Shown here in pieces: positions 1 through 64,000 of a stretch of 64,000 bases of DNA. The stretch comes from a phage: the sequence record PQ724392.1; one strand, written 5' to 3'. Within the stretch, counting starts at the first letter, position 1, and each line of letters starts with the position of its first letter. The notes beneath the pieces are model-generated. The model worked only from the letters and a program-made list of their open reading frames with translations. It made no database searches and had not been told where the DNA came from. Made by a program: the position numbers and the translations under genes.

Positions 1-51
1 GAAAGATTTAATACGGTGTGGATTGAACTCATATTTTTTGCCGATTTCCAT
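1..51 (-). CDS. 5' end of an unidentified early gene that runs off the left edge of the window
   Basis: ATG at 51 (minus) with GAGGAAA Shine-Dalgarno upstream and an early-promoter-like element at 90-118; only ~17 codons (MEIGKKYEFNPHRIKSF) lie inside the window. Confidence 0.3.
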   Translation of the reverse strand, partial: MEIGKKYEFNPHRIKSF

Positions 52-89
52 TTTTATTTCCTCAGTTGTTATCAGTAGTTGATGGAATC

Positions 90-118
90 ATTATGCCTTA
101 GCTCAAAGGACTTGTACA
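90..118 (-). promoter_or_regulatory. T4-type early promoter
   Basis: minus strand GTGTACA (-35, T4 GTTTAC-like) - 17 nt - CATAAT (-10), A-rich upstream; drives the gene starting at 51. Confidence 0.5.
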
Positions 119-130
119 CTACTTTTGGAA

Positions 131-156
131 AAGAAAAAAGGGACCCGAAGGTCCCC
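131..156 (-). terminator. rho-independent terminator after gene 32
   Basis: minus strand GGGACC-TTCG-GGTCCC followed by a T-run (plus-strand A-run 131-139). Confidence 0.7.
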
Positions 157-161
157 TTATA

Positions 162-1073
162 TTAAAGGCCAGCCAGAAGGTCATCAAGACCATCATCGGA
201 AGGCTCTGGAGTGCTTGGAGCAGTCGCAGTGCGTTCAGACTTAGCAGGTTTGCTGGAAGTGAAGTCTTCCATATCTTTATCGAAATCGTCCAGGTCAGCG
301 CCCAGTTTATCAGCTTGTGCAGCGGCTTTAGAAGCAGCACCACCAAGAGCAGCCGTACCCATTACTTTAGAGAATTTCTTCTGATTCTCTTCAAGGGATT
401 TAAATACCAGCAATTCGTTCAGGTCAGACATTTCGTCCCAAAGTTTTTTCTGGAATGCTTCATCATTGATACCAGCGATTTCAGACTGGTTCATGAATTT
501 GGAATCATCGTAGTTTTTATAACCGGAAACCAGTTTAGATTTCAGCACAAAGTTTGCACCTTCAAAAGGACAGGTTACATCAATAGCTGTTTCGCCCATG
601 TCAACATCGACTTCAACCATCTGGTTAATTTTGTCCATGATTTTCTTGCCGAAGCGATATTTGAATACTTGGCCTTCGTTAGACGGAACAGCAGGGTCTT
701 TAATGACCAGGATGTTAGCCCAGTAAGAAGTATTACGCTTCAGTTTACGATATTCGGATTCGTTTGTATTGTACAGGTCATTCTTATTCATGTACGCACA
801 CACAGGGCAGTTTTCGTAATCGCCGTGAGTGGAAGTACAGTTTTCAATATACCATTGACCAGCATTTTTAAAGCCGTGGTTAACGAGCTTGATGAACGGA
901 GATGGATTTTCTTCATTCTTGGAAGGCAGGAAACGAATAACCGCAGAGCCGACGCCATCAGTATCTTTCAGTTTCCATTCTTTTTTATCGTCAGAAGAGA
1001 AACCAGAACCACCTTTCAGAGCGTTAAGGGAAGCAGCCAGGTCAGCAGGGTTTTTACGTTTAAACATAGACAT
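162..1073 (-). CDS. 32: single-stranded DNA-binding protein gp32
   Basis: 303-aa ORF; N-terminus [47 protein letters not shown] zinc cluster and acidic C-terminal tail match the T4 gp32 family as I recall it; synteny 59-32; terminator follows. Confidence 0.95.
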
Positions 1074-1125
1074 ATGATTTTCCTTAGATTATTTGATTTT
1101 TAGCAGTTGTTTTGATTACGTATTA

Positions 1126-1149
1126 ATTATACTTCAAAGTGCTTGAAGC
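1126..1149 (-). promoter_or_regulatory. candidate MotA-dependent middle promoter for gene 32, inside the 3' end of gene 59
   Basis: minus strand CGCTTCA (Mot-box-like) - 12 nt - TATAAT. Confidence 0.4.
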
Positions 1150-1802
1150 GTTATTTGACAGTTTTTAACGGTCTCGATGAACAATTTACGAGCTTCAAGA
1201 GAATCTATATTTAAGATTTTCTTATAGGCATTTAGTTTGGTTGAATACTTTTCCCAAACCAAGTCGTTAGTCTGTTCATCATGTTTATTTATAATGCCTA
1301 AAAATGAATCAAGCAAACAAAACGTTTCAAATGAGATAACATTCGATTGGAGAAGTTTGAAAATATAACTTGTGTTTACTTTAGTATTATACTCGAAAAT
1401 CTCTTGAAGCGATTTGACTTCGACTTTCTTACTGAAGTAATAGATATTCTTTATATCATCTTCGTATACTTGTTTAATTCTTTTAAGTCTGCCAATGTAT
1501 TCTCGATAAAATATCAGAGCATCAGCATCGCTTATATCACCTATCCATGCATCCTGGTTCGCGACCAGGTTTGACATGAATATTAACGTTAATTCTTTGA
1601 GAGTGTACTTATCACTAAGCTTTTCGAAAAAATACTTATCGCGACGTTTTTGATAAGCACTATCGGAGATTCGCATGGTCCAGTTATATTTGATAATATC
1701 ATAACGACCCGAAAAATGCTGTTTGATGGATAAGTACAGTTGATATACTGATTTACCATTTATGTATCGGTTGTTATTTGGAGGCATGCGAATCGTAATC
1801 AT
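1134..1802 (-). CDS. 59: helicase loader gp59
   Basis: 222-aa ORF; GKSVYQLYLSIKQH..YNWTMR..QKRRDKYFF..ANQDAWIGDISDADALIFYREYIGRLK closely matches recalled T4 gp59; directly upstream of gene 32. Confidence 0.9.
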   Translation of the reverse strand: MITIRMPPNNNRYINGKSVYQLYLSIKQHFSGRYDIIKYNWTMRISDSAYQKRRDKYFFEKLSDKYTLKELTLIFMSNLVANQDAWIGDISDADALIFYREYIGRLKRIKQVYEDDIKNIYYFSKKVEVKSLQEIFEYNTKVNTSYIFKLLQSNVISFETFCLLDSFLGIINKHDEQTNDLVWEKYSTKLNAYKKILNIDSLEARKLFIETVKNCQITLQAL

Positions 1803-2119
1803 AACAAAAAGTCCAGCGTATTAGTTTTCTGTGTACGAGACATACTTGGGCGAAGCAGGTTATCATCATATGCTTCATTCATAATCTTATCAATGATTCC
1901 CGCAGGAATGTATCGTGCAAAATTGCCTTCAGGAATTCCACGTTCTTCCAACCAGGCGGTCGCAGCTTCCAGATAAGACATTTCAGTTGACTCAACCATG
2001 GCTTCAATATCAAGCCCATTTTGCTGCTTACTAATCGCCCCGGAAGGCGATTCAGTTTTCTGTGTATCGAAATTAACTAAAGAGGACATCGTAGAGCTCC
2101 ACAGCTTCGGTTTTTTCAT
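1799..2119 (-). CDS. 33: late transcription co-activator gp33 (start codon uncertain)
   Basis: C-terminal ...MSYLEAATAWLEE..IPE..F..IPAGIIDKI..LLRPS..TQKTNTLDFLL matches recalled T4 gp33; track ORF 1799-2185 overlaps dsbA, so an internal ATG (2119 or 2089) is the likelier start; ATGA overlap with the gene 59 start. Confidence 0.7.
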   Translation of the reverse strand: MKKPKLWSSTMSSLVNFDTQKTESPSGAISKQQNGLDIEAMVESTEMSYLEAATAWLEERGIPEGNFARYIPAGIIDKIMNEAYDDNLLRPSMSRTQKTNTLDFLL

Positions 2120-2342
2120 CTTCAAAACGTTCACGAGTGCCTTTATGATACAGACCGAGCTGTGTATTGAACATCTTACCGTCAACGCCTAATTCAGTTT
2201 TTGCCTTATCTTTAAGGTCTTTAATTTCGTCTGCATATGCTTCCATTTTTAATTTGGTATCGGAAGCAGCTTTAATCAGCTTGGCCAGTTCAGCGCCATG
2301 AGTATCAGGACAAAATTCAACTTTCACTTTTTTCTCTTTCAT
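2073..2342 (-). CDS. dsbA: dsDNA-binding protein DsbA
   Basis: 89-aa ORF; HGAELAKLIKAASDTKLK..ELGVDGKMFN..LYHK..ELYDVLFS resembles recalled T4 DsbA (89 aa); position between rnh and 33. Confidence 0.8.
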   Translation of the reverse strand: MKEKKVKVEFCPDTHGAELAKLIKAASDTKLKMEAYADEIKDLKDKAKTELGVDGKMFNTQLGLYHKGTRERFEDEKTEAVELYDVLFS

Positions 2343-2350
2343 AATATACC

Positions 2351-3295
2351 TTAATAAAATTCAGCAATATTTGCAGTTAGTTTAGACAGACCAGACTTAA
2401 CAAAGTAAGGATAAACTTTACTTTTGGCTGGGATAACGTAGTTATTATATCGTTCTAAGATTGAAGCAGATATTTCCGTTGGGATAAAGTCCATATCAAT
2501 CAACAATTGGTTTTCACAGAATCTATTATATTGCTCTTCTGTTAAAAGCGTTTTCAAAACGTCATGGTCGTAATAGTTGAGTGCAATTTGTTCAAGCTCA
2601 GCTGCGCGGGTCGGTGGAGTGCGTTCACCTTCTTCACGAGTGTAATAAAAATCACCGCGAACCTTGATGCTTGACACGTTATCTTTTTTGTCACCTTTAA
2701 CAACCTTTGTCACGCAATCCATAAGAGCATCGCCTGATTTAGTTTTGACATATTTTTTCTGCATCGGTGACCATTGTTTCACCCCAGGGAATTTATGTAA
2801 CTGGGTAAAGTCGCCATCCGAAGAAACAATCATAACCGGATGCCCGAGACCAGTGAGCAACTTCGTTAATACTGCAATATGGTCGTCAGCCTCAATTTTA
2901 TCCATATTCATCACGATGTAAGGCATATGTTTTTCCATTTCATCAATGATAATGTGCATGGCAGCATGTAGGCCTTCCCAATCAAATTGTGACTCTTCAC
3001 GAGCTTTTGCACGGTTTTTCTTATAATAATAAGATTTCGTGCGTCGCCAATAACCATTCTTCGAATTATCAACACAAATAATTGGGACTGTATAACCGAG
3101 CTTTTTAAACTGTACAATGTTTTTTCTGATAGAGTTCAGAACCAGATGTCTGGTCATTGCGGTTGTCACCTTAGGGAAGCCCGCGTCTTTACCGAATTCC
3201 TGGAAGGCTGCTGCCATGATAAGCTGGCTAAAATCGAGTAACAGAAAACCATCTTTTTGACGGTCTTCTTCAGGGAGTAAAAAATCTAAATTCAT
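2351..3295 (-). CDS. rnh: RNase H (5'-3' exonuclease, FEN family)
   Basis: 314-aa ORF; acidic-cluster motifs (VCVDNSK, EADDHIAV, SSDGDF) typical of T4 RNase H / flap endonuclease; position beside gene 34 as in T4. Confidence 0.9.
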   Translation of the reverse strand: MNLDFLLPEEDRQKDGFLLLDFSQLIMAAAFQEFGKDAGFPKVTTAMTRHLVLNSIRKNIVQFKKLGYTVPIICVDNSKNGYWRRTKSYYYKKNRAKAREESQFDWEGLHAAMHIIIDEMEKHMPYIVMNMDKIEADDHIAVLTKLLTGLGHPVMIVSSDGDFTQLHKFPGVKQWSPMQKKYVKTKSGDALMDCVTKVVKGDKKDNVSSIKVRGDFYYTREEGERTPPTRAAELEQIALNYYDHDVLKTLLTEEQYNRFCENQLLIDMDFIPTEISASILERYNNYVIPAKSKVYPYFVKSGLSKLTANIAEFY

Positions 3296-3323
3296 ATGAA
3301 CCTCTGTTCAATTAGTTGACTCG

Positions 3324-3351
3324 ATTATATTAGCATAAAAATTTTAAAGCA
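3324..3351 (-). promoter_or_regulatory. candidate middle promoter for rnh
   Basis: minus strand TTGCTTTA (Mot box) - 12 nt - TAATAT(AAT); overlaps the late promoter of gene 34 on the other strand. Confidence 0.4.
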
Positions 3352-3352
3352 A

Positions 3353-3360
3353 TATAAATA
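3353..3360 (+). promoter_or_regulatory. late promoter (TATAAATA) for genes 34-35
   Basis: exact TATAAATA ~30 nt upstream of the gene 34 ATG. Confidence 0.65.
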
Positions 3361-3391
3361 CACATATACCAAATCAATAAGGATAAAGCAC

Positions 3392-6300
3392 ATGGCCGAT
3401 ATTTTAAAACCAGCATTCAGAGCAACATCCGGTCTCGATGCTGCTGGTGAGAAAGTCATTAATGTCGCAAAAGCTGATTACTCAGTTTTATCAGACGGCG
3501 TTAACGTAGGTTTCTTTATAGAAGAAAACACAGTTCAACAATATGATGCAACACGCGGATACAAAAAGAACTTTGCAGTTATTAATGATAACCGTATTTG
3601 GGTTGCTCAACGTGATATTCCGGCACCAGCTGGAGCATTTACCCCTCAGTATTGGTTAGCAACTCGTACTGACCCTAAATGGGAAACTGTTGCATCTCCA
3701 ACTCGTCAGCTTAGCTCCGGGGAATTTATCGCAGTCGACTCAGCTGCAAGCTTTACCACATTTACCTTACCTCCGAACCCGACTGATGGTGATACCATCG
3801 TTATTAAAGATATCGGCGGTAATACCGGTTATAATGAAATTAAAATCCAGTCAAGCAACGTGCCTGGTCAAGGTAACCAAAAGATTGTTCGCTTTGGTAA
3901 TCAGTATTCAGAAGTTTTAATTACCAAACCATTCTCTTATAACATGCTTATCTTTTCAAACCGCTTATGGCAATTTTGGGAAGCAGGTAACGAAGAACGT
4001 GGTATCAGAGTAGAACCGTCGACCGGACGTTTCCATGCACAAGCTGGCGACTTTATTATGCGTCGTTATACAACTGGTGCACCGATTACTTTCATTCTTC
4101 CTAAGTATGCAAACCAGGGTGATATTGTCAAATCTGTTGATATCGATGGCATGGGGCCAACGTTCCACCTGATGGTTGAAACCTTTGACACCAGTTCCAG
4201 TCTTGGGAAAGCTGGCCAGCATCAAATGGAATTCCGTACCACAGGTGATGGTTTCTTCGTTTATAATGCTACCGAAAAACTCTGGTATGTTTGGGACGGT
4301 GATTTTAAAACTCGTCTTCGCGTTATTCGCGACAGCGTTAAACTTTTACCAAACGAAAGTGTCATTGTATTTGGCGAAGATAACTCAACTCCGGCAACGA
4401 TTAATATCGATTTGCCAACTAATGTTTTGCAAGGCGATATTGTTAAGATTGCGCTGAACTATCTCCGTAAATCGCAGACTGTTAATATAAGAGCTGCTGT
4501 TGGCGATAAGATTGCAACTGACATTAAATTGCTGCAATTCCCTAAACGTTCCGAGTATCCACCAGATACAACTTGGGTGATGGTTGATTCATTGACCTTT
4601 AATGGCAACATCAGTTATACTCCGGTTATTGAATTATCATATGCAGAAGATGCAGTGTCTGGAACAAGTTATTGGGTTGTCGCTCAGAACGTCCCGACTG
4701 TCGAACGAGTTGACTCATTAAATGATTCCACGCGTACACGTCTTGGTGTTATTGCTCTGGCAAACCAGACTCAGGCAAACGTTGACCATGAAAATAACCC
4801 AGAAAAAGAACTCGCAATTACCCCTCAGACTTTAGCCAACCGTGTTGCTAAAGAGAACCAACGAGGCATTGCCAGAATCGCAACGACTGCCCAAGTAAAT
4901 CAGAACAGTGATTTTGCATTTGTTGATGATGTAATTATTTCTCCGAAAAAACTCAATGAACGTACGGCAACAGAAACGAGACGTGGACTCGCAGAACTCG
5001 CCACACAGCAAGAAACCAATGCGGGTGTAGATGATACCACAATTATAACTCCAAAGAAACTGCAAGCTCGCCAGGGCTCAGAATCGCTATCTGGTATTGT
5101 AACTTACGTTTCAACGACTGGTGCAACTCCTGCTGCTTCGCGTGAATTAAATGGTACAAACGTTTATAATAAAAATACGGTTAATCTGGTTGTTTCTCCG
5201 AAAGCTCTTGACCAGTACAAAGCTACTTACACTCAGCAAGGCGCGGTTATTCTTGCGGTTGAAAGTGAAGTAATCGCTGGTACTTCACAATCTGGCTGGG
5301 CAAACGCAGTCGTTACTCCAGAAATGTTGCATCGCAAAACTGCTCTTGATTCCCGTATCGGTTTAATCGAGATTGCTACTCAGGTTGAAACAGATGCAGG
5401 AACCGATTATACCAGAGCTGTGACTCCTAAAACGTTAAATGACCGTAAAGCATCAGAAACGTTAACCGGCATAGCCGAGATTGCTACGCAATCAGAATTT
5501 GATACTGGAACTGATGATACTCGTATCTCAACTCCATTAAAAATTAAAAATAGATTTAATAATACTGCTCGTACTTCTGTTAATGCATTAAGTGGTTTAG
5601 TAGAAACAGGGACGCTCTGGGACCATTATAGCCTGAATATTCTTGAAGCAAATGAGACTCAACGTGGCACAGCAAGATTAGCAACTCAGGGTGAAGTCAA
5701 TACTGGCACTGACGATAAAACAATCGTTACTCCGCTTAAATTGATGTCGAAAAAAGCCACTGAAAACGCCGAAGGTATTGTTCGCATTGCGACAAACGCA
5801 GAAGCAACAGCAGGCACATCAAAAGTCTTGGCCATTAGTCCGTCTGCGCTGAAATATATTGTCCAAACAGAAACAACTTGGGAAGCATCTGAAACACTGC
5901 GTGGATTTGTTCGTTTATCTTCCGGTGCAGCTACTTCGGCCGCAACTACAACGACGGGCGCGGGATTTACATATGCAAATGGTGTGTATACCCCGGACCC
6001 AAGTAAACTGGTTAGCTATGCGAAATCTGGATATGCAGTTTCGCCTTACGAATTAAACCGCGTATTGCAAAACTTCTTACCAATAAATGCGATGGCTGTT
6101 AATGCTGAAAAACTGGATAACCTCGATTCAACCCAGTTTATTCGTCGTGATATTGCTCAGACTGTTGAAGGTGTATTAACCCTTACTAAGCAGACAAATA
6201 TCTCTGCTCCGGTTGTATCGACGAGCACTGCGGTGTTTACTGATGTAACGGCTGGTACTTCGACGTTCGGAACTGTGAATGTTGTTAATGGAACTAACAA

Positions 6301-7348
6301 GTGGAAAATCACTGCTCCTTCCACCGGAACGACAATGACTATTGGTGATACGACTAACGTATTGACATTAAACACCGCCTCGGGTAATGCTGCTGTATTG
6401 AACAACCTCAGCGCCGGAAACGATGTTCAAGCCAAAAATAATTACGTTCTAAATGGTCGTACTATTGCAACTACAACGGGCGAAGCTTCTGGTGCAACTT
6501 TGTCTCTGGGTGATAACTCACAGAATTTAGTGCTCAAAACTCTTGATGCTGGCAATATCATAGCAAATGGTGGCGGTGCATTTAAAGTTCTGACCGAGAA
6601 AAACGCAGTAGAAATTGTTGATAGAAACTTTGTTAACCAGGCTGGTGATACAATGTCTGGTGTACTCCGTGTAAATGCTCCGGTCCGTGTATTTGGTACA
6701 AAACCGAGTCTTATTGCACAAGCTCCGACTGCTGATACTGTTGGCTTCTGGTCTGTCGATATCAATGATGAACCGACTTATAGCCAGTTCCCTGGTTATT
6801 GGACAATGAAGTTAAAACGTCAGGTAAACATTGATACGGTTCAAACTAAACCTGCTGGGGTAACTGATGAAGTTTGGAATGCTTCTGGTTGGTTAACTGA
6901 AAACGGAACTTTTGCCTCGCCCGCTATTCGTTATCGTACTGATGATGGTACACTCGGTGATGAAGTATTAGGTAGCTCCGGACAGAAACTGCGCGGAACC
7001 TGGTTTGACTATTCAGTTCGCGACAAACAAATTAAATATCCTGGTACATTGACTCAGTTTGGTAATACGCTGGATTCGTGCTATCAAGATTGGGTTTGTT
7101 ACCCAACTGAATTGAACGGTGGTACTATTCGTTATACTCGTACGTGGCAGAAAAATAAATCTGCATGGACGACTTTCGCAATGGTTTACACCGCGGATAA
7201 CCCTCCGTCTGCAGAGGATGTTGGCGCATTACCGGCTGACAACACAACGATGGGGAACTTAACCATTCTTGATTGGTTGCGTATCGGTAACGTGCGTATC
7301 ATCCCAGACCCGACCACTAAATCCGTTAAGTTTGAATGGATTGAATAA
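3392..7348 (+). CDS. 34: long tail fibre proximal subunit gp34
   Basis: 1318-aa ORF on plus strand, first gene of the 34-38 fibre operon; internal ~30-aa repeats (ATQ.E.N.GTDDT.I.TPK.L) typical of T-even fibre shafts; late promoter TATAAATA upstream. Confidence 0.9.
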   Translation: MADILKPAFRATSGLDAAGEKVINVAKADYSVLSDGVNVGFFIEENTVQQYDATRGYKKNFAVINDNRIWVAQRDIPAPAGAFTPQYWLATRTDPKWETVASPTRQLSSGEFIAVDSAASFTTFTLPPNPTDGDTIVIKDIGGNTGYNEIKIQSSNVPGQGNQKIVRFGNQYSEVLITKPFSYNMLIFSNRLWQFWEAGNEERGIRVEPSTGRFHAQAGDFIMRRYTTGAPITFILPKYANQGDIVKSVDIDGMGPTFHLMVETFDTSSSLGKAGQHQMEFRTTGDGFFVYNATEKLWYVWDGDFKTRLRVIRDSVKLLPNESVIVFGEDNSTPATINIDLPTNVLQGDIVKIALNYLRKSQTVNIRAAVGDKIATDIKLLQFPKRSEYPPDTTWVMVDSLTFNGNISYTPVIELSYAEDAVSGTSYWVVAQNVPTVERVDSLNDSTRTRLGVIALANQTQANVDHENNPEKELAITPQTLANRVAKENQRGIARIATTAQVNQNSDFAFVDDVIISPKKLNERTATETRRGLAELATQQETNAGVDDTTIITPKKLQARQGSESLSGIVTYVSTTGATPAASRELNGTNVYNKNTVNLVVSPKALDQYKATYTQQGAVILAVESEVIAGTSQSGWANAVVTPEMLHRKTALDSRIGLIEIATQVETDAGTDYTRAVTPKTLNDRKASETLTGIAEIATQSEFDTGTDDTRISTPLKIKNRFNNTARTSVNALSGLVETGTLWDHYSLNILEANETQRGTARLATQGEVNTGTDDKTIVTPLKLMSKKATENAEGIVRIATNAEATAGTSKVLAISPSALKYIVQTETTWEASETLRGFVRLSSGAATSAATTTTGAGFTYANGVYTPDPSKLVSYAKSGYAVSPYELNRVLQNFLPINAMAVNAEKLDNLDSTQFIRRDIAQTVEGVLTLTKQTNISAPVVSTSTAVFTDVTAGTSTFGTVNVVNGTNKWKITAPSTGTTMTIGDTTNVLTLNTASGNAAVLNNLSAGNDVQAKNNYVLNGRTIATTTGEASGATLSLGDNSQNLVLKTLDAGNIIANGGGAFKVLTEKNAVEIVDRNFVNQAGDTMSGVLRVNAPVRVFGTKPSLIAQAPTADTVGFWSVDINDEPTYSQFPGYWTMKLKRQVNIDTVQTKPAGVTDEVWNASGWLTENGTFASPAIRYRTDDGTLGDEVLGSSGQKLRGTWFDYSVRDKQIKYPGTLTQFGNTLDSCYQDWVCYPTELNGGTIRYTRTWQKNKSAWTTFAMVYTADNPPSAEDVGALPADNTTMGNLTILDWLRIGNVRIIPDPTTKSVKFEWIE
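4810..5930 (+). repeat. coding repeats within gp34 (about nine degenerate ~30-aa units)
   Basis: recurring peptide pattern G.A..ATQ.E.NAGTDDT.I.TPKKL in the translated ORF; boundaries approximate. Confidence 0.5.
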
Positions 7349-7356
7349 GAGGTAAT

Positions 7357-8487
7357 ATGGAAAAATTTATGGCAGAGTTTGGACAAGGATACGTCCAAAC
7401 GCCAGTTATATCAGAAAATAATGCCGTTAAATTTAAAATGAGTATAGCAGGGAGCTGTACTCTTTCCACGGTGAAATCGTATATCAAATTTCAGGATGAA
7501 CGAATTGGACCAACTACTTTTGGCAATGGTCTGACTCTATTGGAAATTGATACAACTACGAATAAAATTGTTAACACGAAAAACTATTCATTAACTAGCA
7601 CACATGATGCAATCAGTCAGGCATTAATCACCTTTGTGGAATCTGTTCCAGCCGGAAGATTGATTGCTTTTATTTCTTCAGGGAAACTAAACGCATCACA
7701 GACATTAATTGATTGGTTCCGTAAATGTGGTTCAAGAGCATTCCCAGATAAATGGCTGATTGATAAAGTTGATACATCGTACTCGGCTTTTTACATAACC
7801 GGCCGGAATGTAATTGTTTCGGAGCATGTTAAGTATAATGACGGGAAGTTAGTTGAGGATGTTTCGACTCCGCTTGAAGTCATTTATGATACCTTTAGTG
7901 ATATAGGAGCAACAGGCTATCCTGTACGCATAACGGAAGACGAGAGCACGTATTCATCAACAGGTGATGGAACATCAACCACAATTAAAAGGTTCCCCAC
8001 AGAGGACCTGGTGACCCCTATGAGCACCTATAACCTTTTACCTTTGGATGTGCTTTACTTGAAGTTTCAGATGTCATTTGACGCAGCACTGAAAGCCGCC
8101 GGAACTGTAAGGACCTCGGTTCGATTCTTTAAAAGCCCCAGCACTTCGCCGATATCAAATACAAACATCGATATTGCAGCAAACGTTCCAGCCGGAGCGT
8201 GGGCGAGTTTCGAAAGATATGTCGAGATTCCAGCAGGAGCTGATGGCTTTACGGTAGTAACATCAAGAACTGTAGCTACTGGAACAGGGTCAATACGTAA
8301 TATTGTTATTGGTGAGATAACCAGAGGCGACTCGGCATTCAAACCAGCTGAATTTGGTGTCAATGGCATAAGGATGTCATATGCAAACGATGCAACAAAT
8401 ACAGGCAATACAATTGTAACATTCCCGGATGCGCAAGCTCCGAGAGCCGGCAAGATATATGCAGCCGAACTACGAGAAAAACAATAG
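7357..8487 (+). CDS. 35: long tail fibre hinge (knee) protein gp35
   Basis: 376-aa ORF beginning MEKFMAEFGQGYVQTP as in recalled T4 gp35; position 34-35-36. Confidence 0.9.
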   Translation: MEKFMAEFGQGYVQTPVISENNAVKFKMSIAGSCTLSTVKSYIKFQDERIGPTTFGNGLTLLEIDTTTNKIVNTKNYSLTSTHDAISQALITFVESVPAGRLIAFISSGKLNASQTLIDWFRKCGSRAFPDKWLIDKVDTSYSAFYITGRNVIVSEHVKYNDGKLVEDVSTPLEVIYDTFSDIGATGYPVRITEDESTYSSTGDGTSTTIKRFPTEDLVTPMSTYNLLPLDVLYLKFQMSFDAALKAAGTVRTSVRFFKSPSTSPISNTNIDIAANVPAGAWASFERYVEIPAGADGFTVVTSRTVATGTGSIRNIVIGEITRGDSAFKPAEFGVNGIRMSYANDATNTGNTIVTFPDAQAPRAGKIYAAELREKQ

Positions 8488-8509
8488 GACTCTTCGGAGT
8501 CCTTTTTTC
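8487..8509 (+). terminator. rho-independent terminator after gene 35
   Basis: GGACTC-TTCG-GAGTCC followed by TTTTTT. Confidence 0.7.
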
Positions 8510-8511
8510 GT

Positions 8512-8519
8512 TATAAATA
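8512..8519 (+). promoter_or_regulatory. late promoter (TATAAATA) for genes 36-37-38
   Basis: exact TATAAATA ~35 nt upstream of the gene 36 ATG, right after the terminator. Confidence 0.65.
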
Positions 8520-8554
8520 CAAAATATCATATGCCGGTTGAAGAGGACTTATAA

Positions 8555-9202
8555 ATGGCAGATTTAAAACTAGGCTCAACAGCCGGGGGTTCGGTCCTCT
8601 GGCACCAGGGTAATTTCCCATTAACACCAGTCAGTAATGACTTATATTTCAAAACTTATAAAATTTATTCCGAATATAACAAGCCACAAGCAGTCGATAA
8701 CGATTTTGTTTCTAAAGCTCTTGGTGGTAATTATAAAGCAAATGTATATTTCGAACAGGGCCTGACATTTAACGATTCAAATGGTTACGGGATTAAGTTG
8801 GGAGCGAGAACGGGCGGTGCTCCATTTACCGCATCTTTCCGTATTAAAGGACCATTTGGATTTGAAACTGAAACAGCAACCCCATTTGTTATTTTTGACC
8901 CTGACACTACGCCAGGAGCAAAACGTCTCATTGTTATGGGTGATACGTTAGCTCGTCAAGTTTATGATGAAACAGGTCGTGTATTTTCTCCAGGGAATAC
9001 TCCGTCAAAAGCTCAAGTTGGTCTTGGTAATGTAACTAACCAGCAACAGGTAGAACTAAATAATAGTACATTGCAAACAATGACAGGTAACTTGTCGGCA
9101 CCTAATTTCTTCTCTAGGAACCCAGCATCAGACCCGGCCCATGTGCCTCGTTTTGACCAAATCGTTCTTAAAGACTCCGTACAAGATTTTGGATATTATT
9201 AA
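8555..9202 (+). CDS. 36: long tail fibre distal connector gp36
   Basis: 215-aa ORF; MADLKLGST.GGSV.WHQGNFPL.. and C-terminal ..APNFFS.NPAS.P.HVPRFDQIV.KDSVQDFGYY match recalled T4 gp36. Confidence 0.85.
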   Translation: MADLKLGSTAGGSVLWHQGNFPLTPVSNDLYFKTYKIYSEYNKPQAVDNDFVSKALGGNYKANVYFEQGLTFNDSNGYGIKLGARTGGAPFTASFRIKGPFGFETETATPFVIFDPDTTPGAKRLIVMGDTLARQVYDETGRVFSPGNTPSKAQVGLGNVTNQQQVELNNSTLQTMTGNLSAPNFFSRNPASDPAHVPRFDQIVLKDSVQDFGYY

Positions 9203-9210
9203 GAGGCATT

Positions 9211-12200
9211 ATGGCTACTTTAAAACAAATACAATTTAAAAGAAGTAAGGTTGCCGGCGTTCGTCCGGCGCCAACAGTTCTTGCTGAAGGTGAACTGGCT
9301 ATCAACCTGAAAGACCGCTTACTTTTTACTAAAGATGACACCGGCGCCATTATCGACCTTGGTTTTGCCAAAGGCGGTAATATTGATGGTAATGTTATTC
9401 ATAACGGTAATTACAATCAAACTGGTGATTATACTCTTAACGGTGTATTTACTCAAATTGGTGATTTCAATCTCAATGGCATTGCTCGTGTAACTCGTGA
9501 TATTATTGCGGCAGGTCAGATAATGACCCACGGTGGTGAACTTATTTCTAAGAGTGCCTCAACTTCTCACCTTCGTTTCTTTGATGGCAATGACCGTGAA
9601 CGTGGCATTATCTTTTCTCCTAATAATGCAGGGGCAACCAACCAAGTAGTTAATATTCGTGTACAAGATTATTCTACCGCAAGCGAAAGCACTTATGCAT
9701 TTTCAGGCGCCGGTGTATTTTCTTCTCCTGTAGTTTTTGGATGGAAATCTGTATCAACTCCCGTAATTTATACTAATAAAGTTATTACAAATGGTAAAGT
9801 TGCCGGCGATTATGATATCTATTCATTGGCCGATAATACCCCATTGGCAGAAAGTGAAACAGCTATTAACCATCTCCGTGTTATGCGAAATGCTGTAGGC
9901 GCGGGTATATTTCACGAAGTTAAAGATAATGACGGAATAACCTGGTATGCTGGAGATGGATTGGACGCTTATCTTTGGTCATTTACATGGTCAGGTGGAT
10001 TGAAAGCCGGTCATTCTATTTCCGTAGGCACCCCAGGTAACTCTAAAGGATATTCTGAATTAGGAAATGCTTCAATTGCTCTTGGCGATAATGACACCGG
10101 GCTAAAATGGCATCAGGATGGATATTTCCATACAGTAAACAACGGCACGAGAACTTTCCTGTACAGCCCAGCAGAAACCACCAGTCTTAGAAAAATGGTT
10201 ATGGGGTATTCTACTAACGGAACCGATTTAACTACTCCTCCTACTGAAAACTATGCTCTTGCTACTGTTGTTACTTACCATGATAATAACGCGTACGGTG
10301 ACGGTCAAACTCTTTTAGGGTATTATCAAGGCGGTAATTATCACCACTATTTCCGTGGTAAGGGCACTACAAACGTTAACACCGCTGGCGGTTTGTTAGT
10401 TACGCCTGGTAATATAGATGTTGTTGGTGGTTCGGTTAATATTGATGGTAGAAATAATGCTTCTACGCTGATGTTTAGAGGTAACACAACTGGTAGTAGT
10501 TCAGTTGATAATATGACTATCAGCGTTTGGGGTAATACCTTTACTACTGTCGATGGCGACCGTAAAAACGTAATGGAAATATCTGATGCCACCAGCTGGA
10601 TGCATTATATTCAGCGTAAGACTGATAATACCGTTGAGGCCGTATTAAATGGACAACAAACTATTAACGAAAATCTTGTTGTCAAAAAAGATATTTTAGT
10701 TGATAAGGCGGTCCACACCGCCGGCGAAATTACTACAAGTGCCGTTAATGGGCTCCGCATCTGGAACAACGATTATGGAGCCATTTTTAGACGCTCAGAA
10801 GGCAGTCTTCATATTATTCCTACTGCATTCGGTGAAGGCATGTCCGGCGATATTGGTCCACTTCGCCCGTTTAGCATGGCTTTAGATACTGGTAAAGTCA
10901 CTATTCCAGATTTACAATCAAGTTACAATACGTTCGCAGCAAACGGTTATATTAAATTTACTGGTCACGGAGCAGGCGCCGGCGGTTATGATATTCAATA
11001 TGCACAAGCAGCTCCTATTTTCCAAGAAATTGATGATGCAGCAGTAAGTAAATATTATCCTATTGTTAAGCAGAAATTCTTACAAGGAAAAGCTGTTTGG
11101 TCTTTAGGTACTGAAATTAATTCCGGGACTTTTGTTTTACACCATCTTAAAGAAGACGGGACCGGAGGTCATACCTCAAGATTTAATGCTGATGGTACAG
11201 TTAACTTCCCCGATAACGTGCAGGTTGGTGGTGGTGAAGCTACTATTGCTCGAAACGGTAATATCTGGTCCGATATTTGGAAAACGTTTACTTCAGCAGG
11301 CGATGTAACTAATATTCGCGATGCTATTGCCTCCCGTGTGGCCAAAGAAGGTGATACGATGACCGGCCGCTTAACTCTTAATGCAAACTCGGATGCTATT
11401 GTTATTAACAGTGCTGCAACCGAATCTGGTTATGTGAAAGGACAAAAAGCTGGTGTTGATAACTGGTATGTAGGCAATGGCGGCGCTGATAACGCCCTAT
11501 CGTTTTATAGTTTCCGAACTAATTCAGGCGTTAATATTCATAATAGTGGGGAAATTGCTTTAGCTCCTCAAGGGTCGGATACTTTTTATTTTAATAGGGA
11601 CCGTCTTTATATAAAGGGTTCACAATGGGCCGCACACCAGGCTGGCGATTGGGGAAACCAATGGAAGCAAGAAGCCCCTGTGTTTGTAGATTTTGGTAAT
11701 GTTGGTAATGATAGTTATTATCCGATTATCAAAGGAAAATCTGGTATTACTAACGAAGGATACGTATCCGGTGTAGATTTTGGTATGCGCCGCATCACAA
11801 ATACATGGGCGCAAGGTATTATTCGTGTAGGTAACCAGGAAAACGGTTCTGACCCGCAAGCTATCTATGAATTCCACTCTAATGGTACTTTTTATGCTCC
11901 GAGCTTACTTAAGAGCAACAGAGTATCGGCTGGCGGTGGTGACCCTGTATGGGGTGGACCGTGTATCGTTATAGGTGATAACGATACCGGTTTGCTCTGG
12001 GAAGCGGACGGTATTTTCAACGCATATGCAAATGGTCAAGGGGTGTTTAGTTTTAGAGCCGGACTTGCCCAGACATTTGGTAACGTTAACTTACACTGTA
12101 ATGCGGGTATGTATGTTCGTGATAACATTGATGTTAACGACGTTTATATTCGTTCTGATATTCGTTGTAAGTCGGAAATTAAGCTTATTAAGAATGCTCA

Positions 12201-12471
12201 AGAGAAATCTAAACTCTTAGGTGGTTATACTTATCTGCTTAAAAACTCTGTCACAGATGAAGTTAAACCGTCTGCCGGTTTAATTGCTCAGGAAGTTCAA
12301 GAAGTATTGCCTGAACTTGTGACTGAAGATAAAGAGACTGGCTTACTTCGTTTAAACTATAACGGTATTATCGGTTTAAATACTGCTACTATCAACGAGC
12401 ATACTGATGAAATCAAGGAATTGAAATCTGAAATTGCTGAGTTGAAAGCATTAATTAAATCATTATTATAA
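9211..12471 (+). CDS. 37: long tail fibre distal subunit gp37 with C-terminal intramolecular chaperone (peptidase S74-like) domain
   Basis: 1086-aa ORF; N-terminus [32 protein letters not shown] matches recalled T4 gp37; C-terminus [12 protein letters not shown]...[15 protein letters not shown]...LNYNGIIGL resembles the autoproteolytic chaperone domain of endosialidase-type fibres. Confidence 0.9.
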
Positions 12472-12474
12472 GAA

Positions 12475-12490
12475 AGGGCCTTCGGGCCCT
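12475..12490 (+). promoter_or_regulatory. UUCG-tetraloop hairpin in the 29-nt 37-38 intergenic spacer
   Basis: AGGGCC-TTCG-GGCCCT immediately followed by GGAGG (SD of gene 38) and TTTTT. Confidence 0.5.
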
Positions 12491-12500
12491 GGAGGTTTTT

Positions 12501-13280
12501 ATGGCAGTAGTAGGAATTCCTGGCTGGATTGGGACATCAGCAGTGGCTGAAACAGGTCAACGTTGGATGACAGCAGCTTCTAGAGAATTGCGTCTTGGTA
12601 ACCCATCTTGGATGTCGCAATTTGCTGGTCGGTCCCGTGAGATTATTCACACACTTGGAGCTGACCATAACTTTAATGGACAATGGTTCCGCGACCGTTG
12701 TTTTGAAGCCGGCGGTGCTCCTATAGTGTTTAATATCACAGGCAACTTAGTATCATATACTAAAGATGTTCCGTTGTTCTTTATGTACGGTGATACCCCT
12801 AACGAATATGTTACTTTGAATATTCATGGTGGTGTTCATATGTGGGGCCGAGGTGGCAACGGTACAGTAAATGGAAGCCCAGGCACTAATGGTGGTGACG
12901 TAATCCAAAATGATATTGGTGGACGACTTCGCATTTGGAATTATGGTGTGATAGCCTCCGGTGGTGGTGGCGGCGGTGCCGCATCATTACAGAATAGTTG
13001 GCCTGCAAATGCTACAGCAGGTGGCGGTGGCGGCAGACCATTTGGTCTCGGCGGCGGTGGTGTTAATTGGCCAGGCGGCAATGCTAGTTATGATGGTCCA
13101 GGTGGCGGTGGTAATGCAAACCAATTTGGCGGTGGCAATGGCGGTGATGCTGGTGGCGCTGGTGGCGCTGGATGGGGTAATAACTTATCCAGGTCGGGTG
13201 GTGGTGCTCCTGGTAGAGCAGTATTCGGTTCCTCCCCATCATGGGGCGCGACAGGCACTATCTACGGCTCATGGTTATAG
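12501..13280 (+). CDS. 38: tail fibre adhesin gp38 (T2-type, glycine-rich motifs)
   Basis: 259-aa ORF immediately after gp37; conserved N-terminal half followed by runs of GGGGG separated by short variable segments, as in T2-type gp38 adhesins. Confidence 0.8.
12957..13215 (+). repeat. glycine-rich motif repeats in gp38 (GGN-codon tracts)
   Basis: at least six runs of ggtggcggtgg-type sequence encoding GGGG(G) blocks separated by short variable segments. Confidence 0.7.
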
Positions 13281-13291
13281 TACATAAGCAT

Positions 13292-13299
13292 TATAAATA
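13292..13299 (+). promoter_or_regulatory. late promoter (TATAAATA) for holin t
   Basis: exact TATAAATA ~18 nt upstream of the t ATG. Confidence 0.65.
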
Positions 13300-13317
13300 T
13301 CTTTAAAGGAGAAAAGT

Positions 13318-13971
13318 ATGGAACCAAAAGTAGGAATATCAATACCCGACCTACTTTTTGGACTTCTTGATAGAATTTTTAAAGATAATGCGACCGGGAA
13401 AGTTGTTTTTTCCCGGGTACTAGTTATTGTTCTATTATTTTTAATGGCGGTAATCTGGTATAAAGGTGATGCAATTTTAGATGCGTACAGGGATGCTTCA
13501 TACGCCTCGTACACTGAAATGATAAGGCAAGACCAGGATAACAGATTTAAAATTGCAGCTATCGAGCAAATCCAGATAGTCCACTCGTCAAGTGGGGCAG
13601 ACTTTACAGCAATATATTCTTTTAGACCAACTAACCTTAACTACTTCGTGGATATGGTGGGATACGAGGGGATATTACCTGATACAGTCGATGAAAAAAA
13701 CTTGGGTGGGTTTCCAATAGATAAGACTTCAGCGGAATATTTGGCGGGGGTTAATGGTAATTATTTCGAATCCAGTACGGAATCTGTATTCTTACCAACA
13801 AAGAAAAAAAGCAGCTTTACATATATGTTCAGCTGCCCATTCTTTAATTTGGAAAACGTTTATGCAGGCACAGTCTCACTGTACTGGTATAAGCAAAAAC
13901 CCGACCTTGGTTTTGATAGGCTTTCTTCTATGTGTGGACAAGCAGGTCGTACGCTTGGGCGTACACGTTAG
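13318..13971 (+). CDS. t: holin T
   Basis: 217-aa ORF; DLLFGLLDRIFKDNATGKV, single N-terminal TM segment and FSCPFFNLENVYAGT.SLYWY match recalled T4 holin (218 aa); late promoter TATAAATA ~20 nt upstream. Confidence 0.9.
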   Translation: MEPKVGISIPDLLFGLLDRIFKDNATGKVVFSRVLVIVLLFLMAVIWYKGDAILDAYRDASYASYTEMIRQDQDNRFKIAAIEQIQIVHSSSGADFTAIYSFRPTNLNYFVDMVGYEGILPDTVDEKNLGGFPIDKTSAEYLAGVNGNYFESSTESVFLPTKKKSSFTYMFSCPFFNLENVYAGTVSLYWYKQKPDLGFDRLSSMCGQAGRTLGRTR

Positions 13972-14243
13972 AATCCGGAGGTATACATCATAAGATAACG
14001 GTGTATATCTTCGAATCCTTCGTTAAATTGTTCAATGATTTGTTCAATTTCATCTTCAGATAAACTTTTAAACAACTTGTTAAACGATACATTGTTTAAC
14101 TCATTCCCATTCTCATTTCTCAATCCCAACTCATTCAAAAACGCGATAAACACATCACGCTTCATCGTAATATCTTCCCGGTCGGTTTTAATCAAAATTG
14201 AAGTTATAGTAACAATTTCAGAAACGATTTCAAATTTAGTCAT
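13968..14243 (-). CDS. asiA: anti-sigma70 factor AsiA
   Basis: 91-aa ORF; ..VSEIVTITSILIK..REDI....FIAFLNE.G........N..SF.K...L..........FNEGFE...RYL.MYT matches recalled T4 AsiA (90 aa); convergent with t. Confidence 0.9.
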   Translation of the reverse strand: MTKFEIVSEIVTITSILIKTDREDITMKRDVFIAFLNELGLRNENGNELNNVSFNKLFKSLSEDEIEQIIEQFNEGFEDIHRYLMMYTSGF

Positions 14244-14292
14244 TTTAATTTACTCAAGTATTCAATAAGACATTCAATTATTCAGTAAGGGT

Positions 14293-14321
14293 ATTATACT
14301 ATTATTCCTCTGGGTTGTACA
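14293..14321 (-). promoter_or_regulatory. T4-type early promoter upstream of asiA
   Basis: minus strand TGTACA - 17 nt - TATAAT. Confidence 0.5.
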
Positions 14322-14466
14322 CATGATTTTCCATCTGTACAACATATTCCTGATACATCTGTTCAACTGGTTCCTGGAACTTAAAATCAGCTCCAAGGAA
14401 TTCCTCAAAGCAAGCCTGCTCGTGCGTACGTTGGCCGGTGATGGTGTTCTCTAAGTTATGACTCAT
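14302..14466 (-). CDS. small hypothetical protein (54 aa)
   Basis: ATG-initiated ORF below the 60-aa track cut-off, co-oriented between asiA and arn; hand-translated (MSHNLENTITGQRTHEQ...). Confidence 0.3.
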   Translation of the reverse strand: MSHNLENTITGQRTHEQACFEEFLGADFKFQEPVEQMYQEYVVQMENHVYNPEE

Positions 14467-14555
14467 AATGATTCCCTTTGTGCTTCTGCTTACGTTTGGA
14501 CTGCATTTTGGTTTTCTTCTTGTCCTTATGGACAGACGCCTTATTGAAATCGTGC

Positions 14556-14834
14556 TTAGCTACCAGATTGTTCATGCAATTTCCTTAATTGATATTCAAG
14601 AGAACTGATAATTTCTTTATTAGTTGCAATATACATATCACGTAGGAAGGGTTTCAGACCTTCTCTAACTCTATACGTGTTATCACTAATATCCTTTATA
14701 TATTCATGGTCTAAAGCATCCCAAGCCGGCTGGTTAACATAAGTTCCCCAGTTATCTTCCATCATAGTGTTCAGACGTTTGATATGATTGATATGGGTTT
14801 CGATTGCATCAATCTGGAGTTGTTTAAGGTTCAT
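14556..14834 (-). CDS. arn: anti-restriction nuclease Arn-like protein
   Basis: 92-aa ORF at the T4 arn position (asiA-arn-...-motA); same length as T4 Arn and similar PAWDALD.EYI.D / KPFL.DMYIA.NK segments from memory. Confidence 0.65.
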   Translation of the reverse strand: MNLKQLQIDAIETHINHIKRLNTMMEDNWGTYVNQPAWDALDHEYIKDISDNTYRVREGLKPFLRDMYIATNKEIISSLEYQLRKLHEQSGS

Positions 14835-15445
14835 TAATAAAGGTCCTCTGAATAAAGTTCTTTTTCACTACCGCCACGTTCAATACGCACTTGATTTGCA
14901 TAAGTCGCAATAATCATTGCTTCTTCGCGGGTCCAGTAATTGCTGTACTGGTCAATGAATCCTTGATTATCACCACAAACATGGTCTGACACAAGTTTAT
15001 CACTTACTTGGTCAAGCACTTCTGCCATATCCTTGGAATAATGTCTGGCACCAGGAATAACCAGAGTCCCACCATCTTTTAACTTAAATCGGTTGGCGGC
15101 ACATACAATCCGTCGCTGATATTTTTCATTGTTATTCCAATGCGCAATCTGCCAACAGATTTCCGGGACTTCTTCCAGAATATCTTTTTCATCGCATGTG
15201 TATCCATGTGCTTTAAATTTTTCAGCGAGGCTTTTGGGGGTTTCACGCGATTCTGGTGCTGGTAACATTTCTAAACGAGTGATAAACGGATTCATTTCAC
15301 AATTACCTTCTTCATTATATTCGGTGTAATCACCGTATGCATGTAATTTAGCAGCGAGACTTTCAGGAGTCTCCCGAGAAAGAGCTTTATCTAACAAGGC
15401 CATACGGTCTTTAAAGGATAATGCTTTACCTTTTAATGGATTCAT
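14834..15445 (-). CDS. hypothetical protein with an internal tandem ~25-aa repeat
   Basis: 203-aa ORF; repeated segment [20 protein letters not shown] / [19 protein letters not shown]; no recognisable catalytic motif. Confidence 0.5.
15196..15393 (-). repeat. imperfect tandem duplication inside ORF 14834-15445
   Basis: two ~60-nt segments sharing cagcgag(g/a)ctt...(t/c)c(a/c)cg(c/a)ga and encoding the ESRETP.SLA.K..A.G.YT peptide repeat. Confidence 0.45.
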
Positions 15446-15789
15446 TTGAAAATCACCTTATAACCGTTATCTTTAGCGAATTCTTGAATTTTAGCGGCGG
15501 TTTCAATTAAATCACCTTTATAATAGGATGATAATTTAATATCAACTGTTTTGCCTTCGCCATACGAAGTTATATTCACTTTTTCCGTAAAAATAAGCTC
15601 AAGAAATCGCAATAGCTGCATACCAAATTCAAGAGTAACATTATCAATCTGGAGGTTAAGTTGATAAGTTTTCTTAATACCATTCACCAGGGCACAGCGC
15701 TCATCCCAAGCGTTACGTTGTTCTTCAATCAATTTAAGGGAATGACCTTCGCCATCCCAATTTAGTTCCATAGGAATCATTTGAACCAA
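15442..15789 (-). CDS. hypothetical protein
   Basis: 115-aa ORF, co-oriented and overlapping neighbours by a few nt (operon packing). Confidence 0.45.
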
Positions 15790-16109
15790 CCTTTAACACG
15801 TTGCCACAGACTTTTCTGTTGAGCTTTATTAACACCAATTGAGCGAATAACTGGTTGTGATTCCAGGTATTCTTTATAGTCAGCTTTATAGACTTCATAT
15901 GCTGCTGGAACAAAGGCCCCAATCGCCGCCATGAAGTTCTTGCGAGCACCAAATGGAGCTACTGCATCATCCTGGCGATGGATAAGATACTGACCAGCTT
16001 TGACCTTGACAATAGTCCCAAGGTAAGCGCCATGATACCAAACATCCCAACCCTCTTGAGTAGGTTCTACGCAAGCACGCAATTCATTAACAATATTCAG
16101 CTTATTCAT
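15777..16109 (-). CDS. hypothetical protein
   Basis: 110-aa ORF between arn region and motA; no motif recognised. Confidence 0.45.
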   Translation of the reverse strand: MNKLNIVNELRACVEPTQEGWDVWYHGAYLGTIVKVKAGQYLIHRQDDAVAPFGARKNFMAAIGAFVPAAYEVYKADYKEYLESQPVIRSIGVNKAQQKSLWQRVKGWFK

Positions 16110-16116
16110 AATTTCC

Positions 16117-16725
16117 TCACTTTAAGATGTTAATAACATGTTGAATGTTTTCAGTTGACATATGATTGTCAATGTAGGTATTCAATCCACCTACTTTAAC
16201 GCTAAATCCCACGTCTGTAAACTGTTTTACTATCTTTTGTTCAGTATTATACGCATGCACACGAATCTGACCATCACGACGTACATCAATCTGTTTTAAT
16301 GTCTTGATACGCTTGAACTTCACAATCAGATTGCTGCGGTCTTCTGAAATGCTCTTAAAGTCAATACCAATAGACAATAATTGCTCTTTGATATATTCTG
16401 CAGTCGCTTCCATTTCATCAGTCACACCGCGTTTTGTTCTTGTCTTCTTCACTTCCAGAAGGTCAGGATTATTTTCATTCGCCCACAGTTCAGCTGCATC
16501 CAGAATAAGGTCAACACCTTTTTCTGTAACCATCAAACCATCACCAGAAGCTTCAACATAGTTGTTATTCAACAATGTCTGCACGCTATCAATTGACGTG
16601 TTCTGCTGGCCTAAAACAACCTCAGGACGCACGAAGTTGTTTTTGTATACAAACACCAGAGCATTAACATCAGTCTCATGTAGAGCGTTCTGGGAGCATT
16701 TAACGATATAATTTAGCTTGTTCAT
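16117..16725 (-). CDS. motA: middle-promoter transcription activator MotA
   Basis: 202-aa ORF; SGDGL..TEKG.D.I..AAELWA.EN.P.LL..KK.T.K and C-terminal KQFTDVGFS.K...... resemble recalled T4 MotA (211 aa); synteny. Confidence 0.85.
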   Translation of the reverse strand: MNKLNYIVKCSQNALHETDVNALVFVYKNNFVRPEVVLGQQNTSIDSVQTLLNNNYVEASGDGLMVTEKGVDLILDAAELWANENNPDLLEVKKTRTKRGVTDEMEATAEYIKEQLLSIGIDFKSISEDRSNLIVKFKRIKTLKQIDVRRDGQIRVHAYNTEQKIVKQFTDVGFSVKVGGLNTYIDNHMSTENIQHVINILK

Positions 16726-16727
16726 AA

Positions 16728-16955
16728 TTATCCCTTAATAGATTTCATGTAATTTGATGCATATGATTGTACCACAGTACGTTTCATATGGGAAGTAGAA
16801 ACAATAACATCAATCGCTTGTTTACGTTCTTCTTTAGAATTCGCCAGTTTGAACATGTCAAAGTAATAATAGCAAGCTTCTTTATTAGATTTGAATTTAG
16901 CGTTAATGTATTCTTGACCTTCATTCTGTTGTGCAGTAAACATTTTATTCTCCAA
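16728..16955 (-). CDS. hypothetical protein
   Basis: 75-aa ORF downstream of an early promoter (16993-17021). Confidence 0.45.
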   Translation of the reverse strand: MENKMFTAQQNEGQEYINAKFKSNKEACYYYFDMFKLANSKEERKQAIDVIVSTSHMKRTVVQSYASNYMKSIKG

Positions 16956-16992
16956 AGTTTTTGTGATTCAGTTTGTAACTCAGTATGGAATC

Positions 16993-17021
16993 ATTATGCA
17001 TCAGGTCAAGGGTCATGTACA
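16993..17021 (-). promoter_or_regulatory. T4-type early promoter
   Basis: minus strand AAAAAGTAGTGTACA - 17 nt - CATAAT. Confidence 0.5.
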
Positions 17022-17040
17022 CTACTTTTTTAAAATATTT

Positions 17041-17068
17041 TAAAATAAAAAGGACCCCGAAGGGTCCT
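17041..17068 (-). terminator. rho-independent terminator after gene 52 and its trailing small ORF
   Basis: minus strand GGACCC-TTCG-GGGTCC followed by TTTTTATTTT. Confidence 0.7.
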
Positions 17069-17165
17069 AGTCTTTATCTATCTTATTACCAATAAACATA
17101 CCAACAATCACACCTGCGATTGCCGCGAAAATACAAAGCAATGCAAACTCAACTCCAAAACTCAT
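17067..17165 (-). CDS. small hydrophobic peptide (32 aa)
   Basis: ATG overlaps gene 52 stop (ATGA); hand-translated MSFGVEFALLCIFAAIAGVIVGMFIGNKIDKD; ends in the terminator hairpin. Confidence 0.3.
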   Translation of the reverse strand: MSFGVEFALLCIFAAIAGVIVGMFIGNKIDKD

Positions 17166-18541
17166 AGAGCCTCCAAATCATTAAGGTACTCAGTTTTAAC
17201 GTCGGTTGTCTTCCAGTACTCATGCTCAGCTTTCTTAGCCTTAGCTTCGTCCGCAAGCTTCTTAGCTTCATCAGAGGTCATATGGTAGATGTTCATCGCC
17301 ACTAACTTCTCTGCATAATCGCCATATATTTCACTCGCCTGGAGCTCCTCAATCAACTTCTTACGAGGTTTCCCCTGGATAACAACCTTACCATCAATCA
17401 CTTCTTTAATAAAGAAGACTTTTGCCCGGGCCAGTTTAAATGCCGCTTCAGTTTCTTTAATCTTACTGTCAATTCGCACTTGAACATAGGTCTTACGGAC
17501 ATCAACGAAATCGCGAATCAGGTCAAGCGTGTTGGTGTATTCAGCTAATTTGCCTTTGTGATTAAGCACAGTTAAGTTCTGGGAGAGTTTCTCAATCAGA
17601 CCAAAGTCTTTCATGATTTTCTCATGATTCTCTTCTTCAGTGCCATCCAACTTGTATTCTTTGCGGAATTTAATCTTAAACCCAAAACCATGCTCGCCGC
17701 AGTTATCTTTCCAGGTGATAAAACCTTTCTCTTCCAGTGGGTCCAGGATTTTACTTGTATATTTTTCCAGGTTCCATTGGACCGGGATTTCAGTAATTTC
17801 CATTTGAGTCCTTGAGGTCATTTTGTATGTGCCGTGAAGCTCATACTTACCAGGCTCTTCCAGCTCAACAACTTTACCACGGAATTCTGGATATTTTACT
17901 TTCGGAGCAATCGGCTCACGACCTTCCACGATAGCTTTAACAGCTTCCTTGACGTCCTGGAACGAATGAGGAAGGATATCAGTAGCAAAGCCAACAGCAA
18001 TCCCAGAAGTGGCATTAAGTAATACAGTAGGAATAACAGGAAGATAAAAAGCAGGAGGCTTATGTTCTTCATCAGGATGGGCCGGAGCATATTCTGTATC
18101 CTTAAACAAGTTGTAAAAGTTCTTTGAAACCCTTGCAAATACATAACGAGCTGATGATGCTTCTGGCACCATTCTGGAACCAAAGTTACCTTGCCCATCA
18201 AACATGGGATATTCATTTTTATATGTTGCAACCAGACCAGAAGTTGCTTCTTCCGCTGATGCTTCACCATGGTGATAACCATAATCAGCTACGCCCCCTG
18301 CGATGGATGCAACCTTATGGAATTTATTTTTATCACCACGAGCCAGGTCTAATGCTCTCGCCATAACAAATCTGTGAACTGGTTTAAAACCATCAATCAT
18401 GTTTGGGATGGCACGACCTTCCACAGTGTAGATAGCATATGACAATGCTTCCACATCAATAATGTCTTTTAGACTGCGTGGGTTAAGGGTCCCCATGGAA
18501 TCACTGAACTGTTTGGACATCATACTTAAAACGTCAGACAT
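17162..18541 (-). CDS. 52: DNA topoisomerase II medium subunit gp52 (GyrA-like)
   Basis: 459-aa ORF; NMIDGFKPVHRFV..RALDLARG, IAGGVADYGYHHGE, YVFARVSKNFYN match recalled T4 gp52 and type IIA topoisomerase A-subunit motifs. Confidence 0.9.
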   Translation of the reverse strand: MSDVLSMMSKQFSDSMGTLNPRSLKDIIDVEALSYAIYTVEGRAIPNMIDGFKPVHRFVMARALDLARGDKNKFHKVASIAGGVADYGYHHGEASAEEATSGLVATYKNEYPMFDGQGNFGSRMVPEASSARYVFARVSKNFYNLFKDTEYAPAHPDEEHKPPAFYLPVIPTVLLNATSGIAVGFATDILPHSFQDVKEAVKAIVEGREPIAPKVKYPEFRGKVVELEEPGKYELHGTYKMTSRTQMEITEIPVQWNLEKYTSKILDPLEEKGFITWKDNCGEHGFGFKIKFRKEYKLDGTEEENHEKIMKDFGLIEKLSQNLTVLNHKGKLAEYTNTLDLIRDFVDVRKTYVQVRIDSKIKETEAAFKLARAKVFFIKEVIDGKVVIQGKPRKKLIEELQASEIYGDYAEKLVAMNIYHMTSDEAKKLADEAKAKKAEHEYWKTTDVKTEYLNDLEAL

Positions 18542-18549
18542 ATATCACC

Positions 18550-18690
18550 TTACCAGATTAACGAATGTACTGCCATTATAGCATCAGAAATAAAAAGCAC
18601 AACCTGCACTAATGCAAACACAACTCCATAATAAAGCGCCACCAATAAGGCAGCAAGGGCTAACGAGTAGCCCAAGATTTTCTTAATCAT
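18550..18690 (-). CDS. small membrane peptide (46 aa)
   Basis: hand-translated ORF MIKKILGYSLALAALLVALYYGVVFALV...; one hydrophobic segment; between 52 and ndd where T4 carries small membrane genes. Confidence 0.3.
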   Translation of the reverse strand: MIKKILGYSLALAALLVALYYGVVFALVQVVLFISDAIMAVHSLIW

Positions 18691-18838
18691 TTTTATCCAA
18701 TAATTTAAATAGTGATAAAACTGCTAATACACCTTGAGCTGTTGACTGCAGAAATACTGAAGTTTCACCAGTTATTAATGTTCCAACAAATAAAAATGAC
18801 CAGCAGAAAAAAGCTACACCATGAACAAATTTATTCAT
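18683..18838 (-). CDS. small membrane peptide (51 aa)
   Basis: ATG with GAGGAAAA Shine-Dalgarno; hand-translated MNKFVHGVAFFCWSFLFVGTLITG... Confidence 0.35.
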   Translation of the reverse strand: MNKFVHGVAFFCWSFLFVGTLITGETSVFLQSTAQGVLAVLSLFKLLDKND

Positions 18839-18918
18839 ATTTTCCTCAAGGACGTCCGAAGACGCCGGTTAATTTCAGATTATGACGATGCCATTGCATC
18901 ACATGTTCGTTATGGAAA

Positions 18919-19092
18919 TTACTCATATATACCACACATTTTGCATAAGCGTTCAAAACAGATATACCCACCACTAAAGCACATAGTAACAGCAACTTTA
19001 TCATTAAATGGAGCACCAAAGGCTATAAAGGCTCCTGTAATAACAAATAGGGCTAAAACAAATAGGTAACCCATTGTAAAGAAATGTCTCAT
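18919..19092 (-). CDS. small membrane protein (57 aa; possibly the ac-position gene)
   Basis: internal ATG of track ORF 18919-19131 placed right after the ndd stop; hydrophobic segment [18 protein letters not shown]; position matches ac/stp of T4 but sequence identity not verifiable. Confidence 0.35.
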
Positions 19093-19093
19093 A

Positions 19094-19543
19094 TTAATAG
19101 CTCTGCAGAATGAATTTAAAGTTATCAGCAAGCATGCGATTCATTTCTGAAAGGGTCTGGCAATCAGAACTATGTGAGCGAGTGAACGCCATCGCAATTT
19201 GACCTTTACCATAACCAGTTGTCAGAGGTTTCATTTTAGAAACTGGGACAAACAGGACTTCATAGATAACCCCATTGTTCGCCATTGTGCGAGACAGTTG
19301 AGAACGCTGTTTGCGGATGTGACTTAATACAGTGTCAAACCCTTGTTGTGAACGTTGGTTACCAACATAAAAACGTGCAGCAACAATACGTGATTCGCCT
19401 TCACCTTTAACCACGAAATAAAAACCTGGTTGAGTGATAGCTTCTTTAGTTGGGCGACCGGCAACATAATTACCATTATGGATATAAGCAACAGTGGTAG
19501 CACCAGCATTCAGTACGTCACGACGGGTCATGTAAGTAGACAT
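19094..19543 (-). CDS. ndd: nucleoid disruption protein Ndd
   Basis: 149-aa ORF; [75 protein letters not shown] match recalled T4 Ndd. Confidence 0.85.
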
Positions 19544-19574
19544 ATTAATTTCCTCAGTAAGTTAAAGTTTTGTG

Positions 19575-19618
19575 CTCCAGTGGGGTCATTATACTCTGAC
19601 CCCAAGAGTTTGTACACT
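19575..19618 (-). promoter_or_regulatory. early promoter cassette with stem-loop in the spacer (PeSL-like), upstream of ndd
   Basis: GTGTACA - 17 nt - TATAAT with an 8-bp stem (TGGGGTCA/TGACCCCA) embedded; 44 bp identical to 30667-30710. Confidence 0.55.
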
Positions 19619-19961
19619 ATTTTTGTAGTTGTTCTAAAATAAATCCACTGGTGTAAAGGCTTGCATTATACAGACGGTCAAGAGACAACGAATCCAACCC
19701 ATAAGCTTCACGAATTGCATTCACAACACTTTCATAACTTGTATAATAAACATCGCGATAATCGCGGTCCATAGTCATGCGGAACTTAATAAATTTATAG
19801 AAACCAGTTTCAGGGTCCTGATAGAATGCAAATTCAGCAGACATCAAATTTTTAAGGTTAACAGCTTTTGTGCCACCTGAATAACTTAAATCAAATGCTT
19901 CTGATATGCTAATTTGTTTAAAGAACATAATGTTGCGATTACCAAAAAATACTTTAGACAT
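19617..19961 (-). CDS. hypothetical protein
   Basis: 114-aa ORF preceded by early promoter cassette at 20000-20028. Confidence 0.5.
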   Translation of the reverse strand: MSKVFFGNRNIMFFKQISISEAFDLSYSGGTKAVNLKNLMSAEFAFYQDPETGFYKFIKFRMTMDRDYRDVYYTSYESVVNAIREAYGLDSLSLDRLYNASLYTSGFILEQLQK

Positions 19962-19999
19962 AATATTTTCCTCAATTAAATTTTATTATCCACGGGAAC

Positions 20000-20028
20000 A
20001 TTATACTCTGCTCCCAAGAGTTTGTACA
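20000..20028 (-). promoter_or_regulatory. T4-type early promoter (diverged copy of the same cassette)
   Basis: minus strand GTGTACA - 17 nt - TATAAT; shares cccaagagtttgtacact and cattatactctg with the 19575 and 30667 copies. Confidence 0.5.
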
Positions 20029-20274
20029 CTATTCTACATCTACTGCGTCATCCCACAAGTCAACTTCTTCTGATGATTCCATCAGTTCATCAACTGTGAA
20101 GCACTCAGTATTATTTTCAATTGCAAAACGTTTCTGATAAAAAGGATAATCCAAACAGTTTTCAGTGCGCACAGGACGCTCGCTGTTATCCATTAAAGGT
20201 GAAATGCGAATCAGTTGTTGACCATTACCCAGGACAAATTTTTCACCAACTGCAATGTCTTTAAAAAGTTTCAT
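20029..20274 (-). CDS. hypothetical protein
   Basis: 81-aa acidic ORF, co-oriented. Confidence 0.45.
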   Translation of the reverse strand: MKLFKDIAVGEKFVLGNGQQLIRISPLMDNSERPVRTENCLDYPFYQKRFAIENNTECFTVDELMESSEEVDLWDDAVDVE

Positions 20275-20477
20275 TGCTTAGCTCCATTCCAAATTACATC
20301 AACAACAGACTTCAAACCATTATCCTGGATTTGTGTGAACACTTCAGCAGCAATCCAGAGCTGGAAACCAATCATTGCAATGGCACCAATGAAAATCAGG
20401 ATAATCATCGCCACAATAAACTTGAACATAAAGTCAAAGCGACGATTGGATTTCTGAAATTGTGAATTGTAATTCAT
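20271..20477 (-). CDS. hypothetical membrane protein
   Basis: internal ATG with GAGGA SD chosen over the track start; hydrophobic segment FKFIVAMIILIFIGAIAMIGF. Confidence 0.4.
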   Translation of the reverse strand: MNYNSQFQKSNRRFDFMFKFIVAMIILIFIGAIAMIGFQLWIAAEVFTQIQDNGLKSVVDVIWNGAKQ

Positions 20478-20630
20478 AATATTATCCTCAAAAGAAATAG
20501 TTAAAGTAAACGCGCACATGGTCAATCATAAAAACAATTGGGAAAATGCTCAGGACAACAAACAGTACAAACATGTTCCAAATGGCTTTAAGTAACTTTT
20601 TCATAATCATCTCCAGTAGTTGATAGGTTC

Positions 20631-20658
20631 ATTATACTACAACCACTGGAGATGTACA
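20631..20658 (-). promoter_or_regulatory. T4-type early promoter
   Basis: minus strand GTGTACA - 16 nt - TATAAT, followed by the conserved leader ATCAACTACTGGAG. Confidence 0.5.
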
Positions 20659-20749
20659 CTCTTTTATGCAAGTTTCATTAATAATAAACTAAAACAAACG
20701 CAAATTACTGGGATACACAGCATCCAGATAAGGCACCAGGTTTTGCTGC

Positions 20750-21016
20750 TCAAAATATCACCTCTTTGATTTCAATCAATCCCCTGTACAATGCAGTGCG
20801 AAGGTCATAAAGAATATCTATGCCATCAACATTATCCAGCTTGCCATCAATAAGCTTTTTTAAATCTTCCTTTGATGCAATCAATGGGCGAAGAAATTTA
20901 CAATCAGAAAGAGACAATTCTGTGGTAACATCATCACCATCACCTGACGCATCATACATAGCGGCAACAACCATACCTGTAACTTTGTGTTTGGCGTAGT
21001 ATAATTTAATATCCAT
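20750..21016 (-). CDS. hypothetical protein
   Basis: internal ATG with GAGGAAAA SD (track ORF 20750-21100). Confidence 0.4.
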   Translation of the reverse strand: MDIKLYYAKHKVTGMVVAAMYDASGDGDDVTTELSLSDCKFLRPLIASKEDLKKLIDGKLDNVDGIDILYDLRTALYRGLIEIKEVIF

Positions 21017-21026
21017 TTTATTTTCC

Positions 21027-21182
21027 TCATGCATAACGATTGTATGTATTTTTGCGACATGCGTAAAATTGACGCTCAGTAACTGCAAAACTTTTTCCAC
21101 GCTGTTGCATTAATTTAAAAAATTCAGTAATATCGCCATTAACTTCAAGGTATAAAGTCATTGCATATTGAGCAGGTTTCAT
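21027..21182 (-). CDS. hypothetical protein (51 aa)
   Basis: track ORF starts with GTG; ATG at 21182 with GGAGAA SD is the likelier start. Confidence 0.35.
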   Translation of the reverse strand: MKPAQYAMTLYLEVNGDITEFFKLMQQRGKSFAVTERQFYACRKNTYNRYA

Positions 21183-21218
21183 TTTATTCTCCAGTATTTG
21201 GTAACTCAGTATGGAATC

Positions 21219-21247
21219 ATTATACATAGACGCCATACTGATGTACA
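21219..21247 (-). promoter_or_regulatory. T4-type early promoter
   Basis: minus strand GTGTACA - 17 nt - TATAAT. Confidence 0.5.
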
Positions 21248-21258
21248 CTACTTTTTAA

Positions 21259-21534
21259 TTAATTGTGCATTTGTTCTTTAACTTCTTTATATGCGCCAAC
21301 TGCATTCACGACCCCAGTAAAATCTGCAGTCCCACGATAGAGATAGAAAGCGATTTCAGTCAGGTGGTAGACTTCAAATTCTGAAAGATAAATGATAGCG
21401 TCATAATAGGCAACTTGTCCCTGGACTTCGTTGAATACTACATCAAAAATTTCATGGGTTGGAAAATTGATGTTGTTGTTTTTGAGTGCTTGAATAAGAA
21501 TTTGTTTGATGTTGTGAGTAGTAACGTGTTCCAT
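21259..21534 (-). CDS. hypothetical protein
   Basis: internal ATG with GAGGA SD (track ORF 21259-21624). Confidence 0.4.
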   Translation of the reverse strand: MEHVTTHNIKQILIQALKNNNINFPTHEIFDVVFNEVQGQVAYYDAIIYLSEFEVYHLTEIAFYLYRGTADFTGVVNAVGAYKEVKEQMHN

Positions 21535-21581
21535 GATAATGTCCTCATTTGTTGGTGTGAGGACATTATTACATGGTTGGT

Positions 21582-22175
21582 TCAGCTTGTAAACCGGTGA
21601 TAGGGGAATTTTTCTTCTGAACAAGAACGGAGGTACCAGCCATCCCCTTGTGACTTCTGCACAAGACCAGACTCAGGAACGAAAGCGCCAGGTCCAGCAA
21701 GGAATTTTGGTTTAAATTTATAACCTTTGATAGTCTCTTTTACATCGAACATAATCATAAGGTCAGCAAGCTTGTGCTGCATAAAAGGGCCAAGATTAAC
21801 TCCGTAACCGTGTGGGTAATCGCCATGGCTGCCAGTGTGCACGGATATCCATTTGGAACCGGACTGGTGAGTCTTGACTTCGATTCTTACCCCTTCCTTC
21901 GAAACTACATCAAATGCAAAGGAATAAGGATTATCGTAATCTTCATCGCCACCACACAAAAAGCCGGAGGTCCATTTAGCAATAGCTTGTTCAGCCATCG
22001 TAGCCACCATACATCTTTGCATGACTTGCTCACGGTCCTGACCTGGGTCTTTACGCAATGAATACCTGGCAGTGTCTACAATCTTTTGCAGGGATTCAGG
22101 GGTTAAGTCTTCTTTTGTATAAAGAAAGGAGGGCATCTTTTTCAGATGCTCCCATGTTTTACTCTTCTGAATCAT
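21582..22175 (-). CDS. hypothetical protein at the denB (endonuclease IV) position
   Basis: 197 aa from ATG with AGGA SD; lies upstream of rIIB where T4 has denB, but two extra ORFs intervene and sequence identity is unverified. Confidence 0.35.
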   Translation of the reverse strand: MIQKSKTWEHLKKMPSFLYTKEDLTPESLQKIVDTARYSLRKDPGQDREQVMQRCMVATMAEQAIAKWTSGFLCGGDEDYDNPYSFAFDVVSKEGVRIEVKTHQSGSKWISVHTGSHGDYPHGYGVNLGPFMQHKLADLMIMFDVKETIKGYKFKPKFLAGPGAFVPESGLVQKSQGDGWYLRSCSEEKFPYHRFTS

Positions 22176-22179
22176 AATG

Positions 22180-22500
22180 TCATCCTTTAAAATACATATC
22201 GGATTTTTCGACAATATCTAAAGAATTTTGCTCAGCTTGCTCTTGATAATCGCTGCCAATATAAACTTTGTCCACATGAACGACGCCATAATAAATTCTG
22301 GCACTTTCGGCTAGTGTAGAATGGTCCAGACTACGAAGTTCTTCTTTCGTTGCAAGAATGATGTCCCTCGCATATAACCGCCCAGTTGACTTTGTAGAAG
22401 CATAATGACAATCCACACAATAAACAATATCCGCAACATGATTACCATGCAACCGGATTTCGTTAATAGATTCATCGCCAACGTTCATATAGTTAATCAT
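22180..22500 (-). CDS. hypothetical protein
   Basis: 106-aa ORF containing CVDCHY; co-oriented. Confidence 0.45.
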   Translation of the reverse strand: MINYMNVGDESINEIRLHGNHVADIVYCVDCHYASTKSTGRLYARDIILATKEELRSLDHSTLAESARIYYGVVHVDKVYIGSDYQEQAEQNSLDIVEKSDMYFKG

Positions 22501-22503
22501 AAT

Positions 22504-22701
22504 TTATTCACCAAAATAAGAGATACGGATTGCCAGTACATGAGCATATGCGCCCATCGCATCCAGTTGGGCAATCAAAAGACCTTGTTGACGGATATCA
22601 AGAGTTTCAAAAACACCACCCTTAATAAACTCTTCAAGAGCATTGATTTTCAAAACCAGCTGGTCATATTCTTCAACTACACGTGCTTGGAAACCTAACA
22701 T
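22504..22701 (-). CDS. hypothetical protein
   Basis: 65-aa ORF immediately upstream of rIIB. Confidence 0.4.
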   Translation of the reverse strand: MLGFQARVVEEYDQLVLKINALEEFIKGGVFETLDIRQQGLLIAQLDAMGAYAHVLAIRISYFGE

Positions 22702-22712
22702 AAAGCCTCATT

Positions 22713-22730
22713 TAGGGGCCGAAGCCCCGA
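22713..22730 (-). promoter_or_regulatory. GC-clamped tetraloop hairpin just downstream of rIIB (no U-tract)
   Basis: GGGGC-CGAA-GCCCC palindrome; possible RNA 3'-end stabiliser or weak terminator. Confidence 0.4.
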
Positions 22731-22735
22731 TTAAT

Positions 22736-23707
22736 TTAGAATTGTTCAGTTACATCATCAAGGACCAGGTAACCACAAACCCTCATTTTTGAATCGTTAT
22801 AATCCACCGGGATACTTACAACATCACGCGGGTGAACTTTACAGGATACGATGCGCCCATTACCATGACCAAAACCACTTCCGATATAACCTTTAGAGCA
22901 AACGTGCAACCCAGTTGAACAGGTTTGTTCGTCATTGTCATTCACACGAGAGCGCGGCATTTTAACATATTGGCCAGGGCTGTTGTCGAATGTATTTGAG
23001 TGACAATCTTTGTATGTTGCACGAACCATTTTCCAGGCGATGAAATGACCATCTTCGGTGATTTCGATATCGTTAGCAACCAGGAAGTCAAACAAACGCT
23101 GTACTGCTTTTTCACTCGGGTTCTCAAGGAGATTCTCAAGGAACGGCAGATAGAATTCAAAGTCTTCACCATTTTGCATTGAATCAATGATACGAGTAAC
23201 CAAACCAGAGCGCAGTTCAATTCCCTGATAGAACAAGCTACCACCTTCAATACGCACATCACCTTTCACATATTTTTGCACTGCAGCTTTGATTGAGATA
23301 AACTCGATAGCATCGTCAAAACGAGATTCTTTGAGTGCCTGGACAATATCATCAAAGTGTTTATGGTCTTTTGTTGCGTTCCAGACTGTACGGCCTTCAG
23401 TGATGGAAACGAATTTGCTTGATGCATTCCATACGATTTCCGGGCGGCTTCCGCCGATTGTATCAGTAACCGGGACTTCAACCGTTACTGTCACCGGAGC
23501 ATTAATCGCCACACCAACAGCTGCTTTCAGTGATGCAGAAATGGTTTTAGCTAATTTTGATTCTTTATCATTTTTCAAAACGCGGCGAATGGTGTCAACG
23601 GACACAGCAAAATATTCTGCCAATTCAGGCTGGGTATAATTGCCCGTTGAATACATCTGGACCACATCAGCTTGTTCGGCTTTAGACATACATTTGATAT
23701 TAAACAT
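22736..23707 (-). CDS. rIIB: rIIB protein
   Basis: 323-aa ORF; MFNIKC..KAEQA..V.MYS.GNYTQ.ELA.....SVDTIRRVLKN and C-terminal RIEGGSLFYQ.IELRSGLV.RI.DSM..GE.FEFY.PFLENLLENPS.KAV.RLFDFLVANDIEITEDG match recalled T4 rIIB. Confidence 0.9.
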   Translation of the reverse strand: MFNIKCMSKAEQADVVQMYSTGNYTQPELAEYFAVSVDTIRRVLKNDKESKLAKTISASLKAAVGVAINAPVTVTVEVPVTDTIGGSRPEIVWNASSKFVSITEGRTVWNATKDHKHFDDIVQALKESRFDDAIEFISIKAAVQKYVKGDVRIEGGSLFYQGIELRSGLVTRIIDSMQNGEDFEFYLPFLENLLENPSEKAVQRLFDFLVANDIEITEDGHFIAWKMVRATYKDCHSNTFDNSPGQYVKMPRSRVNDNDEQTCSTGLHVCSKGYIGSGFGHGNGRIVSCKVHPRDVVSIPVDYNDSKMRVCGYLVLDDVTEQF

Positions 23708-23708
23708 A

Positions 23709-25943
23709 TTATTCCTTATTGGCCGCTTCCACGGCCTTCATGATTTGAGCAACGTTCTGTACTTGTTCAGTTGACATGGCGTTACGGTTATATAAAAAGT
23801 GTGAAACAATCGGGTGATTCTTTTCAAATTCAAAAACCATTTTATCGCTTGTTACCGAAGCGTTTTTGGTCAGGTCGTCATAAATCTTATTACAAAGGAC
23901 CAGAGTTTCCTGCATGGTCTTATCAACCGTTCCACTGTTATATGCATTATAAGCAAAGAACTTATTGAACTGCATTAGTTCGGCATAGTCAGTATTCACA
24001 TCTTTCTGAACATCTTTTGCATAAAAATACTTGAACATAAAATTCAGTTCTGCATATTCAGACAGGATAGGAATATAATAACGCGAACGGCTTGAAGCGG
24101 CAATGTACTGGTCCGCATCAACCGCATCAATCAATTCCACATAACGATTGACTGCAGCTTCAATCAGACAATCACACTGCGCCAGCTTGGTAATCTTTTT
24201 CTGAAGCTGTGGACGAATAACACAGAATTCATTGATTTCCAACAGGTTTGCCAGTTTACACAATGTCTGGGTCCCGAAGGTCGTGGTGCCATATTCTTGA
24301 TTCAACGGGGAAATGCTACTGCGGTTAATGAATACAGCATAACCATCGATTTCCTCTGCATCAGCTGCACATGTAAATTCTTCAACAGACTGCCATTTGC
24401 CATTAGTTTTAGTCCAACGAATCAATGATGGAGTCTTTGACTTAACGCGCGCTTTCGGGTCAGCAACCGGAATCCAGTCTTTTACAAGGGCGGTCAGTTC
24501 AGACGTACGATAGATATTAACTGTATCGCCTTTAAATCGTTCTTGAAGTTGAACCATCAGACGTGTTTGAATTTCGCTGGTTGGGTCAACGAACAATAGA
24601 CTACTACCTTGTACAGTCGGGACTTTACCAGATGCTTTGAGCTTTTTGGCTTTCGCGCTGGTGTCATACAGCATTGAACTGATGCCCCGAATCATCGCAA
24701 TTCGCCCTTTAGCATCGTCAATAACAATGTTCAAGGTATTATTCTGAATACCAAACATGCTCGTCAGGCTTGCAGTATTCGTGTTCGAGCTTGAGTTACG
24801 CAGACGTTTCAGACGGGTAGTGCTATAGATATCATAGACAACCCCGGCATTAATAAGGTCTTTGTCCAGCTCGAACATTTCATACATCTGGTTAAAGGTC
24901 AATTGCGATTTCGTAAATTTCGTTTCAGCATTACGAGCTTTCAGAAAATTACGAGCTTCATAACTCAGACTCTGTAATTCGCGATACGTGTGGCGGATAC
25001 ATTCTGATTCCTGCCATTTCTTACAATCATCTTCCATGACTTTCTTATCAAGGGATTCAATACGTTCAACGATATTTGCGACCGTACGTTTATCCAGTGA
25101 TAATGCTTCGCGAGAAGGTGCAATATCCAACGAACCCATCGGGAACTTAATAAAGACAACATCATTTTTGGCAGTCATCCAGGTTTTCTTTGTATAACCG
25201 TCAGCAATTGGATAAACAATTCCACCGTAAATTGCATAAAGACCATAACGTTCTGGGCTGCTATAATCAATACGCTCTGGAGCATAATAATCATCAAATT
25301 CCGGGAAATAATTAATTTCGCCTACGCCTTGTACTTCAGCCAGTCCAGCAAATGGGCGCATGATATATGCAATCTCGTGGCGGAACTTACCAAAATCATT
25401 ACTATCAACCGGGACAACAACTTCAATCCCTGTGCGGTCGCCAGGTTTCATTGGTTCGCTAAAGGTCGGCTTAATCTGTGGACCATCGCCATCCATATAA
25501 GCGACATAACCATTAACTTGACCATCATGATACGAAATCAGGCTAAAAGTCTCTGTATAACTGAACGGAGATTTAGAACCCAGACCAAAGCCACCAATAA
25601 AATCATTGGATTCGGCCTTGGATGATGCAAAGAAACTGTTATACAGACCTGGAGTGTTTTCATCACCACGAATCTGGAAATCACTCATACCTGGACCAAA
25701 GTCACGACACACAAAGCGTGGGTCCAGTTCACCAGGAGCTTGAACAATGAATTTATCCTGACAACCATTGAGCATATGAGCATCAATCATATTGGTAATC
25801 AGCTCACGAACAACCGCGCGCACCTTATTTGTATAAAGGTCACTGGTCAGAATCTTAAACACCTTTGGAGATGCCTGGATTGTGAATGCTGATGCCTTGG
25901 CACCATTACCAAGGATTGTTTCCTTTTCAGTTTCTAAAATCAT
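23709..25943 (-). CDS. rIIA: rIIA protein
   Basis: 744-aa ORF directly upstream of rIIB; N-terminal GHKL/Bergerat-type ATPase-like signature (ELITNMIDAH, DFGPGMS, GGFGLGSKS); size as T4 rIIA (725 aa). Confidence 0.9.
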   Translation of the reverse strand: MILETEKETILGNGAKASAFTIQASPKVFKILTSDLYTNKVRAVVRELITNMIDAHMLNGCQDKFIVQAPGELDPRFVCRDFGPGMSDFQIRGDENTPGLYNSFFASSKAESNDFIGGFGLGSKSPFSYTETFSLISYHDGQVNGYVAYMDGDGPQIKPTFSEPMKPGDRTGIEVVVPVDSNDFGKFRHEIAYIMRPFAGLAEVQGVGEINYFPEFDDYYAPERIDYSSPERYGLYAIYGGIVYPIADGYTKKTWMTAKNDVVFIKFPMGSLDIAPSREALSLDKRTVANIVERIESLDKKVMEDDCKKWQESECIRHTYRELQSLSYEARNFLKARNAETKFTKSQLTFNQMYEMFELDKDLINAGVVYDIYSTTRLKRLRNSSSNTNTASLTSMFGIQNNTLNIVIDDAKGRIAMIRGISSMLYDTSAKAKKLKASGKVPTVQGSSLLFVDPTSEIQTRLMVQLQERFKGDTVNIYRTSELTALVKDWIPVADPKARVKSKTPSLIRWTKTNGKWQSVEEFTCAADAEEIDGYAVFINRSSISPLNQEYGTTTFGTQTLCKLANLLEINEFCVIRPQLQKKITKLAQCDCLIEAAVNRYVELIDAVDADQYIAASSRSRYYIPILSEYAELNFMFKYFYAKDVQKDVNTDYAELMQFNKFFAYNAYNSGTVDKTMQETLVLCNKIYDDLTKNASVTSDKMVFEFEKNHPIVSHFLYNRNAMSTEQVQNVAQIMKAVEAANKE

Positions 25944-25950
25944 GTTTTTC

Positions 25951-26160
25951 TCACTTTATGTTACGTTTGATTAATTCTGCAACTTCAAGAAGTTCATCCT
26001 TTGTTGCGGTGTCTGAAGCTATTTTAATACGGATTTCTTTGAAGCGTTCTTTAAACTCTTCAGCTTCTCTTATATCAAAAAATCGTTGGATAACACGGTA
26101 TTCTTTATGGACAGCTTTATCAAACAGTTCCATATTAACTTTGAAGTTTGTCATTTCCAA
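25951..26160 (-). CDS. hypothetical protein (rIIA.1 position)
   Basis: 69-aa ORF directly upstream of rIIA. Confidence 0.45.
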   Translation of the reverse strand: MEMTNFKVNMELFDKAVHKEYRVIQRFFDIREAEEFKERFKEIRIKIASDTATKDELLEVAELIKRNIK

Positions 26161-26419
26161 TCTCCTGCAATATTTTTCTCATACTACGCATGGTAGCTTT
26201 ATGTTCTTGGTCATGGTATATCAATGCAAGGAGTGCTTCAATTCGCTCCTCAGGAACCTTCTGGCCAGCCTTAATGCTCATGGCTGCTGTTCTTACAGCC
26301 AACAAGTAACTTCGCTTCCTGTCGCTATCTGGGAGCTCCTGTACCTTCCTCAGGCCAGCTTCCATAATACAACGTGCAACATTCTGCAGATTAACTAAAC
26401 TTCCGTCAGACATAATCAT
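26135..26419 (-). CDS. hypothetical protein
   Basis: 94-aa ORF, co-oriented. Confidence 0.45.
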   Translation of the reverse strand: MIMSDGSLVNLQNVARCIMEAGLRKVQELPDSDRKRSYLLAVRTAAMSIKAGQKVPEERIEALLALIYHDQEHKATMRSMRKILQEIGNDKLQS

Positions 26420-26465
26420 ATTTTCACCTCAAGGATATCCTAACGCACTTTTTGTGGCTTGTACA

Positions 26466-26494
26466 TAATAAAAAAGGACCCGAAGGTCCTTTTG
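26466..26494 (-). terminator. rho-independent terminator (palindromic, could act on both strands)
   Basis: AGGACC-CGAA-GGTCCT with A-run upstream and T-run downstream. Confidence 0.6.
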
Positions 26495-26495
26495 A

Positions 26496-26648
26496 CTACT
26501 CAACTTTATAGACTTGCCCATATGCGGTATAGTATTCGCCATCCCAAGTCTCGCACATAATGGTGACAAAGGATGCAAACAGAGGTTTAGTATCGGCCCA
26601 CAGATAACCGTATTCGCCATTTGACAACGTAACCCACCACTTTTTCAT
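26496..26648 (-). CDS. small hypothetical protein (50 aa)
   Basis: ATG with AGGAGAAG SD; hand-translated MKKWWVTLSNGEYGYLWADTKPLF...; followed by terminator hairpin. Confidence 0.3.
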   Translation of the reverse strand: MKKWWVTLSNGEYGYLWADTKPLFASFVTIMCETWDGEYYTAYGQVYKVE

Positions 26649-26690
26649 GGACTTCTCCTATAAGACGGGAGAATATTCTCCCACATCTAT

Positions 26691-28523
26691 TTATAGTGTT
26701 GCATTCATCCAATCTTTACGCTGCTGGGAATCTTTACCGAAGAGCATTTCGAACAGTTCTTTCCAGTTGTCGGGCAATTGAACAACTTCGAATACTGGTT
26801 CGAGCAATACGCGTTTGTACTCGGCATCTTCCAGAGAACCAAGCCCCTTGATATATCGGATGGTGTGCTTCGGAAGTTTATCCTTAGCTTCTTCATAGTC
26901 AGGAAGAGAATAGAACCATTCTTGTTTATCTTTGAGCTGCGCAATAATAACAGGAGTTTTCACAAAGCGAATTCGTCCTTCATGGAACAGCTCTGGCCAG
27001 TTACTGAAAAACGCCAATAACGATGGATAGATACTACCGACACCATCCACATCCGCATCTGTCATGATAGCAATGTTTCGGTAATTCATATTCTCGGCTG
27101 GTTGCCCAATCGTTAAACCAGTAATCGCACACACATCAAAGGCTTCGGCGTTCTTCATAACGTCAACAGCTTTCAGACCCCATGTGTTTTTGAACTTACC
27201 ACGTAACGGATAAGCACCTTGTAATTCACGGTCGCGGACCTTGATAAATGGACCGGTTGCAGAATCACCTTCGGTCAGGAACAGAGTCGTTTCCAGCTTA
27301 TCATTGCCCCATTCGTTGGCCTTGATATGCTTTTGCACCTTGGCCTTTGAAGCTTTCTTATTCGCCTTTGTCTCTGCTGCTTTCTCTGCAGCCAATTTAC
27401 GGGCTAATGCAGCTTCAACAATCGGCATAATCAGTGGTTCATTTTTCAGAATAGCTTGCGCGATTTTCTTGGCATCAATCTTAATGTGATTTCGAATTTC
27501 ACCAGCCGGAGAAGTCAATCGCTCCTTAGTCTGGGAATCAAATCGCATGTTGCTCATATCGCGGATGAACATAAGCATGGTGAGGCATTCTTTAACTCGT
27601 GCCTTTGTCACCTCAATGCCTTTATATTTGCGTTTAATGGCTGGCTGAAGATGTTCACAGATATCATCCATAACACATTCAACGTGGTGCCCACCATTCT
27701 TTGTATGAATGTTGTTGACATAAGTCAACTGGCGGAAACCATCCGGGCTAGTCGTAAAGGCCATCGATACTGTATCAGTTTCCTGGATAACAACTTCGGT
27801 TCCGAATTGCTTGGCGAACTTCTTGAAATTGCCATCAACCTTTTTACCATTAAAGGTAAACTGAATATCTGGATAAACAACCGCAAGAGTCTGCAGACGG
27901 TCCAATGTAATATCCAGATAAATCTGGGACAGGCTATTTTCTTCAAAGTGACTGAAGTCCGGAACAAAAATAACAGTTGTACCTTTACCCTTAGATTTCT
28001 TGGTAGACCAACCTTTGTTTTCCATACCATTGGAGCAGTTAACGGTGATTTCATTTGCACCATCAGCGGTAATCCCGGTGAACAATACAGAGAAAATATT
28101 GGTCAGAGAAGACCCGACGCCATTCATCCCGCCAGTTTTACGTTCAGCATCATCGCCGAAGTTACCACCAGCTTTTGGAATAGTCCATGCTGCAACAGGG
28201 CCAGGGATTTGTTCACCGTTTTGGTCTGTAACCATTGCTTGTGGAATACCACGGCCATTATCAGAAACCGAAATCTGATTGTCTTTAATTTGAACATCAA
28301 TTTTATTGGCAAATTTAAAACTGGTGCGAATTGCTTCATCAACAGAGTTATCAATAATTTCATCAATCAGTTTTACAATACCAGGAACATAGCTTACGGA
28401 CTTATATTCACCAAACAAGAATCGCTCATGCGCTTCATTTGAACTGGAACCAATATACATCCCGGAACGTTTTTTGATATGCTCGACGTCCGAGAGTACT
28501 TTAATTTCATTATTAATCATCAT
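26691..28523 (-). CDS. 39: DNA topoisomerase II large subunit, single fused 39/60-type ORF (GyrB-like)
   Basis: 610-aa ORF; GHKL ATPase motifs (IDNSVDEA, DNGRGIP, GGMNGVGSS) and TOPRIM (LTEGDSA, MTDADVDG); C-terminal part corresponds to what T4 encodes separately as gene 60. Confidence 0.9.
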   Translation of the reverse strand: MMINNEIKVLSDVEHIKKRSGMYIGSSSNEAHERFLFGEYKSVSYVPGIVKLIDEIIDNSVDEAIRTSFKFANKIDVQIKDNQISVSDNGRGIPQAMVTDQNGEQIPGPVAAWTIPKAGGNFGDDAERKTGGMNGVGSSLTNIFSVLFTGITADGANEITVNCSNGMENKGWSTKKSKGKGTTVIFVPDFSHFEENSLSQIYLDITLDRLQTLAVVYPDIQFTFNGKKVDGNFKKFAKQFGTEVVIQETDTVSMAFTTSPDGFRQLTYVNNIHTKNGGHHVECVMDDICEHLQPAIKRKYKGIEVTKARVKECLTMLMFIRDMSNMRFDSQTKERLTSPAGEIRNHIKIDAKKIAQAILKNEPLIMPIVEAALARKLAAEKAAETKANKKASKAKVQKHIKANEWGNDKLETTLFLTEGDSATGPFIKVRDRELQGAYPLRGKFKNTWGLKAVDVMKNAEAFDVCAITGLTIGQPAENMNYRNIAIMTDADVDGVGSIYPSLLAFFSNWPELFHEGRIRFVKTPVIIAQLKDKQEWFYSLPDYEEAKDKLPKHTIRYIKGLGSLEDAEYKRVLLEPVFEVVQLPDNWKELFEMLFGKDSQQRKDWMNATL

Positions 28524-28545
28524 CTTTCCTCTTGTGTATGGAGGT

Positions 28546-28570
28546 ATTATAAGTCACATATTTTAAAGCA
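28546..28570 (-). promoter_or_regulatory. candidate middle promoter for gene 39
   Basis: minus strand TGCTTTA (Mot box) - 12 nt - TATAAT, ~25 nt upstream of the gene 39 ATG. Confidence 0.5.
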
Positions 28571-28590
28571 AAAAGGCCCGAAGGCCTTTT
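28571..28590 (-). terminator. terminator-like tetraloop hairpin
   Basis: AAAAGGCC-CGAA-GGCCTTTT palindrome overlapping the stop codon of ORF 28589-28990. Confidence 0.55.
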
Positions 28591-28990
28591 ATTTGAATCG
28601 AAGCTGCTCTAACATTTTAATAGCTTGTAGGCGCCCGGCTTCAGTTTTAACCGTAATAATAACATCGCCACCGGTAACAACGATATCCTCTTTTGATTCC
28701 TGTTCGGTTATTTCAGAATCACATTCCTTTGGGGTTTCTTCAAAATATTTAAATTCATCACCAAAAATAAGACCGGTTCCATTACGACTATGGAAAGAAA
28801 ATCCAGTTCCATCGATAGTACTAAATTCCGTCACAACATTTGCTTCCATCTTGGTGACTGAAAACTCTTTGGTAGTAATCAAATCAATGATAGAGGTTCC
28901 TTGCTGGTTCAAAATGCAACCGGGCATACCGACATGTTTAAGGAAGCCATCTAAATCTTTAATGCAATAACTCTTTCCAATTTTAAACAT
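28589..28990 (-). CDS. hypothetical protein
   Basis: 133 aa from internal ATG with GAGGA SD (track ORF 28589-29167 would overlap the upstream gene). Confidence 0.45.
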   Translation of the reverse strand: MFKIGKSYCIKDLDGFLKHVGMPGCILNQQGTSIIDLITTKEFSVTKMEANVVTEFSTIDGTGFSFHSRNGTGLIFGDEFKYFEETPKECDSEITEQESKEDIVVTGGDVIITVKTEAGRLQAIKMLEQLRFK

Positions 28991-28997
28991 AATATCC

Positions 28998-29258
28998 TCA
29001 TTCAAATCGGATGGTTGAATTCTTGAACAACAAACCAGAACAAACAGTTCCTTCAACTTTCTTACCAGTTGGACCCACGGCCGTAAAGCCTGTATGTTGG
29101 AAATCATCTTTACCGCAAGAGAACCAATTATATCCGGTGATTTGGATTTGTTCATAGCCGTTTGCATCTAATACACGAATGGCATTATCTGCATCAGTAC
29201 AACCAGCCAATGAAACCGCCAGCACCAGCGCTGCAATAGAACGATTAACGTATTTCAT
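28998..29258 (-). CDS. putative lipoprotein
   Basis: 86-aa ORF; N-terminus MKYVNRSIAALVLAVSLAGC = signal peptide plus lipobox L-A-G-C. Confidence 0.5.
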   Translation of the reverse strand: MKYVNRSIAALVLAVSLAGCTDADNAIRVLDANGYEQIQITGYNWFSCGKDDFQHTGFTAVGPTGKKVEGTVCSGLLFKNSTIRFE

Positions 29259-29263
29259 AATTT

Positions 29264-29440
29264 CTCACTTAGTCAGCAGGTCGTAAAAACCGCCATTAAC
29301 ATGTTTAGGAGCCGAGACTAACCGAACAGCCAGCCGATGGCAATCAGGACAAACATCATTATCTCTTTCAGAGATTTTCTTGATTTTTTCGTATTCTTTC
29401 GCGCAGTCATCAGATTGACATTTGTAATCATAAAGTGGCA
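29264..29440 (-). CDS. small zinc-ribbon protein (FmdB-like)
   Basis: hand-translated 58-aa ORF MPLYDYKCQSDDCAKEYEK....CPDCH with two CxxC pairs; AAGGAA SD. Confidence 0.4.
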
Positions 29441-29442
29441 TG

Positions 29443-29814
29443 TTATTCCTTAAAGTGTGCTTTCAACATCTGGTAAACGGTCCAGGCTTCGGAGTTATTA
29501 GAGATGGTAATTTTAGTCAAAGGGAATTCGCTTGGCTCAGATGGAGCTGCGTCTTCGCATTCATCTTCAGTATCGTCATCTTTTTCTTCTTCAAAGAAAC
29601 GGAATTCATCTTCCTTTATGAATAGGCTCACAAATTCACCAGTTGATAATTCCATTTTATACACATCACCATCTTCAATTCTGACTGGTCTAAATCCCTC
29701 GCCATTGATTATAGCATTGGCTATATTATCATTATCTGTGCATAACAAACGGAATCTGCTTTCAGCAACATTATCTTTAAAATAATACCACTTATCAGTT
29801 TCAAATTTAGACAT
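29443..29814 (-). CDS. hypothetical acidic protein
   Basis: 123 aa from ATG with AAGGAGA SD; very acidic tail EEEKDDDTEDECEDAAPSEPSE. Confidence 0.45.
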   Translation of the reverse strand: MSKFETDKWYYFKDNVAESRFRLLCTDNDNIANAIINGEGFRPVRIEDGDVYKMELSTGEFVSLFIKEDEFRFFEEEKDDDTEDECEDAAPSEPSEFPLTKITISNNSEAWTVYQMLKAHFKE

Positions 29815-30031
29815 TATAAATCTCCTTCCAAAAATCTGTACCATCTTCTGATTCTTCGCGGAACAGCGCATAGCTAGGTAATTCTGCGTCTTTGTCTGCA
29901 TACACATAAATGATATCAGTGGTGCAAAGAAATTCATTGATGTTTTTCTTCACAATCACTTTATCACTTTCGGCAGTGTCCCAAAACTCTTCAGCGGTCA
30001 GGGAAGTGGTTACACAATCTTCATTAAACAT
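29807..30031 (-). CDS. hypothetical protein
   Basis: 74 aa from internal ATG with GAGGAGA SD. Confidence 0.4.
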   Translation of the reverse strand: MFNEDCVTTSLTAEEFWDTAESDKVIVKKNINEFLCTTDIIYVYADKDAELPSYALFREESEDGTDFWKEIYNV

Positions 30032-30046
30032 AATATTCTCCTCATT

Positions 30047-30065
30047 GATAGGGCAAAACCCTATC
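30047..30065 (-). promoter_or_regulatory. intergenic hairpin
   Basis: GATAGGG-CAAAA-CCCTATC between ORF 30077-30637 and ORF 29807-30031. Confidence 0.4.
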
Positions 30066-30076
30066 ATTTTTATAAT

Positions 30077-30637
30077 TTAGGCAAAATGAATATCAGCATA
30101 CTCAACGATAAAGCTCTCAGGAACAACCTTAAAGGTTCCAAGGAACACGATATTATACAGTTTGACCCCTTCTTCAACCCACTGGTCTGTGATGTAACCA
30201 GACATGCTAGTGGTTTCATAAGTCGGACCATACATGCAATTGTATTCAAACGGTTTAGGTGAAACAAAAAAGACACCTTTACCCAATTTCCATTTAAAAT
30301 CAACCCCAACATGAGACTGGTCAATGGTTTCAACGTCTTGAGCAATTACGCCACGAATATCATTGCTTTCGCACACATATCCATCATGGGATTCAACTTC
30401 TTCAACCACAGGGAGGTTGGCGGCAGTAATAGCAGTTGATTCCAGGAATTTAGCACGCACATAAGCGAATTGAGTTTCAGTCTGACCATTTTTGGGAATG
30501 ATACGCACCTTTACTTCATTATCAGGATGGTCAACAAAAATATCAGCACGAATACTGACAACCTCAACAAAACGTCCAGCAGCTCTTGAACGAGATTTTT
30601 TGGATACGCGAACGATTTCGCCAGCTTCAACTTTCAT
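30077..30637 (-). CDS. hypothetical protein, paralogue A (shared C-terminal domain)
   Basis: 186-aa ORF; C-terminal ~40 aa (SGYITDQWVEEGVKLYNIVFLGTFKVVPESFIV) similar to C-terminus of 30716-31471. Confidence 0.5.
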   Translation of the reverse strand: MKVEAGEIVRVSKKSRSRAAGRFVEVVSIRADIFVDHPDNEVKVRIIPKNGQTETQFAYVRAKFLESTAITAANLPVVEEVESHDGYVCESNDIRGVIAQDVETIDQSHVGVDFKWKLGKGVFFVSPKPFEYNCMYGPTYETTSMSGYITDQWVEEGVKLYNIVFLGTFKVVPESFIVEYADIHFA

Positions 30638-30666
30638 AATTTTCTCTCTTGGTTAATAAGTTTATT

Positions 30667-30710
30667 CTCCAGTGGGGTCATTATACTCTGACCCCAAGAG
30701 TTTGTACACT
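30667..30710 (-). promoter_or_regulatory. early promoter cassette with stem-loop (PeSL-like), second exact copy
   Basis: 44 bp identical to 19575-19618; upstream of ORF 30077-30637. Confidence 0.55.
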
Positions 30711-30715
30711 TTAAT

Positions 30716-31471
30716 TTAATTAAAAATTTCAACAACCATAGAACGTGGTACAACAGTAAATTCACCAGCATGGACAACGTTCAGGAGTTCAACACCATCT
30801 TCAATCCACTGGTCTGTTACCCAACCACAAATGGAACTGTTAAATGGGCGTTTGATTTGAACTGGTTTGCATAACAAGTCAATAGGGTCACCCAGTTCGC
30901 TAACTTCTTCCAGCAGTACAGATTCACGCGGATAAAGGATAGCTTCAAGATTGTCACCTGATTCATTGACTGCAGTAAATTCAAAGATGCTTTGGTGATT
31001 GTGGTACTTAACTGTTTTAACGGTAAATGGAGCAAATCCAAAAATACCTTTCAGTACCCGCCACCCGGCATGCATTGCAACAGTCTTTCCAAACTGACTG
31101 GCATCTTCAATAAGCTGATAGGTTTTACCAACTTTGATGGGAGTTTCTTCAACTTCTTTGAAGAGTTCAATCTCAGCTTCATAAACCATAATTTTTTCTA
31201 CTTCATTTGTATCAAGGCGACGTGCATGTAGAATATATGCTTTATCAAACCAGTTACTTTTTACAAAAGCTTCAACAATAAATTCACCTTCGCCTAAAGC
31301 ATCAGTCAGAGTATTATACCCAGAAACCATAGCTGCGTTTTGAATAATAGGTTCAATCAGTTGATAAGTTTTGTTAATTTCAATAGTCATATTTTGTTTC
31401 TCAAGTTTTAATGGTTTAATTGGGCGAACATACATGCTTACAACATCAAAGTCAATAAATTCTGGTTTCAT
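30716..31471 (-). CDS. hypothetical protein, paralogue B (shared C-terminal domain)
   Basis: 251-aa ORF; C-terminus ICGWVTDQWIEDGVELLNVVHAGEFTVVPRSMVV similar to paralogue A. Confidence 0.5.
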   Translation of the reverse strand: MKPEFIDFDVVSMYVRPIKPLKLEKQNMTIEINKTYQLIEPIIQNAAMVSGYNTLTDALGEGEFIVEAFVKSNWFDKAYILHARRLDTNEVEKIMVYEAEIELFKEVEETPIKVGKTYQLIEDASQFGKTVAMHAGWRVLKGIFGFAPFTVKTVKYHNHQSIFEFTAVNESGDNLEAILYPRESVLLEEVSELGDPIDLLCKPVQIKRPFNSSICGWVTDQWIEDGVELLNVVHAGEFTVVPRSMVVEIFN

Positions 31472-31728
31472 TATGCAACCTTATTGAACATCGCCAGTTG
31501 GTTAGGTTGTACAACCATAATTTCACGACGGCCTTTTGCGTTTGACACGTTCAAGTAAATGCCTTTGTTCATGTCTGTTTCTTTATCATATACCGCAATT
31601 TTATTGACAGTAAAGATTTTACCACGAATATTTGTAAATGCGCATTCAAACGCTTTAGTCAGACCTGCTTCGGCAGCTTGAAGAGCAGACATTTCATATT
31701 GTTGGCCAATTTCAAAAGAAGTAATCAT
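31471..31728 (-). CDS. hypothetical protein
   Basis: 85 aa from ATG with GAGGA SD; the track N-terminal extension reads through the conserved promoter/leader. Confidence 0.45.
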   Translation of the reverse strand: MITSFEIGQQYEMSALQAAEAGLTKAFECAFTNIRGKIFTVNKIAVYDKETDMNKGIYLNVSNAKGRREIMVVQPNQLAMFNKVA

Positions 31729-31759
31729 TTTGTTATCCTCATCAGTAGTTGATGAGATA

Positions 31760-31788
31760 ATTATGTCTCTTTCCATTGGCCTTGTACA
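31760..31788 (-). promoter_or_regulatory. T4-type early promoter
   Basis: minus strand GTGTACA - 17 nt - CATAAT, then conserved leader ATCAACTACTGATGAGGA. Confidence 0.5.
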
Positions 31789-31795
31789 CTACTTT

Positions 31796-32479
31796 TTATC
31801 GTTTTTTCGGTAAAGATAACGGGTCTGCATCTTCTTCGGAAGGAACTTCATCCAAACCAAGAGCATAGCGCTGGGCATACTTAAGCATCAAAATATCTTT
31901 CGCGCAGTCATGCACCGAATCATGCGCCACAAATCCATCTAAAGTCCCCTTCGGTAATGGAGTTTCACACATCTTACGGACGAGTGATAGGGCTTCAATT
32001 GCCGTCCTGATATCTCGTTGGTTCCAGAATACAACCGGCTCCAGGCCATAGGTATTCAATTCACGCTCGGGAATACCCTCATTGCGCTGTAGGTCACGGA
32101 TAAGGTCAACAAACAACGGGAAGTCAAAAGACATTCCACGACACCACATAAGGCTTTCATATTTGTTAATTCCATTACCATTCAGATAGTCAATCGCCTG
32201 TTGGATACCAGTCAAAGTATCAACATCTTGCGCAGAAGGAGCCAAGTTAACACGGGCTTCTGCTGATTGCTTTTTCCACCAACCCATGGTTGTTGTATCG
32301 AACAGACGCTTACCTTTTTGGTATTCAAGGCTAAACTTGATACGTTTGCCGCGATTAACCAGGGTTTCGAATGATTCCACAATAGCAGGGTCAGATTCGA
32401 ATGTAATCAGAGCCAGGTCAATAACGGCTCCCTTCGAGCCGTTTCCTAGAGTTTCAAAGTCAATAATAGCATCAATCAT
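31796..32479 (-). CDS. dexA: exonuclease A (DexA, DEDDh 3'-5' exonuclease)
   Basis: 227-aa ORF; MIDAIIDFETLG (Exo I motif), HDSVHDCAKD (Exo III-type H/D) and overall match to recalled T4 DexA (227 aa). Confidence 0.85.
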   Translation of the reverse strand: MIDAIIDFETLGNGSKGAVIDLALITFESDPAIVESFETLVNRGKRIKFSLEYQKGKRLFDTTTMGWWKKQSAEARVNLAPSAQDVDTLTGIQQAIDYLNGNGINKYESLMWCRGMSFDFPLFVDLIRDLQRNEGIPERELNTYGLEPVVFWNQRDIRTAIEALSLVRKMCETPLPKGTLDGFVAHDSVHDCAKDILMLKYAQRYALGLDEVPSEEDADPLSLPKKR

Positions 32480-32556
32480 CGCACATCTCTTTTAATTTTT
32501 GAATTTCACCAGCAACCATCGCACATCTCTTTTAATTTCTGAATTTCACCAGCAAC
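32477..32556 (-). repeat. 40-bp tandem direct duplication (2 copies, 39/40 identical) spanning the dexA start codon
   Basis: catcgcacatctcttttaattt(t/c)tgaatttcaccagcaac at 32477-32516 and 32517-32556. Confidence 0.85.
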
Positions 32557-32751
32557 ATAGTCGGAGATAAAAATCCCTGGCTCTTCATTGTTAAAATATT
32601 CAATCGCGGCCATACGTTTCCGAATAAGATTCAGTTCCAGTAAAACATAATTACCCTGCACGACGATAGTCGGATTATCTTCGAAAAATTCAACCGCGTC
32701 CTGAATACCATAGATAAGATTATCTAAATCTTCTTTATGTACTTTATACAT
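32506..32751 (-). CDS. hypothetical protein
   Basis: 81 aa from internal ATG; C-terminal codons lie in a 40-bp tandem duplication that also contains the dexA start. Confidence 0.4.
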   Translation of the reverse strand: MYKVHKEDLDNLIYGIQDAVEFFEDNPTIVVQGNYVLLELNLIRKRMAAIEYFNNEEPGIFISDYVAGEIQKLKEMCDGCW

Positions 32752-34072
32752 AATATGCGTCGTACCTCGCTCGTGTGATTCCAACATAAGCCAACTGGCT
32801 CGCTAATGAAGCTTCGGCCATATGGATGCATGGAGTATAGATGAATGCTTTGTCCACTGAAACGCCTTGGGCCTTGTGGATTGTACTGACCGGAAGAGCA
32901 CGAACTTTCAAGAAGGTCCTGCGCGCTTTCCAGAAGTCTTTCCACTCTGGACGTTTACCAGCGGCTTTCATCTGTTTGTATGTGTCAGCAACTTTCGCCA
33001 GATATGCCTGGAATTTTGGTTGCTGGTCTTCTGGTAAAACTTTAATGCGGTCAACCTGATATTCTTCATCTTCATCAATTGACTCAACTTCCAGGTCCCA
33101 GTAATTAATCACTAACTGGTGCGATTCGCCTTTACAACGGAGAATGGTGGAAGTGTATTTACAATCCTTGATACGAACCAACTGACCATTATTAAAAATG
33201 GTTTCGCTGAATTTCTTACCTTCAAATTCCAGCTCTTTCATGTGCGGCTCTTGCATAACCAGGACTTCATACGGTAAAAATGCTTTATCCGTTTCATATA
33301 GCTTGCGACGAATAATATTGTTCAGTTTTTCAACTGATTTATTCGTGTATGCATACATCCTGTTTTCCATCAACATATCAGCATCTTTTACAATACTGAA
33401 ATAGTTTACCATGAAATCCTTTAAAGCAGTTTGTGAGGTGAAACCTTGCACACCATGACCTTCATACATACAGTCACGGAACCAACCCCCATTACGAATT
33501 TCTGTCGCCACTTCAATGATAGGAGCATTACTTCGCATAACCTCAGTCAGATGAATCTGTTTGAACTTAGGATGCGTAAAGAATGGACTTATCTTTTGTT
33601 GTGTACTTCCTGGGTCAACCGGCTGCAGCTGGTGCATATCACCAATCCCAAGAATAGTACACCATTCAGGAACAGAGTTAAGAATAATCTTAAACAGAGA
33701 CCCGTCATACATACTTGCTTCATCGCAAACCAGAACATTACATTTTGACATGTCAGGCATTTCGCGCTGTTCAAAAACGTTTTGGTCTTCATATGTGGTC
33801 GGGTTAATCTTCAAGATACTATGGATTGTATTCGCTGTTTGACCAGACAATTTAGATAAAACTTTTTTCGCCTGGTGAGTTGGTGCAGCGAGCACAATTC
33901 CCATAACTCCATTACGCACTAAGTGGTCAATGACAAATTTTGTCAGAGTGGTCTTACCTGTGCCAGCTGGACCATTCAGAGTGATACATTCCCCTGAACG
34001 CCGCTGAATAGCTTCAGTGATATAATCAAAAGCTTCTTTTTGTCCTGTGTTCAAGTCTTCAAATTTAATCAT
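32744..34072 (-). CDS. dda: DNA helicase Dda (SF1B)
   Basis: 442-aa ORF; Walker A NGPAGTGKTT, ILAAPTHQAKK, VLVCDEASMYD, and C-terminal KAQGVSVDKAFIYTPCIH....LAYVGITRARYD match recalled T4 Dda. Confidence 0.9.
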   Translation of the reverse strand: MIKFEDLNTGQKEAFDYITEAIQRRSGECITLNGPAGTGKTTLTKFVIDHLVRNGVMGIVLAAPTHQAKKVLSKLSGQTANTIHSILKINPTTYEDQNVFEQREMPDMSKCNVLVCDEASMYDGSLFKIILNSVPEWCTILGIGDMHQLQPVDPGSTQQKISPFFTHPKFKQIHLTEVMRSNAPIIEVATEIRNGGWFRDCMYEGHGVQGFTSQTALKDFMVNYFSIVKDADMLMENRMYAYTNKSVEKLNNIIRRKLYETDKAFLPYEVLVMQEPHMKELEFEGKKFSETIFNNGQLVRIKDCKYTSTILRCKGESHQLVINYWDLEVESIDEDEEYQVDRIKVLPEDQQPKFQAYLAKVADTYKQMKAAGKRPEWKDFWKARRTFLKVRALPVSTIHKAQGVSVDKAFIYTPCIHMAEASLASQLAYVGITRARYDAYYV

Positions 34073-34368
34073 GCCAATTTTACTCGCTTAACATATAAAG
34101 TATCTAAAATTAATTTCAATTCTCGTGCGTGTTCTTCAGTAGGAAAAACAGTTTTTGTTTCACGCTTATCAAACCACCACTTCCTGGGAATATACCGTGT
34201 TTCAATACGTCCCATGCGTAAATAGCGGTTTGTAGTATATGAATAGTTGGCAAGTTCATAATCTGCACCCGCTTTTGTGGCGTATAAGGTAACCTTTCCA
34301 TCATACTCCAATGGGTGTTCAAAACCATCTTTATCTTTATGGACCAGCACATATGCGTAGTACATCAC
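34069..34368 (-). CDS. hypothetical protein (dda.1 position)
   Basis: 99-aa ORF overlapping dda start by 4 nt. Confidence 0.5.
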   Translation of the reverse strand: MMYYAYVLVHKDKDGFEHPLEYDGKVTLYATKAGADYELANYSYTTNRYLRMGRIETRYIPRKWWFDKRETKTVFPTEEHARELKLILDTLYVKRVKLA

Positions 34369-34369
34369 A

Positions 34370-35113
34370 TTAACCTCTAATCAGTTTAAAAATTGACGCG
34401 TTCAAAGGCAGACCACGTTTCAGTTTAAGGCGGTCAATGAATGACAACTTATCTAAACGCTCCAGACCTTGAATAATTTTATCATACATATCGTAACGCG
34501 TTTCAGCGTCAGATGATTTCATTTTCAGACGCCAGTCAGGACCACCCATAACCATTTTCAGCCCACGTTGACTAGTTCCGATGGAAGCCATTTGTCCATG
34601 GATACGAGCCTTGACTGCAATCACAGAAGGGGTAGTATCTTTAGCGCCACTTTTATAAAGCTCTTTTAAATGTTTTTGACGCTTCTTGATTCCACGTTCA
34701 GTATCTTTAATATTTTTAACAATTTTGCGAATTTTATAATAGTCAGCAGGAGTTACTTTAAAACTATTGGGCATCTTAGAACCGCCATTAATACGCACCG
34801 CCAAACGAGTCTGTGCACGTTTAAGTTCATCAAGAGATAAATCAGCACGTAAACCGTTGTACTTAGTTTTGACAGGGATAACATTGCCTTCAATATAACC
34901 TATATCATTGTTAAAGCGTTCAAAGGAAACTTTATCTTGAGTTGAATTTTCATCAAAACGTTCACCAGAATACGCACAGAATTCCTGTTTCAAAAGATTG
35001 GCGATATACTTACTAGACAGATTGAAATCCTTGTTACGACGTTTTGCAGACGTTTTGGTATGCTCGCGACGTTTGTAAACTTTTAATTCAAACTCTTCTT
35101 TTGACATATTCAT
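34370..35113 (-). CDS. hypothetical basic protein at the srd position
   Basis: 247-aa lysine/arginine-rich ORF between dda.1 and the mod genes, where T4 has srd; sequence identity not verifiable. Confidence 0.4.
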   Translation of the reverse strand: MNMSKEEFELKVYKRREHTKTSAKRRNKDFNLSSKYIANLLKQEFCAYSGERFDENSTQDKVSFERFNNDIGYIEGNVIPVKTKYNGLRADLSLDELKRAQTRLAVRINGGSKMPNSFKVTPADYYKIRKIVKNIKDTERGIKKRQKHLKELYKSGAKDTTPSVIAVKARIHGQMASIGTSQRGLKMVMGGPDWRLKMKSSDAETRYDMYDKIIQGLERLDKLSFIDRLKLKRGLPLNASIFKLIRG

Positions 35114-35160
35114 GATATTTTTCTCATCTTACGGACGATTGAATAACTCAGTACGGAATC

Positions 35161-35188
35161 ATTATATACTATTCATCTTTTATGTACA
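35161..35188 (-). promoter_or_regulatory. T4-type early promoter
   Basis: minus strand GTGTACA - 16 nt - TATAAT upstream of ORF 34370-35113. Confidence 0.5.
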
Positions 35189-35248
35189 CTACTTTTTCAC
35201 CTTTAACGCTTTTATTTTTACTGTGTATAATGGTTCTAAGGTCTTTGG

Positions 35249-35863
35249 TTAGTTCAAAACAGTTAAATGCCAAACAGTATACAGGTTATTCAATGGGTGT
35301 GTTTCAATCAAGTCTACGCGGAGCGTAGTCCCAGCGGGAAACATAAACTCATCTTCATCATTAACCAGGTGCAAGTTTGACTTCCTGGTTGCTTCTGGAT
35401 ATGCACCATTGAACTCTTCAGGAGGAGCACCGCAAATCATTTTGAAGATTGCTTCCTGATAGTTATACGCATATGGTGCATTGTTTATACAGAAAATGTT
35501 CCTTGTGCCATAGAAACTGTATGATGCAAAATTTCTTGCAACCTGCCAGTCCCTGGAAAAACTCATTACACGATTGAATTCAATTGTTGCGCCAACATAT
35601 CTTAAATCTTCCAGGTATTCCATGGTTTTCTTTGATATACCACGGAACAATGCTGCCGGCGGCGCAGTATTCAGATTGTTGCGGATAATCCTGGACAAGT
35701 CTTCTTGAATCAGGTCGGGTTTATTTTCCATACACTGCCAGAGTACTGATTGCTCATTATCTGTATAAAGAGCATCAATCTCCGCTTGACATTGGTTACG
35801 AAAAGACTCACTAGAAGCGGCAGTGTCAATAATTCCATTCAAAACGTCATCAGTGTACAGCAT
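35249..35863 (-). CDS. modA: ADP-ribosyltransferase (ModA-like, R-S-EXE class)
   Basis: 204 aa from ATG with GAGGA SD; motifs ALFRG (Arg), SFSRD (S-x-S) and EDEFMFP (E-x-E); position after srd as in T4. Confidence 0.65.
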   Translation of the reverse strand: MLYTDDVLNGIIDTAASSESFRNQCQAEIDALYTDNEQSVLWQCMENKPDLIQEDLSRIIRNNLNTAPPAALFRGISKKTMEYLEDLRYVGATIEFNRVMSFSRDWQVARNFASYSFYGTRNIFCINNAPYAYNYQEAIFKMICGAPPEEFNGAYPEATRKSNLHLVNDEDEFMFPAGTTLRVDLIETHPLNNLYTVWHLTVLN

Positions 35864-35894
35864 TTTATTATCCTCATCAGTAGTTGATAGGAAC

Positions 35895-35924
35895 ATCTTA
35901 ACGTGTCTTATTGCTCTTGTACAC
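35895..35924 (-). promoter_or_regulatory. T4-type early promoter (weak -10)
   Basis: minus strand TGTACA - ~18 nt - TAAGAT, then conserved leader; upstream of the ModA-like gene. Confidence 0.4.
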
Positions 35925-36468
35925 AGTCAAGAACATAATAATCACCAACAAATCCAGCATCAACTACCACGAATTTCTGGTCAACTGGAACAAACCATTC
36001 AAGCTCAGAATCAATCATGTCCATGTATTCTTCGCGCCTTAATGTAGCTGCCCGGACGGAACCAGAAGCTGTATTGAAGAATTCCAGTGGAACGTCAAGC
36101 GCGATTTTGCGCATCGCATCATGGTAACAAAAAGCTTTGGTCTGATTCAATCTGACGATAGTCCTTGTCACATATTCCATTGCAGCAAAATCCCTGGCAA
36201 TACCATAGTCTTCTGTAAAGGAGGTTACCCGTCCAAATTCAAAAGGTTGCATTGATTCTTTTGCTTCATCTAACAAATCAATCTCTTGCTGGGTTACTCC
36301 GCGCCACAAGACTGTATCGGGTATAGACAACCTTGACTTGATGATTGAGTTGACATTTGAATGCAAGGTCTTATCAACCTTTGATGTGCGGCATTCAAAT
36401 AATGAAGCTATCTCCATTTCACTAAATTTTAACTGGTTGGGTTCGGTATCAGATTTGATGATGTTCAT
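35908..36468 (-). CDS. modB: ADP-ribosyltransferase (ModB-like, R-S-EXE class)
   Basis: 186-aa ORF; motifs VLWRG, TSFTED, SELEWFVP; tandem with the ModA-like gene. Confidence 0.6.
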   Translation of the reverse strand: MNIIKSDTEPNQLKFSEMEIASLFECRTSKVDKTLHSNVNSIIKSRLSIPDTVLWRGVTQQEIDLLDEAKESMQPFEFGRVTSFTEDYGIARDFAAMEYVTRTIVRLNQTKAFCYHDAMRKIALDVPLEFFNTASGSVRAATLRREEYMDMIDSELEWFVPVDQKFVVVDAGFVGDYYVLDCVQEQ

Positions 36469-36524
36469 AATGGTCTCTCTGTTGTAAGAAAGACCATTAT
36501 GTCATTAGGAGGGGAGTAAGTAAA

Positions 36525-36794
36525 CTACTTAAACACTCCAAGTGGAACGCCAAAGACTGCAATGTCTACGGCCATACCAATCGGAGATTGGTATGATGGA
36601 GATTGATATGATGAGTAAGAACTTTTCGATTTTATCGGGGTTTCGACTTTAATTGTCTCGGATTCAGTCTTAAGCCTTTGTAAACGATTAATTTTTTGTT
36701 GCTCGATTTCCTTATGAGCATGTTTACGGTCGATATCCAGCGCCGATGTGGGAATATTTGTTAACCAGTTCATTGTTTCACCCATGGTGCCCAT
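36525..36794 (-). CDS. hypothetical protein with Ser/Tyr-rich tail
   Basis: 89-aa ORF; low-complexity SSYSSYQSPSYQSP. Confidence 0.4.
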   Translation of the reverse strand: MGTMGETMNWLTNIPTSALDIDRKHAHKEIEQQKINRLQRLKTESETIKVETPIKSKSSYSSYQSPSYQSPIGMAVDIAVFGVPLGVFK

Positions 36795-36948
36795 GGAGGT
36801 GGGTCGTCGTAATATGAGGCCAGGTCGCGTAGAACTTCCATTGGGAGGCTAAAACCGTGCTTCTGTATAATCGCATCAAGTTCGTCAACTAGGTCCACAC
36901 GGGCTTCCGTAGGAGCTTTAGGCTCTTCAAAAAGTTCAAATAAATCCA

Positions 36949-37431
36949 TTAGTAACCACCGATAGGGCCGTAACCATACATACGAGCTCGGACTTTAGTA
37001 TCGTGCATAGCTTCTTCTGTTAAAGTAAAGCGCAGACCAATATCAAAGTGTTTCCAAATCTGACGTTCGACTTCAGCAAGGTCGTCGGTAGTGGAAATCA
37101 GATATGTGCGACCTTGAAGACGTTCAGTGGCCATTTTATCTCTATCTTTATAGAAAATGGTATCTTCGCCATAAAGGTCTGGGTGACGATAGCCTTTGAT
37201 GTGCAGAGCTTCGGAAACAGTAAACGGACACCCTTCGGCAACATTAACGTTTTTTCTATGAAATACCTTCAGCATAACGTTTTCTGGCATCGTCAAGTTC
37301 ATTAATTTTGTTTCCAATGCAGTGACCGAATCCATGCCATTGTAAACCATGATAAGACATGCGGTAGCATCGTAAGGTCGTGTTTGACCTGCCGAATCAC
37401 GGACATAGAATTCTAATTCGTATACTTTCAT
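36949..37431 (-). CDS. hypothetical protein
   Basis: 160-aa ORF in the mrh-soc region of the T4 map; identity unverified. Confidence 0.5.
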
Positions 37432-37573
37432 AATGTTTTCCTCTTACCGACTAATGGACCATCAGGAACTTTATTTTCCTTGATGTACTTTTCGTTTTCT
37501 TCCATCATTTTACTGCCAATTTTCAAAAGCAAATCCAGTGCTTCTTTTGCTCGGCGTTCAGCATCTTCTTGTG

Positions 37574-37768
37574 TCATGATTTATCTCCGTAGATATCACG
37601 CATCAGTTTAAGCGCTGCTCGTTCAGTCTTCTTTTCCTGCATGGCTTTAAGCCCGTTAACGGCCCATTCTTCGGCTTCACGTTGCATTTCTTCCTCGGCC
37701 CTGGCTACCCAGGAATCATCAATCCCTGGAGTAACCAACCAATCTTTAAGCCAACTTGTAATTCTCAT
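37574..37768 (-). CDS. hypothetical protein
   Basis: 64-aa ORF, co-oriented. Confidence 0.4.
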
Positions 37769-38122
37769 TTAATCACACGAGCTGGAAGACGAATCACAGC
37801 TTCCCGAATCATAGGAGGAATAAGACGAATCACCGGTCCACGAACTAACTGCGGCGGCGGTGACCACAATCGAAGTAGTATCGATACTGCTTCGCGCTTG
37901 GGCTTGGGCTTGGGCTCTTTGTTCTTGCAGTCGAGTTAAACGTTTTTGTAGGTCTTCTTCTGACATTGTAGAATATAGGTCTTTTGATTTCGATTTGACC
38001 ACTTCTTCCATCATGCCGTCACCCATGTAAACATATTCTCTTAGCTTAACATCCGGCAGGCTAACCGGAACCACACCTTCACCAGGTTTAGTCTTGAATA
38101 AATTCTTGAGCCAACTAATCAT
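37769..38122 (-). CDS. hypothetical protein with Ser-rich C-terminus
   Basis: 117-aa ORF; C-terminal SSYSSYDSGSCDSSSSSCD. Confidence 0.45.
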   Translation of the reverse strand: MISWLKNLFKTKPGEGVVPVSLPDVKLREYVYMGDGMMEEVVKSKSKDLYSTMSEEDLQKRLTRLQEQRAQAQAQARSSIDTTSIVVTAAAVSSWTGDSSYSSYDSGSCDSSSSSCD

Positions 38123-38316
38123 AGGAAACCTCGTTTAAATTCAACTTGACCATCATCATAACGGATTTCAATATTGAATTCTAAAGAGTCATCGTCATGC
38201 ATCATGAATGAATGTACGATAACTTCATCAAACACACCCAGACCATACTTAAAATGGACATCATGAGCAATAATTTCATCTAAAGCTTTGTTTGGTTTAA
38301 TCCAACGGTTTAACAT
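38119..38316 (-). CDS. hypothetical protein
   Basis: 65-aa ORF overlapping its neighbour by 4 nt. Confidence 0.4.
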   Translation of the reverse strand: MLNRWIKPNKALDEIIAHDVHFKYGLGVFDEVIVHSFMMHDDDSLEFNIEIRYDDGQVEFKRGFL

Positions 38317-38360
38317 AGTATTCTCCTCTGTAATTGAAATAATTATACCGCTTCTATTAA

Positions 38361-38388
38361 AAGCAAAAAGGGAACCCGAAGGTTCCCT
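38361..38388 (-). terminator. rho-independent terminator after soc
   Basis: minus strand GGGAACC-TTCG-GGTTCCC followed by TTTTTGCTTTT. Confidence 0.7.
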
Positions 38389-38392
38389 ATAA

Positions 38393-38626
38393 TTAAACTA
38401 CTGGGGTAGGCGTAAACATCGCCGCGTTCTTAGTTCGCCAATCAGCTGCACTAGACGCTACGGTGACATAAGCGGCCTTTTCGGAAGGAAAAGTCTGATA
38501 GTGTGCATTCGCAATACGATGCTCATTTGAATAGATTTCAAACGGAACAGATACTTCAACACCTTTAACTTCTTTACCTTCACCAGCTGGATGCGTAAAG
38601 GTTTTGATATTAACGAAACCACCCAT
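38393..38626 (-). CDS. soc: small outer capsid protein Soc
   Basis: 77-aa ORF; G.VNIKTF........K...G.E.SV.F..YS......A.AHYQTFPSEKAAY.TV matches recalled T4 Soc; late promoter TATAAATA upstream and terminator downstream. Confidence 0.85.
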   Translation of the reverse strand: MGGFVNIKTFTHPAGEGKEVKGVEVSVPFEIYSNEHRIANAHYQTFPSEKAAYVTVASSAADWRTKNAAMFTPTPVV

Positions 38627-38657
38627 AATTAACTCCTTTGTTGTTTAATTACGGGTG

Positions 38658-38665
38658 TATTTATA
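38658..38665 (-). promoter_or_regulatory. late promoter (TATAAATA) for soc
   Basis: exact TATAAATA on the minus strand ~30 nt upstream of the soc ATG. Confidence 0.6.
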
Positions 38666-38667
38666 AC

Positions 38668-39186
38668 TTAATAACCCCGGTCCTGACGAGCAAAGTTCTC
38701 AGCGTTTTTCAGGTAATACAATTTAAAGATTTCTTCTGCAGTCAGTCCAAGGCCATGGAACATGTTCAGAACAAAGTGCAGGATATCAATCATCTCAAAT
38801 TTAATTTCGAGCTGGTCTTCGGGAGACAACTCATCAATACGACGATTACGGAATTCAGCATGTTGGACTTTCCATGGTTTCCATACACTAGATGCAGCTT
38901 TCTCGCCATTAGACATACCACCGAGAGAAGTCAGAAGTTCACGGAATTCGTCGTCGACATAATCTTTCTGGTTACGAAGCCATGCAACAACATCACCTGC
39001 AGTAGTCAATTCATCTGGATGTGAGTTATATTCTGGTTTTTCAGTAGCCAGACGAACTTGCAATGATTTCTGCATATCAAGCATAATCTGCAGCGGGTCA
39101 GTACCTTTTGTAATCGCATTGTCATAAGCTTCTTCAGCTTTATCAACACCAGCAATCAGTTGGGAACACTCGTTAAAATGAGCCAT
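38668..39186 (-). CDS. 56: dCTP pyrophosphatase gp56 (MazG-like)
   Basis: 172 aa from ATG with AAGGAAA SD; MAHFNEC..L..GVDKA, DPLQ.MLDMQ, ETAGDVV.W.R.QKD..DDEFRELLTSLG, SPEDQLEIKFE..D..HFVLNMF.GLG..AEEIFKLYYLKN.ENFARQD.GY match recalled T4 gp56. Confidence 0.9.
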   Translation of the reverse strand: MAHFNECSQLIAGVDKAEEAYDNAITKGTDPLQIMLDMQKSLQVRLATEKPEYNSHPDELTTAGDVVAWLRNQKDYVDDEFRELLTSLGGMSNGEKAASSVWKPWKVQHAEFRNRRIDELSPEDQLEIKFEMIDILHFVLNMFHGLGLTAEEIFKLYYLKNAENFARQDRGY

Positions 39187-39271
39187 TATATTTTTCCTTA
39201 TCAATTCATGTTATTTTGTATGTTAATTATATCATATTGGGTTGAAGCATAAATACACGGAAGGAGGATAT

Positions 39272-39469
39272 ATGCTCAAACTATCTAGTCTAATTCAAGC
39301 CATCAAAGGCAGTCGTAAGCGAACGATTCTGGTCCTTTCGATACTCTGTTTAGTTCTACTCTGGAACTTCGTTGTTGCCCCTGTTGCATTGACACATGGT
39401 GTTATATTACCAGTCATTGCACTCGAATCGGTTGTAGATGTTTCACTGGCATTAATCGGCCTTATATAG
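39272..39469 (+). CDS. small hydrophobic protein on the opposite strand (65 aa)
   Basis: ATG preceded by AAGGAGG; two predicted TM segments (ILVLSILCLVLLWNFVVAPVAL, VILPVIALESVVDVSLALIGLI); terminator hairpin downstream; only plus-strand gene among minus-strand early genes. Confidence 0.4.
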   Translation: MLKLSSLIQAIKGSRKRTILVLSILCLVLLWNFVVAPVALTHGVILPVIALESVVDVSLALIGLI

Positions 39470-39528
39470 GTGGAACTATGTGAACATTATTCTATCAGAT
39501 TTGGAAATTAACCAGTAAGAAAGACAAG

Positions 39529-39565
39529 AAACATCATGGGCTAAAAAGTCCATGATGTTTTTCTG
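39529..39565. terminator. bidirectional rho-independent terminator between gene 61 and the plus-strand small ORF
   Basis: 11-bp stem AAACATCATGG / CCATGATGTTT with 10-nt loop, T-runs on both strands. Confidence 0.65.
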
Positions 39566-39587
39566 TGGAACTTACCGGAATCCCTTC

Positions 39588-40616
39588 CTAAACTTTTGCG
39601 TACTTCGAAAGTCGCATTCTCGCCATCAACCCTTGAGCAACGTTATCGGCCATATATGATTCGATTTGTTCAGGGGTTGCGCCCTCCGATTTAACCATCT
39701 CATTTATGTCTTTCGTATGCCATGGTGCATTGTCCCAGAACATAACGGCTTCACCCGCTTCAACGAGCTTCTTCATACGTTTAATCGTATCCGGATGTCT
39801 TGGCTCGTTGTCCATTACCCATACTCGGGTTTCAGCATAAGGAACGGCTTCCAATGCTAATGTTCCACCAGTTATCGCAATGCTGTTAGGGATAAACAAA
39901 CTATCAATCGGACCTTCCATTACCCACACGCGCTTGCGCTCATCAATCTTGTCTACGCCATAGACTTTGGAAGCTTCTGGGTGAGCTTTGATTGTGATAT
40001 ATTTTTGTGGTGCATCTTTGCGAAGAGCTCGTCCTTGGAAAGATTCGATTTCTTTTTTGCCGTTGAAGATAGGAATAACCAAGCGTGGTTCATTCGTTTC
40101 ATTCTTATACGTCCCAGGATTAACGGAGTTAACTAATGCAGGCCATTTGTTTGTAAACCATAACCGGTTCCAAACATTGCTCGGAATACACCGACTTTTT
40201 ACATACTTAACTATCGGATGCGCTTCTGGTAAAGTATCGATTCTTTCGCAAAAAGCAAGCTCTTCAATAACCGGAGTTTTTTCTTGTTCTTTCGGAGCTT
40301 CTGCAACTTCATTACGTTGTCGACCGAAGGCGTTTTCCTTGTACTTCTCAACCATATATTCCCGGTGCAAATCCGGCTCAAACTCTTTTATGTATTTGCT
40401 TATATGCGTGGAGTAGTCACAGTTAAAACATTTCACGTAAACCGCACCATCAGATGGATTGGTATACGCCCAGAATCGAGCCTTGTGTGAATCTTTCTGG
40501 GAGTCACCACAAACCTTACAACGACAGTTTGCCTTAAATGTGCTCCCGGTGACTTCTCTGTAACGTGGTTGATACGATAAAGCTTTGACTGCAAATTCTC
40601 TATCAATATATGACAT
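39588..40616 (-). CDS. 61: DNA primase gp61
   Basis: 342-aa ORF; N-terminal zinc ribbon (CRCKVCGDS....C.NCDYS) and TOPRIM core; same length as T4 gp61. Confidence 0.9.
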   Translation of the reverse strand: MSYIDREFAVKALSYQPRYREVTGSTFKANCRCKVCGDSQKDSHKARFWAYTNPSDGAVYVKCFNCDYSTHISKYIKEFEPDLHREYMVEKYKENAFGRQRNEVAEAPKEQEKTPVIEELAFCERIDTLPEAHPIVKYVKSRCIPSNVWNRLWFTNKWPALVNSVNPGTYKNETNEPRLVIPIFNGKKEIESFQGRALRKDAPQKYITIKAHPEASKVYGVDKIDERKRVWVMEGPIDSLFIPNSIAITGGTLALEAVPYAETRVWVMDNEPRHPDTIKRMKKLVEAGEAVMFWDNAPWHTKDINEMVKSEGATPEQIESYMADNVAQGLMARMRLSKYAKV

Positions 40617-40648
40617 AGTTTCCTCATTTCAATGGCCTCGGAGGACCA

Positions 40649-40816
40649 TTATACTGTAGGTTTATCGTCTTTATTCTTACGCTTTTTTGATGGGATTTGT
40701 TCAGGGCCTTTATTGACAACTGCCCCGGAAGTGGTACCTGTTGCGATATTAGTTGGGTTTCCACCTGCATCACCGGCAACCATATCTTCATTGATAAAAT
40801 CTTTGAATGTTTTCAT
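40649..40816 (-). CDS. small hypothetical protein (55 aa)
   Basis: ATG with AAAGGGGGTG SD; late-promoter-like TATAAATA 17 nt upstream; hand-translated MKTFKDFINEDMVAGDAGGNPTNIATG... Confidence 0.4.
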   Translation of the reverse strand: MKTFKDFINEDMVAGDAGGNPTNIATGTTSGAVVNKGPEQIPSKKRKNKDDKPTV

Positions 40817-40832
40817 AACACCCCCTTTCCGC

Positions 40833-40840
40833 TATTTATA
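40833..40840 (-). promoter_or_regulatory. late-promoter-like TATAAATA upstream of small ORF 40649-40816
   Basis: exact TATAAATA on minus strand 17 nt upstream of the ATG. Confidence 0.45.
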
Positions 40841-41027
40841 CAATGAAGATAGCTTTATTGCCATTTGCATCAGTCACTTCATAGGTGTCTTCATGATACA
40901 ACGGAATAATCCAGGTAACACCATCATCAGCGATAACATGGATTGCTTCTTGGTCTTGCGACACGATTTCATATTCTTCAAAAATCTGGAAGACCGAAAT
41001 CTTAGAGCCCGTACACATTGCAGTCAT
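40836..41027 (-). CDS. hypothetical protein
   Basis: 63-aa ORF, co-oriented. Confidence 0.45.
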   Translation of the reverse strand: MTAMCTGSKISVFQIFEEYEIVSQDQEAIHVIADDGVTWIIPLYHEDTYEVTDANGNKAIFIV

Positions 41028-41069
41028 ATTAACCTCGCTTCATGAAGGCATTAAAAATCTGGTCATCAA
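41025..41069 (-). repeat. 45-bp direct repeat, copy 1 (gene junction cassette)
   Basis: catattaacctcgcttcatgaaggcattaaaaatctggtcatcaa; 42/45 identical to copy at 41386-41430. Confidence 0.8.
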
Positions 41070-41388
41070 TATCAGTAGGCAGTTCTTGAGCTTTAACCCA
41101 AGCCCCTTCCAGAATGTCATTTGCTTCAGTAGATATCATGACCCCAATTTCAGGGTTTCCGGTTATCCATGCTGCACAATCGCGTACATTCTTTTTATCA
41201 AATGGATAGCCACGAGTATCTTCATAAGGTCCACTCATTACCATAAATGAGCGAGCCTTTATAATAACATCATCTTTAACGATAATATAACCAATCGCCT
41301 GATTAAACCGAGGCTCACGAAATTCATAACGGGCATTACCATTATTATTGCTCACCAGTTCAAAATTCAGAAAATTATAATAACTCAT
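41029..41388 (-). CDS. hypothetical protein (shares C-terminal tail DDQIFNAFMKR with next gene)
   Basis: 119-aa ORF; 3' end lies in a 45-bp direct repeat. Confidence 0.5.
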   Translation of the reverse strand: MSYYNFLNFELVSNNNGNARYEFREPRFNQAIGYIIVKDDVIIKARSFMVMSGPYEDTRGYPFDKKNVRDCAAWITGNPEIGVMISTEANDILEGAWVKAQELPTDIDDQIFNAFMKRG

Positions 41389-41430
41389 ATTAATCTCGCT
41401 TCATGAAGGCATTAAAAATTTGGTCGTCAA
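41386..41430 (-). repeat. 45-bp direct repeat, copy 2 (gene junction cassette)
   Basis: catattaatctcgcttcatgaaggcattaaaaatttggtcgtcaa. Confidence 0.8.
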
Positions 41431-41830
41431 CTGAATATACAGGGGTTTCCAGAAGTTTCAAAAGACTGTTTTTAATGTACTTACCCGGGATACCCATATT
41501 AACAATACTGTCATTCAATTCATTATCAGGGTTGATGTCTTTAAATTCAAACCCATCAAATTCAACCTTGTCAGGAATACCATCAGCGAAAAAATAAACC
41601 AATTGGTGCATTGTATTGCGCGAAAATAATTTAGACTTGACCGCAATAAGTTCTTGCCAATGGTTTAATTCTTTGTTAAGAAGTTTATGAGCAAACGTAA
41701 TTCTATTATCACTATCAACAAGAAAATAACCCAGGTATTGAATGGGGTCGTCGCTCCAAAACATCCTGTATGCTTGTGCATTTTGATTTTTACAACGAAG
41801 TTTTTTGATAACTAAATTTCTGTTAATCAT
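41390..41830 (-). CDS. hypothetical protein (shares C-terminal tail DDQIFNAFMKR with previous gene)
   Basis: 147 aa from internal ATG immediately after the sp stop; 3' end lies in second copy of the 45-bp repeat. Confidence 0.45.
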   Translation of the reverse strand: MINRNLVIKKLRCKNQNAQAYRMFWSDDPIQYLGYFLVDSDNRITFAHKLLNKELNHWQELIAVKSKLFSRNTMHQLVYFFADGIPDKVEFDGFEFKDINPDNELNDSIVNMGIPGKYIKNSLLKLLETPVYSVDDQIFNAFMKRD

Positions 41831-41831
41831 T

Positions 41832-42125
41832 TTATTCACCTGTAACCCATTGAACAATTTTGCTATTGTCAAATGAAGCATCGCAATACAGAACATAGTT
41901 ATACTGCATAACGCCACCAGAAGTCAATTGGTCAGATACTTCTTTAACCATATCAGGGCGGTCACGTTTAGTTATGTTCATGATATCAGCATAAATCTGG
42001 TGTTCAACATCAGTCTGGTCAGCAGTCATAGACCACTCACAAAGGTCTTTATCAAGTCCAGCGGTGACAGGTGCTGTGCCACAAGATGCTACGGCAAAAA
42101 TTGCTGCGATAATTAACTTTTTCAT
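41832..42125 (-). CDS. sp: spackle-like secreted protein (superinfection exclusion / lysozyme inhibitor)
   Basis: 97-aa ORF with N-terminal signal peptide MKKLIIAAIFAVASCG; size and position between 61 and 41 as for T4 sp (61.3). Confidence 0.6.
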   Translation of the reverse strand: MKKLIIAAIFAVASCGTAPVTAGLDKDLCEWSMTADQTDVEHQIYADIMNITKRDRPDMVKEVSDQLTSGGVMQYNYVLYCDASFDNSKIVQWVTGE

Positions 42126-42153
42126 AATGTTCTCCTCAGTAGTTGATAAGGAT

Positions 42154-42182
42154 AATATACTGCATTATTCCCTTATTGTACA
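42154..42182 (-). promoter_or_regulatory. T4-type early promoter upstream of sp
   Basis: minus strand GTGTACA - 17 nt - TATATT, then conserved leader ATCAACTACTGAGGAG. Confidence 0.45.
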
Positions 42183-42183
42183 C

Positions 42184-42525
42184 TTATTTTTCACCTTCAA
42201 CTGAAAAACCGGTCAAGTTGTAATATTCAGCACGTGCAATATGAAGAGCTGCTTCAATATCAGTAAGGCAGATTTCTTCATTTAACAGTTGCGCTTCAAC
42301 GGTCAAAATCAGATTACGCAATGCGGTACCCTTACGCATGTCTACTTTATGAATTAGCTTGTCATCAACAAAAGCTTCAACCAGCGCATTATAGTTATCA
42401 GCAGTCTTCTGGACATACCAGTGAATACCTGCGGGGTGGAACATGCTAGAACGTTCAAAAGATGGTACACCAACAGCACTCACTTTGATTGTTACTTTTA
42501 CGCGGTCTTCTGGATTAAAATCCAT
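42184..42525 (-). CDS. Dmd-like paralogue
   Basis: 113-aa ORF; segment MF....W.VQ.....NYNALVEAFVDDK......R aligns with the Dmd core (NNALVKAFVNDNKVFEYDYR) of the adjacent gene. Confidence 0.5.
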   Translation of the reverse strand: MDFNPEDRVKVTIKVSAVGVPSFERSSMFHPAGIHWYVQKTADNYNALVEAFVDDKLIHKVDMRKGTALRNLILTVEAQLLNEEICLTDIEAALHIARAEYYNLTGFSVEGEK

Positions 42526-42738
42526 TTAGATTTCCTCAGATAAGTGGATGCGATAATCATATTCAAAAACTTTATTGTCATTAACAAAGGCTTTCACCAG
42601 CGCATTATTCACTTCCGCATACTGCACTGTAACCCATTCAATCATATTTTGGTCACTAACATCCAACATGGTTTCTTTGGTAAACATATTACCATTTTCA
42701 AACCAACCAATAAATACTACGTTCTCTAATTTATACAT
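42526..42738 (-). CDS. dmd: Dmd antitoxin (inhibitor of RnlA/LsoA-type toxins)
   Basis: 70-aa ORF; VVF.GWF.N..MFTKE........W.T.QYAEVN.ALVKAF..D.KV.E.D.R matches recalled T4 Dmd (60 aa); location between 61 and 41. Confidence 0.7.
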   Translation of the reverse strand: MYKLENVVFIGWFENGNMFTKETMLDVSDQNMIEWVTVQYAEVNNALVKAFVNDNKVFEYDYRIHLSEEI

Positions 42739-43056
42739 TTAGATTTCCTCGCAGAAGGCCCAGGCAGCGTGATAAACTGTTGCGCCTTTAGTATCATTTA
42801 AACAAACCACGTCAACCGGTGCAATCACACGATAAAGACGGGGTTCTCCTCCATATGAGCGAGCTGCTCTTCCTGCATAGATACGCGCCAAACCAATATC
42901 TTCAGTAAAAAACACACGCCCTAAATTTTTCTTACGTCCAACTTCTGACAGAACACCAGTTGCATCAGGAGGACAAAGCATATTTTGGATTCCAGCATTA
43001 GAGCTTGACCCATGATAATAAACTTTGTATTCTGCCTTGCAATCAATGGTTTTCAT
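42739..43056 (-). CDS. hypothetical small protein with H-G-S / Y / E motif arrangement
   Basis: 105-aa ORF between dmd and gene 41, a position I recall as empty in T4; YYHGSSS, ARIYAGRAARSY, GGEPRLY. Confidence 0.45.
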   Translation of the reverse strand: MKTIDCKAEYKVYYHGSSSNAGIQNMLCPPDATGVLSEVGRKKNLGRVFFTEDIGLARIYAGRAARSYGGEPRLYRVIAPVDVVCLNDTKGATVYHAAWAFCEEI

Positions 43057-43094
43057 TTTATTCTCCAGTAGTTGATAGGGTCATTATAACATAA

Positions 43095-43119
43095 GAAAAA
43101 GGGGCTGTAAGCCCCTTTT
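43095..43119 (-). terminator. rho-independent terminator after gene 41
   Basis: minus strand GGGGC-TTACA-GCCCC followed by TTTTTCTT; a TATAAT -10 follows immediately. Confidence 0.65.
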
Positions 43120-43127
43120 AAAATATT

Positions 43128-44567
43128 TTAAAATTTCATTTGAGCAGCAAGGTCGTCCAGGTCGCTCCTGTTGACCCTGGTTTGTCGATTCATTTCAGCC
43201 TGGCGATTCATCTCACCGGTGGCTTCTTTAACCGTAGGACCTTGTTTAGGAGCTGAATCATCATCAACCTCATACCAGCGCTGATTACCTTTCTTAACAC
43301 CCATCTTGAATTTATTATAGTAGTTCTTATCACCATAACGAGACTTAAGCTGTTTGATTAACTGCAGCCCCATTTGAGCGAATTCTTCGGTCTCAACAAC
43401 ACCCAACATAAAGTCAGCTGTATGAGCAATACCAAAGGATTCTGCGATATCAGCCATATCAATCTCAGCTGCAACGTTCGCGCCCCTGGTTGTCTGCGCT
43501 GCAGTCCACAGGACCACATTTTTCTCGACTGCCAGACCACGAAGTTCTTCTGCAACCATCTTAATCAGACCGTAACTATTTTCGGTAAACGTTTTCAGTC
43601 TTGAGCTCGCACAGATTGCCAGGTAGTCAACAATAATCACATCCGGCACAAACCCTTGCTTCAGCTTGTACTCGTTCAGTAATGCACGGAAGGTGTCCGC
43701 ATGAGCACCGCCAGTTGGATATTGTTTTATTTTCAGAGTCCCAAGAGTCCCGGAAGCACGCCATTTTTCCATCTTAGCTTTATATTCTGCCCATGATATA
43801 TGACCTTCATCAATATCATCCAGAGACACATCCAGCAAGTTGGCATCAATACGTTTGGCACATACTTCTTCGGCCATTTCCATGCTTATATAAAGCACGT
43901 TATGACCAGTCTGAAGATAGTCAGCGGCTAACGAACAAAGTCCTAGAGATTTCCCGACGTTGGTCCCAGCCAGTAAAACGTTTTCTGTACCATACTCAAC
44001 TCCACCCTTCGTGATTTTATTCAGGATGTTAATGCGGAACGGAACCTTTTTCGATTTGTTCAGATAAGTCTGGAATCGAGCTTCGTAATCGTTTAACCAG
44101 TCATGGCCCAGTGCAGAGTCAAAACAGATGGACAATGCATCACGCATGATGTCAGGGATAGCACCGATATCCGGGATTCGTTTATCACGTTTATCTTTCG
44201 GAAGTTCGGCATTACTCTGGATTTCGATAATCCTGGATGTGGCATTGAACATCGCAGACTTCTGTACATACTTCTCGGTTTCTCTGACCAACCATTCCTG
44301 GTCTTCTGGAGTATCGGCCAGGACTCCTAAGAGTTTCTTTGTGCCTTCGTATTCAACTTCAGAAAGGTCAGAACTGTCGAGCGCGATATCAAGTGCAGTC
44401 TTAGTTGGCACCGCCTGATATTCTTTTACGTGTTCGTTAATCGTATTAAAAAGGGTCTTCGCTGGACCCTTTTCAAAATATGTGCTATTCAGATATGGCC
44501 AGACTTTAACAAAATATTCCTTGTTAAAGAGTAGCTGGGATAAAATAGTTTCTACCACTTCCACCAC
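43128..44567 (-). CDS. 41: replicative DNA helicase gp41 (DnaB family)
   Basis: 479-aa ORF; Walker A AGTNVGKS, Walker B IIVDYL, arginine-finger region; length as T4 gp41. Confidence 0.9.
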   Translation of the reverse strand: MVEVVETILSQLLFNKEYFVKVWPYLNSTYFEKGPAKTLFNTINEHVKEYQAVPTKTALDIALDSSDLSEVEYEGTKKLLGVLADTPEDQEWLVRETEKYVQKSAMFNATSRIIEIQSNAELPKDKRDKRIPDIGAIPDIMRDALSICFDSALGHDWLNDYEARFQTYLNKSKKVPFRINILNKITKGGVEYGTENVLLAGTNVGKSLGLCSLAADYLQTGHNVLYISMEMAEEVCAKRIDANLLDVSLDDIDEGHISWAEYKAKMEKWRASGTLGTLKIKQYPTGGAHADTFRALLNEYKLKQGFVPDVIIVDYLAICASSRLKTFTENSYGLIKMVAEELRGLAVEKNVVLWTAAQTTRGANVAAEIDMADIAESFGIAHTADFMLGVVETEEFAQMGLQLIKQLKSRYGDKNYYNKFKMGVKKGNQRWYEVDDDSAPKQGPTVKEATGEMNRQAEMNRQTRVNRSDLDDLAAQMKF

Positions 44568-44896
44568 CTCTTTTTCATTTTAATCTTATCAATTTCATCT
44601 TGTATTTGCATTGTAACACACTTTTCTACATGCACTGCAAGCTCCGCTTTGCGGTCTTCAGAAGGGGTGCCGAAATCAACTGAAACTTTTCCCGATGGTT
44701 CAATTTTAATTCCGGTTACGTACACAATGTGATTGGACCCATCAGGGAGTGATAACAGAATTTCCTGCCGTACAGTTCCCATGGATTGCCGGATAATCTC
44801 CAAACTTTTTTCGTAGTAAGGTACAGAAGGAGCCTTAGCTCCCTCCGCATCTTTCTCGAAATTATCTAAATCAGATAAATCGATATCATTCATCAA
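44552..44896 (-). CDS. 40: head vertex assembly chaperone gp40 (by position)
   Basis: 114-aa ORF between uvsX and 41 as in T4; C-terminal basic/hydrophobic tail KMKKRWWKW; sequence identity not verifiable. Confidence 0.55.
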   Translation of the reverse strand: MMNDIDLSDLDNFEKDAEGAKAPSVPYYEKSLEIIRQSMGTVRQEILLSLPDGSNHIVYVTGIKIEPSGKVSVDFGTPSEDRKAELAVHVEKCVTMQIQDEIDKIKMKKRWWKW

Positions 44897-46064
44897 GGTC
44901 TTCCATCATATCTAAATCGTTTTCGATATCTGCCGCAGATGGTTTTGCCTTACCTTCAGGGGCAGAGTATTTTTCAACCTTGGAGGCAATAAGCGCATCA
45001 ACTTCGGCGTCAACAACAGCATTGCTATCGATTGCACCCAGCTGGTAATGGCGTTTGATTGCATCACGGAAAGGTTCGTGCTTAAACAATGGGCCCCAGA
45101 ATTCGGTGCAGTTAGTATCTTTTGCACGCCATGATTTTTCTTCGCGGACCATTTCACCGGTCTCAACATCAAGATATTCACGGTTATACCAACCAACTTT
45201 CGGTTTCACCACAAATCCGATTTCCATTGCCATATCAAGCAGGCCAGAATACGGGTCAATACCCCCATCGAATTTTACATCAATGAAGAATTTACTTTTC
45301 TCTTTGACCATACGAGATTTTTCGGCGTTCAGAACAAATTGGAAACCTTCAAGTTCTTTACCAGTTTCTTTAATCTGGCGTTTGCCGATAATGAATACGG
45401 TGTCCGCAGAATACATAACACCTGTACCACCGGTCATAACGGTTTTGCTATACATCTCAATCGTCTCGATTGTATGGTTAACCGCGACACAAGGAATATC
45501 CTTGATACTAAAATATGGGGTAACAATACGGAACAGAGATTTCAGGGATTTAGCACGAGTCATATCGCCAACGACTTTTTCGTTCATCGCATCTTCTGTT
45601 TCTTTTTTCGACGCCATGTTACCGATTGAGTCAATAAAGATAATGACTTTTTCACCGCGCTCAATTGCTTCAAGCTGGTTAACCATATCAACTTTCAATT
45701 GTTCAACCGACTGGATTGGTGTGTGGATAACACGCTCCGGGTCTACTTTCATTGCACGCAGATAGGCTTCTGTGATACCAAATTCTGAATCATAGAACAA
45801 ACAGATTGCTTCGGGGTATTTGTTCATATATGCAGAGACCATCGTTAAACCCATATTGGATTTAAAGTGTTTTGACGGACCAGCAAAAATAGTCAAACCT
45901 GACTGCATACCACCATCTAGTGCACCGCTGATTGCAATGTTCAGCATCGGGATTTTTGTACGAACTACATCTTTATCATTAAAAAACTTGGACTTAGTAA
46001 GAGTCGCAGTCATTTTGGATGTAGAAGCTTTAATCAAACGGGATTTCAAATCTGCAATAGACAT
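44886..46064 (-). CDS. uvsX: recombinase UvsX (RecA/Rad51 family)
   Basis: 392-aa ORF; Walker A-like GPSKHFKS, Walker B IIFIDSIG; N-terminal ADLKSRLIKAST; length as T4 UvsX. Confidence 0.9.
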   Translation of the reverse strand: MSIADLKSRLIKASTSKMTATLTKSKFFNDKDVVRTKIPMLNIAISGALDGGMQSGLTIFAGPSKHFKSNMGLTMVSAYMNKYPEAICLFYDSEFGITEAYLRAMKVDPERVIHTPIQSVEQLKVDMVNQLEAIERGEKVIIFIDSIGNMASKKETEDAMNEKVVGDMTRAKSLKSLFRIVTPYFSIKDIPCVAVNHTIETIEMYSKTVMTGGTGVMYSADTVFIIGKRQIKETGKELEGFQFVLNAEKSRMVKEKSKFFIDVKFDGGIDPYSGLLDMAMEIGFVVKPKVGWYNREYLDVETGEMVREEKSWRAKDTNCTEFWGPLFKHEPFRDAIKRHYQLGAIDSNAVVDAEVDALIASKVEKYSAPEGKAKPSAADIENDLDMMEDLDE

Positions 46065-46406
46065 TCATTTTTTCCATAGGCACCATTATATTTTTCTCAC
46101 AGGTTTAAGATAGGATAATTATATCACTGTATTTTTAGAGCAATTAACGATTGAATCCACGATTAATTGCACGTTCAACAATCTTCCGGGTCTGACGTTT
46201 GTCCCACCAGTACATAAAACCAATACCAAATGCAGACAACAACCACAGACTAATCAATAGCATACCAATCATAATATTTTTCTCGCAGTTCAGAGTAATT
46301 TAGTAAACGTTTCCACGTTTCCAGTTTTCTTCAGCCAAATGCTTATTACGCTTTTCTAATAGCAGCAAACCAATTACTGTTCCAACAATCAGAAGTAATA
46401 ATAGCA

Positions 46407-46910
46407 TCAGTTAATACCTTGGCGTGCTTTCTCTTTAGCTACACATTTATTAATATAGCTCAGACGGTTTTGAGCAGAACGCTGATACATATCGCGATAC
46501 TCATTGGCTTTTGGAGAACCCGTCTCCGCTGCCTGATAAGCTTCTGCACGCATGATGTTTATCTGCATATTGATATATGACATGCAGACCTGTGAAATCT
46601 GGTTAACAGTATCCAGGTCATTTTGGCGCTTGGTTTCTGCTTCCAGTTTAGCAATGATTTCGTCATGCTTCGCAGCTTGTTCGCGTTTGTACTCAATTTC
46701 ACGTTGAGCATATTTCGCGCAGTTATTTCCACATTGATTGTTGTCGCGTTTGTAGATAAGTCCAGTACCACCTTTGAAATCAAAGGAACCATTATGCACC
46801 TGACGGTCTGCAGCAATTCGCGCTTTACCAATCTCATTGGCATTAACAACATCACCCTGGTAAGCACAACCAGATAGCAGCATAACAGCTGCGATAGCTA
46901 ACTTTTTCAT
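46407..46910 (-). CDS. putative lipoprotein with coiled-coil region
   Basis: 167 aa from ATG with GAGGAAAA SD; MKKLAIAAVMLLSGC = signal peptide plus lipobox; lies where T4 has beta-gt/42. Confidence 0.5.
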   Translation of the reverse strand: MKKLAIAAVMLLSGCAYQGDVVNANEIGKARIAADRQVHNGSFDFKGGTGLIYKRDNNQCGNNCAKYAQREIEYKREQAAKHDEIIAKLEAETKRQNDLDTVNQISQVCMSYINMQINIMRAEAYQAAETGSPKANEYRDMYQRSAQNRLSYINKCVAKEKARQGIN

Positions 46911-47060
46911 TGTATTTTCCTCAATTAAAACATTCATAACGGGCTTGGAGTCCCAAAAATATCCAACCCAAAATTAAAGTTGGAATCATATGCGGAGTCA
47001 TTATTGCCCAATAGATTGACATACTAAAAAATGCAATCAGTACAATAATTGTAATTATCT

Positions 47061-47303
47061 TCATTTGGTTTCCTTGATGATAATTAACTGTGCGTTTGAT
47101 TTACGTTCAGCAACGAGTGCCCAAATAAACGCAATAAACCACCCAACCATTGTCCAACCTAACAGAAGGTTAACAAAGAAGATTCCGCAATTACTTTTGG
47201 TTCCACGCAGTAGCGCGATAATCCACGGTAGAAAATAGGTCAGTGCAGCCAGGAAGAAAGAACCAGCACCAAGAACAACAGTACCTGCAATTAATGTTTC
47301 CAT
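47061..47303 (-). CDS. imm: superinfection immunity protein Imm-like
   Basis: 80-aa two-TM protein; YFLPWIIALLRG....FFVNLLLGWTMVGWFIAFIWALV resembles the Imm-family motif as recalled; adjacent to gene 43 as in T4. Confidence 0.6.
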   Translation of the reverse strand: METLIAGTVVLGAGSFFLAALTYFLPWIIALLRGTKSNCGIFFVNLLLGWTMVGWFIAFIWALVAERKSNAQLIIIKETK

Positions 47304-47343
47304 TTTAATATCCTTAAGTTAATCATCAGTAATTGATGGAGTA

Positions 47344-47372
47344 ATCATACGGCAATCCTTTGCCGTTGTAAA
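47344..47372 (-). promoter_or_regulatory. early-type promoter upstream of imm
   Basis: minus strand GTTTACA - 17 nt - TATGAT; overlaps a hairpin (ACGGCA/TGCCGT) after the gene 43 stop. Confidence 0.45.
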
Positions 47373-47375
47373 CAC

Positions 47376-50090
47376 TTAAAAGTCAAACATATCAAAAAGA
47401 GATGCTTTTTTCTCGTAATCAACCTTAGCTGCTTCAGAGAACCCTGTCAATGGCTTAACAAAAGTCTTCTGGAACAGCGTGTTGTAGTCCATCCACTGCA
47501 AGACTTGGTCACGAATTTCAATCGGGAGTTCAATCCCTGATGGCCATGCAATCACGGTTTCGCCAAACGGGTTACCAACTTTAAGAGGAAGCACATACAC
47601 CTTTTCCCCTTCCATGATTTGTGGAACAGTCTTCAGCCCTTTAGTTGCACGCATATATGCAAGCACACCTTTGATATGAGCCGGGCACTTAAATCCAGGG
47701 AAACCGCCCTCATTATATTTCTGGATGTTGTTAACCGATGATACACCCGCGATGGTCATGTAGTTAAGCTCATTAAATTCCTTATTGAATTCCTTGAAGT
47801 ATGTCTGCAGAGATTCTTCACCTTCTTGCAGCATACGGCGGATACATTCTTTCAGAGCTTTCTGACATGCTTTTGGTGTACTCGACTTTTGAGTTTCCAG
47901 GCCCATGATTTTCAGTTTCGGAACAGCATATCGTGTGCCTTCCATATCGTACACGTTCAGAGCATAACGCTTCTTCGCCGTCCAGAATCCACCAACACCT
48001 TTAGAACCAAGTGGAGGACATGCAATCGCTTCACGGTCCATAAACATAAGGTGCTGTTTGTTGTTCATGTATTCAGCCAGCTCACGGAAAGCTTTATCGA
48101 TTGCTGGTTCCAGACGGTCTTTCGCGAACTTGTCCATGAAGTCAACCAGGTGGTTTGTATCGCGGAATTTAGATTCACCACCAACCTTTTTAATCAGGTT
48201 ATCGCACTGGATATAAATGGAGTCAGTATCACCATAGAATACATATGTTTCACCACTTGTACCGCAAACACTATCAAAATATTCGTTAACTTTACGCTCA
48301 ATCCACTGCAATGCAAGTTGTCCGAAAGATGTAATCGCGGTTGCATTTCGCAGGTCAAAGTAACGGAACCAGATATTACCCAGAGCGCCATAACAACTGT
48401 TGATAAGCAGTTTACGGTTAATCTGTGCGGTCATGCCTGCAACTTCTTCCATTTGTGCTTTGTACAACATACCATTCAGAACTGTTTGATTCAGACCATG
48501 CAAGGTTGTTTTCATATTGTCATCAAAGTCATAACGATAATCAACTTCAGGCTCGGTTGTACCAGTTCCTGGATTACGCAGGGCTTCCTTAATCAGTTCA
48601 CCATTACGTTGAGCCGCAAGCATATAACCTTTATGCTCTTTACGCTGATTAAACACCTTGGTGACTTCTGTCGGAATAATACCCGCAACATCTTTAAAAT
48701 ACATCATACCGTTTGGAGCACAACTAAATGTATCAGATGGACGGTCAGCAGTTCCTGCAATGTATTCATACATCGGCGCTGGTGTAAATGACCCGGCAAT
48801 CGTTTCTGGACTAATGTTAATCTGTCGGATGATGCTCGGATACAGAGATGTTAAATCACAGCTCATAACATATTTGTATGCGTTCGGAATCGGTTCCTTA
48901 ACAAATGCACCCGGGAACGATTGACGAACATGCGATTTGGTTTCCGGAATGACTTTATTTTGAGTCTTCAGGCTGTTAAAGATAATCGCATCCCAAGTTT
49001 TGATTGGGCTGAATACAGACTGAATCTGCATTTTTGCGTAATAACCCATTGACTGGCTAAGGTTAATAAACTGACGCTTACGGTCAATCTGTACAACACG
49101 ATAAACATCGATGATGTTATAAGAAATATACCGTTGGTGATTTGATTCGCGCAGTTTAGAAATCGGGCCATCATACGGGAGTTTACCAACACCCAGCTCA
49201 GATTCCGCAACATAATCCAACGAATAAGATGGCTGGTTTGTGAAGCTGAACTTTTTATACAGGTCCAGATAATCCAGAACAGAGATACCCAGAATCTGAA
49301 TGATTTCTTGTTCTTCACCGAATCCGTTGTTAATGACCTTAACTTTTGTACGACGATGTGGACTCAGACGTTTTGCCGTAGCTTCACCAAACACATTTTT
49401 AAGGCGGTTGTAGATATATGGAATATCAAACTTCTCGATGTTCCAACCAGTTAACATAACCGGAGTTTTCTCGTTCCAGAATACCAAATACTGCTGGAGC
49501 ATTTCTTCTTCTGAATCGAAAGCCATATAAACAATTTTTTCCAGGATTTCTTCAGGGACTTCATCGCCGCCATCTTCTTGCAGCTTAGCAGCAATATCAA
49601 TAGACCATTGCTCCACAGTGGCGTATGGTGAGCTCAAAAGGTCAAAGACATAGAATTTATCGTCTACCGAATCATAGTGCGTCAGGGCATCAATAGGGTG
49701 ACGTGCTTCAGACGGCTCAGGGAACCCATCAGGAGATGTCACCTCGATATCGAAGTTAGCCACACGGATTTTACTTGAATCGTATTTGATTTCGTGCGGG
49801 TAACGGTCGGACAAGTATGCGAGTTTAAAGTCATCCATACCCATAGCTTCGAGACCCATTTCATTCATTCGCTTCATCCACTGGGATGCATCACGCATGG
49901 AATCGAATTCTTTTTTCACACAACCTTTATTATAGATGTCTGTATACTTTGCGGCCTGGTCTTCGCGGGCGTGCATAAACAAGCATGGAGCATAAGGGAT
50001 TTCACGAACACGTTCATGACCGTTCTTGTCAATGTATCGTTCGAGCAGATTGTCACCGATTTGTTCGATAGTTAAATAAAATTCTTGCAT
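47376..50090 (-). CDS. 43: DNA polymerase gp43 (family B)
   Basis: 904-aa ORF; exonuclease motifs (FDIEV), polymerase motifs (SLYPSII, KLLINSCYGALG, YGDTDS); length as T4 gp43. Confidence 0.95.
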   Translation of the reverse strand: MQEFYLTIEQIGDNLLERYIDKNGHERVREIPYAPCLFMHAREDQAAKYTDIYNKGCVKKEFDSMRDASQWMKRMNEMGLEAMGMDDFKLAYLSDRYPHEIKYDSSKIRVANFDIEVTSPDGFPEPSEARHPIDALTHYDSVDDKFYVFDLLSSPYATVEQWSIDIAAKLQEDGGDEVPEEILEKIVYMAFDSEEEMLQQYLVFWNEKTPVMLTGWNIEKFDIPYIYNRLKNVFGEATAKRLSPHRRTKVKVINNGFGEEQEIIQILGISVLDYLDLYKKFSFTNQPSYSLDYVAESELGVGKLPYDGPISKLRESNHQRYISYNIIDVYRVVQIDRKRQFINLSQSMGYYAKMQIQSVFSPIKTWDAIIFNSLKTQNKVIPETKSHVRQSFPGAFVKEPIPNAYKYVMSCDLTSLYPSIIRQINISPETIAGSFTPAPMYEYIAGTADRPSDTFSCAPNGMMYFKDVAGIIPTEVTKVFNQRKEHKGYMLAAQRNGELIKEALRNPGTGTTEPEVDYRYDFDDNMKTTLHGLNQTVLNGMLYKAQMEEVAGMTAQINRKLLINSCYGALGNIWFRYFDLRNATAITSFGQLALQWIERKVNEYFDSVCGTSGETYVFYGDTDSIYIQCDNLIKKVGGESKFRDTNHLVDFMDKFAKDRLEPAIDKAFRELAEYMNNKQHLMFMDREAIACPPLGSKGVGGFWTAKKRYALNVYDMEGTRYAVPKLKIMGLETQKSSTPKACQKALKECIRRMLQEGEESLQTYFKEFNKEFNELNYMTIAGVSSVNNIQKYNEGGFPGFKCPAHIKGVLAYMRATKGLKTVPQIMEGEKVYVLPLKVGNPFGETVIAWPSGIELPIEIRDQVLQWMDYNTLFQKTFVKPLTGFSEAAKVDYEKKASLFDMFDF

Positions 50091-50150
50091 TTGGTTTCCT
50101 TTATAGTCGAGTGATTGACTTTTGTTTTATGACTTGACGCTATTATACTA

Positions 50151-50172
50151 CAAAAGGGACCGAAGTCCCTTT
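50151..50172 (-). terminator. rho-independent terminator after regA
   Basis: minus strand GGGAC-TTCG-GTCCC followed by TTTTG; TATAAT follows. Confidence 0.6.
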
Positions 50173-50180
50173 GCTTTAAA

Positions 50181-50549
50181 TTAATTACCAATTGTATATT
50201 TGGCCACGAGCTTCCAGTCGTCTTTTTGTTTAAAGGAGATAACACGGAAGTTGTTTGTTACTGCGAACAATTCATTATGCTCTTCTTCTTTGATAGTAAT
50301 TAAGCCCCAGTCTTCGAGCAGTTGAGCGATGGAATCACGGCGCTGATAGTCTTCACCATCAATATCCACCTGGCGGCCATCCATGCGCAGCATTTCTTTG
50401 AAGTGAACAATATAGTAACGGCCTTGCTTTTGGAGGATGTGGCAGCTCTGGTACAGTACACGGTCTTTATTATTTGCGATGCCCATACGGGTCAGAGTTT
50501 CTTTAACTTTCAGGAAGTCTTCAGGTTGCTTTAATGTAATTTCAATCAT
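50181..50549 (-). CDS. regA: translational repressor RegA
   Basis: 122-aa ORF; MIEITLK.PEDFLKVKETLTRMGIANNKD.VLYQSCHILQK.G.YYIVHFKEMLRMDGRQV match recalled T4 RegA. Confidence 0.9.
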   Translation of the reverse strand: MIEITLKQPEDFLKVKETLTRMGIANNKDRVLYQSCHILQKQGRYYIVHFKEMLRMDGRQVDIDGEDYQRRDSIAQLLEDWGLITIKEEEHNELFAVTNNFRVISFKQKDDWKLVAKYTIGN

Positions 50550-50550
50550 T

Positions 50551-51129
50551 TTACCATTCCAATATTTGTTTTTTAATTTCTTTTTGTTCTTTCACATTAC
50601 TGGTAACGGTCTTTAAGAATTCATCCGTTACCAGACCTTTTGTCTTTTTCAAAACATCTTTAAGACTACCTTTGACTTTCAATGTTTCCATATACATCAA
50701 AGCATCATCTGCATTAATTGTATAATATTTCATTAAAAGCTTTAACACAAGCTGGACGTTGACCGTATCTGGCTCAGCCTTCGCCCATTTACCATAACGC
50801 TTGCCTTGCGGAACCGCATGCAGCAAATAATTATAATGCTGTTGGTCTGTTAACCCGGAACCAATTAAGTTCATCACGTTCACCTGCATAATGCAATCGA
50901 CATGTTGGCTCAATGCGTTTTCCAACCAGAATTTATTGTAGTTTTCCGATTGAATCAGGTTCCGTGGTTTTTTACTAACGGTTATGTCATTAAGAATCGC
51001 GAACAATTCATTTTCTGCTTTCTCTTTGTATGAATCGGACAATTCCTGAATTTTGTTAAAGTCGCGTGATTTCCACACAACCTCATGTTCGTTTAATTGA
51101 ACGTCATCATCAAAGAGACTTACAGCCAT
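50551..51129 (-). CDS. 62: clamp loader small subunit gp62
   Basis: 192-aa ORF between regA and 44, overlapping the gene 44 stop; size as T4 gp62. Confidence 0.85.
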   Translation of the reverse strand: MAVSLFDDDVQLNEHEVVWKSRDFNKIQELSDSYKEKAENELFAILNDITVSKKPRNLIQSENYNKFWLENALSQHVDCIMQVNVMNLIGSGLTDQQHYNYLLHAVPQGKRYGKWAKAEPDTVNVQLVLKLLMKYYTINADDALMYMETLKVKGSLKDVLKKTKGLVTDEFLKTVTSNVKEQKEIKKQILEW

Positions 51130-52079
51130 TTCATTTCCCCAGCCAGTTGAGCAAACAGATAAGTCAAGTGAACTTCGGTATTGGCTGCAATGCCATGGTA
51201 CTGATTATTCTCACCCACAATCTCATACATACGGATGATGCTTGCACCAGTCAGTTTGCCATACATTTCATCAGCCAGCTTTGCAATGAAGCTTGAATAA
51301 TCATTTGCATGCTTAGGAGCCAGCCCACGGAGAACTTTAAAGTTACGGTCCTTAAGGGCATCAATCACATCATCAATTGGTGTGCGATTGTTTGTCACGA
51401 TGCTCAGAATACCGGAATCAATAACACCCTTTGCAGAGTAACGGTCAAGCTCATTAATTGTCTTACGCAGGTCCGGGAAGTTATGCTTAACCAGAGCAGC
51501 AACAACTTTCAGGTCTTCGATTTCAACGCCTTCGTTTTTACATATCGCGACTGCACGATGAATCATTTCTTTCATCATAGTGGTCTGGTCAGCTGGAGTT
51601 GCTTCACCAAACTTAATTACGCGACAACGAGACTGCAGCGGAGTGATGATGCCATCGATATTGTTCGCGGTCATAATGATTGAACAGTTGCTCGAATAAG
51701 CTTCCATAAAGCTACGAAGGTGTCGTTGTGATTCAGCCAGACCCGCGCGGTCGAACTCATCGATAACAATTACCTTGCGGCGACCTTCGATTGATTTAGA
51801 TGATGCAAAGCGAGTCAATTCATTACGCACAAAGTCAATTCGGCAATCGGAGCCGTTAACAAACAGCATATCAGAATTCGTATCTGCGCACATAGCTTTT
51901 GCAACTGTTGTCTTACCAGTACCAGGGGAACTACTGACCAGAATCAAGTTAGGAATTAAACCTTTTTTAACAATCGCCTCTAATGTTTCTTTATCATGAG
52001 CCGGGAGAATACACTCTGATAATGTACCTGGGCGGTATTTTTGTTCCCACATGAATTCTTTGTCATTAACCGTTAACAT
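51120..52079 (-). CDS. 44: clamp loader large subunit gp44 (AAA+)
   Basis: 319-aa ORF; Walker A SPGTGKTT, Walker B VIVIDEFD, SRC motif (QSRCRV). Confidence 0.9.
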   Translation of the reverse strand: MLTVNDKEFMWEQKYRPGTLSECILPAHDKETLEAIVKKGLIPNLILVSSSPGTGKTTVAKAMCADTNSDMLFVNGSDCRIDFVRNELTRFASSKSIEGRRKVIVIDEFDRAGLAESQRHLRSFMEAYSSNCSIIMTANNIDGIITPLQSRCRVIKFGEATPADQTTMMKEMIHRAVAICKNEGVEIEDLKVVAALVKHNFPDLRKTINELDRYSAKGVIDSGILSIVTNNRTPIDDVIDALKDRNFKVLRGLAPKHANDYSSFIAKLADEMYGKLTGASIIRMYEIVGENNQYHGIAANTEVHLTYLFAQLAGEMKWL

Positions 52080-52114
52080 ATATTTTCCTCATATTAGTTT
52101 CTACTTTGTACTCC

Positions 52115-52132
52115 ATGGGGCCGAAGCCCCAT
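52115..52132 (-). promoter_or_regulatory. tetraloop hairpin in the 45-44 intergenic region
   Basis: ATGGGGC-CGAA-GCCCCAT; no U-tract; possible RNA processing/stability or translational-operator context. Confidence 0.4.
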
Positions 52133-52135
52133 TTA

Positions 52136-52831
52136 TTAATCTTGGAATTCGTGGCTAGAGCCTTGTTCCATTGCAATCACATAGCTTGCTTGTGTGCCTT
52201 CAAACTTCGTAGCAAATTTATCATCTTTCGCCCAAAGCATAACACGGTAATCAGCCGGAATCATTTTCATGTTCAGTTTGTTAATGATAAATTTAAACGC
52301 TGCATCGCCTTCGTAATCACCACACACTAGGGAATACAATGGACGCGCTAACTCTTTATCTTCGAGCTGATTATAACCATGGATAACAATCTTACCGTCT
52401 TTGTTGGTGATTGCAAAAGTATCCAGAGACAAACCACCAGCCACACGCAGAAGCTGTTGCAGGTCACTACCTTTCAGGTCGAAAATAACCTTAGCTACCG
52501 GGAAAGGAATCTTCTTAGCAGGGAACACGATAGTGCTCGGGTCTGCTGCAGGCCAGTGAATCGTTGAACGTTGGTCTTTGATAATGATGTTTGATGCGTC
52601 TTCAGCCAGAGATACTTCAGCTTGGTCAGTTACCAGGCCCAGGATACTTAAGAAGCCGTTCAGGTCATAAATTGCAGCTTCAAAGTCAATTGTATCATTG
52701 ATTTCGGCTTCGCCATATGACGCTCCAGTTACGGAACGAGTCAGGATGGTATTACCTGGCTTAAGCATAATGCCAGAGTAAATGGAAGTGAAGTTTTTCA
52801 GAACTGCGATAGTGTCTTTAGAGAATTTCAT
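52136..52831 (-). CDS. 45: sliding clamp gp45
   Basis: 231-aa ORF; MKFSKDT.A.LKNF..I.SGIMLK, STI.WPAADPST, DLQQLLRV..GL..DT.AIT match recalled T4 gp45. Confidence 0.9.
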   Translation of the reverse strand: MKFSKDTIAVLKNFTSIYSGIMLKPGNTILTRSVTGASYGEAEINDTIDFEAAIYDLNGFLSILGLVTDQAEVSLAEDASNIIIKDQRSTIHWPAADPSTIVFPAKKIPFPVAKVIFDLKGSDLQQLLRVAGGLSLDTFAITNKDGKIVIHGYNQLEDKELARPLYSLVCGDYEGDAAFKFIINKLNMKMIPADYRVMLWAKDDKFATKFEGTQASYVIAMEQGSSHEFQD

Positions 52832-52858
52832 TTAATTACCTTTTATTCAAATCAAAAA

Positions 52859-53290
52859 TTAAGCAACAACTGCCATTTGTTTGCGGATAGCTTCCGGAAG
52901 AGATTCAATATACTCTGGAAGTTGTGCAGCAATAATAGAACCAGCTTGCACCAGATGGTCATCAGAGTTAACGCAATAATCATCTTCAAGACGTTCGGAA
53001 CCGTCACGGTCGATAACCAGTTTAGCACCAGCAGCCAGTGAATCGTTATAGTGATTACGCATCAGTTCAATCCACTTATCAGATACATCAGTATCAATCA
53101 CACCATACAGCATGAATTTAATTTCTTGCGGCAGAGACTGCAGACGGGTAGCAGATGCTTCATCACAGGCCAGAACCCAGGATTTACGAACACGGTTTTG
53201 GTTATGCGGGTTAGCGTCGGTGCGGATGGTTTTAACTTGGATATCTTTAGCAGTTACGTTGTTCATAATATTCTCTCTATTCATTATCAA
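52859..53290 (-). CDS. hypothetical protein at the rpbA position
   Basis: 143-aa ORF between 45 and 46; assignment by synteny only. Confidence 0.45.
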   Translation of the reverse strand: MIMNRENIMNNVTAKDIQVKTIRTDANPHNQNRVRKSWVLACDEASATRLQSLPQEIKFMLYGVIDTDVSDKWIELMRNHYNDSLAAGAKLVIDRDGSERLEDDYCVNSDDHLVQAGSIIAAQLPEYIESLPEAIRKQMAVVA

Positions 53291-53542
53291 TTAATCAAAG
53301 TATTCATATGCGAACCAGGCATTGTGTCTGTTCGCGATTATTTTAACATATTCTTCACCGAAAGCGTTTTGCAAGTCACGTTCAGTGACAAGGTGTTCAT
53401 CTTTCGAAAAGGTATTAACTAACACATACCGTTTAATTTCAGGGACAGCCAGTAAATGCTGCCCGGTTAAGAAGTCAGCCATAATAGCCTCTATTATAAC
53501 ATCCTTGTTTAAAGCATTATTCCATAACAGTGAATCGACCAA
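53291..53542 (-). CDS. hypothetical protein
   Basis: 83-aa ORF overlapping the gene 46 3' end. Confidence 0.4.
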   Translation of the reverse strand: MVDSLLWNNALNKDVIIEAIMADFLTGQHLLAVPEIKRYVLVNTFSKDEHLVTERDLQNAFGEEYVKIIANRHNAWFAYEYFD

Positions 53543-55199
53543 CTTTTTTCATCTGGAGATGTTGCCCGTATGCTTCCGGGTCATGGTCTCGGTGACTGAT
53601 AATAAAGATGTTGGTGTCTTCCAATTTGTTCAGGATGGTAGCAATTGCTTTAACACCCTCTACATCAGTGGCCGAGTCAAAAACTTCATCCAGAATCAAT
53701 GTGTTAATATTAACACCAGATACTTTCGCAGCAATATCGCGCCATGTAAACAGCAATGCAATATCTATACGAGCTTTTTCACCCTGGCTAAATGATGCAT
53801 AACTAAAGTCTTCACGTCCACGAGATTTAATCGTTTCGTTGAACTCTTCATCTAACGTAAAGCTATAATCAGCTTCCATAACTTTAAGATAAGCGTTTAT
53901 CTGCTTATTAAAGATAGGAATATATTTCTTAATAATCGCGCCCTTGATACCAGAATCTTTCAACATATCCGTTAGGATACCACGTTGATATTTTTCCATC
54001 ACAAGGTCAGATTTCTGTTTGACTATTTTATCAAGCTGGTCTTGAAGCATTTTAATGTCTGCTGCATGGTCAATGAATTCTGACTTGGCCTGCTCGATTA
54101 ATGCTTTAACCCTTTTAGCTTTTTCGACAGTCTGGACTAAGGTTTGTTTCTTAGTTTGAATGTCTTGTGCTATTGTACGCTGGTTTTGTCTTGCCTTGGT
54201 ATACGCATCAAATTGCTCCTGAACAGCATTCTGGCGAGCTTTATGCTTATCAGCCGATGCATTACATTCTTCAATCTTTGACTCAATCCTGGCGACAATA
54301 GGGTCTCCTGGATGCAACTGACTAGCACAGGTCTGACAACAACCACCTTTCTCGTACAGACCAACAACCTTTCGATAATCGTCAATCTTCGATTTAATCA
54401 GGAATGATTCCTGCTTTAACTTTGTGAGTTCGTGCTCAGGGTCTTCTCCCAAGATTATCTCGGTCAGTCTTGTCGTTGCTTCTTCGATAGTTGCCTTGAT
54501 TCCACGTGCTTCTGTGGCAAGTTCATCATACATCGTTTGCAGTCGCAACAGATTATCGCCTGACAATTTTCTTTGACGGTCTTCGTTGTCCTGATAGATT
54601 TTAATCTGTTGAACGATACCGTCATGCTGTACATCCATCACCTGGATTTGGCTATTGACTTCGCGGATAAGAGATTTGTTCAGCTTATCCATATCGGCCA
54701 GTACAGAAACCTCTAACAGGTCTTCGACGAGTTTTCTTCTTGCAGGAGTGGATAGGCCCATAAAAGGGGTATATCCAGCTGTGCCGAGTACGACAATTTG
54801 TTTGAAACTGGCGTATGACATTCCGATAAGCTGTTCAAATTCCGCTTGGAAGTCTTTACTGCTGGCAGATTCATCAAGACGTTTACCGCCACAAGAGATT
54901 TCAAAAACATTGGGTTTTTGCCCGCGTTTGATATAGTATTCTTTTCCATCATATTCCATCCACAATTCAACGAGCATATCTTTTTTGTTGCTCGAGTTAA
55001 TCAACTGGCCTTTCTTTACATCACGGAAAGGCTTACCGAACATAGCAAAGGTAACCGCTTCAAGGAACGTAGATTTACCCGCGCCATTCTTGCCGGTGAC
55101 CAGAGTTTTCTGGACTTTATCCAGTTCAACAGTAATCGGTTTAGCACCAACCGACATAATATTTTTATAGATAACTTTCTTAAGCTTAAACGTTTTCAT
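53517..55199 (-). CDS. 46: recombination nuclease subunit gp46 (Rad50/SbcC-like ATPase)
   Basis: 560-aa ORF; Walker A GKNGAGKST, long coiled coil with CxxC hook (CCQTCASQ), signature FSQGEKARIDIAL, Walker B LILDEVFD. Confidence 0.9.
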   Translation of the reverse strand: MKTFKLKKVIYKNIMSVGAKPITVELDKVQKTLVTGKNGAGKSTFLEAVTFAMFGKPFRDVKKGQLINSSNKKDMLVELWMEYDGKEYYIKRGQKPNVFEISCGGKRLDESASSKDFQAEFEQLIGMSYASFKQIVVLGTAGYTPFMGLSTPARRKLVEDLLEVSVLADMDKLNKSLIREVNSQIQVMDVQHDGIVQQIKIYQDNEDRQRKLSGDNLLRLQTMYDELATEARGIKATIEEATTRLTEIILGEDPEHELTKLKQESFLIKSKIDDYRKVVGLYEKGGCCQTCASQLHPGDPIVARIESKIEECNASADKHKARQNAVQEQFDAYTKARQNQRTIAQDIQTKKQTLVQTVEKAKRVKALIEQAKSEFIDHAADIKMLQDQLDKIVKQKSDLVMEKYQRGILTDMLKDSGIKGAIIKKYIPIFNKQINAYLKVMEADYSFTLDEEFNETIKSRGREDFSYASFSQGEKARIDIALLFTWRDIAAKVSGVNINTLILDEVFDSATDVEGVKAIATILNKLEDTNIFIISHRDHDPEAYGQHLQMKKVGRFTVME

Positions 55200-55420
55200 G
55201 TATTGTTCTCACGAATTGTTTGTTCAGCATATTCTAGCATTTCTTCGGAAGAAGCAAACACGTCGTCAAGTTCCATGGCCCATGAAACACCTTCAGAATA
55301 TTCAGAAGTGACATACATAGTTCCGGTATACCAAGAACCATCCACGTCCCATTCTACATTACCGAACCGGCCATCGCCAATATGAAAATCATGTTTATAC
55401 ATTTTCATCATTATAAGCAT
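55196..55420 (-). CDS. hypothetical protein
   Basis: 74-aa ORF between 47 and 46. Confidence 0.4.
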   Translation of the reverse strand: MLIMMKMYKHDFHIGDGRFGNVEWDVDGSWYTGTMYVTSEYSEGVSWAMELDDVFASSEEMLEYAEQTIRENNT

Positions 55421-55658
55421 CCTTGATGCATGATTCAGCCATATGAATTAATGTTTCTGGAGTATCATCTACCATTACATTAAAGCTAAATTCCACAGCC
55501 CAATCGGTGACTACATAGACTTTGATAAGTTGACCGGTTTCCCGGTCAGTGATAGCTTCAAACCAATACTTAATAGTATTCGGTTGATTATCGTCGTCAA
55601 CAACATCACATTCGCGGATATGCTCAAGTCCCGCTTCATTAAAATCATAAAGTCTCAT
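55395..55658 (-). CDS. hypothetical protein
   Basis: 87-aa ORF between 47 and 46. Confidence 0.4.
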   Translation of the reverse strand: MRLYDFNEAGLEHIRECDVVDDDNQPNTIKYWFEAITDRETGQLIKVYVVTDWAVEFSFNVMVDDTPETLIHMAESCIKDAYNDENV

Positions 55659-56674
55659 GGTTGTACCTCAAGATATAATTTGTTGGCCAATGCTTTAAGA
55701 GCTTTTGATTCTTTCTCATTGGTGTCAGGTAATGCATCAATATATTCTGCCATCATATCAGTTAAGCGTTTTATGTCTAACTCTTCTTCGGAGTCAGTCG
55801 TATCAACACTGTTATCAACCTTATTGACAACACGCAATTCATGTACACGCTTTTCTAATTCAGATTCGAACTTGGTCAGGTCTTTATCGACTTTTTCTAC
55901 AATAACACGGACTGATAGGTCTTTGAAGTCGTCGTAGTTAATAGTTTCGTTTGGATAGAAAATCTTCCGATGCCAGGTGGTTTCATTCGGAATAAATTTC
56001 ATCTCTTCGGTTTCTGTATCAAATTCCCAGAATCCGCGCGGGTCATTCTCATCACCTGCTGTTAATGTCCATGGTGTCCCGATGTACTTAACGTTTGCAG
56101 CTTCTGAAATGGTATGGAAGTGCCCAGACCAAACTTGCTTGTACTTCTTAAGGAAATCGGGCTCAAGCCCGTGGGATTTCAATCCTTTATAGAAATAAAA
56201 CCCGGTTAATTCCCAGTGACCAATGCAATATTCAGCACCAGAAGTTTTGATGTGTTGATGAATGTCAGTCGCGTTCTCGTCACACATCCATGGAATCATA
56301 TCAATCTGACAGCCGTCAAAATCAACAGTCGTTGGCTTGTCGTAGATTTTAACATGGTCATACTTATTCAGGAGTTCGGTGATAGCATTAGGATGAATCT
56401 TATTCTTCAGATTCATGTCATGGTTCCCGACTATCGTGTGCATAGTAATTCCTGCTTCACGAAGGAGTTCCATAATCTCGCGGCTGAATTCCATTGTCTT
56501 ATGCGTTACAGCCTTACGGACGTCAAAAATATCACCATATTGAATCCAGACTTTAATTCCATTTGCTTTGGAATATGCAATCGCCTGTAAAATACCATCC
56601 CGTTGAATGTTTTGAGCCCATGGGTCGTCAGCTTTGACACCCAAGTGCCAATCACCTAAATTTAAAATTTTCAT
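55655..56674 (-). CDS. 47: recombination nuclease subunit gp47 (Mre11/SbcD-like phosphoesterase)
   Basis: 339 aa from ATG at 56674 (track start is TTG); MKILNLGDWHLG, QYGDIFD, GNHD, GHWE, SGHFH metallophosphoesterase motifs. Confidence 0.9.
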   Translation of the reverse strand: MKILNLGDWHLGVKADDPWAQNIQRDGILQAIAYSKANGIKVWIQYGDIFDVRKAVTHKTMEFSREIMELLREAGITMHTIVGNHDMNLKNKIHPNAITELLNKYDHVKIYDKPTTVDFDGCQIDMIPWMCDENATDIHQHIKTSGAEYCIGHWELTGFYFYKGLKSHGLEPDFLKKYKQVWSGHFHTISEAANVKYIGTPWTLTAGDENDPRGFWEFDTETEEMKFIPNETTWHRKIFYPNETINYDDFKDLSVRVIVEKVDKDLTKFESELEKRVHELRVVNKVDNSVDTTDSEEELDIKRLTDMMAEYIDALPDTNEKESKALKALANKLYLEVQP

Positions 56675-56857
56675 AAGCCAAGCGCCGTTATCGCAGTGCA
56701 AAATAAAATTATTGAAATGAACCCGTCAGGAGTAGAAAAGAATCCTATCCAACAAGCTCGTGTGAATGTGTAGAATGCCATGAATAACACAACATATCCT
56801 AAAAATAATTCCATATAATCTCCTCAGTTGGTTCATTTTATCATCCCGAATATAAAG

Positions 56858-56882
56858 CAAAAAAGGAAGCACTAGGCTTCCT
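56858..56882 (-). terminator. rho-independent terminator
   Basis: minus strand GGAAGC-CTAGT-GCTTCC followed by TTTTTTGCTTT. Confidence 0.6.
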
Positions 56883-57200
56883 TTCCAATTAATACACCAT
56901 ACAGAGGTTCATGAGAAGACCTGAACTTGATAGGCTTATATTTAATAGTACCTTCATTTTCTGCTTTAATACGAGCGGCTTCAAATTGAAGTATCATCTC
57001 ATTTTTGTCAGATTTAATCTTATCAAAATCCGTCGAATTCGTCATTCATATGACCTCTTAAAAATCAGGATGTTCGTCTTGAAATATATTACCCAATCGT
57101 TTTAATTCGTCGGAAGTAAGAATATCTACATCATCAATAGTCATAATACACCTCTTAAACTTTTTCGTATTCGTCATTCATTAACCGGCAGTCCATGTTA

Positions 57201-57401
57201 TCATCGTTGCCACCACTTCTTAAGTTGATGTGAATCCACCCAAACCTTGGCTACAGGCTCAATCCGAAAAATTTCATCGGAATACTGCCCAACCATTTTA
57301 TATTCGGTTTCAGTCTGCTTGATACAGATATTACCATATGAGCGAAGTCTGAAAGCGGCTCCAATAAGAAGCCGTTTAAAAGGTTTATTTACTAATGCCA
57401 T
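57201..57401 (-). CDS. hypothetical protein
   Basis: 66-aa ORF between 55 and 47. Confidence 0.4.
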   Translation of the reverse strand: MALVNKPFKRLLIGAAFRLRSYGNICIKQTETEYKMVGQYSDEIFRIEPVAKVWVDSHQLKKWWQR

Positions 57402-57696
57402 TTACGATTTCCCAAATTTGTTTGCGAGTAGTTTCCCACATCAACTTAATCAGGTCTTCCGTAACTGGTTGGCGGTAAATTCCACGCAGTTTAACTAAAG
57501 CATATTTGTATGCTTCAAAATTGTTTTCCAGCACTGCCCCTTGAGCATGCTTATTCAGTCGTGCAATTTCACGAGCATTCTTTTTCAGAATCTTTGCTGC
57601 TTGACTCTGTGCTTCGAGCGCGTTCGCTTCTTCGAGACGTTCCTGTGCTTCTTCAATCTGCTTATCGGTCAGTTGAGAAATATCTGGAGCTTGCAT
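57385..57696 (-). CDS. hypothetical coiled-coil protein
   Basis: 103-aa ORF between 55 and 47. Confidence 0.4.
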   Translation of the reverse strand: MQAPDISQLTDKQIEEAQERLEEANALEAQSQAAKILKKNAREIARLNKHAQGAVLENNFEAYKYALVKLRGIYRQPVTEDLIKLMWETTRKQIWEIVNGISK

Positions 57697-57697
57697 A

Positions 57698-57949
57698 TTA
57701 ATCCTTGGGAGTTAACTCAATTGTAAAATATAGATTAGCATTATCCACATGATAACGGTAATCAACGTTATTATCCGGCGAAGTAAATTCCAGATTCCGG
57801 ACGTTTAAAGGGTCGATATCAATTGGAAGACCTTTTATGTCTCGCAGATAAAGTTTAATGAAATATGGGAGCGCAGTAAAGTCTTCCTCGATTTTATCTA
57901 AAAAATCGGTAATATCAAATTGATGTTCCATATAAAAAATCCAAATCAC
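57698..57949 (-). CDS. hypothetical protein
   Basis: 83-aa ORF just downstream of gene 55. Confidence 0.4.
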
Positions 57950-58472
57950 CTTCTTTATCTTTGGCGCTCTTATCAGACCCTGGCGCTTTAACTAAAGAGG
58001 ATTCGTACTGTGTCATTTTGTCATAGATGTCCTGGATAAATGTTTCATCAGCCAGAGCCACCATATCGTCGTCACGTGAATCATACACGTTATGAACGAA
58101 GTAGCTATATTTCTTTGCCATTTCTTTACGTTCTTTTTTGATACGCTGAACGAAAGCATTGAAGCAAGCCATTGTTATGTAAGCATGTGGATTATCGTAT
58201 TTTGTTTCGTCGAAGTTATGAAGACCTTTTATTGCGGCCTCAATTCCGTCTGCAATCATTTCTTGCTTCCAGGATTGGGTATATCCGGAGAAGTTGAAAC
58301 GTTTGCTAAGACCTTCGGCTATAAGCATAATTGCCAGACCAATAACATCGTTCTGGCGAATAATTTTATTCGGGTCGGTGTTCGCATTCAGCTTCTGTTT
58401 CCACTCCGAAATAGCTTTCAGAAGCTCTTTATTATTTACATAGTTATTCTTGGTTAATTTAATTTCGTTCAT
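57915..58472 (-). CDS. 55: late-transcription sigma factor gp55
   Basis: 185-aa ORF; [127 protein letters not shown] match recalled T4 gp55. Confidence 0.9.
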
Positions 58473-58520
58473 ATCGCCTCGCTTAGTATATGAATATTAT
58501 ATCATCCTTAATACAAAGCA

Positions 58521-58787
58521 TTAGCGAAGTAAACAGTAAGCCTGAAAGACCTTCTCCATAATTGCCTTAAATTCATGAATGTCAATATAAGGAATAACCT
58601 CGGCATCGCTAATGAATTCCATCAGGCGGTCATGTTCGTTGCGGTATTGCCCTTCATTCAGCATACCGATATGGGACTCCCAAGAGCCATACCCTTCTGC
58701 GTGCGGGAAGAATGTTATTTTCATAAATTCATCCACCCAAAACGTTCCCAGGTCCTGGACGGATATCATTGTATGATTGATGTGCAT
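58521..58787 (-). CDS. hypothetical protein
   Basis: 88-aa ORF in the small-ORF block between 55 and nrdH. Confidence 0.4.
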   Translation of the reverse strand: MHINHTMISVQDLGTFWVDEFMKITFFPHAEGYGSWESHIGMLNEGQYRNEHDRLMEFISDAEVIPYIDIHEFKAIMEKVFQAYCLLR

Positions 58788-59053
58788 CAGTACACCATCT
58801 GAGCAGCTTCTAAAACATCGTCAAGCTTATCAAACTGGTCAACATAATCAATCCCACCTACTTCATCTTTAGCATACAACCAATACTGATGGAATTCATA
58901 TTCAATAATAAAGTGGTCACCTTCAATCTGGAGAACACCAACATCATTAAATTGAACTGCATAACCCGCCAGACGTACATCATTCAGGAGTTCTTCTTTC
59001 ATAGTAATCATTTCCAGGTTTTTCTCATAATGAGAGAGTTTAATTTTAATCAT
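58787..59053 (-). CDS. hypothetical protein
   Basis: 88-aa ORF, stop/start overlap with neighbour. Confidence 0.4.
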   Translation of the reverse strand: MIKIKLSHYEKNLEMITMKEELLNDVRLAGYAVQFNDVGVLQIEGDHFIIEYEFHQYWLYAKDEVGGIDYVDQFDKLDDVLEAAQMVY

Positions 59054-59294
59054 TTAAGTAGTCCAGGAATTCGTCTAATGTCATGCCTTCCGCCCAAGCT
59101 ATTTTAGGGTCAGGCATTTTCATATAAGTGGTCTTAGAGCTTATAGGAAGTATCCTGAAATCATAATGACTTCCACGTAGCCTCTTAGCCTCTTTTATAA
59201 TAGTTTCACTATTAACCATCATAGATGTACGTTGGAAACCAGATAAAGCTTTAAGGACGATTATGGCTGATACACCTTCTGGTAAATTATTCAT
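59046..59294 (-). CDS. hypothetical protein
   Basis: 82-aa ORF, co-oriented. Confidence 0.4.
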   Translation of the reverse strand: MNNLPEGVSAIIVLKALSGFQRTSMMVNSETIIKEAKRLRGSHYDFRILPISSKTTYMKMPDPKIAWAEGMTLDEFLDYLND

Positions 59295-59617
59295 TTCGCA
59301 CCCTTAACAATTTTTAGGTCAACAAAACCTTTCTTGCGCTGGGAATTCATGCGCTTGATGGCTTTATCAGAAACTTCTTTGTTTTCGCGCAGAAGCGGCA
59401 GACCAAACGCTACTACATCAAATTCGTGCAGGATATACTGGACAAGGCTTTCACGAATACGCGCTTTACCCATTGTCTGACCTTCTGCAATAATCAGTTT
59501 CTGTACATCGCCTTCCCACTGGTCCAGAATCTCAGGGGTAACAAAACCAGATTTCATCAGAGTGTTAACTTTAGCAAATGCGAAATTAGCGATGATGTTA
59601 GTGATAGATGCAGTCAT
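59291..59617 (-). CDS. hypothetical protein
   Basis: 108-aa ORF; promoter-like TGGTATAAT upstream. Confidence 0.4.
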   Translation of the reverse strand: MTASITNIIANFAFAKVNTLMKSGFVTPEILDQWEGDVQKLIIAEGQTMGKARIRESLVQYILHEFDVVAFGLPLLRENKEVSDKAIKRMNSQRKKGFVDLKIVKGAK

Positions 59618-59689
59618 GATATATTCCTCAGTCTCATTAAATTAAAATTTTATTATCCTGGGGCCATTATACCATGACCCCGTTGATTT

Positions 59690-59887
59690 TTATTGCGCTT
59701 TAGCCGCTTTCCAGCCTTCATACATCATTGCGGCTGATATCAATATTGCTCCTGAGCAACTTGAATATTTGTGATTCCAAAACCAGTTCAGAAAAACTTC
59801 GTCATCGATACCTTGAGCTATCATATTTTCAAAAAACTGGCGACGAGCTTCAGCAATTCGCTGTGATAATTTAGATTCAGGGTTCAT
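59690..59887 (-). CDS. hypothetical protein
   Basis: 65-aa ORF. Confidence 0.4.
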   Translation of the reverse strand: MNPESKLSQRIAEARRQFFENMIAQGIDDEVFLNWFWNHKYSSCSGAILISAAMMYEGWKAAKAQ

Positions 59888-60026
59888 TTAAATTTTCCAG
59901 TTACCGTTTTCATCAATAAATTCAATCCAGTCATTTACTGACCACTTAGTTGTATCGCCTTTGGGGGCAGAATTTAAAGTGTATAACCCCTGCTTAAAAA
60001 GCATTCGTTTGATATTCATATTTTCC

Positions 60027-60320
60027 TCAACTGTAGCGATAACATTCGTTTGATTTACGTTTTGCAACACGATGAGAAGTATTGTAATCCAAATCATCCT
60101 CAACGTATACATCTTTTTTCAACTGACGAACTTCTTTACGCAGTTGACGATTCATCTCATTCTTGACTTCTGAATCAACGCCACAAAAACGTTTCCATTT
60201 GTCCGAACGGAAGATATTTTTATTCAAAGTTTCTTCTGATACACCGTCAGGTGCTTTACGTCTAGCTATGCAATTAAAATCTTTAGAAGACAATTCTTTA
60301 CGACGGATAGTTTTACCCAT
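60027..60320 (-). CDS. hypothetical basic protein
   Basis: 97-aa Lys/Arg-rich ORF. Confidence 0.4.
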   Translation of the reverse strand: MGKTIRRKELSSKDFNCIARRKAPDGVSEETLNKNIFRSDKWKRFCGVDSEVKNEMNRQLRKEVRQLKKDVYVEDDLDYNTSHRVAKRKSNECYRYS

Positions 60321-60322
60321 AG

Positions 60323-60577
60323 TTACCTCAACAGTTTGTATCCAATAAGATTTTTAATGTACTGGATATCTTTGACATCCAAATCCAACTTAAGGTCTTT
60401 CAGACGGTCGCACAGGGTCAAAAAGGTTACATGCTTCCAATTCTTCACTGGGCAGCAATAAGTCTTAGGACCATTTGCAATTTCAATATTCTTATCAGTG
60501 ACGGTGAGAAAAATTAGGCGCTCATCATCCAGATTAAGGGTAATGATATTTTTCATTGAGTGTAATTTCAGGCTCAT
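60323..60577 (-). CDS. hypothetical protein
   Basis: 84-aa ORF. Confidence 0.4.
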   Translation of the reverse strand: MSLKLHSMKNIITLNLDDERLIFLTVTDKNIEIANGPKTYCCPVKNWKHVTFLTLCDRLKDLKLDLDVKDIQYIKNLIGYKLLR

Positions 60578-60781
60578 AATTTAATTTCCTTAGCTATCGA
60601 ACAAAACACTCCACGGTCACAAATCATTTTAATACCAAGGTCAATTATGGTATACCACACATCCAGGCTAGATATTTCAGTTACTAAAACAGCTTTGCCG
60701 TTGATTGAATAATACTGGTTGACTTTAATTTCTTTATCTTCAATAACCATTTTGTTTTCCTCATCAGTAGTTGATGGGATA

Positions 60782-60810
60782 ATGATACACCGTTCAAAGG
60801 GGCTTGTACA
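60782..60810 (-). promoter_or_regulatory. T4-type early promoter overlapping a terminator hairpin
   Basis: minus strand GTGTACA - 17 nt - TATCAT; the -35 lies in the loop of hairpin AAGGGG-CTTGTACA-CCCCTT (60797-60816). Confidence 0.45.
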
Positions 60811-60820
60811 CCCCTTTTTT
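60797..60820. terminator. hairpin terminator after nrdH (T-run on plus strand)
   Basis: AAGGGG...CCCCTT followed by TTTTTT on the plus strand; on the minus strand it follows the nrdH stop. Confidence 0.5.
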
Positions 60821-61136
60821 AATCTTCAATTAAGTCCTGGTCGTACCCCAGGGATATCAGTTTTGTTTTAAAGGCAGGAATATTGGTCATTTTTTCATCA
60901 TTGACAAAAATCACCGGGTAACGAATGTTAAGAGTAGGATATCCAGCACGCTTAGCCAAAGACACGATTAAAGGCCTGTCATAAGCGATTTCAGAGCCTT
61001 GTTTGTTAAGGACTGAATAGAATGTATAAGGAAGGTTTAAGGAGCCCAGAAGCCCCCTGACGTGCATACAACCAGGGCATCGACCGACTTCTTCGGGGAT
61101 ACCATAGATTTCAATCTTAGTCGAGTTTTGGTCCAC
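60819..61136 (-). CDS. nrdH: NrdH/glutaredoxin-like redoxin
   Basis: 105-aa ORF with CPGC active-site-like motif near N-terminus (KIEIYGIPEEVGRCPGCMHV) and thioredoxin-fold size; lies between 55 and nrdG as in T4. Confidence 0.5.
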   Translation of the reverse strand: MDQNSTKIEIYGIPEEVGRCPGCMHVRGLLGSLNLPYTFYSVLNKQGSEIAYDRPLIVSLAKRAGYPTLNIRYPVIFVNDEKMTNIPAFKTKLISLGYDQDLIED

Positions 61137-61416
61137 AGGAAATCACTCCTTGGTAGTTCCAGGTTTTAATAACTTCTTCATCGCTGGCGGTTGCATACGG
61201 GACATAAATCTGAATAAGGAAACCTGTGTCATCGAAAGAGAAATAAACCGTCGGTTTGATTCCATGAATCTCAGATAGAGCATAGATATCTTTAAGGTCT
61301 TCTTCTTTATCAGCAAAGAATTTCGGGTCCAGGTCACAGTCGTGGAAGTACCATTCATCACCGAACTTGTCCCACGCGGTCCAATTAGTAGCTACATATT
61401 CTTCAAAACGTTTCAT
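61117..61416 (-). CDS. hypothetical protein
   Basis: 99-aa ORF between nrdG and nrdH. Confidence 0.4.
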   Translation of the reverse strand: MKRFEEYVATNWTAWDKFGDEWYFHDCDLDPKFFADKEEDLKDIYALSEIHGIKPTVYFSFDDTGFLIQIYVPYATASDEEVIKTWNYQGVISCGPKLD

Positions 61417-61652
61417 TCTTTCACCTTCATCATTTTAGCAATAACACTATGCACAGCCTGGATTCGTTTGTCGAACTCAGACCCTTCGAGGCCCTTTTCA
61501 GTACTCAGGGCACCAATCATCACAAACAGCAATCCAAATGGGATAACCAGGATTAAAAGGCACACAATAAACAGAACAAATGTAATATTGGCCAGGATAT
61601 CAGAAACAGCATTACGAAATTTATTCATATTTACCCTTAATTGATTAACCAA
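61413..61652 (-). CDS. hypothetical membrane protein
   Basis: 79-aa ORF with hydrophobic core ITFVLFIVCLLILVIPFGLLFVMIGAL. Confidence 0.4.
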   Translation of the reverse strand: MVNQLRVNMNKFRNAVSDILANITFVLFIVCLLILVIPFGLLFVMIGALSTEKGLEGSEFDKRIQAVHSVIAKMMKVKE

Positions 61653-61742
61653 GCATTGATAAGCACTAAACTATACTGCGAATAAAATTCTGGACCAAAA
61701 TGAAAAATCATATCATTTATAGTATCCATAATATAATTAAAT

Positions 61743-62213
61743 TTAATCATGTTTCCACACCCCATCGGTATTTGACCAAAGTCGCTGATTATCTGACCCT
61801 CGCCACAGTTTTTTGGTCGGAAGATTTTTCTCATACTTCCCATCAATAATAACATCAACATATTTAAGCATTTCTAGTTGTTTAATATCTTCAAACTTAT
61901 ATCCTGTCCACATCCAAATGCTTTTATTTGGATAAAGATTTTTAACAGTTTGAACCACAGATTGAATAACATCTCGGTTATCAGGATAGAGAGGGTCTCC
62001 TCCAGTTATAGTTAATCCTTCTATATAATCATTATTCAAACATTCAATTAATTGTTCTAGTGTTTTACCAGTGAATGGAACACCATTTCTAGCATTCCAT
62101 GTTGATTTATTATAACACCCTTCGCATTTATGCAAACAACCTGTGACGAAAAGAACGACCCTGCATCCAGGGCCATTAATAAAATCACAAGGATAAATTC
62201 TATCATAATTCAT
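61743..62213 (-). CDS. nrdG: anaerobic ribonucleotide reductase activating protein NrdG (radical SAM)
   Basis: 156-aa ORF; radical-SAM cluster CLHKCEGC and GLTITGGDP; length as T4 NrdG; overlaps nrdD stop. Confidence 0.85.
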   Translation of the reverse strand: MNYDRIYPCDFINGPGCRVVLFVTGCLHKCEGCYNKSTWNARNGVPFTGKTLEQLIECLNNDYIEGLTITGGDPLYPDNRDVIQSVVQTVKNLYPNKSIWMWTGYKFEDIKQLEMLKYVDVIIDGKYEKNLPTKKLWRGSDNQRLWSNTDGVWKHD

Positions 62214-64000
62214 TGGTGTTTAACCCTATGCATGATTTCTTTATTTTTGCCGAGATTAAATCCGCGTTCGTTCGGATTTCCCAAATAACCACAAGTTCTT
62301 CTTATTGTGTTCATCTTTTTAGGGTCAGTTTCTCCACAAATAGAACAAACAAATCCGTTTTCAGTAGGAGTCATTTCATGGGTACTTCCACACGTAAAAC
62401 ATTTATCTACTGGCATGTTAACACCAAAATAATCTAAATGTTGCGCAGCATAATCCCATACAGCCTCAAGACCTTTTAAGTTATTTTTCATATCAGGAAG
62501 TTCAACATAAGAAATGTGACCACCTGTCGCAATGAAATGATATGGAGCTTCGCGGGAAATCTTTTCAAACGGGGTGATATTTTCTTCTACTGAAACATGG
62601 AAACTATTAGTGTACCAGCCTTTATCAGTAACATCCTTTACACTTCCATATTTTTCAGTATCAAGTTTACAGAAGCGATAACAAAGGTTTTCAGCAGGTG
62701 TAGAATACAAACTAAAAGCAAAACCGGTTCTTTCAGTCCACTGCTTAAGACGAGCATTCATTTTAGTTAAAATTTCTTGCCCAATATCACGACCGGCAAG
62801 AATATTCAATTCGTGAATACCAATGTATCCCAAAGACACTGAACTTCTACCGTTTTTAAATAACTCAATTATATCATCATCAGGTTTAAGACGAACCCCG
62901 AATGCACCTTCTTGGTAAAGAATAGGAGCAACAGTCGCTTTAACTCCTTTTAAGGAATTAATTCTACACATCAAAGCTTCAAAACACAAATCCATTCGCT
63001 CATTGAACAATTCGATAAATTTCTGTTCATTGAACTGTGTTCCAATATAAGAATCTAACGCAATGCGAGGAAGATTCAGTGTTACAACACCAAGATTATT
63101 ACGTCCATCAAGAATTTCATTACCAGTCGAATCTTTCCATACGCCCAAGAAACTACGGCAACCCATTGGAGAAACAGGAATAGATGAACCAGTGATAGCT
63201 TTATTATTCTTAGCTGAAATAATATCAGGATACATCCTTTTGCTTGCACACTCTAGAGCAAGCTGCTTAATATCATAGTTCGGGTCGTCTTTATAAAGAT
63301 TAACACCTTCTTCAACGAACATAACAAGTTTAGGGAAAATAGGAGTTATCCCATCGCGACCAAGACCTTTGATACGATTTTTCAGAATTGCTTTCTGAAT
63401 CATTCGTTCAGTCCAGTCAGTTCCCGTACCAAATGTAATGGTTACAAAAGGCGTTTGTCCGTTTGAACTAAAGAGAGTATTTACTTCATATTCATAAGCT
63501 TGGAATGCATCGTATACGTCTTTTTCTGTTTTAGATTGGGCATAATTCAATGCATCAGTGATTTGCCATTTTTCTGCATCTTCAATATGTTTTGCGTATG
63601 TACGTTTAACATAAGGAGAAAATACTTTGTCTACATTAGCAAAAGTCGTTCCGCCATATTGGTGAGAAGCAACCTGTGCAGTAATTTGTGCCATAATTGC
63701 AGTAGCAACACCGATTGATTTAGGAGTTTCAATCTGTGCATTACCAAGCTTAAATCCGTTCTCAAGCATTCCTTTTAAATCTACTAAACAGCAATTAGTA
63801 AATGGAAGAGCAGGGGAATAATCAATATCATGGAAATGAATAATTCCACTTTCATGGGCTTTCATAATAAAAGACGCGACCATATTTTTGGCAATATGTT
63901 TAGATACAATACCAGCCATAAGGTCCCGTTGAGTTGGAAAAACACGAGAATCTTTATTAGCATTCTCGTTTAAAAGGTCTTTATTAGTTTTATGAATCAA
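62210..64000 (-). CDS. nrdD: anaerobic ribonucleoside-triphosphate reductase NrdD (3' part; 5' end beyond window)
   Basis: 596-aa ORF open to the right edge; C-terminal zinc ribbon (CFTCGS....CSICG) and glycyl-radical tail RRTCGYLG. Confidence 0.9.
   Translation of the reverse strand: MIHKTNKDLLNENANKDSRVFPTQRDLMAGIVSKHIAKNMVASFIMKAHESGIIHFHDIDYSPALPFTNCCLVDLKGMLENGFKLGNAQIETPKSIGVATAIMAQITAQVASHQYGGTTFANVDKVFSPYVKRTYAKHIEDAEKWQITDALNYAQSKTEKDVYDAFQAYEYEVNTLFSSNGQTPFVTITFGTGTDWTERMIQKAILKNRIKGLGRDGITPIFPKLVMFVEEGVNLYKDDPNYDIKQLALECASKRMYPDIISAKNNKAITGSSIPVSPMGCRSFLGVWKDSTGNEILDGRNNLGVVTLNLPRIALDSYIGTQFNEQKFIELFNERMDLCFEALMCRINSLKGVKATVAPILYQEGAFGVRLKPDDDIIELFKNGRSSVSLGYIGIHELNILAGRDIGQEILTKMNARLKQWTERTGFAFSLYSTPAENLCYRFCKLDTEKYGSVKDVTDKGWYTNSFHVSVEENITPFEKISREAPYHFIATGGHISYVELPDMKNNLKGLEAVWDYAAQHLDYFGVNMPVDKCFTCGSTHEMTPTENGFVCSICGETDPKKMNTIRRTCGYLGNPNERGFNLGKNKEIMHRVKHQ

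Follow-up and report, generated by a model that had tools for sequence, protein, structure and literature searches.

The closest described relatives of the small gene reported here are the members of PHROG 2024, a protein family that is already catalogued, without known function. RB69ORF029w, RB32ORF030w and VR7ORF033w belong to it and, together with an ORF of T4, are orthologs of our ORF; a search of the literature, T4 transcript maps and screens included, returned no functional, expression, protein or phenotype data on family members. Class II holins and pinholins, such as S68 of phage 21, are a second point of reference, being about 65–70 aa long with hydrophobic helices and polar residues in the membrane span. 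A third is provided by the T4 late genes and their promoters. Among the T4 late sites that have been listed (n = 50), 32 are perfect and 9 carry A at −13, which is the least conserved late-promoter position and one at which T is poorly kept in relatives (PMC2988020, PMC1524935). Early and middle transcripts of the T4 type all run counterclockwise (PMC2988020), so that a clockwise gene must be late.

Results

The window is a stretch of 64,000 nucleotides from a phage (sequence record PQ724392.1). Over the small-gene interval and its flanks it is 99.8% identical to Escherichia phage CJ20, and the window phage, judged by its sequence, is a Gaprivervirus (Straboviridae, Tevenvirinae). A sequence-only reading had singled out the ORF at 39272–39469 as the only plus-strand ORF with a convincing start, which is valid across 14–64 kb, where the other plus-strand ORFs that fit into gaps have no Shine-Dalgarno sequence. 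The features of the interval are as follows.

38668–39186, minus strand: gene 56, dCTPase, left neighbour (sequence and profile matches)
39226–39249, minus strand: MotA-box-type middle promoter for gene 56 (sequence, conserved in Gapriverviruses)
39248–39255, plus strand: CATAAATA, putative variant T4-type late promoter (−13 to −6) with a predicted start near 39261 (core conservation)
39261–39267, plus strand: Shine-Dalgarno sequence AAGGAGG (read from sequence)
39272–39469, plus strand: gene for a 65-aa small membrane protein (PHROG 2024, tblastn, dN/dS, structure model)
39470–39590, plus strand: remnant of tandem paralog B (alignment with the intact copies in MN01, VR25 and VR26)
39524–39566, both strands: hairpin, candidate two-way terminator for the small gene and gene 61 (folding)
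39588–40616, minus strand: gene 61, DNA primase, convergent right neighbour (sequence and profile matches)

The ORF runs from an ATG at 39272 to a TAG stop at 39467–39469 and encodes 65 aa; the region around its start reads gCATAAATAcacggAAGGAGGatatATG on the plus strand of the window, with only 4 nt between the Shine-Dalgarno sequence and the ATG. Across the T4-like lineages compared, a GGAG-type site, mostly GGAGG, is retained upstream of the gene. The protein matches the PHROG 2024 profile over residues 1–65 of 65 (E 8.3e-26), and tblastn with the window ORF finds 695 phage records in two identity classes, Gaprivervirus at >78% and Tequatrovirus at 43–54%, with a length that is always about 65–66 codons. 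Among relatives as low as 25% identity the open frame is maintained at 60–74 codons. The dN/dS of the ORF is 0.25–0.6 in most Gaprivervirus pairs and 0.06–0.2 in most T4-type pairs, estimates that derive from few, related sequences and are unstable for near-identical pairs. Variable sites at the first, second and third codon positions number 14, 4 and 15 in one count and 7, 2 and 13 in the other, and this sparing of second positions matches the pattern that would be expected of a hydrophobic coding sequence. By these comparative measures, ORF 39272–39469 is a genuine gene under purifying selection. The proposal of an opposite-strand gene with a strong ribosome-binding site is thereby borne out: AAGGAGG and the ATG at 39272 are both present, and the family match and selection agree.

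In GenBank, the CJ20 record starts the small ORF at an upstream TTG, which lengthens the product to 75 aa; this start would precede the putative late promoter. Another plus-strand gene call in that record, CJ20_018 (137 aa; window 40632–41045), lacks a ribosome-binding site, and two minus-strand ORFs annotated in VR7 and EAWsc9, namely 61.1 and an RB69ORF033c-like gene, overlap with it. It is probably a spurious gene call.

Three tblastn queries with family members retrieved 695, 127 and 594 phage records, and the family profile, run against 1.84 billion representative proteins, returned just a handful of clusters. The sequences divide into two subfamilies, A (the window ORF, the T4 ORF and RB69ORF029w) and B (Dhakavirus, Kanagawavirus, Marfavirus, Mosugukvirus and Gelderlandvirus), and every member tested, distant ones included, matches PHROG 2024. 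The gene was found in all Tevenvirinae genera examined, with orthologs at the same place in T4, RB69 and JS10 and in Klebsiella, Enterobacter, Pectobacterium, Salmonella and Edwardsiella phages. It is convergent with primase gene 61 in all T4-like loci examined, the stop codons usually overlapping; the neighbour on the far side is variable and may be gene 56, dam, a homing endonuclease or other small ORFs. Searches of the window ORF against Pfam, NCBIfam, PADLOC and Rfam gave no informative match, Foldseek searches of PDB and BFVD gave family members or noise only, and the family HMM found no further paralog among the proteins encoded in the window.

The T4 ortholog has 66 codons and lies between dam and gene 61 (NC_000866 17738–17938; L023 3239–3439; L004 1492–1692), with AAAGGAGG and GATAAATA upstream. 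It is missing from the annotation of NC_000866, AF158101, MT984581 and KJ477684; many other Tequatrovirus records annotate it, and the RB69 annotation includes the ortholog as ORF029w. In the T4 reference records the 309-bp ‘gap’ between dam and gene 61 contains this 66-codon gene, along with a ribosome-binding site that is nearly perfect and the core of a late promoter. On the minus strand of T4 (L004 1505–1535), an 8-bp hairpin followed by UAAUUUUUGU lies within the first codons of the ortholog, so that a gene 61 terminator is embedded in the convergent small gene there. This hairpin carries a terminator annotation in fPS-90 and SA21RB, and it is absent from the window and from RB69.

The sole homolog outside the T4-like phages, at 4001–4210 of contig L019, is the exception to convergence with gene 61. 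It is located directly downstream of tail genes, on the same strand, and is followed by a recombinase; the contig carries a tail-tip protein, an endonuclease VII-like gene and a serine recombinase. The context of this homolog showed no lysis cassette and no identifiable neighbours, and searches of phage and bacterial genome collections found no relatives of it.

As had been pointed out from the sequence, the octamer upstream of the small gene is one mismatch from the late consensus: CATAAATA at 39248–39255 matches TATAAATA at 7 of 8 bases, with C instead of T at −13. Comparison with relatives strengthens this assignment. In 13 of 14 lineages the ATG is preceded, at a distance of 13–22 nt, by the core ATAAATA, with a chance expectation of 0.006 per site, and the lineages that share it have flanks that no longer align. 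The base at −13 varies by lineage and may be C, G, A or T. On both strands of the 64-kb window VATAAATA occurs 2 times vs 16.6 ± 3.7 expected, which indicates that the late-promoter core is avoided where it is unused; the exact TATAAATA occurs 7 times vs 4.8 expected, including sites before t (13292) and soc (38658, minus strand), both known to be late genes. The promoter core and the clockwise polarity give comparative support to the claim that the peptide is expressed late, and late transcription of the small gene is well supported as an inference from these features. With C at −13 the promoter may be weak. The stronger idea that −13 is never T, i.e., that the promoter is deliberately weak, was dropped, as kv8, Q7622 and CIP9 have the exact TATAAATA. 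We also rejected the idea that CATAAATA is solely the A/T-rich flank of a MotA box, since ATAAATA persists in T4, L021 and L022 where there is no opposite MotA box. The site upstream of ORF029w is absent from the 31 RB69 late promoters predicted in a published HMM scan.

Several further octamers in the window deserve mention. The T holin (217 aa) and Soc (77 aa; 38393–38665, minus strand) each have the exact TATAAATA about 20–35 nt before the start, and t and soc are thus useful internal controls for the late promoters of the window phage. The exact TATAAATA is also seen at 40833–40840 on the minus strand, just upstream of the minus-strand ORF 40649–40816 at the 61.1 position, which suggests that this ‘early-region’ gene may also be transcribed late. 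The other AATAAATA, at 42709, is within a minus-strand gene and has no plus-strand ORF following it.

On the opposite strand, the gene 56 middle promoter consists of TGCTTCA (39249–39243), an 11-nt spacer and TATAAT (39231–39226). The MotA box described in Hinton's work is reportedly (a/t)(a/t)(a/t)TGCTT(t/c)A, about 12 bp upstream of a TAnnnT −10 element; the minus strand reads TTTATGCTTCA, 11 nt, TATAAT, in line with a MotA-dependent middle promoter. VR20 and SP18 have TGCTTTA at the MotA-box site, and the predicted RB69 middle promoter Pm:16038 is located at the equivalent site. The gene 56 middle promoter has no −35 hexamer and was, as would be expected, missed by a simple promoter scan. 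The MotA promoter and the CATAAATA octamer share two bases and form a very compact divergent promoter pair.

The interval had also been called origin-like. The T4 annotation puts oriA just within gene 56, at its 5′ end, with the gene 56 transcript as the primer. The T4 ortholog of the small gene is separated from gene 56 by dam, lying a kilobase away, and stays with gene 61. The AT-rich stretch at 39150–39300 (GC 0.29–0.30) is simply the promoter gap. The link of the small gene to a replication origin is therefore weak, and ‘origin-like’ fits at most the gene 56 promoter, not the small gene.

Downstream of the small gene (copy A) and before the primase gene, MN01, VR25 and VR26 have a second, intact ORF of 66 aa, which belongs to subfamily B. 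In the window this copy B is decayed: an ATG-TGA at 39478–39483 is accompanied by a 2-nt deletion, and 85 bp have been deleted between short direct repeats, with the junction near 39570–39577. The last codons of the remnant overlap the end of gene 61. With MN01 copy B as the tblastn query, the CJ20 match is confined to residues 1–33. Other Gapriverviruses show different lesions, namely, a 1-nt insertion in VR7, a 5′ deletion in SP18, loss of the start codon in EAWsc9, and a deletion with a homing endonuclease nearby in DK-13 and RZ. From these alignments copy B appears to have been lost independently in at least four ways, and with copy A present copy B would have been dispensable.

The hairpin at 39524–39566 occupies the former helix-coding part of copy B. 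It consists, on the plus strand, of a 19-nt 5′ arm, a 4-nt loop and 16 + 3 pairs, the core being an 11-bp stem. The 118-nt interval folds far more stably than shuffled sequences, at −35.3 kcal/mol on the plus strand (z −4.9) and at −33.9 kcal/mol on the minus strand (z −4.3). This stem had been described as an 11-bp-stem bidirectional terminator. The stem is strong; the plus-strand T run is TTTTTCT, whose UUUUUCU partly pairs with the A run, the minus-strand tail is only T-rich (TTTCTTGTCTTTCTT), and a simple consensus terminator scan did not call the hairpin.

The perfect palindrome is found solely in CJ20 and the window. Its predicted stability increases along the decay of copy B, from −10.2 kcal/mol in VR26 through −13.9 in MN01 and −17.5 in EAWsc9 to −23.2 in the window. 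At positions 39543–39552, where UPEC07 has TTTTAGCTCT, the window reads AAAAAGTCCA; seven of the ten bases differ, and the sequence around them is identical to that of UPEC07. EAWsc9 differs by seven substitutions too. Of the 15 bases of the new hairpin arm, 14 match the reverse complement of the old arm, and the perfect stem looks like the result of a single templated quasipalindrome correction. On this comparative evidence the hairpin is not an ancestral, designed terminator but lies within a dead gene copy.

The 65-aa protein has a basic N-terminus (KGSRKR), with a net charge of +5 over the first 20 residues, followed by a hydrophobic core that passes any transmembrane threshold by hydropathy. 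The AlphaFold model (pLDDT 83) places a helix at residues 2–41, a coil at 42–50 and a short 12-residue helix at 51–62. Residues W31, P37, G43 and P47 are invariant over both subfamilies, N32 and A39 are nearly invariant, and hydrophobicity of the C-terminal segment is confined to subfamily A. Hydropathy and the model agree with the proposal that the product is a membrane peptide. Of the two transmembrane segments first suggested, one is a firm helix (2–41); the second (51–62) is short and uncertain, and for RB69ORF029w TMHMM predicts a single transmembrane segment, at 21–41. A polar Asn within a membrane helix drives helix association; from these features we take the protein to sit in the membrane with its N-terminus inside and with such an Asn in its helix.

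Discussion

On the comparative evidence above, we hold with moderate confidence that the small ORF is a genuine late gene, conserved across Tevenvirinae. Late in infection, RNA polymerase with gp55/gp33 and the gp45 clamp would initiate near 39261 and produce a short mRNA, from which a protein with a basic, cytoplasmic N-terminus (KGSRKR) would be translated. One inner-membrane helix would bear the W31-N32...P37...G43...P47 motif, and the short hydrophobic C-terminal helix may end at or in the membrane. Transcription of the small gene in the window phage probably stops at the hairpin (39524–39566), which would also end the primase message from the other side.

As to what such a protein does, our preferred but tentative proposal is that the helix self-associates via its buried Asn and that the protein, a non-essential envelope accessory made late, acts at the inner membrane to modulate the timing of lysis, or lysis inhibition, without being the holin. 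To our knowledge, classical rapid-lysis mutant screens never hit the small gene. A related and more speculative suggestion is that the envelope programme of T-even phages includes, as a part so far overlooked, this small inner-membrane protein that essentially all T-even-type phages would make late, perhaps as a partner in the holin/RI/RIII lysis-inhibition circuit or as a membrane anchor. If so, the interchangeable subfamilies A and B would be natural swap variants. Should the role turn out to involve the timing of lysis or control of the envelope, a textbook system would be extended.

A rather unlikely alternative is that the protein blocks superinfection or protects the envelope in the manner of Imm or Sp, acting against incoming DNA or a membrane-based host defence. 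A small inner-membrane protein whose conserved motif may face the periplasm would suit such a function, and the homolog on contig L019 is located just after tail genes and before a recombinase, the position in which temperate phages often carry exclusion genes. However, Imm and Sp act early in T4, whereas the small gene can only be late, and the protein has neither similarity to other proteins encoded in the window nor a match in PADLOC or Pfam. Less probable is a membrane factor for particle assembly, one that, for example, seats the portal or prohead initiation complex on the inner membrane. Its late timing is shared with the structural genes, and the L019 homolog follows tail genes on their own strand. 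No morphogenesis gene, however, is nearby in the T4-like phages, we know of no essential T4 assembly gene that maps at this locus, and the repeated loss of copy B suggests a function that tolerates change.

We consider it very improbable that the protein is a holin or pinholin, as it is labelled in two database records (‘holin family protein’ in EAWsc9 and ‘Holin’ for OE5505). It is small and hydrophobic, as a holin would be, but these labels come from bulk annotation without experiments. The C-terminus reads ...SLALIGLI and the last 25 residues have a net charge of −2, so the charged tail of a holin is absent. Curated holin families in Pfam and NCBIfam gave no match at permissive E-values, and the neighbours, dCTPase and primase, do not form a lysis cassette and include no endolysin. 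The idea that the 65-aa protein is the holin of the phage was rejected because the canonical T holin is encoded at 13318–13971 (Phage_holin_T, E 8.7e-67) with an exact late promoter.

Finally, the ORF could be incidental to an interval kept for its promoters, its terminators, an antisense RNA against the primase mRNA or an oriA-like origin, a reading favoured by the overlapping promoters on both strands, by the T4-type clockwise transcript, which the overlap of the stop codons forces to continue antisense into gene 61, and by the placement of the T4 gene 61 terminator hairpin inside the ORF and of oriA at the start of gene 56, but rendered highly improbable by a frame that stays open down to 25% identity, by spared second codon positions and dN/dS <1, by a gene that travels with gene 61 and not with gene 56 or oriA, and by the lack of an Rfam match.

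T4, one of the best-annotated viruses, thus has a gene in the dam–gene 61 gap that its reference records leave unannotated. The gene is a cheap addition to the T4 gene list and a defined target for geneticists. The dead copy B, for its part, is a small, clear case of gene redundancy resolved, in which a hairpin was apparently perfected by one templated mutation.

Among known systems, class II holins resemble the window protein in size, hydrophobic helices and intramembrane polar residues, but the window protein lacks a charged tail, a conserved dual start, a lysis cassette and a profile match, and the phage already has a dedicated holin. With T4 Imm, Sp and RI it would share the character of a small T-even envelope protein that modifies the infected cell; Imm and Sp differ in being encoded on the early strand, rI is located outside the window, and the family HMM found no similarity to such proteins in the window. 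Like the T4 late genes with TATAAATA, such as soc and t, the small gene has the promoter core at the right distance from its start and the clockwise polarity that is late only, whereas its own site has C for T at −13 and shares bases with an opposite middle promoter. Quasipalindrome-templated mutations were reportedly first described by Ripley in T4 rII. The change seen here appears to be of the same kind, with seven changes in 10 nt that turn an imperfect palindrome into a perfect one, and it differs in that it is deduced from two natural isolates compared. The nearest likeness is to the PHROG 2024 members RB69ORF029w, RB32ORF030w and VR7ORF033w, which have the same profile, strand and size and likewise lie between gene 61 and gene 56, dam or a homing endonuclease; the window carries a subfamily A gene plus a dead subfamily B copy and shows no difference in kind from these relatives.

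Follow-up and report, generated by a model that had tools for sequence, protein, structure and literature searches.

A Dmd-derived putative fusion gene and a predicted minimal ADP-ribosyltransferase gene beside dmd in a T4-like phage

Few phage proteins are known to act directly as inhibitors of a bacterial toxin, and Dmd is one of them. The question raised by the locus described here is what the two small genes that flank dmd in a T4-like phage are, and what they might contribute to an antitoxin neighbourhood. In T4, dmd, tifA (61.4) and adfA (61.2) form an island of anti-TA genes, which was proposed to be a toxin-inhibitor island in 2022 (Srikant et al., PMC9391042). The DNA that we analysed is a stretch of 64,000 nucleotides (record PQ724392.1; the window), and its source genome is that of a Gaprivervirus, a T4-like phage. 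In the region 41800-43130, dmd and its two neighbours ORF105 and ORF113 have helicase gene 41 on one side and spackle on the other. Over this region the identity with phages EAWsc9 and VR20 is 96%.

Gene order and signals of the block

The gene order, on the minus strand throughout, is uvsX, gene 40, gene 41, ORF105, dmd, ORF113, sp (spackle), small ORFs and the primase gene 61. The three ORFs of interest lie on this strand at exactly the coordinates given in an earlier note on this DNA, and they abut one another. There is no intergenic space in the trio, the ATG of the next gene following immediately after each stop codon. The features of the locus are listed below.

43128-44567, minus strand: gene 41.
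43097-43119, minus strand: terminator-like hairpin just past gene 41, a 10-bp stem and then a T run.
43083-43111, minus strand: best sigma-70/early-promoter-like site, CTTACA-17-TATAAT with an upstream TG, 10 of 12 positions, as a consensus match only.
43066-43088, minus strand: leader repeat copy 1, ahead of ORF105; CAGTAGTTGATAGGG... on the plus strand.
42739-43056, minus strand: ORF105, 105 aa, predicted minimal ADP-ribosyltransferase-fold protein, Arr/KptA-like (phrog_2110).
42733-42757, minus strand: junction repeat copy 1, containing GAGGAAATCTAAATG, with the SD, the ORF105 stop and the dmd start.
42526-42738, minus strand: dmd, 70 aa, Dmd orthologue by Pfam and PHROG.
42520-42544, minus strand: junction repeat copy 2, containing GAGGAAATCTAAATG, with the SD, the dmd stop and the ORF113 start.
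42184-42525, minus strand: ORF113, 113 aa.
42331-42525, minus strand: ORF113 residues 1-65, Dmd-like domain, with significant homology only in residues 31-65 (42331-42435).
42184-42330, minus strand: ORF113 residues 66-113 and stop, putative separate helical module, the phrog_27940 tail, free-standing in ESCO10.
42154-42182, minus strand: promoter-like site, TGTACA-17-TATATT, downstream of ORF113 and ahead of sp, at the block end.
42137-42159, minus strand: leader repeat copy 2, ahead of sp.
41832-42125, minus strand: sp/spackle (Pfam 5e-44).
Between sp and the 63-aa ORF, minus strand: two short genes with an AdfA-type tail.
40836-41027, minus strand: small ORF, 63 aa.
40649-40816, minus strand: small ORF, 55 aa, a 61.1 homologue by position only.

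The middle gene of the trio is the easiest to place. The 70-aa ORF scored 72.3 bits against Pfam PF17587 (gathering cut-off 27, E 4e-20, profile positions 3-59 of 60) and matched the PHROG Dmd family with an E-value of 1.3e-33. It is 56% identical to T4 Dmd, and 25 invariant columns are common to 14 homologues that include T4 Dmd. These matches identify it as a full-length Dmd orthologue at the canonical position. Dmd blocks the RNase toxins LsoA and RnlA by binding in the groove that separates their TBP2/NRD domain from the HEPN domain (PMC8266594). By analogy with T4, the Dmd encoded here would plug the groove of the RnlA/LsoA HEPN RNases in the same way.

The signals around the trio point to a single unit. 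Upstream of the trio, the interval from gene 41 to ORF105 holds the sole strong promoter-like site and the sole terminator hairpin, and the next promoter-like site is found after ORF113. The two copies of the leader repeat, which are 83% identical over 23 nt, are placed one at each block end. Because there is no intergenic space and the promoter and terminator signals are found only at the ends, the trio is one block and not three cassettes. The earlier note had assigned each unit its own promoter or terminator and had pictured the genes as separate promoter-flanked cassettes; neither description fits this arrangement, which the sequence signals mark as a single promoter-flanked three-gene block comparable with the dmd-tifA operon of T4. 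The T4 dmd-tifA genes have an early promoter upstream, and the block described here is analogous (PMC9391042). The site at 43083-43111 is presumed to be the promoter of the three-gene block. Weaker promoter-like matches (9 of 12 positions) are present within the genes, and given these matches internal promoters are possible.

ORF113 and its relation to Dmd

The earlier note had recognised a Dmd-like motif in the 113-aa ORF, and this motif is genuine. A Dmd HMM built here matched ORF113 with 24.3 bits (E 9.5e-7 among the 693 six-frame ORFs of the window, residues 34-65 only), while the next best window ORF reached 3.2 bits and 20,000 composition-matched shuffles of ORF113 gave 9.9 bits at most. 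With hhalign, ORF113 residues 31-65 were aligned to residues 30-64 of Dmd (T4 gene 61.5; PDB 5HY3 chain B and 5I8J) with a probability of 90% and an E-value of 1.4e-6. The match to the PHROG Dmd family had an E-value of 9.4e-6, and Dmd was the single family matched when the PDB was searched with ORF113. The orthologue encoded by phage VR7, which is 61% identical to ORF113, matched the same Dmd columns in the same register with 13.7 bits. Against the Pfam Dmd profile ORF113 scored 19.1 bits (E 0.0017), below the gathering score of 27, and covered only profile positions 29-59 of 60. At the level of sequence, these comparisons demonstrate that the C-terminal half of Dmd is the source of ORF113 residues 31-65. 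NCBIfam gave no match for ORF113, Dmd or ORF105. A PADLOC match of ORF113 to AbiEii (E 0.0043, 14.9 bits) was judged to be due to chance.

The recognizable Dmd part of ORF113 consists of the helix and the last strand. The Dmd core residues W, A, A-L-V, A-F, D, D and R are kept, and the hydrophobic core is unchanged, whereas several Dmd-invariant surface residues are altered (N44Y, K49E and E59K). For the N-terminal invariants of Dmd (F9, G11, W12, N15, M18, F19, K21 and E22) there is no confident alignment in ORF113; a zero-confidence extension of the alignment pairs G, F-E and M-F but not W12, N15, K21 or E22. AlphaFold modelling of ORF113 from a two-sequence alignment (the window sequence and P0121, with no Dmd sequences) gave a pLDDT of 43, too low to serve as the basis of a fold search. 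The designation of ORF113 as a Dmd-like paralogue therefore holds at the sequence level but has to be narrowed, since only the C-terminal half is detectably conserved, the match stays below the Pfam gathering cut-off, and the longer, 113-aa protein carries an extra, fused 48-aa module that is unrelated to Dmd.

This additional module has a distribution of its own. ORF113 residues 66-113 match the tail of phrog_27940, and at the same locus in Dhakavirus ESCO10 a stand-alone 50-aa gene is 65% identical to ORF113 residues 69-113. A 174-aa protein of Phapecoctavirus phiWec179 ends in the same tail. As residues 31-65 are Dmd-derived and residues 66-113 are a separate gene elsewhere at the same locus, the best interpretation of ORF113 is a diverged copy of dmd that became joined to a small adjacent gene. 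Copies of ORF113 are rare: among 50,697 phage records we found 11 near-identical copies and four VR7/VR25 records, and among 5.8 billion proteins there was one cluster. ORF113 is a real, conserved gene under purifying selection. Comparison with the VR7 copy gave a pN of 0.25, a saturated pS of 0.74 and an omega of about 0.10, and this applies to both halves.

The junctions on either side of dmd bear on how such a duplicate could have arisen. The 15-mer GAGGAAATCTAAATG occurs twice in exact form in the window, for an expectation of 0.34 matches when up to two mismatches are allowed. The copies sit in 25-nt repeats that are 213 nt apart, one dmd gene length, and identical junction 15-mers at this spacing fit a tandem duplication. 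In the same register as the junction repeats, the DNA of dmd and ORF113 has a 34-nt stretch of 88% identity. We considered this patch as proof of recent gene conversion and rejected it, because dmd and ORF113 encode the same residue at 8 of the 11 positions there, and codon bias by itself would give about 80% identity; the patch could be explained by amino-acid conservation alone. For this reason we regard it as likely rather than proven that the dmd unit was duplicated in tandem and that one copy then diverged and was fused in frame to a small gene downstream. Laboratory T4 amplifies dmd-tifA by recombination between short repeats (PMC9391042), so the duplication route proposed here is that of the laboratory evolution of the neighbouring tifA.

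The preferred role for such a protein is that ORF113 would use its Dmd-type core to bind and block a different toxin, with a changed surface and a rebuilt N-terminal half, and that the helical tail may add contacts or oligomerisation. A less probable reading, though one that deserves serious consideration, is that ORF113, although it derives from Dmd, has ceased to be an antitoxin and that its core has become a scaffold for the C-terminal module, for example in a regulator or inhibitor of an unrelated host factor. The C-terminal module is better conserved than the other part (pN of 0.17 and 0.32, respectively, in the comparison with VR7) and more mobile, occurring alone or on other N-termini. 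The altered surface of the Dmd-like helix and the unrecognizable N-terminal half point in the same direction, and the charge reversals on the conserved helix could represent loss rather than change of toxin binding. However, the Dmd-like segment has been conserved between the VR20-type and VR7-type proteins despite saturated synonymous sites, and the gene is located in a toxin-inhibitor island. That the resemblance is due to chance or composition, and that ORF113 is not related to Dmd at all, is scarcely credible: the Pfam match is below gathering and the matched segment spans only 31-35 residues, but no shuffle approached the score of ORF113, which was the sole match among the window ORFs, the VR7 orthologue matches independently in the same register, and the gene adjoins dmd behind an identical junction.

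ORF105, its fold and its family

The gene on the other side of dmd is neither restricted to this phage nor to this locus. By tblastn, ORF105 was found in 610 phage records at 60-100% identity, with host names that include Escherichia, Klebsiella, Acinetobacter, Aeromonas, Vibrio and others, and all of the contexts that we inspected belong to the Straboviridae. T4 has no gene between dmd and gene 41 and is thus without ORF105 at this locus. The 105-aa ORF is therefore an extra gene in comparison with T4, as the earlier note had it, but a common one. Linkage of ORF105 to dmd occurs only in the coliphage (E. coli-type) genera; the ORF105 gene is elsewhere or is without dmd in Slopekvirus, in Aeromonas phage 65 and in Acinetobacter phage Konradin. 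Since the linkage is lineage-specific, we rejected functional coupling of ORF105 to dmd, and no such coupling between the two proteins can be deduced from their proximity. Depositors have labelled a few members of the family 'putative ADP-ribosyl transferase' and some 'rifampin ADP-ribosyl transferase'.

Conventional searches with the ORF105 sequence detected no match in Pfam (E up to 1), NCBIfam, PADLOC or the PDB (PADLOC had none for Dmd either), and a profile of 54 ORF105 sequences had no match in the PDB. The AlphaFold model of ORF105 (pLDDT 91.5, pTM 0.81) has the split beta-sheet ADP-ribosyltransferase core fold. Foldseek with this model ranked Arr first (probability 1.00, TM 0.59), followed by Tpt1 proteins, and the BFVD matches were a phage 'Rifampin ADP-ribosyl transferase' (TM 0.73-0.81) and a putative RNA 2'-phosphotransferase. 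Among the close homologues of ORF105, 5 of 54 matched the Arr-ms profile (PF12120), with a best E-value of 0.084, and distant fused members of the family exceed the Arr-ms gathering score (35.2, 31.5 and 29.4 bits), although the Arr-ms matches cover only profile positions 1-67 of 99. One of these distant members, P0184, matched the Arr-ms structure 2HW2 with an E-value of 3.7e-4.

In the P0184 alignment, the invariant family His (H15), which is part of the strand-1 motif YHG(T/S), is aligned with Arr H19, and the family Phe (F49) with Arr Y49. In 101 diverged domains, H15, G16 and Y60 are 100% conserved, and F49, T51, R41 and E38 are conserved at 96-98% (F49 at 98%). ORF105 thus possesses the NAD-binding His of strand 1 and the aromatic residues of strand 2 and the following helix, as H15, F49 and Y60. 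The catalytic Glu/Asp on strand 5 of the H-Y-E and R-S-E clades has no conserved equivalent at or before strand 5 in the 101 domains; E103 of ORF105 is conserved only in the T4-like subset.

According to the structural model, ORF105 is a minimal ADP-ribosyltransferase domain that most closely resembles Arr and the NAD lobe of Tpt1/KptA, although strictly it belongs to neither of these characterised families. It resembles Arr in being a small single-domain protein, but has a Phe in place of Y49, no counterpart of D84, and 105 aa compared with 143 aa, so that about 35-40 C-terminal residues, or about a third of Arr, are absent. In contrast to Tpt1/KptA, it has no RNA-binding lobe at its N-terminus and is missing most of the Arg-His-Arg-Arg tetrad. 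It has no sequence similarity to AcrIF11, the anti-CRISPR ADP-ribosyltransferase (PDB 6KYF), which is from a different phage group. The absence of a conserved catalytic Glu is shared with Arr and Tpt1, and the analogy with these enzymes suggests a hydroxyl- or phosphate-type nucleophile as the acceptor.

An exhaustive profile search with the ORF105 family retrieved 242 cluster representatives, many of which are domains of large phage proteins. The ORF105-type domain adjoins ART-PolyVal and NUDIX domains (P0172, P0156 and P0150), follows a portal domain and precedes a 2H/Acb1-like phosphoesterase (P0175), and occurs together with a minor-tail domain in a protein of 3,924 aa (P0157). Other fusions are with DUF7178, or with GNAT and Toprim domains. 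Polyvalent proteins have been proposed to be delivered with the DNA and to act early on the host (PMC5512222), and the presence of the ORF105-type domain in such proteins, thought to be injected early, favours a host-directed role. Early in infection, ORF105 would accordingly be expected to transfer ADP-ribose from NAD+ to a macromolecule of the host, either for counter-defence or for takeover of the cell. Phage precedents for such activity exist: Alt ADP-ribosylates MazF, and AcrIF11 ADP-ribosylates Cascade.

Two other functions of ORF105 have to be weighed. It is somewhat unlikely, but worth entertaining, that ORF105 acts on RNA ends in the manner of KptA/Tpt1, and does not modify proteins for counter-defence, transferring ADP-ribose onto RNA 2'- or 5'-phosphates and so repairing or capping RNAs cut by RnlA/LsoA or by anticodon nucleases. 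The fusions of the ORF105-type domain with 2H and NUDIX domains would suit such an enzyme, but these examples are only two and most architectures are those of polyvalent effector proteins. Moreover, the N-terminal lobe, which supplies three of the four Tpt1 catalytic Arg-His-Arg-Arg residues, is wholly absent, and it was Arr that Foldseek ranked first. It is less probable still that ORF105 is an NAD+ or ADP-ribose binder, an NADase, or an Arr-like modifier of small molecules such as rifamycin-type RNA polymerase inhibitors. Arr, the nearest solved relative by Foldseek, is a small-molecule ADP-ribosyltransferase, there is no conserved catalytic acid, and 'rifampin ADP-ribosyl transferase' is among the depositor names. 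Against this, the Arr-ms match excludes the rest of Arr, occurrence of the domain in injected polyvalent proteins points to a macromolecule of the host as the target, and E38, R41, K43 and N44 are strongly conserved outside the NAD core, suggesting a specific acceptor site. We retain modification of a host macromolecule as the preferred role of ORF105.

Possible roles of the island and its variation among relatives

The joint model that we consider fairly probable is of an early, translationally coupled block that encodes Dmd, the Dmd-derived fusion protein ORF113 and the mini ADP-ribosyltransferase ORF105, with roles that we infer. A more specific proposal, which we think rather doubtful, is that the block would be a three-pronged counter to RNase-type abortive-infection toxins, with Dmd acting against RnlA/LsoA, ORF113 against a second toxin, and ORF105 ADP-ribosylating either a toxin or defence protein or the phosphate ends of cleaved RNAs. 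If this were true, it would add a new and very widespread enzymatic anti-defence family, encoded by T4-like phages and present in injected polyvalent proteins. ORF105 and ORF113 are good anti-defence candidates.

In the literature that we searched, there was no description of a Dmd paralogue or of a function for the 105-aa family. The new element is the putative Dmd-derived fusion protein, a variant of a known antitoxin. What is refined is the fold-level assignment of a widespread mini ADP-ribosyltransferase, which is firm as a structural prediction. The annotation of ORF105 homologues as ADP-ribosyltransferases was already known, as was the concept of an anti-TA island (PMC9391042). A natural Dmd derivative under selection, with a changed surface and an additional module, would be a case of antitoxin diversification by duplication and fusion, and ORF113 is a ready probe for unknown host toxins. 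The ORF105 family is encoded by hundreds of therapeutic-type T4-like phages and recurs as a domain of effectors thought to be injected, and its acceptor could reveal a new enzymatic mechanism of host takeover or anti-defence.

The locus resembles the anti-TA island of T4 in occupying the interval between genes 41 and 61, in having small variable neighbours, and in the position of dmd as the first or second gene of an early operon. It differs in that ORF113 fills the tifA slot and a gene with a predicted ADP-ribosyltransferase fold precedes dmd, and in that the counterpart of AdfA in the window is only a pair of short genes that share the C-terminal motif of AdfA. Neither of the flanking ORFs is a T4 61.x gene. 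ORF113 was considered as an orthologue of T4 61.4/tifA and rejected, as it has no relation to T4 61.4, and tblastn with four TifA-type queries detected no tifA homologue in the window.

Among close relatives, five different gene contents are found between dmd and sp:

Window phage and VR20: ORF113.
VR7: an ORF113-like gene and a tifA-like gene.
DK-13 and T4: a tifA/61.4 homologue.
ESCO10: a zinc-ribbon ORF and the 50-aa module.
SP18: nothing.

The dmd neighbourhood had been suggested in the earlier note to be a hotspot for anti-toxin genes. The variable accessory slot bears out the hotspot, whereas the anti-toxin idea is not new (PMC9391042). In SP18, the 3' end of dmd has 16 nt in common with the 3' end of ORF113, and this shared sequence is probably a deletion joint.

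The AdfA-type tail and the ToxN inhibitor

T4 AdfA, the product of 61.2, is an anti-DarT factor. The full-length protein (208 aa) is absent from the window, and only short genes carrying its C-terminal motif are found at the locus:

41029-41388, minus strand: short gene of 119 aa with the C-terminal motif of AdfA
41390-41830, minus strand: short gene of about 145 aa with the C-terminal motif of AdfA
41024-41069 and 41385-41430: direct repeat of 46 nt, 93% identity, at the 3' ends of these two genes

The two neighboring genes have in common the C-terminal DDQIFNAFMKRG/D, which is the C-terminal motif of T4 AdfA; the last 17 residues match the Pfam AdfA model with an E value of 1.7e-4, and a T4 AdfA query recovered the genes by tblastn with E values of 1e-3 and 8e-3. 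It is the 3' ends of the two genes that make up the direct repeat. ORF calling starts the second gene at a GTG codon, giving a protein of 175 aa that overlaps the spackle gene sp, and its homologs start at the position of Met30. The homolog in phage EAWsc9 (L001 2594-3031) was deposited as a "serine/threonine protein kinase", a label that is likely a misannotation because a Pfam search found no kinase domain in the window copy.

The ToxN inhibitor gene tifA (T4 61.4) is present as one or two copies in the corresponding interval of DK-13, VR7 and T4. No tifA homolog was found in the whole window (1-64000) by tblastn with four TifA-type queries.

Possible sequence joints around dmd

Two short sequence matches lie at the edges of the genes around dmd:

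window 42179-42194 and Shigella phage SP18 (L003) 2885-2900: shared 16-nt string, 3' end of ORF113 versus 3' end of SP18 dmd
window 42137-42159 and 43066-43088: 23-nt repeat, 83% identity, one copy in the sp leader and the other in the ORF105 leader

The 16-nt string, GAAAAATAAGTGTACA, is common to the 3' ends of SP18 dmd, which reads ..NEK-stop-GTGTACA, and of the Dmd-like ORF113. It resembles a junction left by deletion of the ORF113 body, or by the reciprocal insertion. Promoter-like hexamers adjoin the leader repeat in both leaders, and the repeat may represent a shared promoter and ribosome-binding site cassette that would be a recombination substrate for module shuffling.

ORF113 residues 46-90 (window 42256-42390) weakly match the PADLOC AbiEii toxin model (E value 0.0043, 14.9 bits). 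The match crosses the boundary between the two ORF113 modules, and the resemblance is probably due to chance.

Related genes in other phages

In phage ESCO10, one further small ORF separates dmd from the free-standing 50-aa homolog of the ORF113 C-terminal module:

L005 1849-1989: 46-aa ORF, zinc-ribbon-like, with CxxC..CxxC spacing

The deposited ESCO10 product names appear to be shifted by one gene, with dmd labeled "zinc ribbon" and the 50-aa module "modifier of suppressor tRNAs".

Divergent members of the ORF105 family, which has an ADP-ribosyltransferase fold, also exist outside the T4-like phages:

L013 5001-5411 and 8186-8482
L015 5001-5297

One shares its contig with a fused multisubunit RNA polymerase of 2,556 aa and with a gene for cREC_REC, a domain whose predicted role is the processing of ADP-ribose derivatives. 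Another is encoded in Vibrio phage henriette 12B8, which has a single-subunit RNA polymerase.

Follow-up and report, generated by a model that had tools for sequence, protein, structure and literature searches.

A 105-residue protein with the ADP-ribosyltransferase fold encoded next to dmd in a T4-like phage: a candidate early effector

The ORF located between helicase gene 41 and dmd of a T4-like Gaprivervirus encodes a protein of 105 amino acids with the fold of the NAD-using ADP-ribosyltransferases (ARTs). It lies in the stretch of 64,000 nucleotides of sequence record PQ724392.1 that was analysed as a whole, hereafter the window. The protein is assigned to the ART superfamily because the profile of its family matches Arr and because half of its relatives match the Pfam family Arr-ms. 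We consider it somewhat probable that it acts as a free-standing minimal NAD+-binding ART domain and serves as an early-expressed effector in host takeover or anti-defence. The gene and its ribosome binding site are positioned as follows:

42739..43056, minus strand: the ART ORF, 105 amino acids, ATG start (ORF list of the window)
43063..43066, minus strand: GGAG Shine-Dalgarno sequence, 7 nt 5′ of the ORF ATG (direct reading)

The ORF is a genuine gene, since tblastn detected it in at least 610 phage records and covered at least 80% of it in 606 of these, and since it matches phrog_2110 over its full length (E 1.3e-58). The homologues share 53–99% identity and are distributed over phages of Klebsiella (116 records), Acinetobacter (68), Aeromonas (62) and Vibrio (14) as well as of Escherichia; one stand-alone metagenomic homologue sits on a contig of 546 bp. 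All three motifs quoted for the ORF in a first-pass annotation were recovered in the translation, namely YYHGSSS (residues 13–19), IYAGRAARSY (59–68) and GGEPRLY (69–75).

The structure prediction revealed a strand β1 (13–18) followed by two short helices, strand β2 (48–51), a helix (54–68) and the strands β3 to β6 (72–78, 84–87, 94–97 and 100–104), which corresponds to the split six-stranded β-sheet of the NAD+-binding ART fold. Residues 1–10 are predicted with low confidence and are missing from homologues of 96 amino acids, and the β4–β5 loop consists of only ca. 6 residues. Searches with the single protein against Pfam (E ≤ 10), NCBIfam, PADLOC and the PDB sequences returned no match, and a PDB search with a narrower profile, built from 36 close T4-like homologues, was likewise without result. 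A profile of 63 family sequences, searched against the whole PDB, exclusively matched Arr chains (E 0.0027), and 32 of these 63 members match Pfam Arr-ms (best value 9.5e-11). In hhalign, the family aligns with Arr over residues 5–84 (96.6%, E 5.5e-10), which places H15 onto H19 of Arr-ms and F49 onto Y49. The minimal ART-like fold suggested at first reading is thus borne out by the predicted structure and by profile homology, although the protein is closest to Arr and to the Tpt1/KptA NAD+ lobe, not to the diphtheria toxin/PARP enzymes originally invoked. A likeness to 2H phosphoesterases, considered there alongside ART and Tpt1/KptA folds, was not seen.

The residues expected to line the NAD+ site are encoded by the following segments:

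43006..43014, minus strand: codons of H15-G16-S17, the H-G-[ST] motif at the end of β1 (sub-translation)
42925..42948, minus strand: S37-E38-V-G40-R41-K42-K43-N44 (SEVGRKKN), conserved β1–β2 loop
42877..42912, minus strand: F49...Y60 (FFTEDIGLARIY), the Phe of β2 and the Tyr 10 residues on
42868..42870, minus strand: R63, within the IYAGRA helix
42769..42786, minus strand: G91-A92-T93-V94-Y95-H96 (GATVYH), entry to β5

Across 98 sequences H15 and Y60 are conserved without exception, E38 in 97, F49 in 96 (Tyr in the other two) and R41 in 94; G16 is invariant, and position 63 is occupied by Arg in 87 and by Lys in 10 sequences. H15 represents the β1 histidine of ARTs and its motif aligns with H19-G20-T21 of Arr-ms; the equivalent H101-G102-T103 of Tpt1 bind the 2′-OH of the adenosine ribose of NAD+. 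F49 and Y60 keep the classical Y-x10-Y spacing, the first Tyr being replaced by Phe, and, as judged from the alignment, appear to be the counterpart of the nicotinamide-stacking pair; the active phage ART AcrIF11 (H-F-H-D) likewise has a Phe at the first position. The 37–44 loop shares its E-x-G-R with Arr, and its basic cluster presumably binds either the pyrophosphate of NAD+ or an acceptor with negative charge. R63, absent from Arr, may correspond to Arg139 of the NAD+ phosphate cage of Tpt1, a pairing made by manual alignment in a region where hhalign is ambiguous. The canonical catalytic position of β5 (E/D/Q) is presumably taken by T93, an assignment drawn from the order of secondary structure elements and the variation within the family, not from an inspected superposition.

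The H-Y-E signature proposed earlier from the order of motifs is only partly sustained. H15, G16 and Y60 are invariant, but the suggested partner of Y60 in a Y-x7-Y pair, Y68, is variable (F/L/Y/W/K/I), and E71 is not conserved. E71 was rejected as catalytic Glu as its position varies between E, K, N, S, T, Q, D and R, and E103 was discarded for lack of conservation. The complete diphtheria toxin/PARP signature (H, Y-x10-Y, E) is accordingly not present in the protein. An H...Y...E order within 105 residues is expected by chance alone; what exceeds chance is the evidence from homology and fold, not the motif pattern. Overall, the original interpretation is partly supported.

Arr (PF12120, Arr-ms; PDB 2HW2, 9IAF, 9IBA) is the closest sequence relative of the family. 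Both proteins are unusually small ARTs and share, besides the E-x-G-R loop, the H-G-T element, the aromatic position of β2, the helix after β2 and a G-G/R-G turn before β3. An orthologue of Arr that ADP-ribosylates rifamycin-type antibiotics, as implied by one Klebsiella phage record in which a homologue is annotated as ‘rifampin ADP-ribosyl transferase’, is nevertheless extremely unlikely and effectively refuted by architecture. The homology is limited to Arr residues 12–89, and Y49 of Arr is replaced by F49. The phage protein is ca. 45 residues shorter and ends 21 residues past the aligned region, so that the catalytic motif and the C-terminal half of Arr are missing: it possesses neither DPN[VL] with the catalytic D84 nor the SN[YF] motif nor the rifampin-binding C-terminal region (ca. 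85–143). The DPN motif is not found in the phage sequence, nor can a counterpart be aligned, as hhalign ends its alignment at residue 84, before the invariant E-D-D-P-N of Arr. Conversely, Arr contains neither the R-K-K-N-L insertion nor R63 of the phage protein. The relatives reach ca. 26 bits against the NCBIfam model rifampin_ARR (NF033144), for which the equivalog cut-off is 130 bits; the window protein obtains no score. The rifampin label, which is also found in some therapeutic-phage records, is an over-annotation, and one of practical importance, since it gives the impression of an antibiotic-resistance gene.

By fold, the NAD+ lobe of Tpt1/KptA (PDB 9LD3, 6E3A, 7KW9) is comparable in length (ca. 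97 amino acids) and in its inventory of six strands and three helices. The motifs of this lobe include H-G-T and V-H-L-S. The two proteins appear to share the H-G-T element, V-x-Φ-[ST]-x-D, an Arg-bearing helix and G-x-P-V before β3, and both lack the canonical catalytic Glu; the window protein differs in a longer β1–β2 loop and in the absence of helix α6. This resemblance raises the question of a Tpt1-like enzyme which removes or ADP-ribosylates terminal or 2′-phosphates of RNA or DNA, either in RNA repair after the attack of host anticodon nucleases or in end-capping, alone or with an RNA-binding partner. In its favour, R41/R47 and R63 may be equivalent to the arginine cage of Tpt1 (R121, R139, R140) and are accompanied by the basic R-K-K cluster, fusions of homologues with 2H or NUDIX domains mirror the logic of KptA-2H and KptA-Nudix proteins (PMC9503650), and in Slopekvirus the ART gene lies ca. 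1.4 kb from RNA ligase 2. However, only ca. 12 residues precede the HGS motif, and because the N-terminal winged-helix RNA lobe is absent, three of the four essential Arg-His-Arg-Arg residues are missing. Moreover, the second His of the Tpt1 H-H-h signature is a Phe, the profile similarity is weak (hhalign 30%) and the neighbourhood of the ART gene is not conserved. We therefore regard a Tpt1-like activity as distinctly unlikely.

The presumed catalytic position varies within the family. Position 93 is Thr in 52 sequences, Glu in 18, Ser in 14, Asn in 5 and Asp in 4, so that the window protein, with T93, lacks the Glu/Asp/Gln of β5 while 22 of its 98 relatives carry E or D. The T4-like clade (n = 36) has Thr in 19, Ser in 16 and Gly in one member and hence no acidic residue at this position. 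Together with the very strong conservation of the NAD-site residues and the minimal acceptor loop, this composition would suit a degenerate ART domain that works as a sponge or decoy instead of an enzyme and sequesters either NAD+ or an immune signal, be it a nucleotide or derived from ADP-ribose. The product is also small and probably expressed early, as known phage sponges are. On the other hand, the relatives with Glu93 (18 of 98, and 9 of 13 giant homologues) look catalytic although their motif content is otherwise almost identical, and Tpt1, Arr and the H-Y-Φ PARPs are active without the canonical Glu. A purely binding protein hence appears unlikely.

Additional information comes from homologous domains embedded in 55 proteins of 190–3900 amino acids of the phage polyvalent, virion-injected type. 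They are accompanied by portal, minor-tail, ART-PolyVal, GNAT, Toprim, LPD23, ddrB-ParB, CHAP and NUDIX domains; directly C-terminal of the homologous domain, a NUDIX domain follows in three proteins and a 2H/Acb1-like domain in one. The homologues are thus found as modules of polyvalent effectors, the window protein itself being single-domain. The NUDIX and 2H fusions suggest that a product is processed, which argues against a non-catalytic binder. [quoted passage not shown]

The ART gene is situated in the hyperplastic 41–61 anti-defence region (dmd, spackle), downstream of a terminator and an early-type promoter:

43128..44567, minus strand: gene 41, replicative helicase, upstream neighbour (context only)
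43097..43119, minus strand: intrinsic-terminator-like hairpin, 10-bp stem and T-run, just past the gene 41 stop
43083..43111, minus strand: σ70/T4-early-type promoter, CTTACA, 17-nt spacer, TATAAT with TG extension, 10/12 match
42526..42738, minus strand: dmd, directly abutting the ART ORF (TAA then ATG), Pfam Dmd E 4e-20

The loop of the hairpin overlaps the −35 element of the promoter. An equivalent promoter (GTTTAC...TAnnnT) was found 23–38 nt 5′ of the start in 31 of 59 homologous loci compared to 3.8% of control windows. The ART ORF and dmd are probably co-transcribed, and the context would agree with a role in host modification or anti-defence at an early stage.

Dmd is an antitoxin against RnlA/LsoA. 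Iyer, Burroughs, Anantharaman and Aravind (2022; PMC9503650, section 3.7.1) proposed the ‘p0068’ ART as a toxin paired with the antitoxin Dmd, and the ORF family apparently is this ART already described in their survey. The direct pairing with Dmd reported for p0068 in Escherichia, Shigella and Salmonella phages fits the present locus exactly, and its rank among the most frequent viral ARTs is consistent with the 610 records of the ORF; p0068 was, however, set in the H-Y-[EDQ] clade in contrast to the H-F-T found here, and its identity with the ORF family is derived from the description only (PMC9503650). The ORF and Dmd might accordingly constitute a type II toxin-antitoxin pair, given that both genes abut in what is probably one transcription unit and that the adjacency recurs in 10 IMG/VR loci and many Escherichia phage records. 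Yet a detectable Dmd is found within 4 kb of the ART in only 10 of 57 IMG/VR loci, a count to be read with the shortness of Dmd in mind, whose divergent copies may escape tblastn. Dmd occurs in 798 records almost entirely from phages of Escherichia, Shigella, Yersinia and Salmonella, whereas the ART is also present in Klebsiella, Acinetobacter, Aeromonas and Vibrio phages. The ORFs downstream of the ART fall into 23 unrelated clusters, and the idea of a conserved adjacent immunity or antitoxin gene was rejected on this account. In T4, whose gene 41–dmd junction was scanned, no ART intervenes. Furthermore, Dmd already has a known host target in RnlA, gp41 lies upstream of the ART in 13 loci, not all of which have Dmd, and the adjacency is accounted for equally well if the ART was inserted behind gene 41. 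A general ART–Dmd pair is thus not supported, as neither adjacency nor co-occurrence is conserved and the distributions are largely disjoint, and a toxin-antitoxin function of the two genes is very unlikely.

Consistent with these data, we return to the preferred reading, in which the ORF product is most likely an immediate-early NAD-dependent effector. No biochemical data on any family member were found in the literature; in the following scenario, we infer that the protein binds NAD+ and is catalytically active, as well as which kind of acceptor it uses and what it does for the phage. Right after infection, transcription of the gene would start at a T4-early-type promoter of its own, and the gene would head a short unit running into dmd. 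Its product would comprise an ART core of ca. 95 residues and represent the stand-alone counterpart of the domain carried in virion-injected polyvalent proteins. Of the characterised proteins, those closest to its phage-borne family are Arr in terms of sequence profile and, in terms of fold, the NAD+ lobe of Tpt1/KptA. H15 and S17 might hold the adenosine ribose of NAD+, the E38-x-G-R41-K-K loop together with R63 the pyrophosphate, while F49 and Y60 would stack on the nicotinamide and its ribose. Upon departure of nicotinamide, the target would supply the acceptor that captures the ADP-ribosyl oxocarbenium. Because Thr/Ser replaces Glu at the presumed β5 position and almost no acceptor-binding loop exists, this acceptor is most likely a group that is a strong nucleophile or activates itself. 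A phosphate or hydroxyl at a nucleic-acid end, a nucleotide, a small molecule or, by substrate-assisted catalysis, an acidic side chain might fulfil this role. In a bolder version, which we consider possible but fairly unlikely, the family, with its core of ca. 93–96 residues, is the smallest free-standing ART known and the Thr/Ser clade of T4-like phages ADP-ribosylates a non-protein acceptor immediately after infection and thereby disables a host defence. The acceptor would then be a nucleic-acid phosphate end or a nucleotide- or ADP-ribose-derived immune signal, the fused NUDIX and 2H domains would clear the product, and the chemistry would be new for phage effectors.

As the domain recurs within injected polyvalent proteins, it probably represents a widely used first-minute effector. 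The identity of its acceptor could add a new mechanism of host takeover or anti-defence and show how small a working ART can be. The ORF product is an easy target for biochemistry because it is short, soluble-looking and equipped with clear candidate active-site residues.

T4, with its three ARTs Alt, ModA and ModB, is the textbook example of ADP-ribosylation by a phage. Beyond these T4-type enzymes of host takeover, a further ART-fold protein, unrelated to them and much smaller, is found in many T4-like phages, Alt, ModA and ModB being about twice the size of the ORF product. The distinction from the R-S-ExE, ModA/ModB-like ORFs at 35249-36468 drawn in the first-pass annotation holds, as these belong to another ART clade without sequence relationship. 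The phage/plasmid anti-CRISPR ART AcrIF11 (PDB 6KYF) differs in possessing a further helical region for target recognition and a conserved loop with the catalytic Asp/Glu (D115/E116); it has no detectable sequence similarity to the ORF product, and hosts and context are different. ART-PolyVal (PF18760; Iyer et al. 2017, PMC5512222) occurs in one polypeptide with a homologue of the ORF in 8 of the 55 proteins but constitutes a distinct H-Y-D family with another Pfam model. While the polyvalent ART domains of phages and conjugative elements are packaged into the virion, the window protein is the stand-alone product of an early gene.

The 105-aa open reading frame proposed in the first-pass annotation as a minimal ADP-ribosyltransferase (ART), here termed ART ORF, is present exactly as claimed at 42739..43056 on the minus strand with an ATG start; it contains the quoted motifs YYHGSSS (residues 13-19), IYAGRAARSY (59-68) and GGEPRLY (69-75), and key segments were confirmed by re-translation. 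Its TAA stop codon abuts the ATG of the neighbouring gene dmd (Pfam Dmd, E 4e-20), and the plus-strand ORFs overlapping it are short and unsupported. The protein corresponds end to end to phrog_2110 (E 1.3e-58), a family of unknown function, and tblastn matched it in 610 phage records, nearly full-length in 606, with Escherichia (216), Klebsiella (116), Acinetobacter (68) and Aeromonas (62) as hosts besides Enterobacter, Shigella, Cronobacter, Vibrio and others. The ART ORF is a real, conserved gene.

The window phage is T4-like, genus Gaprivervirus, and shares over 2 kb 96% identity with Escherichia phage EAWsc9 and 95% with VR20. Its gene order is uvsX-40-41-[ART ORF]-dmd-[113-aa ORF]-spackle; in phage T4 the compared 41-dmd junction has no gene between, dmd following the helicase gene 41 directly. 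The ART gene also directly follows gene 41 in Gaprivervirus, Mosigvirus-like and Karam-like groups, but in Acinetobacter phages it occupies another place within the 41-61 region, and in Slopekvirus it is found close to RNA ligase 2. The interval between genes 41 and 61 is highly plastic: the order is dmd-61.4-sp-61.2-61.1 in T4 and ART-dmd-dmd-like-sp, followed by other genes, in the window phage; no tblastn match to T4 61.2 was found in the equivalent EAWsc9 locus, and still other small genes are swapped into the interval in related phages.

Several neighbouring frames deserve mention. Immediately downstream of dmd, a 113-aa ORF (42184-42525, minus strand) is Dmd-like over its first ~64 residues (31% identity to the window Dmd, BLASTP E 2e-6; Pfam Dmd E 0.0017, below threshold) and has a C-terminal extension of ~50 residues; judged by its sequence, it has the appearance of a tandem dmd paralogue that has diverged and perhaps counters another toxin of the RnlA/LsoA type. 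A 175-aa ORF (41390-41917, minus strand) shares 86 nt with the end of spackle, and its true start is therefore probably internal; its EAWsc9 counterpart (438 nt) bears the annotation 'serine/threonine protein kinase', but Pfam gave no match for it. Further away, two adjacent minus-strand ORFs (35249-35896 and 35908-36468; 215 and 186 aa) contain motifs of the R...S-x-[ST]...E-x-E type (FRGIS/SFS/EDEFMF and WRGVT/SFT/ELEWFV), in line with putative ModA/ModB-like ARTs; Pfam gave nothing above threshold for the pair, its sole match, to DRAT, being weak (E 0.007).

Expression signals of the ART ORF are as follows.

43119-43097, minus strand: terminator-like hairpin downstream of the gene 41 stop
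43111-43083, minus strand: strong sigma-70/T4-early-type promoter (CTTACA, 17 nt, TATAAT, TG extension)
7 nt upstream of the ART ORF ATG: ribosome-binding site GGAG

The early promoter that serves the ART-dmd unit overlaps the hairpin (43083-43119), the -35 element CTTACA forming the hairpin loop and the descending stem. This compact arrangement recurs upstream of the ART gene in other T4-like lineages with differing sequences; the upstream regions of related loci are divergent, yet GTTTAC...TG.TAnnnT is found in most. A simple pattern places an early-type promoter no more than 110 nt upstream at 31 of 59 loci versus 3.8% of control windows from the same loci, and in 30 of these 31 the -10 element ends 23-38 nt before the start codon. 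The ART gene thus appears to be typically the first in an immediate-early unit, whatever its location.

The ART family p0068, described computationally as paired with Dmd and, with its relatives, among the most frequent viral ARTs (Iyer et al. 2022, PMC9503650), has a genomic context that fits the window locus, from which we infer, by description rather than by sequence, that the ART ORF belongs to it. The same survey proposed that this ART and Dmd, an antitoxin against RnlA/LsoA, constitute a toxin-antitoxin pair, which we consider unlikely. Of 57 IMG/VR loci with the ART gene, only 10 have a Dmd match within 4 kb, Dmd being a short protein whose divergent copies may escape tblastn; in 8 further loci the ART gene directly follows gene 41 with other genes downstream, and the remaining loci lie in unrelated neighbourhoods. 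Clustering of the directly flanking ORFs gave 23 unrelated groups on the downstream side and 22 on the upstream side. Moreover, at least 260 of the 610 ART records stem from Klebsiella, Acinetobacter, Aeromonas and Vibrio phages, whereas the 798 Dmd records come almost entirely from phages of Escherichia, Shigella, Yersinia and Salmonella, implying that most carriers of either gene lack the other. At the 41-dmd junction we therefore favour an ART gene insertion with chance juxtaposition over an obligate pair.

Searched as a single sequence against Pfam (even at E<=10), PDB sequences, NCBIfam and PADLOC, the ART ORF gave no match. With phmmer, run exhaustively on 1.8 billion representative proteins, 162 relatives were retrieved. 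Many of them are domains within proteins of 200-3900 residues, and there the homologous stretch is assigned by Pfam to Arr-ms (PF12120; Arr, rifampin ADP-ribosyltransferase). Several relatives pass the gathering cut-off of 25 bits (26.9, 27.5 and 29.4 bits), and 32 of 63 diverse domain sequences match (best E 9.5e-11). The profile of these 63 sequences retrieved only Arr chains from the entire PDB (E 0.0027) and aligned over residues 5-84 with a bona fide Arr alignment (96.6% probability, E 5.5e-10), gathered with the Arr-2 sequence and composed of members named NAD(+)-rifampin ADP-ribosyltransferase by their sources. The match to four NAD+ lobes of the RNA 2'-phosphotransferase Tpt1/KptA is weak (30%, E 5.5e-4), with the core motifs in the same register. 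Together, these matches indicate a genuine, divergent Arr relative whose fold resembles the Tpt1 NAD+ lobe just as closely.

The AlphaFold2 model, built with 36 homologues, is confident (mean pLDDT 84.9, pTM 0.77) and contains β1 (13-18), two short helices, β2 (48-51), a long helix (54-68) and strands 72-78, 84-87, 94-97 and 100-104. In a structural comparison of the model, CARDS, OspC3, PARPs, pertussis-like toxins, RES and DarT came after the leading matches. Foldseek agreed, giving credible matches only to Arr (probability 0.99, 0.97 and 0.84) and KptA (0.99), and no 2H-phosphoesterase fold was among the matches. Viral predicted structures added the family itself, a siphovirus protein of 94 aa that bears the name 'Ms Rifampin ADP-ribosyl transferase', a PcfJ-like protein, several phage G proteins and one phage protein listed as a putative RNA 2'-phosphotransferase. 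The ART-like fold proposed at first is thereby borne out, while its diphtheria-toxin/PARP-type affiliation and choice of residues hold only in part. That the protein is an ART-fold NAD-binding protein we regard as highly probable.

Conserved residues of the ART ORF (counts from 98 aligned sequences)
H15: 98/98
G16: invariant
E38: 97/98
R41: 94/98
F49: 96/98 (Tyr in 2)
T51: about all
Y60: 98/98
R63: 87 (Lys in 10)
G69, G70, G91: about all

In the profile alignment, the H-G-[ST] motif pairs with H19-G20-T21 of Arr-ms, its Tpt1 counterpart (H101/T103) forming hydrogen bonds to the adenosine ribose of NAD+, and F49 pairs with Arr Y49, which is needed for NAD+ binding. Y60 follows F49 by ten residues, the spacing of the classical Y-x10-Y; AcrIF11, an active phage enzyme, reportedly uses H-F-H-D, so that a Phe at the F49 position is compatible with catalysis. 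E38-x-G40-R41 is common to ART ORF and Arr, and R63 may, by manual alignment, correspond to Arg139 in the pyrophosphate 'cage' of Tpt1. Of the residues suggested originally, H15 and Y60 are invariant, but the second tyrosine (Y68) and the glutamate (E71) vary across the family. E103 was rejected as the catalytic Glu, being variable outside the T4-like clade. T93, assigned from strand order and the pattern of variation, is placed just before strand 5, where H-Y-E enzymes have their catalytic Glu. This position reads T52/E18/S14/N5/D4 across the family; Glu occurs in 9 of 13 giant (>600 aa) homologues within a G-T-E-V motif, and Thr/Ser in 35 of 36 T4-like proteins. A non-catalytic binder of NAD or an ADPR ligand is a rival reading of such a site which we consider improbable.

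Mechanistically, NAD+ might be held by H15/S17, F49/Y60, the E38-x-G-R41-K-K loop and R63, and its ADP-ribose passed to an acceptor. As the T4-like clade lacks the canonical Glu and its β4-β5 connection comprises just six residues, the acceptor is probably a phosphate or hydroxyl of a nucleic-acid end, a nucleotide or a small molecule (compare Tpt1 and Arr); alternatively, for the same reason, an acidic side chain could be modified by substrate-assisted catalysis. The biological role may lie in host takeover or counter-defence. On balance, we lean towards an immediate-early NAD+-dependent ART-type effector, catalysis and early effector role included; for any particular acceptor our confidence is much lower.

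Among 55 multi-domain homologues, the partners are ART-PolyVal (8), NUDIX (3) and DUF7178 (3), as well as GNAT, Toprim, lambda-type portal, minor tail protein, LPD23, CHAP, ddrB-ParB and 2H/Acb1-like domains. From its composition, this mix is the signature of 'polyvalent proteins', thought to be injected by phages and conjugative elements at the start of invasion. NUDIX (3/3 cases; P0128, P0161 and P0185) and 2H (one case; P0125) directly follow the ART-like domain C-terminally after a linker of 30-50 residues, P0185 being a simple two-domain protein (ART-like plus NUDIX) of 310 aa. The arrangement resembles the logic of KptA-Nudix and KptA-2H known from published work. This adjacency weakly hints at a soluble or removable ADP-ribose derivative as product and suggests that its production and processing are coupled. 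A jumbo-phage-like metagenome contig (L063; regions 10640-12411 and 6001-6411) carries a 136-aa homologue; among its other products are a fused multisubunit RNA polymerase beta/beta' protein of 2556 aa that contains a LAGLIDADG insertion, a cREC_REC protein and a PAAR protein.

GenBank already lists a 'putative ADP-ribosyl transferase' on a few records (Acinetobacter phages Konradin and Abraxas, Pantoea phage Phynn). The literature searched contained no experimental work on any family member, and the ART ORF was not mentioned in those passages of a recent T-even transposon screen covered by a term search. Belonging to the ART superfamily and already flagged computationally, the family is not categorically new; the ART ORF is of moderate interest as an unstudied, very small, very widespread and, by its promoter, early-expressed ART-like protein of T4-type phages.

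Compared to Arr, the homology ends at residue 84, just before the invariant E-D-D-P-N which includes the catalytic Asp84, and the ART ORF terminates 21 residues past the aligned region, so that the rifampin-binding half is absent; relatives reach ~26 bits against the NCBIfam Arr equivalog with its cut-off of 130. Arr orthology is thus ruled out, and despite the profile match an Arr-type antibiotic-modifying enzyme is very improbable. The label 'rifampin ADP-ribosyl transferase' on a homologue in at least one phage record (Klebsiella phage vB_KM5a1-KLB25, PP556864.1, 3001-3318) is consequently an over-annotation, by which a phage genome spuriously seems to contain an antibiotic-resistance gene. 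In Tpt1, three of the four residues essential for catalysis lie on an N-terminal RNA lobe, which is absent from the ART ORF, as only ~12 residues precede HGS, of low confidence in the model and missing from 96-aa homologues. Tpt1 identity was therefore rejected, and a specifically Tpt1-like nucleic-acid phosphate enzyme is improbable, slightly more so than the non-catalytic binder. The ART ORF rather resembles a free-standing Tpt1-type NAD+ lobe, equal in size (~95 residues) and built of six strands and three helices.

Follow-up and report, generated by a model that had tools for sequence, protein, structure and literature searches.

A thymidylate synthase with a predicted switch to dCMP in T4-like coliphages that lack the known cytosine-modification genes

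The stretch of DNA analysed here (the window; 64,000 nucleotides of sequence record PQ724392.1) comes from a Gaprivervirus, a T4-like coliphage, and the phages MN01, TH40 and VR20 match it at 96–98% identity. Between uvsX and gene 43, we found five open reading frames (ORFs):

44886–46064, minus strand: uvsX recombinase, 392-aa ORF, collinear with VR20 uvsX; left border of the interval
46144–46272, minus strand: hydrophobic 42-aa ORF, no match in the PHROG search
46300–46407, minus strand: hydrophobic 35-aa ORF
46407–46937, minus strand: lipoprotein, 176 aa, lipobox LLSGC; phrog_1754 (5.8e-47)
46921–47064, minus strand: hydrophobic membrane ORF, 47 aa; phrog_3610 (1.2e-26)
47061–47303, minus strand: imm, superinfection immunity; Pfam PF14373 (Imm_superinfect, 7.6e-18), 51% identity to T4 Imm
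47376–50090, minus strand: gene 43 DNA polymerase, 904-aa ORF, collinear with VR20 gp43; right border of the interval

The interval thus holds just Imm, a lipoprotein and tiny membrane ORFs, as originally predicted. The lipoprotein, whose real start is probably the MKKL at position 46910, is a homolog of gp047 of the Dhakavirus VR5 (52% identity). By position it is the counterpart of T4 imm.1, with similarity to imm.1 in the N-terminal part only. The region around the 35-aa ORF (46290–46409) does not align to VR20 and is present in TH40. When the interval was scanned for promoters and terminators, a good sigma-70-like promoter was found upstream of imm (47372–47344), whereas all other hits were no better than chance.

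To look for genes of cytosine modification, we searched the window and the complete genomes of VR20 and TH40 with T4 gp42, beta-gt, alpha-gt and Dam (tblastn and phmmer), and found no homolog in any of them. An HMM of the thymidylate synthase family also detects no dCMP hydroxymethylase in these three sequences. The T4-type modification loci are thus empty, as had been claimed, and the two complete relatives carry neither gene 42 nor glucosyltransferases in the rest of their genomes. Permissive E-values (tblastn and phmmer) gave only chance matches for remnants of these genes in the window. The second T4 modification locus lies between genes 47 and 55:

55655–56701, minus strand: gene 47, collinear with VR20 gp47
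56671–56814, minus strand: 47.1 homolog, 78% identity to T4 47.1
56872–57045, minus strand: a-gt.2 homolog, 52% identity to T4 a-gt.2
57201–57401, minus strand: a-gt.3 homolog, 45% identity to T4 a-gt.3
57385–57696, minus strand: a-gt.4 homolog (DUF2654), 43% identity to T4 a-gt.4; Pfam PF10849 (9e-25)
57698–57949, minus strand: a-gt.5 homolog, 39% identity to T4 a-gt.5
57915–58472, minus strand: gene 55, late sigma factor, collinear with VR20 gp55

This interval had been described as lacking alpha-gt and holding only small unknown ORFs. The absence is confirmed; the ORFs, however, are homologs of T4 47.1 and a-gt.2 to a-gt.5. The gap between 47.1 and a-gt.2, where the T4 map has alpha-gt and mobB, is only 57 nt, which leaves no room for alpha-gt.

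In the sister genera, a different cassette is found. The arabinosyl-5-hydroxycytosine cassette of RB69, Mosigvirus and Dhakavirus (PMC13326640) fills the region between uvsX and imm in VR5, which is empty here. The VR5 gp047 homolog and imm, which flank the cassette, are common to VR5 and the window. The glycosyltransferase-like gene, the D169N thymidylate synthase homolog, the kinase, the isomerase and the 557-aa protein are missing, and none of VR5 gp042 to gp046 has a homolog in the window, in VR20 or in TH40. We conclude that the cytosine-modification cassette found between uvsX and imm in the sister genera has been lost entirely from Gaprivervirus, and that the T4 alpha-gt was never present in this genus. 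Empty modification loci are an already known trait of the genus: that these phages lack gene 42 but keep 56, alc, denA and denB is a published puzzle (2021, PMC8056088; 2025, PMC12115623). The prediction that restriction evasion differs from that of T4 stands, as a trait of the genus and not a peculiarity of the window.

Three further ORFs of the window bear on the puzzle:

38668–39204, minus strand: gene 56, dCTPase-dUTPase; homology over 38671–39186, Pfam dUTPase_2
21582–22214, minus strand: denB, endonuclease IV homolog; homology over 21630–22151, 45.5% identity to T4 DenB (E 1e-50)
14556–14834, minus strand: arn.2 homolog, 92 aa, 39% identity to T4 arn.2 (E 4e-18)

A dCTPase is retained, as predicted, with 68% identity to T4 gp56 across its full length (171 aa). 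In addition to gene 56 and denB, these phages have kept cd, gene 1, alc and denA. The prediction of a retained Arn-like protein did not hold. Searches with T4 Arn (tblastn and phmmer) gave no hit, either in the window or in the relatives, and the PHROG search found no Arn family among the ORFs between asiA and motA. The arn.2 homolog, which is neighboured by arn.3 and arn.4 and has no match among solved structures at E<=10, is most likely the ORF that was mistaken for arn. As Arn is absent, the argument for unglucosylated hydroxymethylcytosine (hmC) that was built on it fails. A Pfam scan of 20 window ORFs returned only DUFs; no domain of a methyltransferase, of ThyX or of a glycosyltransferase appeared.

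In these phages, the thymidylate synthase family is represented by td alone. This gene is located next to frd, about 3 kb beyond the window, so that our evidence comes from the td genes of relatives. Profile searches for the family detected one ORF per genome in VR20 and TH40, which is td; no second or divergent member was found in these two genomes (phmmer and two profile HMMs, with VR5 gp043 as positive control). In all 11 relatives examined (seven isolates and four metagenome contigs), Td has Asp at the position of E. coli ThyA residue 177. The seven Gaprivervirus isolates, which form two subclades that are 86% identical, all have L143/D169/D177; for these seven, Cys146 and the whole alignment of the active site were inspected as well. 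The four contigs encode a gp32 identical to that of the window and have Leu143 and Asp177; they are distinct genomes, which share 90–97% identity with the window where they align to it (best 96–97%). The td of the window phage itself presumably encodes Asp177 as well.

At residues 143/169/177, E. coli ThyA, T4 Td (1TIS) and the Td proteins of Dhakavirus and Mosigvirus have L/D/N, whereas T4 gp42 has D/D/D and VR5 gp043, which is of the 5-hydroxy-dCMP type, has E/N/D. The catalytic residues of the Gaprivervirus Td are unchanged, including Cys146, and the residues of reductive methylation (Leu143, E58, W80, Y94 and H147) are kept. Furthermore, a DHFR gene is present (frd), which overlaps td by 4 nt and is translationally coupled to it. 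Asp177 is encoded by both GAC and GAT, and td has a dN/dS of 0.04–0.18 with dS up to 0.95, which indicates that the residue is maintained by selection. We compared position 177 in the 120 clusters closest to Td from a collection of 5.8 billion proteins. Asn was present in 116 of them; the four clusters with Asp were all at >=86% identity. In IMG/VR, the motif ends in Asp in three contigs (VR20, VR25 and VR26) and in Asn in at least 120. These comparisons indicate that, among the closest sequences, the change is specific to the Gaprivervirus clade.

Beyond this clade, we observed the same residue in two Acinetobacter phages. According to PMC8056088, ZZ1 and 133 lack known modification enzymes and have kept DenB, Alc and 56, although Petrov et al. 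2010 credit phage 133 with a gene 42 allele (PMC2993671). The Td of both phages has L/D/D, whereas that of the Lazarusvirus DP45 has Asn. From rIIA to gene 44, ZZ1 contains no thymidylate-synthase-family ORF. Judged by sequence, ZZ1 and 133 thus appear to be an independent replicate of the pairing between missing enzymes and Asp177. Asp177 in the only td of the relatives, and its recurrence in ZZ1 and 133, are the new findings here. In the literature searched, we found no nucleoside analysis of a Gaprivervirus and no earlier proposal that these phages have 5-methylcytosine or N177D; subscription journals may hold such a proposal.

Experiments cited in PMC8670742 and PMC13326640 showed that the N177D mutant of the E. 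coli enzyme and the N229D mutant of the L. casei enzyme prefer dCMP and produce 5-methyl-dCMP. Leu143 has been linked to products that carry a methyl group and not a hydroxymethyl group (PMC13326640). We thus predict that N177D switched the substrate of Td from dUMP to dCMP, which would make it a dCMP methylase; the natural enzyme could also be dual-specific. Our main reading, to which we assign a probability of about 0.6, is that cytosine is still fully replaced in Gaprivervirus by another route, in which Td methylates dCMP and the DNA contains 5-methylcytosine. The 5-methylcytosine product is predicted from one specificity residue and from correlations.

The pathway would run as follows. The gp56 encoded in the window would convert dCTP and dCDP to dCMP, from which Td with Asp177 would make 5-methyl-dCMP through ordinary reductive methylation, while DHFR would recycle the folate. 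The gp1 dNMP kinase and the host NDP kinase would then produce 5-methyl-dCTP for incorporation by gp43. Thymidylate (dTMP) would presumably be obtained from 5-methyl-dCMP through the phage dCMP deaminase, by residual activity of Td on dUMP or from host ThyA. DenB (in the window), DenA and Alc would act selectively on the cytosine DNA of the host. Consistent with modified DNA, restriction analysis found that the cytosines of the Gaprivervirus VR7 are modified and not glycosylated (PMC6326788, Suppl. Fig. S4). Together with the N177D change in the lone td of the relatives, this supports the earlier suggestion that another route, encoded elsewhere, modifies cytosine.

The strongest alternative, though an unlikely one, is that an enzyme outside the thymidylate synthase family, hidden among the hypothetical ORFs, makes a new cytosine derivative, and that the change in Td is incidental or otherwise used. 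The literature itself proposes an unidentified protein or base (PMC8056088, PMC12115623), and a block of Gaprivervirus ORFs lacks counterparts in T4, for instance VR20 gp127 (228 aa, without a Pfam match) and gp128 (DUF7275 and DUF7277). However, the 10 largest unassigned VR20 proteins contain only DUFs and no nucleotide-modifying domain in a Pfam scan, and the known pre-replicative C5 modifications of pyrimidines all use thymidylate synthase homologs (PMC13326640). Purifying selection moreover conserves Asp177, which is found again in ZZ1 and 133; the change is hard to call incidental, since it should cripple dTMP synthesis.

It is quite improbable that the Asp177 Td makes 5-hydroxymethyl-dCMP or has a dual function, so that the DNA would contain unglucosylated hmC, the other option of the original prediction. 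Asp177 is indeed common to Td and T4 gp42, and the non-glycosylated cytosines of VR7 would fit. Yet the two complete relatives have no gene 42 homolog, the residues retained around the Td active site are those of true thymidylate synthases, where gp42 has D143 and T147, and frd is still coupled to td. In addition, the test that included T4 beta-glucosyltransferase scored VR7 as merely "modified", apart from the "hydroxymethylated" T4147 (PMC6326788, Suppl. Fig. S4).

That the DNA contains ordinary cytosine, with gp56 used chiefly as a dUTPase while Alc, DenA and DenB have acquired other specificities by drift, as in Krischvirus or Pseudotevenvirus, is very improbable: T4 relatives of that type with unmodified DNA also have 56 and denA (PMC12115623, Table 4) and DenB is just 45% identical to that of T4, but the VR7 analysis points to modified cytosines, the distribution of Alc and DenB otherwise equals that of gene 42 (PMC2993671, Table 4), and an Asp177 thymidylate synthase would make little sense in normal pyrimidine metabolism.

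Methylation of dCMP by Td offers a concrete and cheaply testable answer to which base Gaprivervirus uses and which enzyme makes it. If true, it would settle the question of the base left open in the literature, and the T4 family would gain members with 5-methylcytosine genomes. It would also be a natural case of the classic N177D specificity switch, in a rewired pyrimidine pathway where thymidylate synthase no longer makes thymidylate. T4-like coliphages with full 5-methylcytosine DNA would bear on sensitivity to McrBC, McrA, Mrr, BREX and CRISPR, and on the sequencing, engineering, phage-therapy rating and transduction risk of these phages. Speaking against the reading, McrBC, McrA and Mrr should attack DNA in which all cytosine is 5-methylcytosine, yet the listed host of the phage vB_EcoM_RZ is K-12 MG1655, and the searches gave no Arn homolog. 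The reading would thus call for another anti-restriction function, a further defence against methyl-directed restriction.

Extended to ZZ1 (Zedzedvirus) and 133, the reading becomes more tentative, at a little under even odds: in two lineages at least, and possibly in three, an N177D Td may have replaced the gene-42-type enzyme as a dCMP methylase, giving 5-methylcytosine genomes and thymidylate by deamination of 5-methyl-dCMP. One enzyme would then provide the methyl group of both pyrimidines.

In its chemistry, the proposed route resembles that of the Xanthomonas phage XP12, in which dCMP is methylated before replication and 5-methylcytosine replaces C completely. A further likeness may be that thymine derives from the deamination of a methylated cytosine nucleotide, a step reportedly described for XP12 by Wang and Ehrlich in 1982. 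XP12 is, however, an unrelated siphovirus, whereas here a point-changed T4-type Td ortholog, 65–69% identical to true Td, would act amid gp56, gp1, Alc, DenA and DenB. With the T4 gp42 system, the route would share the exclusion of dCTP by gp56, the modification of dCMP by a thymidylate-synthase-fold enzyme with Asp177 and the attack on cytosine DNA by DenA, DenB and Alc. In contrast to T4, gp42, the glucosyltransferases and Arn are absent. As Td keeps Leu143 and His147, where gp42 has Asp and Thr, its product should be a methyl group that offers no acceptor for a sugar. Td also differs from the thymidylate synthase homolog of the arabinosyl cassette, which has N169 instead of D169. The engineered N177D and N229D enzymes carry the identical single change, again in an active site that is otherwise canonical. 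Unlike these mutants, the Gaprivervirus change is natural and fixed in the clade, where A179G, A182G, F149L and further clade-specific substitutions occur alongside it.

The interval between uvsX and gene 43 contains five ORFs, all on the minus strand:

44886-46064, minus strand: uvsX, one border of the interval
uvsX-43 interval, minus strand: two tiny hydrophobic ORFs
46407-46937, minus strand: lipoprotein of 176 aa, homolog of VR5 gp047 (52% identity)
uvsX-43 interval, minus strand: membrane ORF of 47 aa
47061-47303, minus strand: imm
47376-50090, minus strand: gene 43, the other border

In T4, this interval carries segA, beta-gt, 42, imm and imm.1, whereas in VR5, of the sister genus Dhakavirus, it is occupied by a cassette of five genes, after which come gp047 and imm. 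Besides proteins of 297 aa and 557 aa, the cassette encodes a thymidylate synthase homolog (232 aa), a kinase and an isomerase. We found no homologs of these five genes in the window or in the complete genomes of the relatives VR20 and TH40. As T4 and VR5 have their cytosine-modification genes here, we conclude that uvsX-43 is the exact site of such genes in relatives and that it is cleanly empty in the window. The VR5 cassette sits between uvsX and gp047 (1990-6164 of the VR5 sequence). In the window, a hydrophobic ORF of 35 aa lies in 46290-46409, immediately downstream of the gene for the lipoprotein; it is present in TH40, while VR20 is unaligned there.

Searches with T4 gp42 (query sequence checked against PDB 1B49 before use), beta-gt, alpha-gt and Dam gave no match in the window or in the two complete relatives. 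Thus, the original prediction that uvsX-43 lacks beta-gt and gene 42 and holds only Imm, a lipoprotein and tiny membrane ORFs is confirmed, and the absence of gene 42 and glucosyltransferases extends beyond the window to the complete VR20 and TH40 genomes. The 47-55 interval was correctly described as lacking alpha-gt, with just 57 nt at the position of T4 alpha-gt and mobB; its ORFs, however, are not unknown, since they are homologs of T4 47.1, a-gt.2, a-gt.3, a-gt.4 and a-gt.5. At the T4 dam position, between genes 56 and 61, the window has about 380 nt (39204-39588) without a Dam homolog; this gap contains a 75-aa plus-strand ORF (39242-39469), and a plus-strand hypothetical gene is annotated at this position in VR20.

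The gp56 dCTPase is retained as predicted (68% identity to T4), and denB is present with 45.5% identity to T4. The Arn-like protein that had also been called as retained is not borne out: T4 Arn as a query had no match in the window, VR20 or TH40. The candidate, a 92-aa ORF (14556-14834) equal in length to Arn, is a homolog of T4 arn.2 and can be ruled out as Arn; no solved structure matched it, and its sole PHROG match is a family of unknown function. The earlier argument based on Arn therefore falls. The arn.2 homolog is followed by arn.3 and then arn.4. The arn.3 homolog (14834-15445, minus strand) has 80% identity to T4 arn.3 over 152 aa; its ORF has about 50 extra codons upstream (203 aa compared to 152 in T4 and 160 in VR20).

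The window belongs to the genus Gaprivervirus. A stretch of about 6 kb around the uvsX-43 locus has 96-98% identity to 33 phage records, all 33 of which share its architecture, and every match that was fetched (MN01, TH40, RZ, VR20, VR7, SP18 and others) is classified as Gaprivervirus. Over its full length, the window has 95-96% identity to TH40. Gaprivervirus has been reported to lack an hmC-forming enzyme, yet to keep the dCTPase, denA, denB and alc, and two papers conclude from this that these phages must have a protein or a base not yet described (PMC8056088, PMC12115623). Furthermore, the DNA of VR7, a member of the genus, is reported to have modified cytosines and to be non-glycosylated; in the same BREX panel, which covered treatment with T4 beta-glucosyltransferase, the DNA of T4147 scored as hydroxymethylated (PMC6326788). 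The empty loci are thus a trait already published for the genus, and the question is by which route cytosine is modified.

A thymidylate-synthase-family profile detected exactly one ORF each in VR20 and TH40, which is td, the phage thymidylate synthase gene. In the relatives' genomes td adjoins frd, about 3 kb past the left end of the window. We aligned Td with thymidylate synthases of known structure, among them T4 Td (PDB 1TIS). In VR20 Td, the motif GLPFNIASY is changed to GLPFDIGSY, which corresponds to N177D in E. coli ThyA numbering, whereas all other active-site residues (E58, W80, Y94, L143, C146, H147, R166, D169, H207 and Y209) are kept. MN01, VR7, SP18, CJ20, TH40 and Yersinia phage P8 show the identical pattern. 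Four metagenome contigs that encode exactly the same gp32 as the window likewise have Asp177 and Leu143; in Dhakavirus, Mosigvirus, T4 and E. coli, the Td residue is Asn177.

Position 177 is the established determinant of pyrimidine specificity. Leu143 has been associated with a methyl product, Asp143 or Glu143 with a hydroxymethyl product, and D169N with 5-hydroxy-dCMP synthases (PMC13326640).

Residues at positions 143, 169 and 177 of thymidylate synthase family proteins
True dTMP synthases: L, D, N
T4 gp42: D, D, D
VR5 gp043: E, N, D
Gaprivervirus Td: L, D, D

The signature of the relatives' Td predicts a dCMP methylase. The VR5 thymidylate synthase homolog has the signature of 5-hydroxy-dCMP synthases, and this cassette fits the report that VR5 DNA is glycosylated.

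Several observations suggest that Asp177 is functional. Both GAC and GAT are used as codons, and strong purifying selection acts on td (dN/dS 0.04-0.18), although dS between subclades reaches 0.95. The occurrence of Asp177 is clade-restricted: of the 120 clusters nearest to Td in a collection of 5.8 billion protein sequences, 4 have Asp and 116 have Asn, and the four are the only ones at >=86% identity. In IMG/VR, the motif has the terminal Asp in three contigs (VR20, VR25 and VR26) compared to Asn in at least 120.

In the proposed pathway, gp56 would remove dCTP and Td(Asp177) would methylate dCMP, with the folate recycled by DHFR. gp1 and host NDP kinase would yield 5-methyl-dCTP for incorporation by gp43, and host cytosine DNA would be the target of DenA, DenB and Alc. 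dTMP could come from dCMP deaminase (Cd) acting on 5-methyl-dCMP, from residual Td activity or from host ThyA. The genes for this presumed chemistry are retained. Against it, DNA with full 5-methylcytosine should be a target of McrBC, McrA and Mrr; one genus member has a K-12 strain recorded as its host, and Arn was not found. The original interpretation is thus partly supported: of the two options offered, cytosine modification by a route encoded elsewhere is supported by Td Asp177 in the relatives and the modified cytosines reported for VR7, and plain hmC is unlikely. The empty loci were already known; the proposed explanation by Td and 5-methylcytosine appears to be new within the searchable literature and is open to direct test.

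Two further phages, the Acinetobacter phages ZZ1 and 133, are reported to show the same puzzle, with no known enzyme for cytosine modification (PMC8056088). Their Td also has Leu143, Asp169 and Asp177 (PFDIASY) and is only about 44-60% identical to the other Td compared; Td of Lazarusvirus DP45 has Asn177. Between rIIA and gene 44 of ZZ1 no thymidylate-synthase-family ORF was found, while the VR5 positive control was detected. A gene 42 allele has been listed for phage 133 (Petrov et al. 2010, PMC2993671), which conflicts with PMC8056088. Judged from these Td sequences, ZZ1 and 133 are an independent replicate of the Gaprivervirus pattern.

Lastly, the window keeps the T4 gene order, from gene 32 (162-1073) to nrdD: 32, tail-fibre genes, t, asiA, motA, 52, ndd, denB, rIIB/rIIA and 39, then dexA, dda, modA/B, soc, 56, 61, 41, 40, uvsX, 43, 45, 46, 47, 55 and nrdD. 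At 9466-10740 and 12501-13280, the distal part of gene 37 diverges from the closest relatives (identity of only about 79%, or a gap in megablast), and gene 38 encodes the long T2-type adhesin (259 aa); this is the usual host-range mosaic. Between genes 39 and 39.1, about 400 nt (28589-28996) are unaligned to VR20 or TH40. The minus-strand ORF at 28589-29167 (192 aa, without Pfam match), which overlaps the 39.1 homolog in a different frame, may be an inserted gene.
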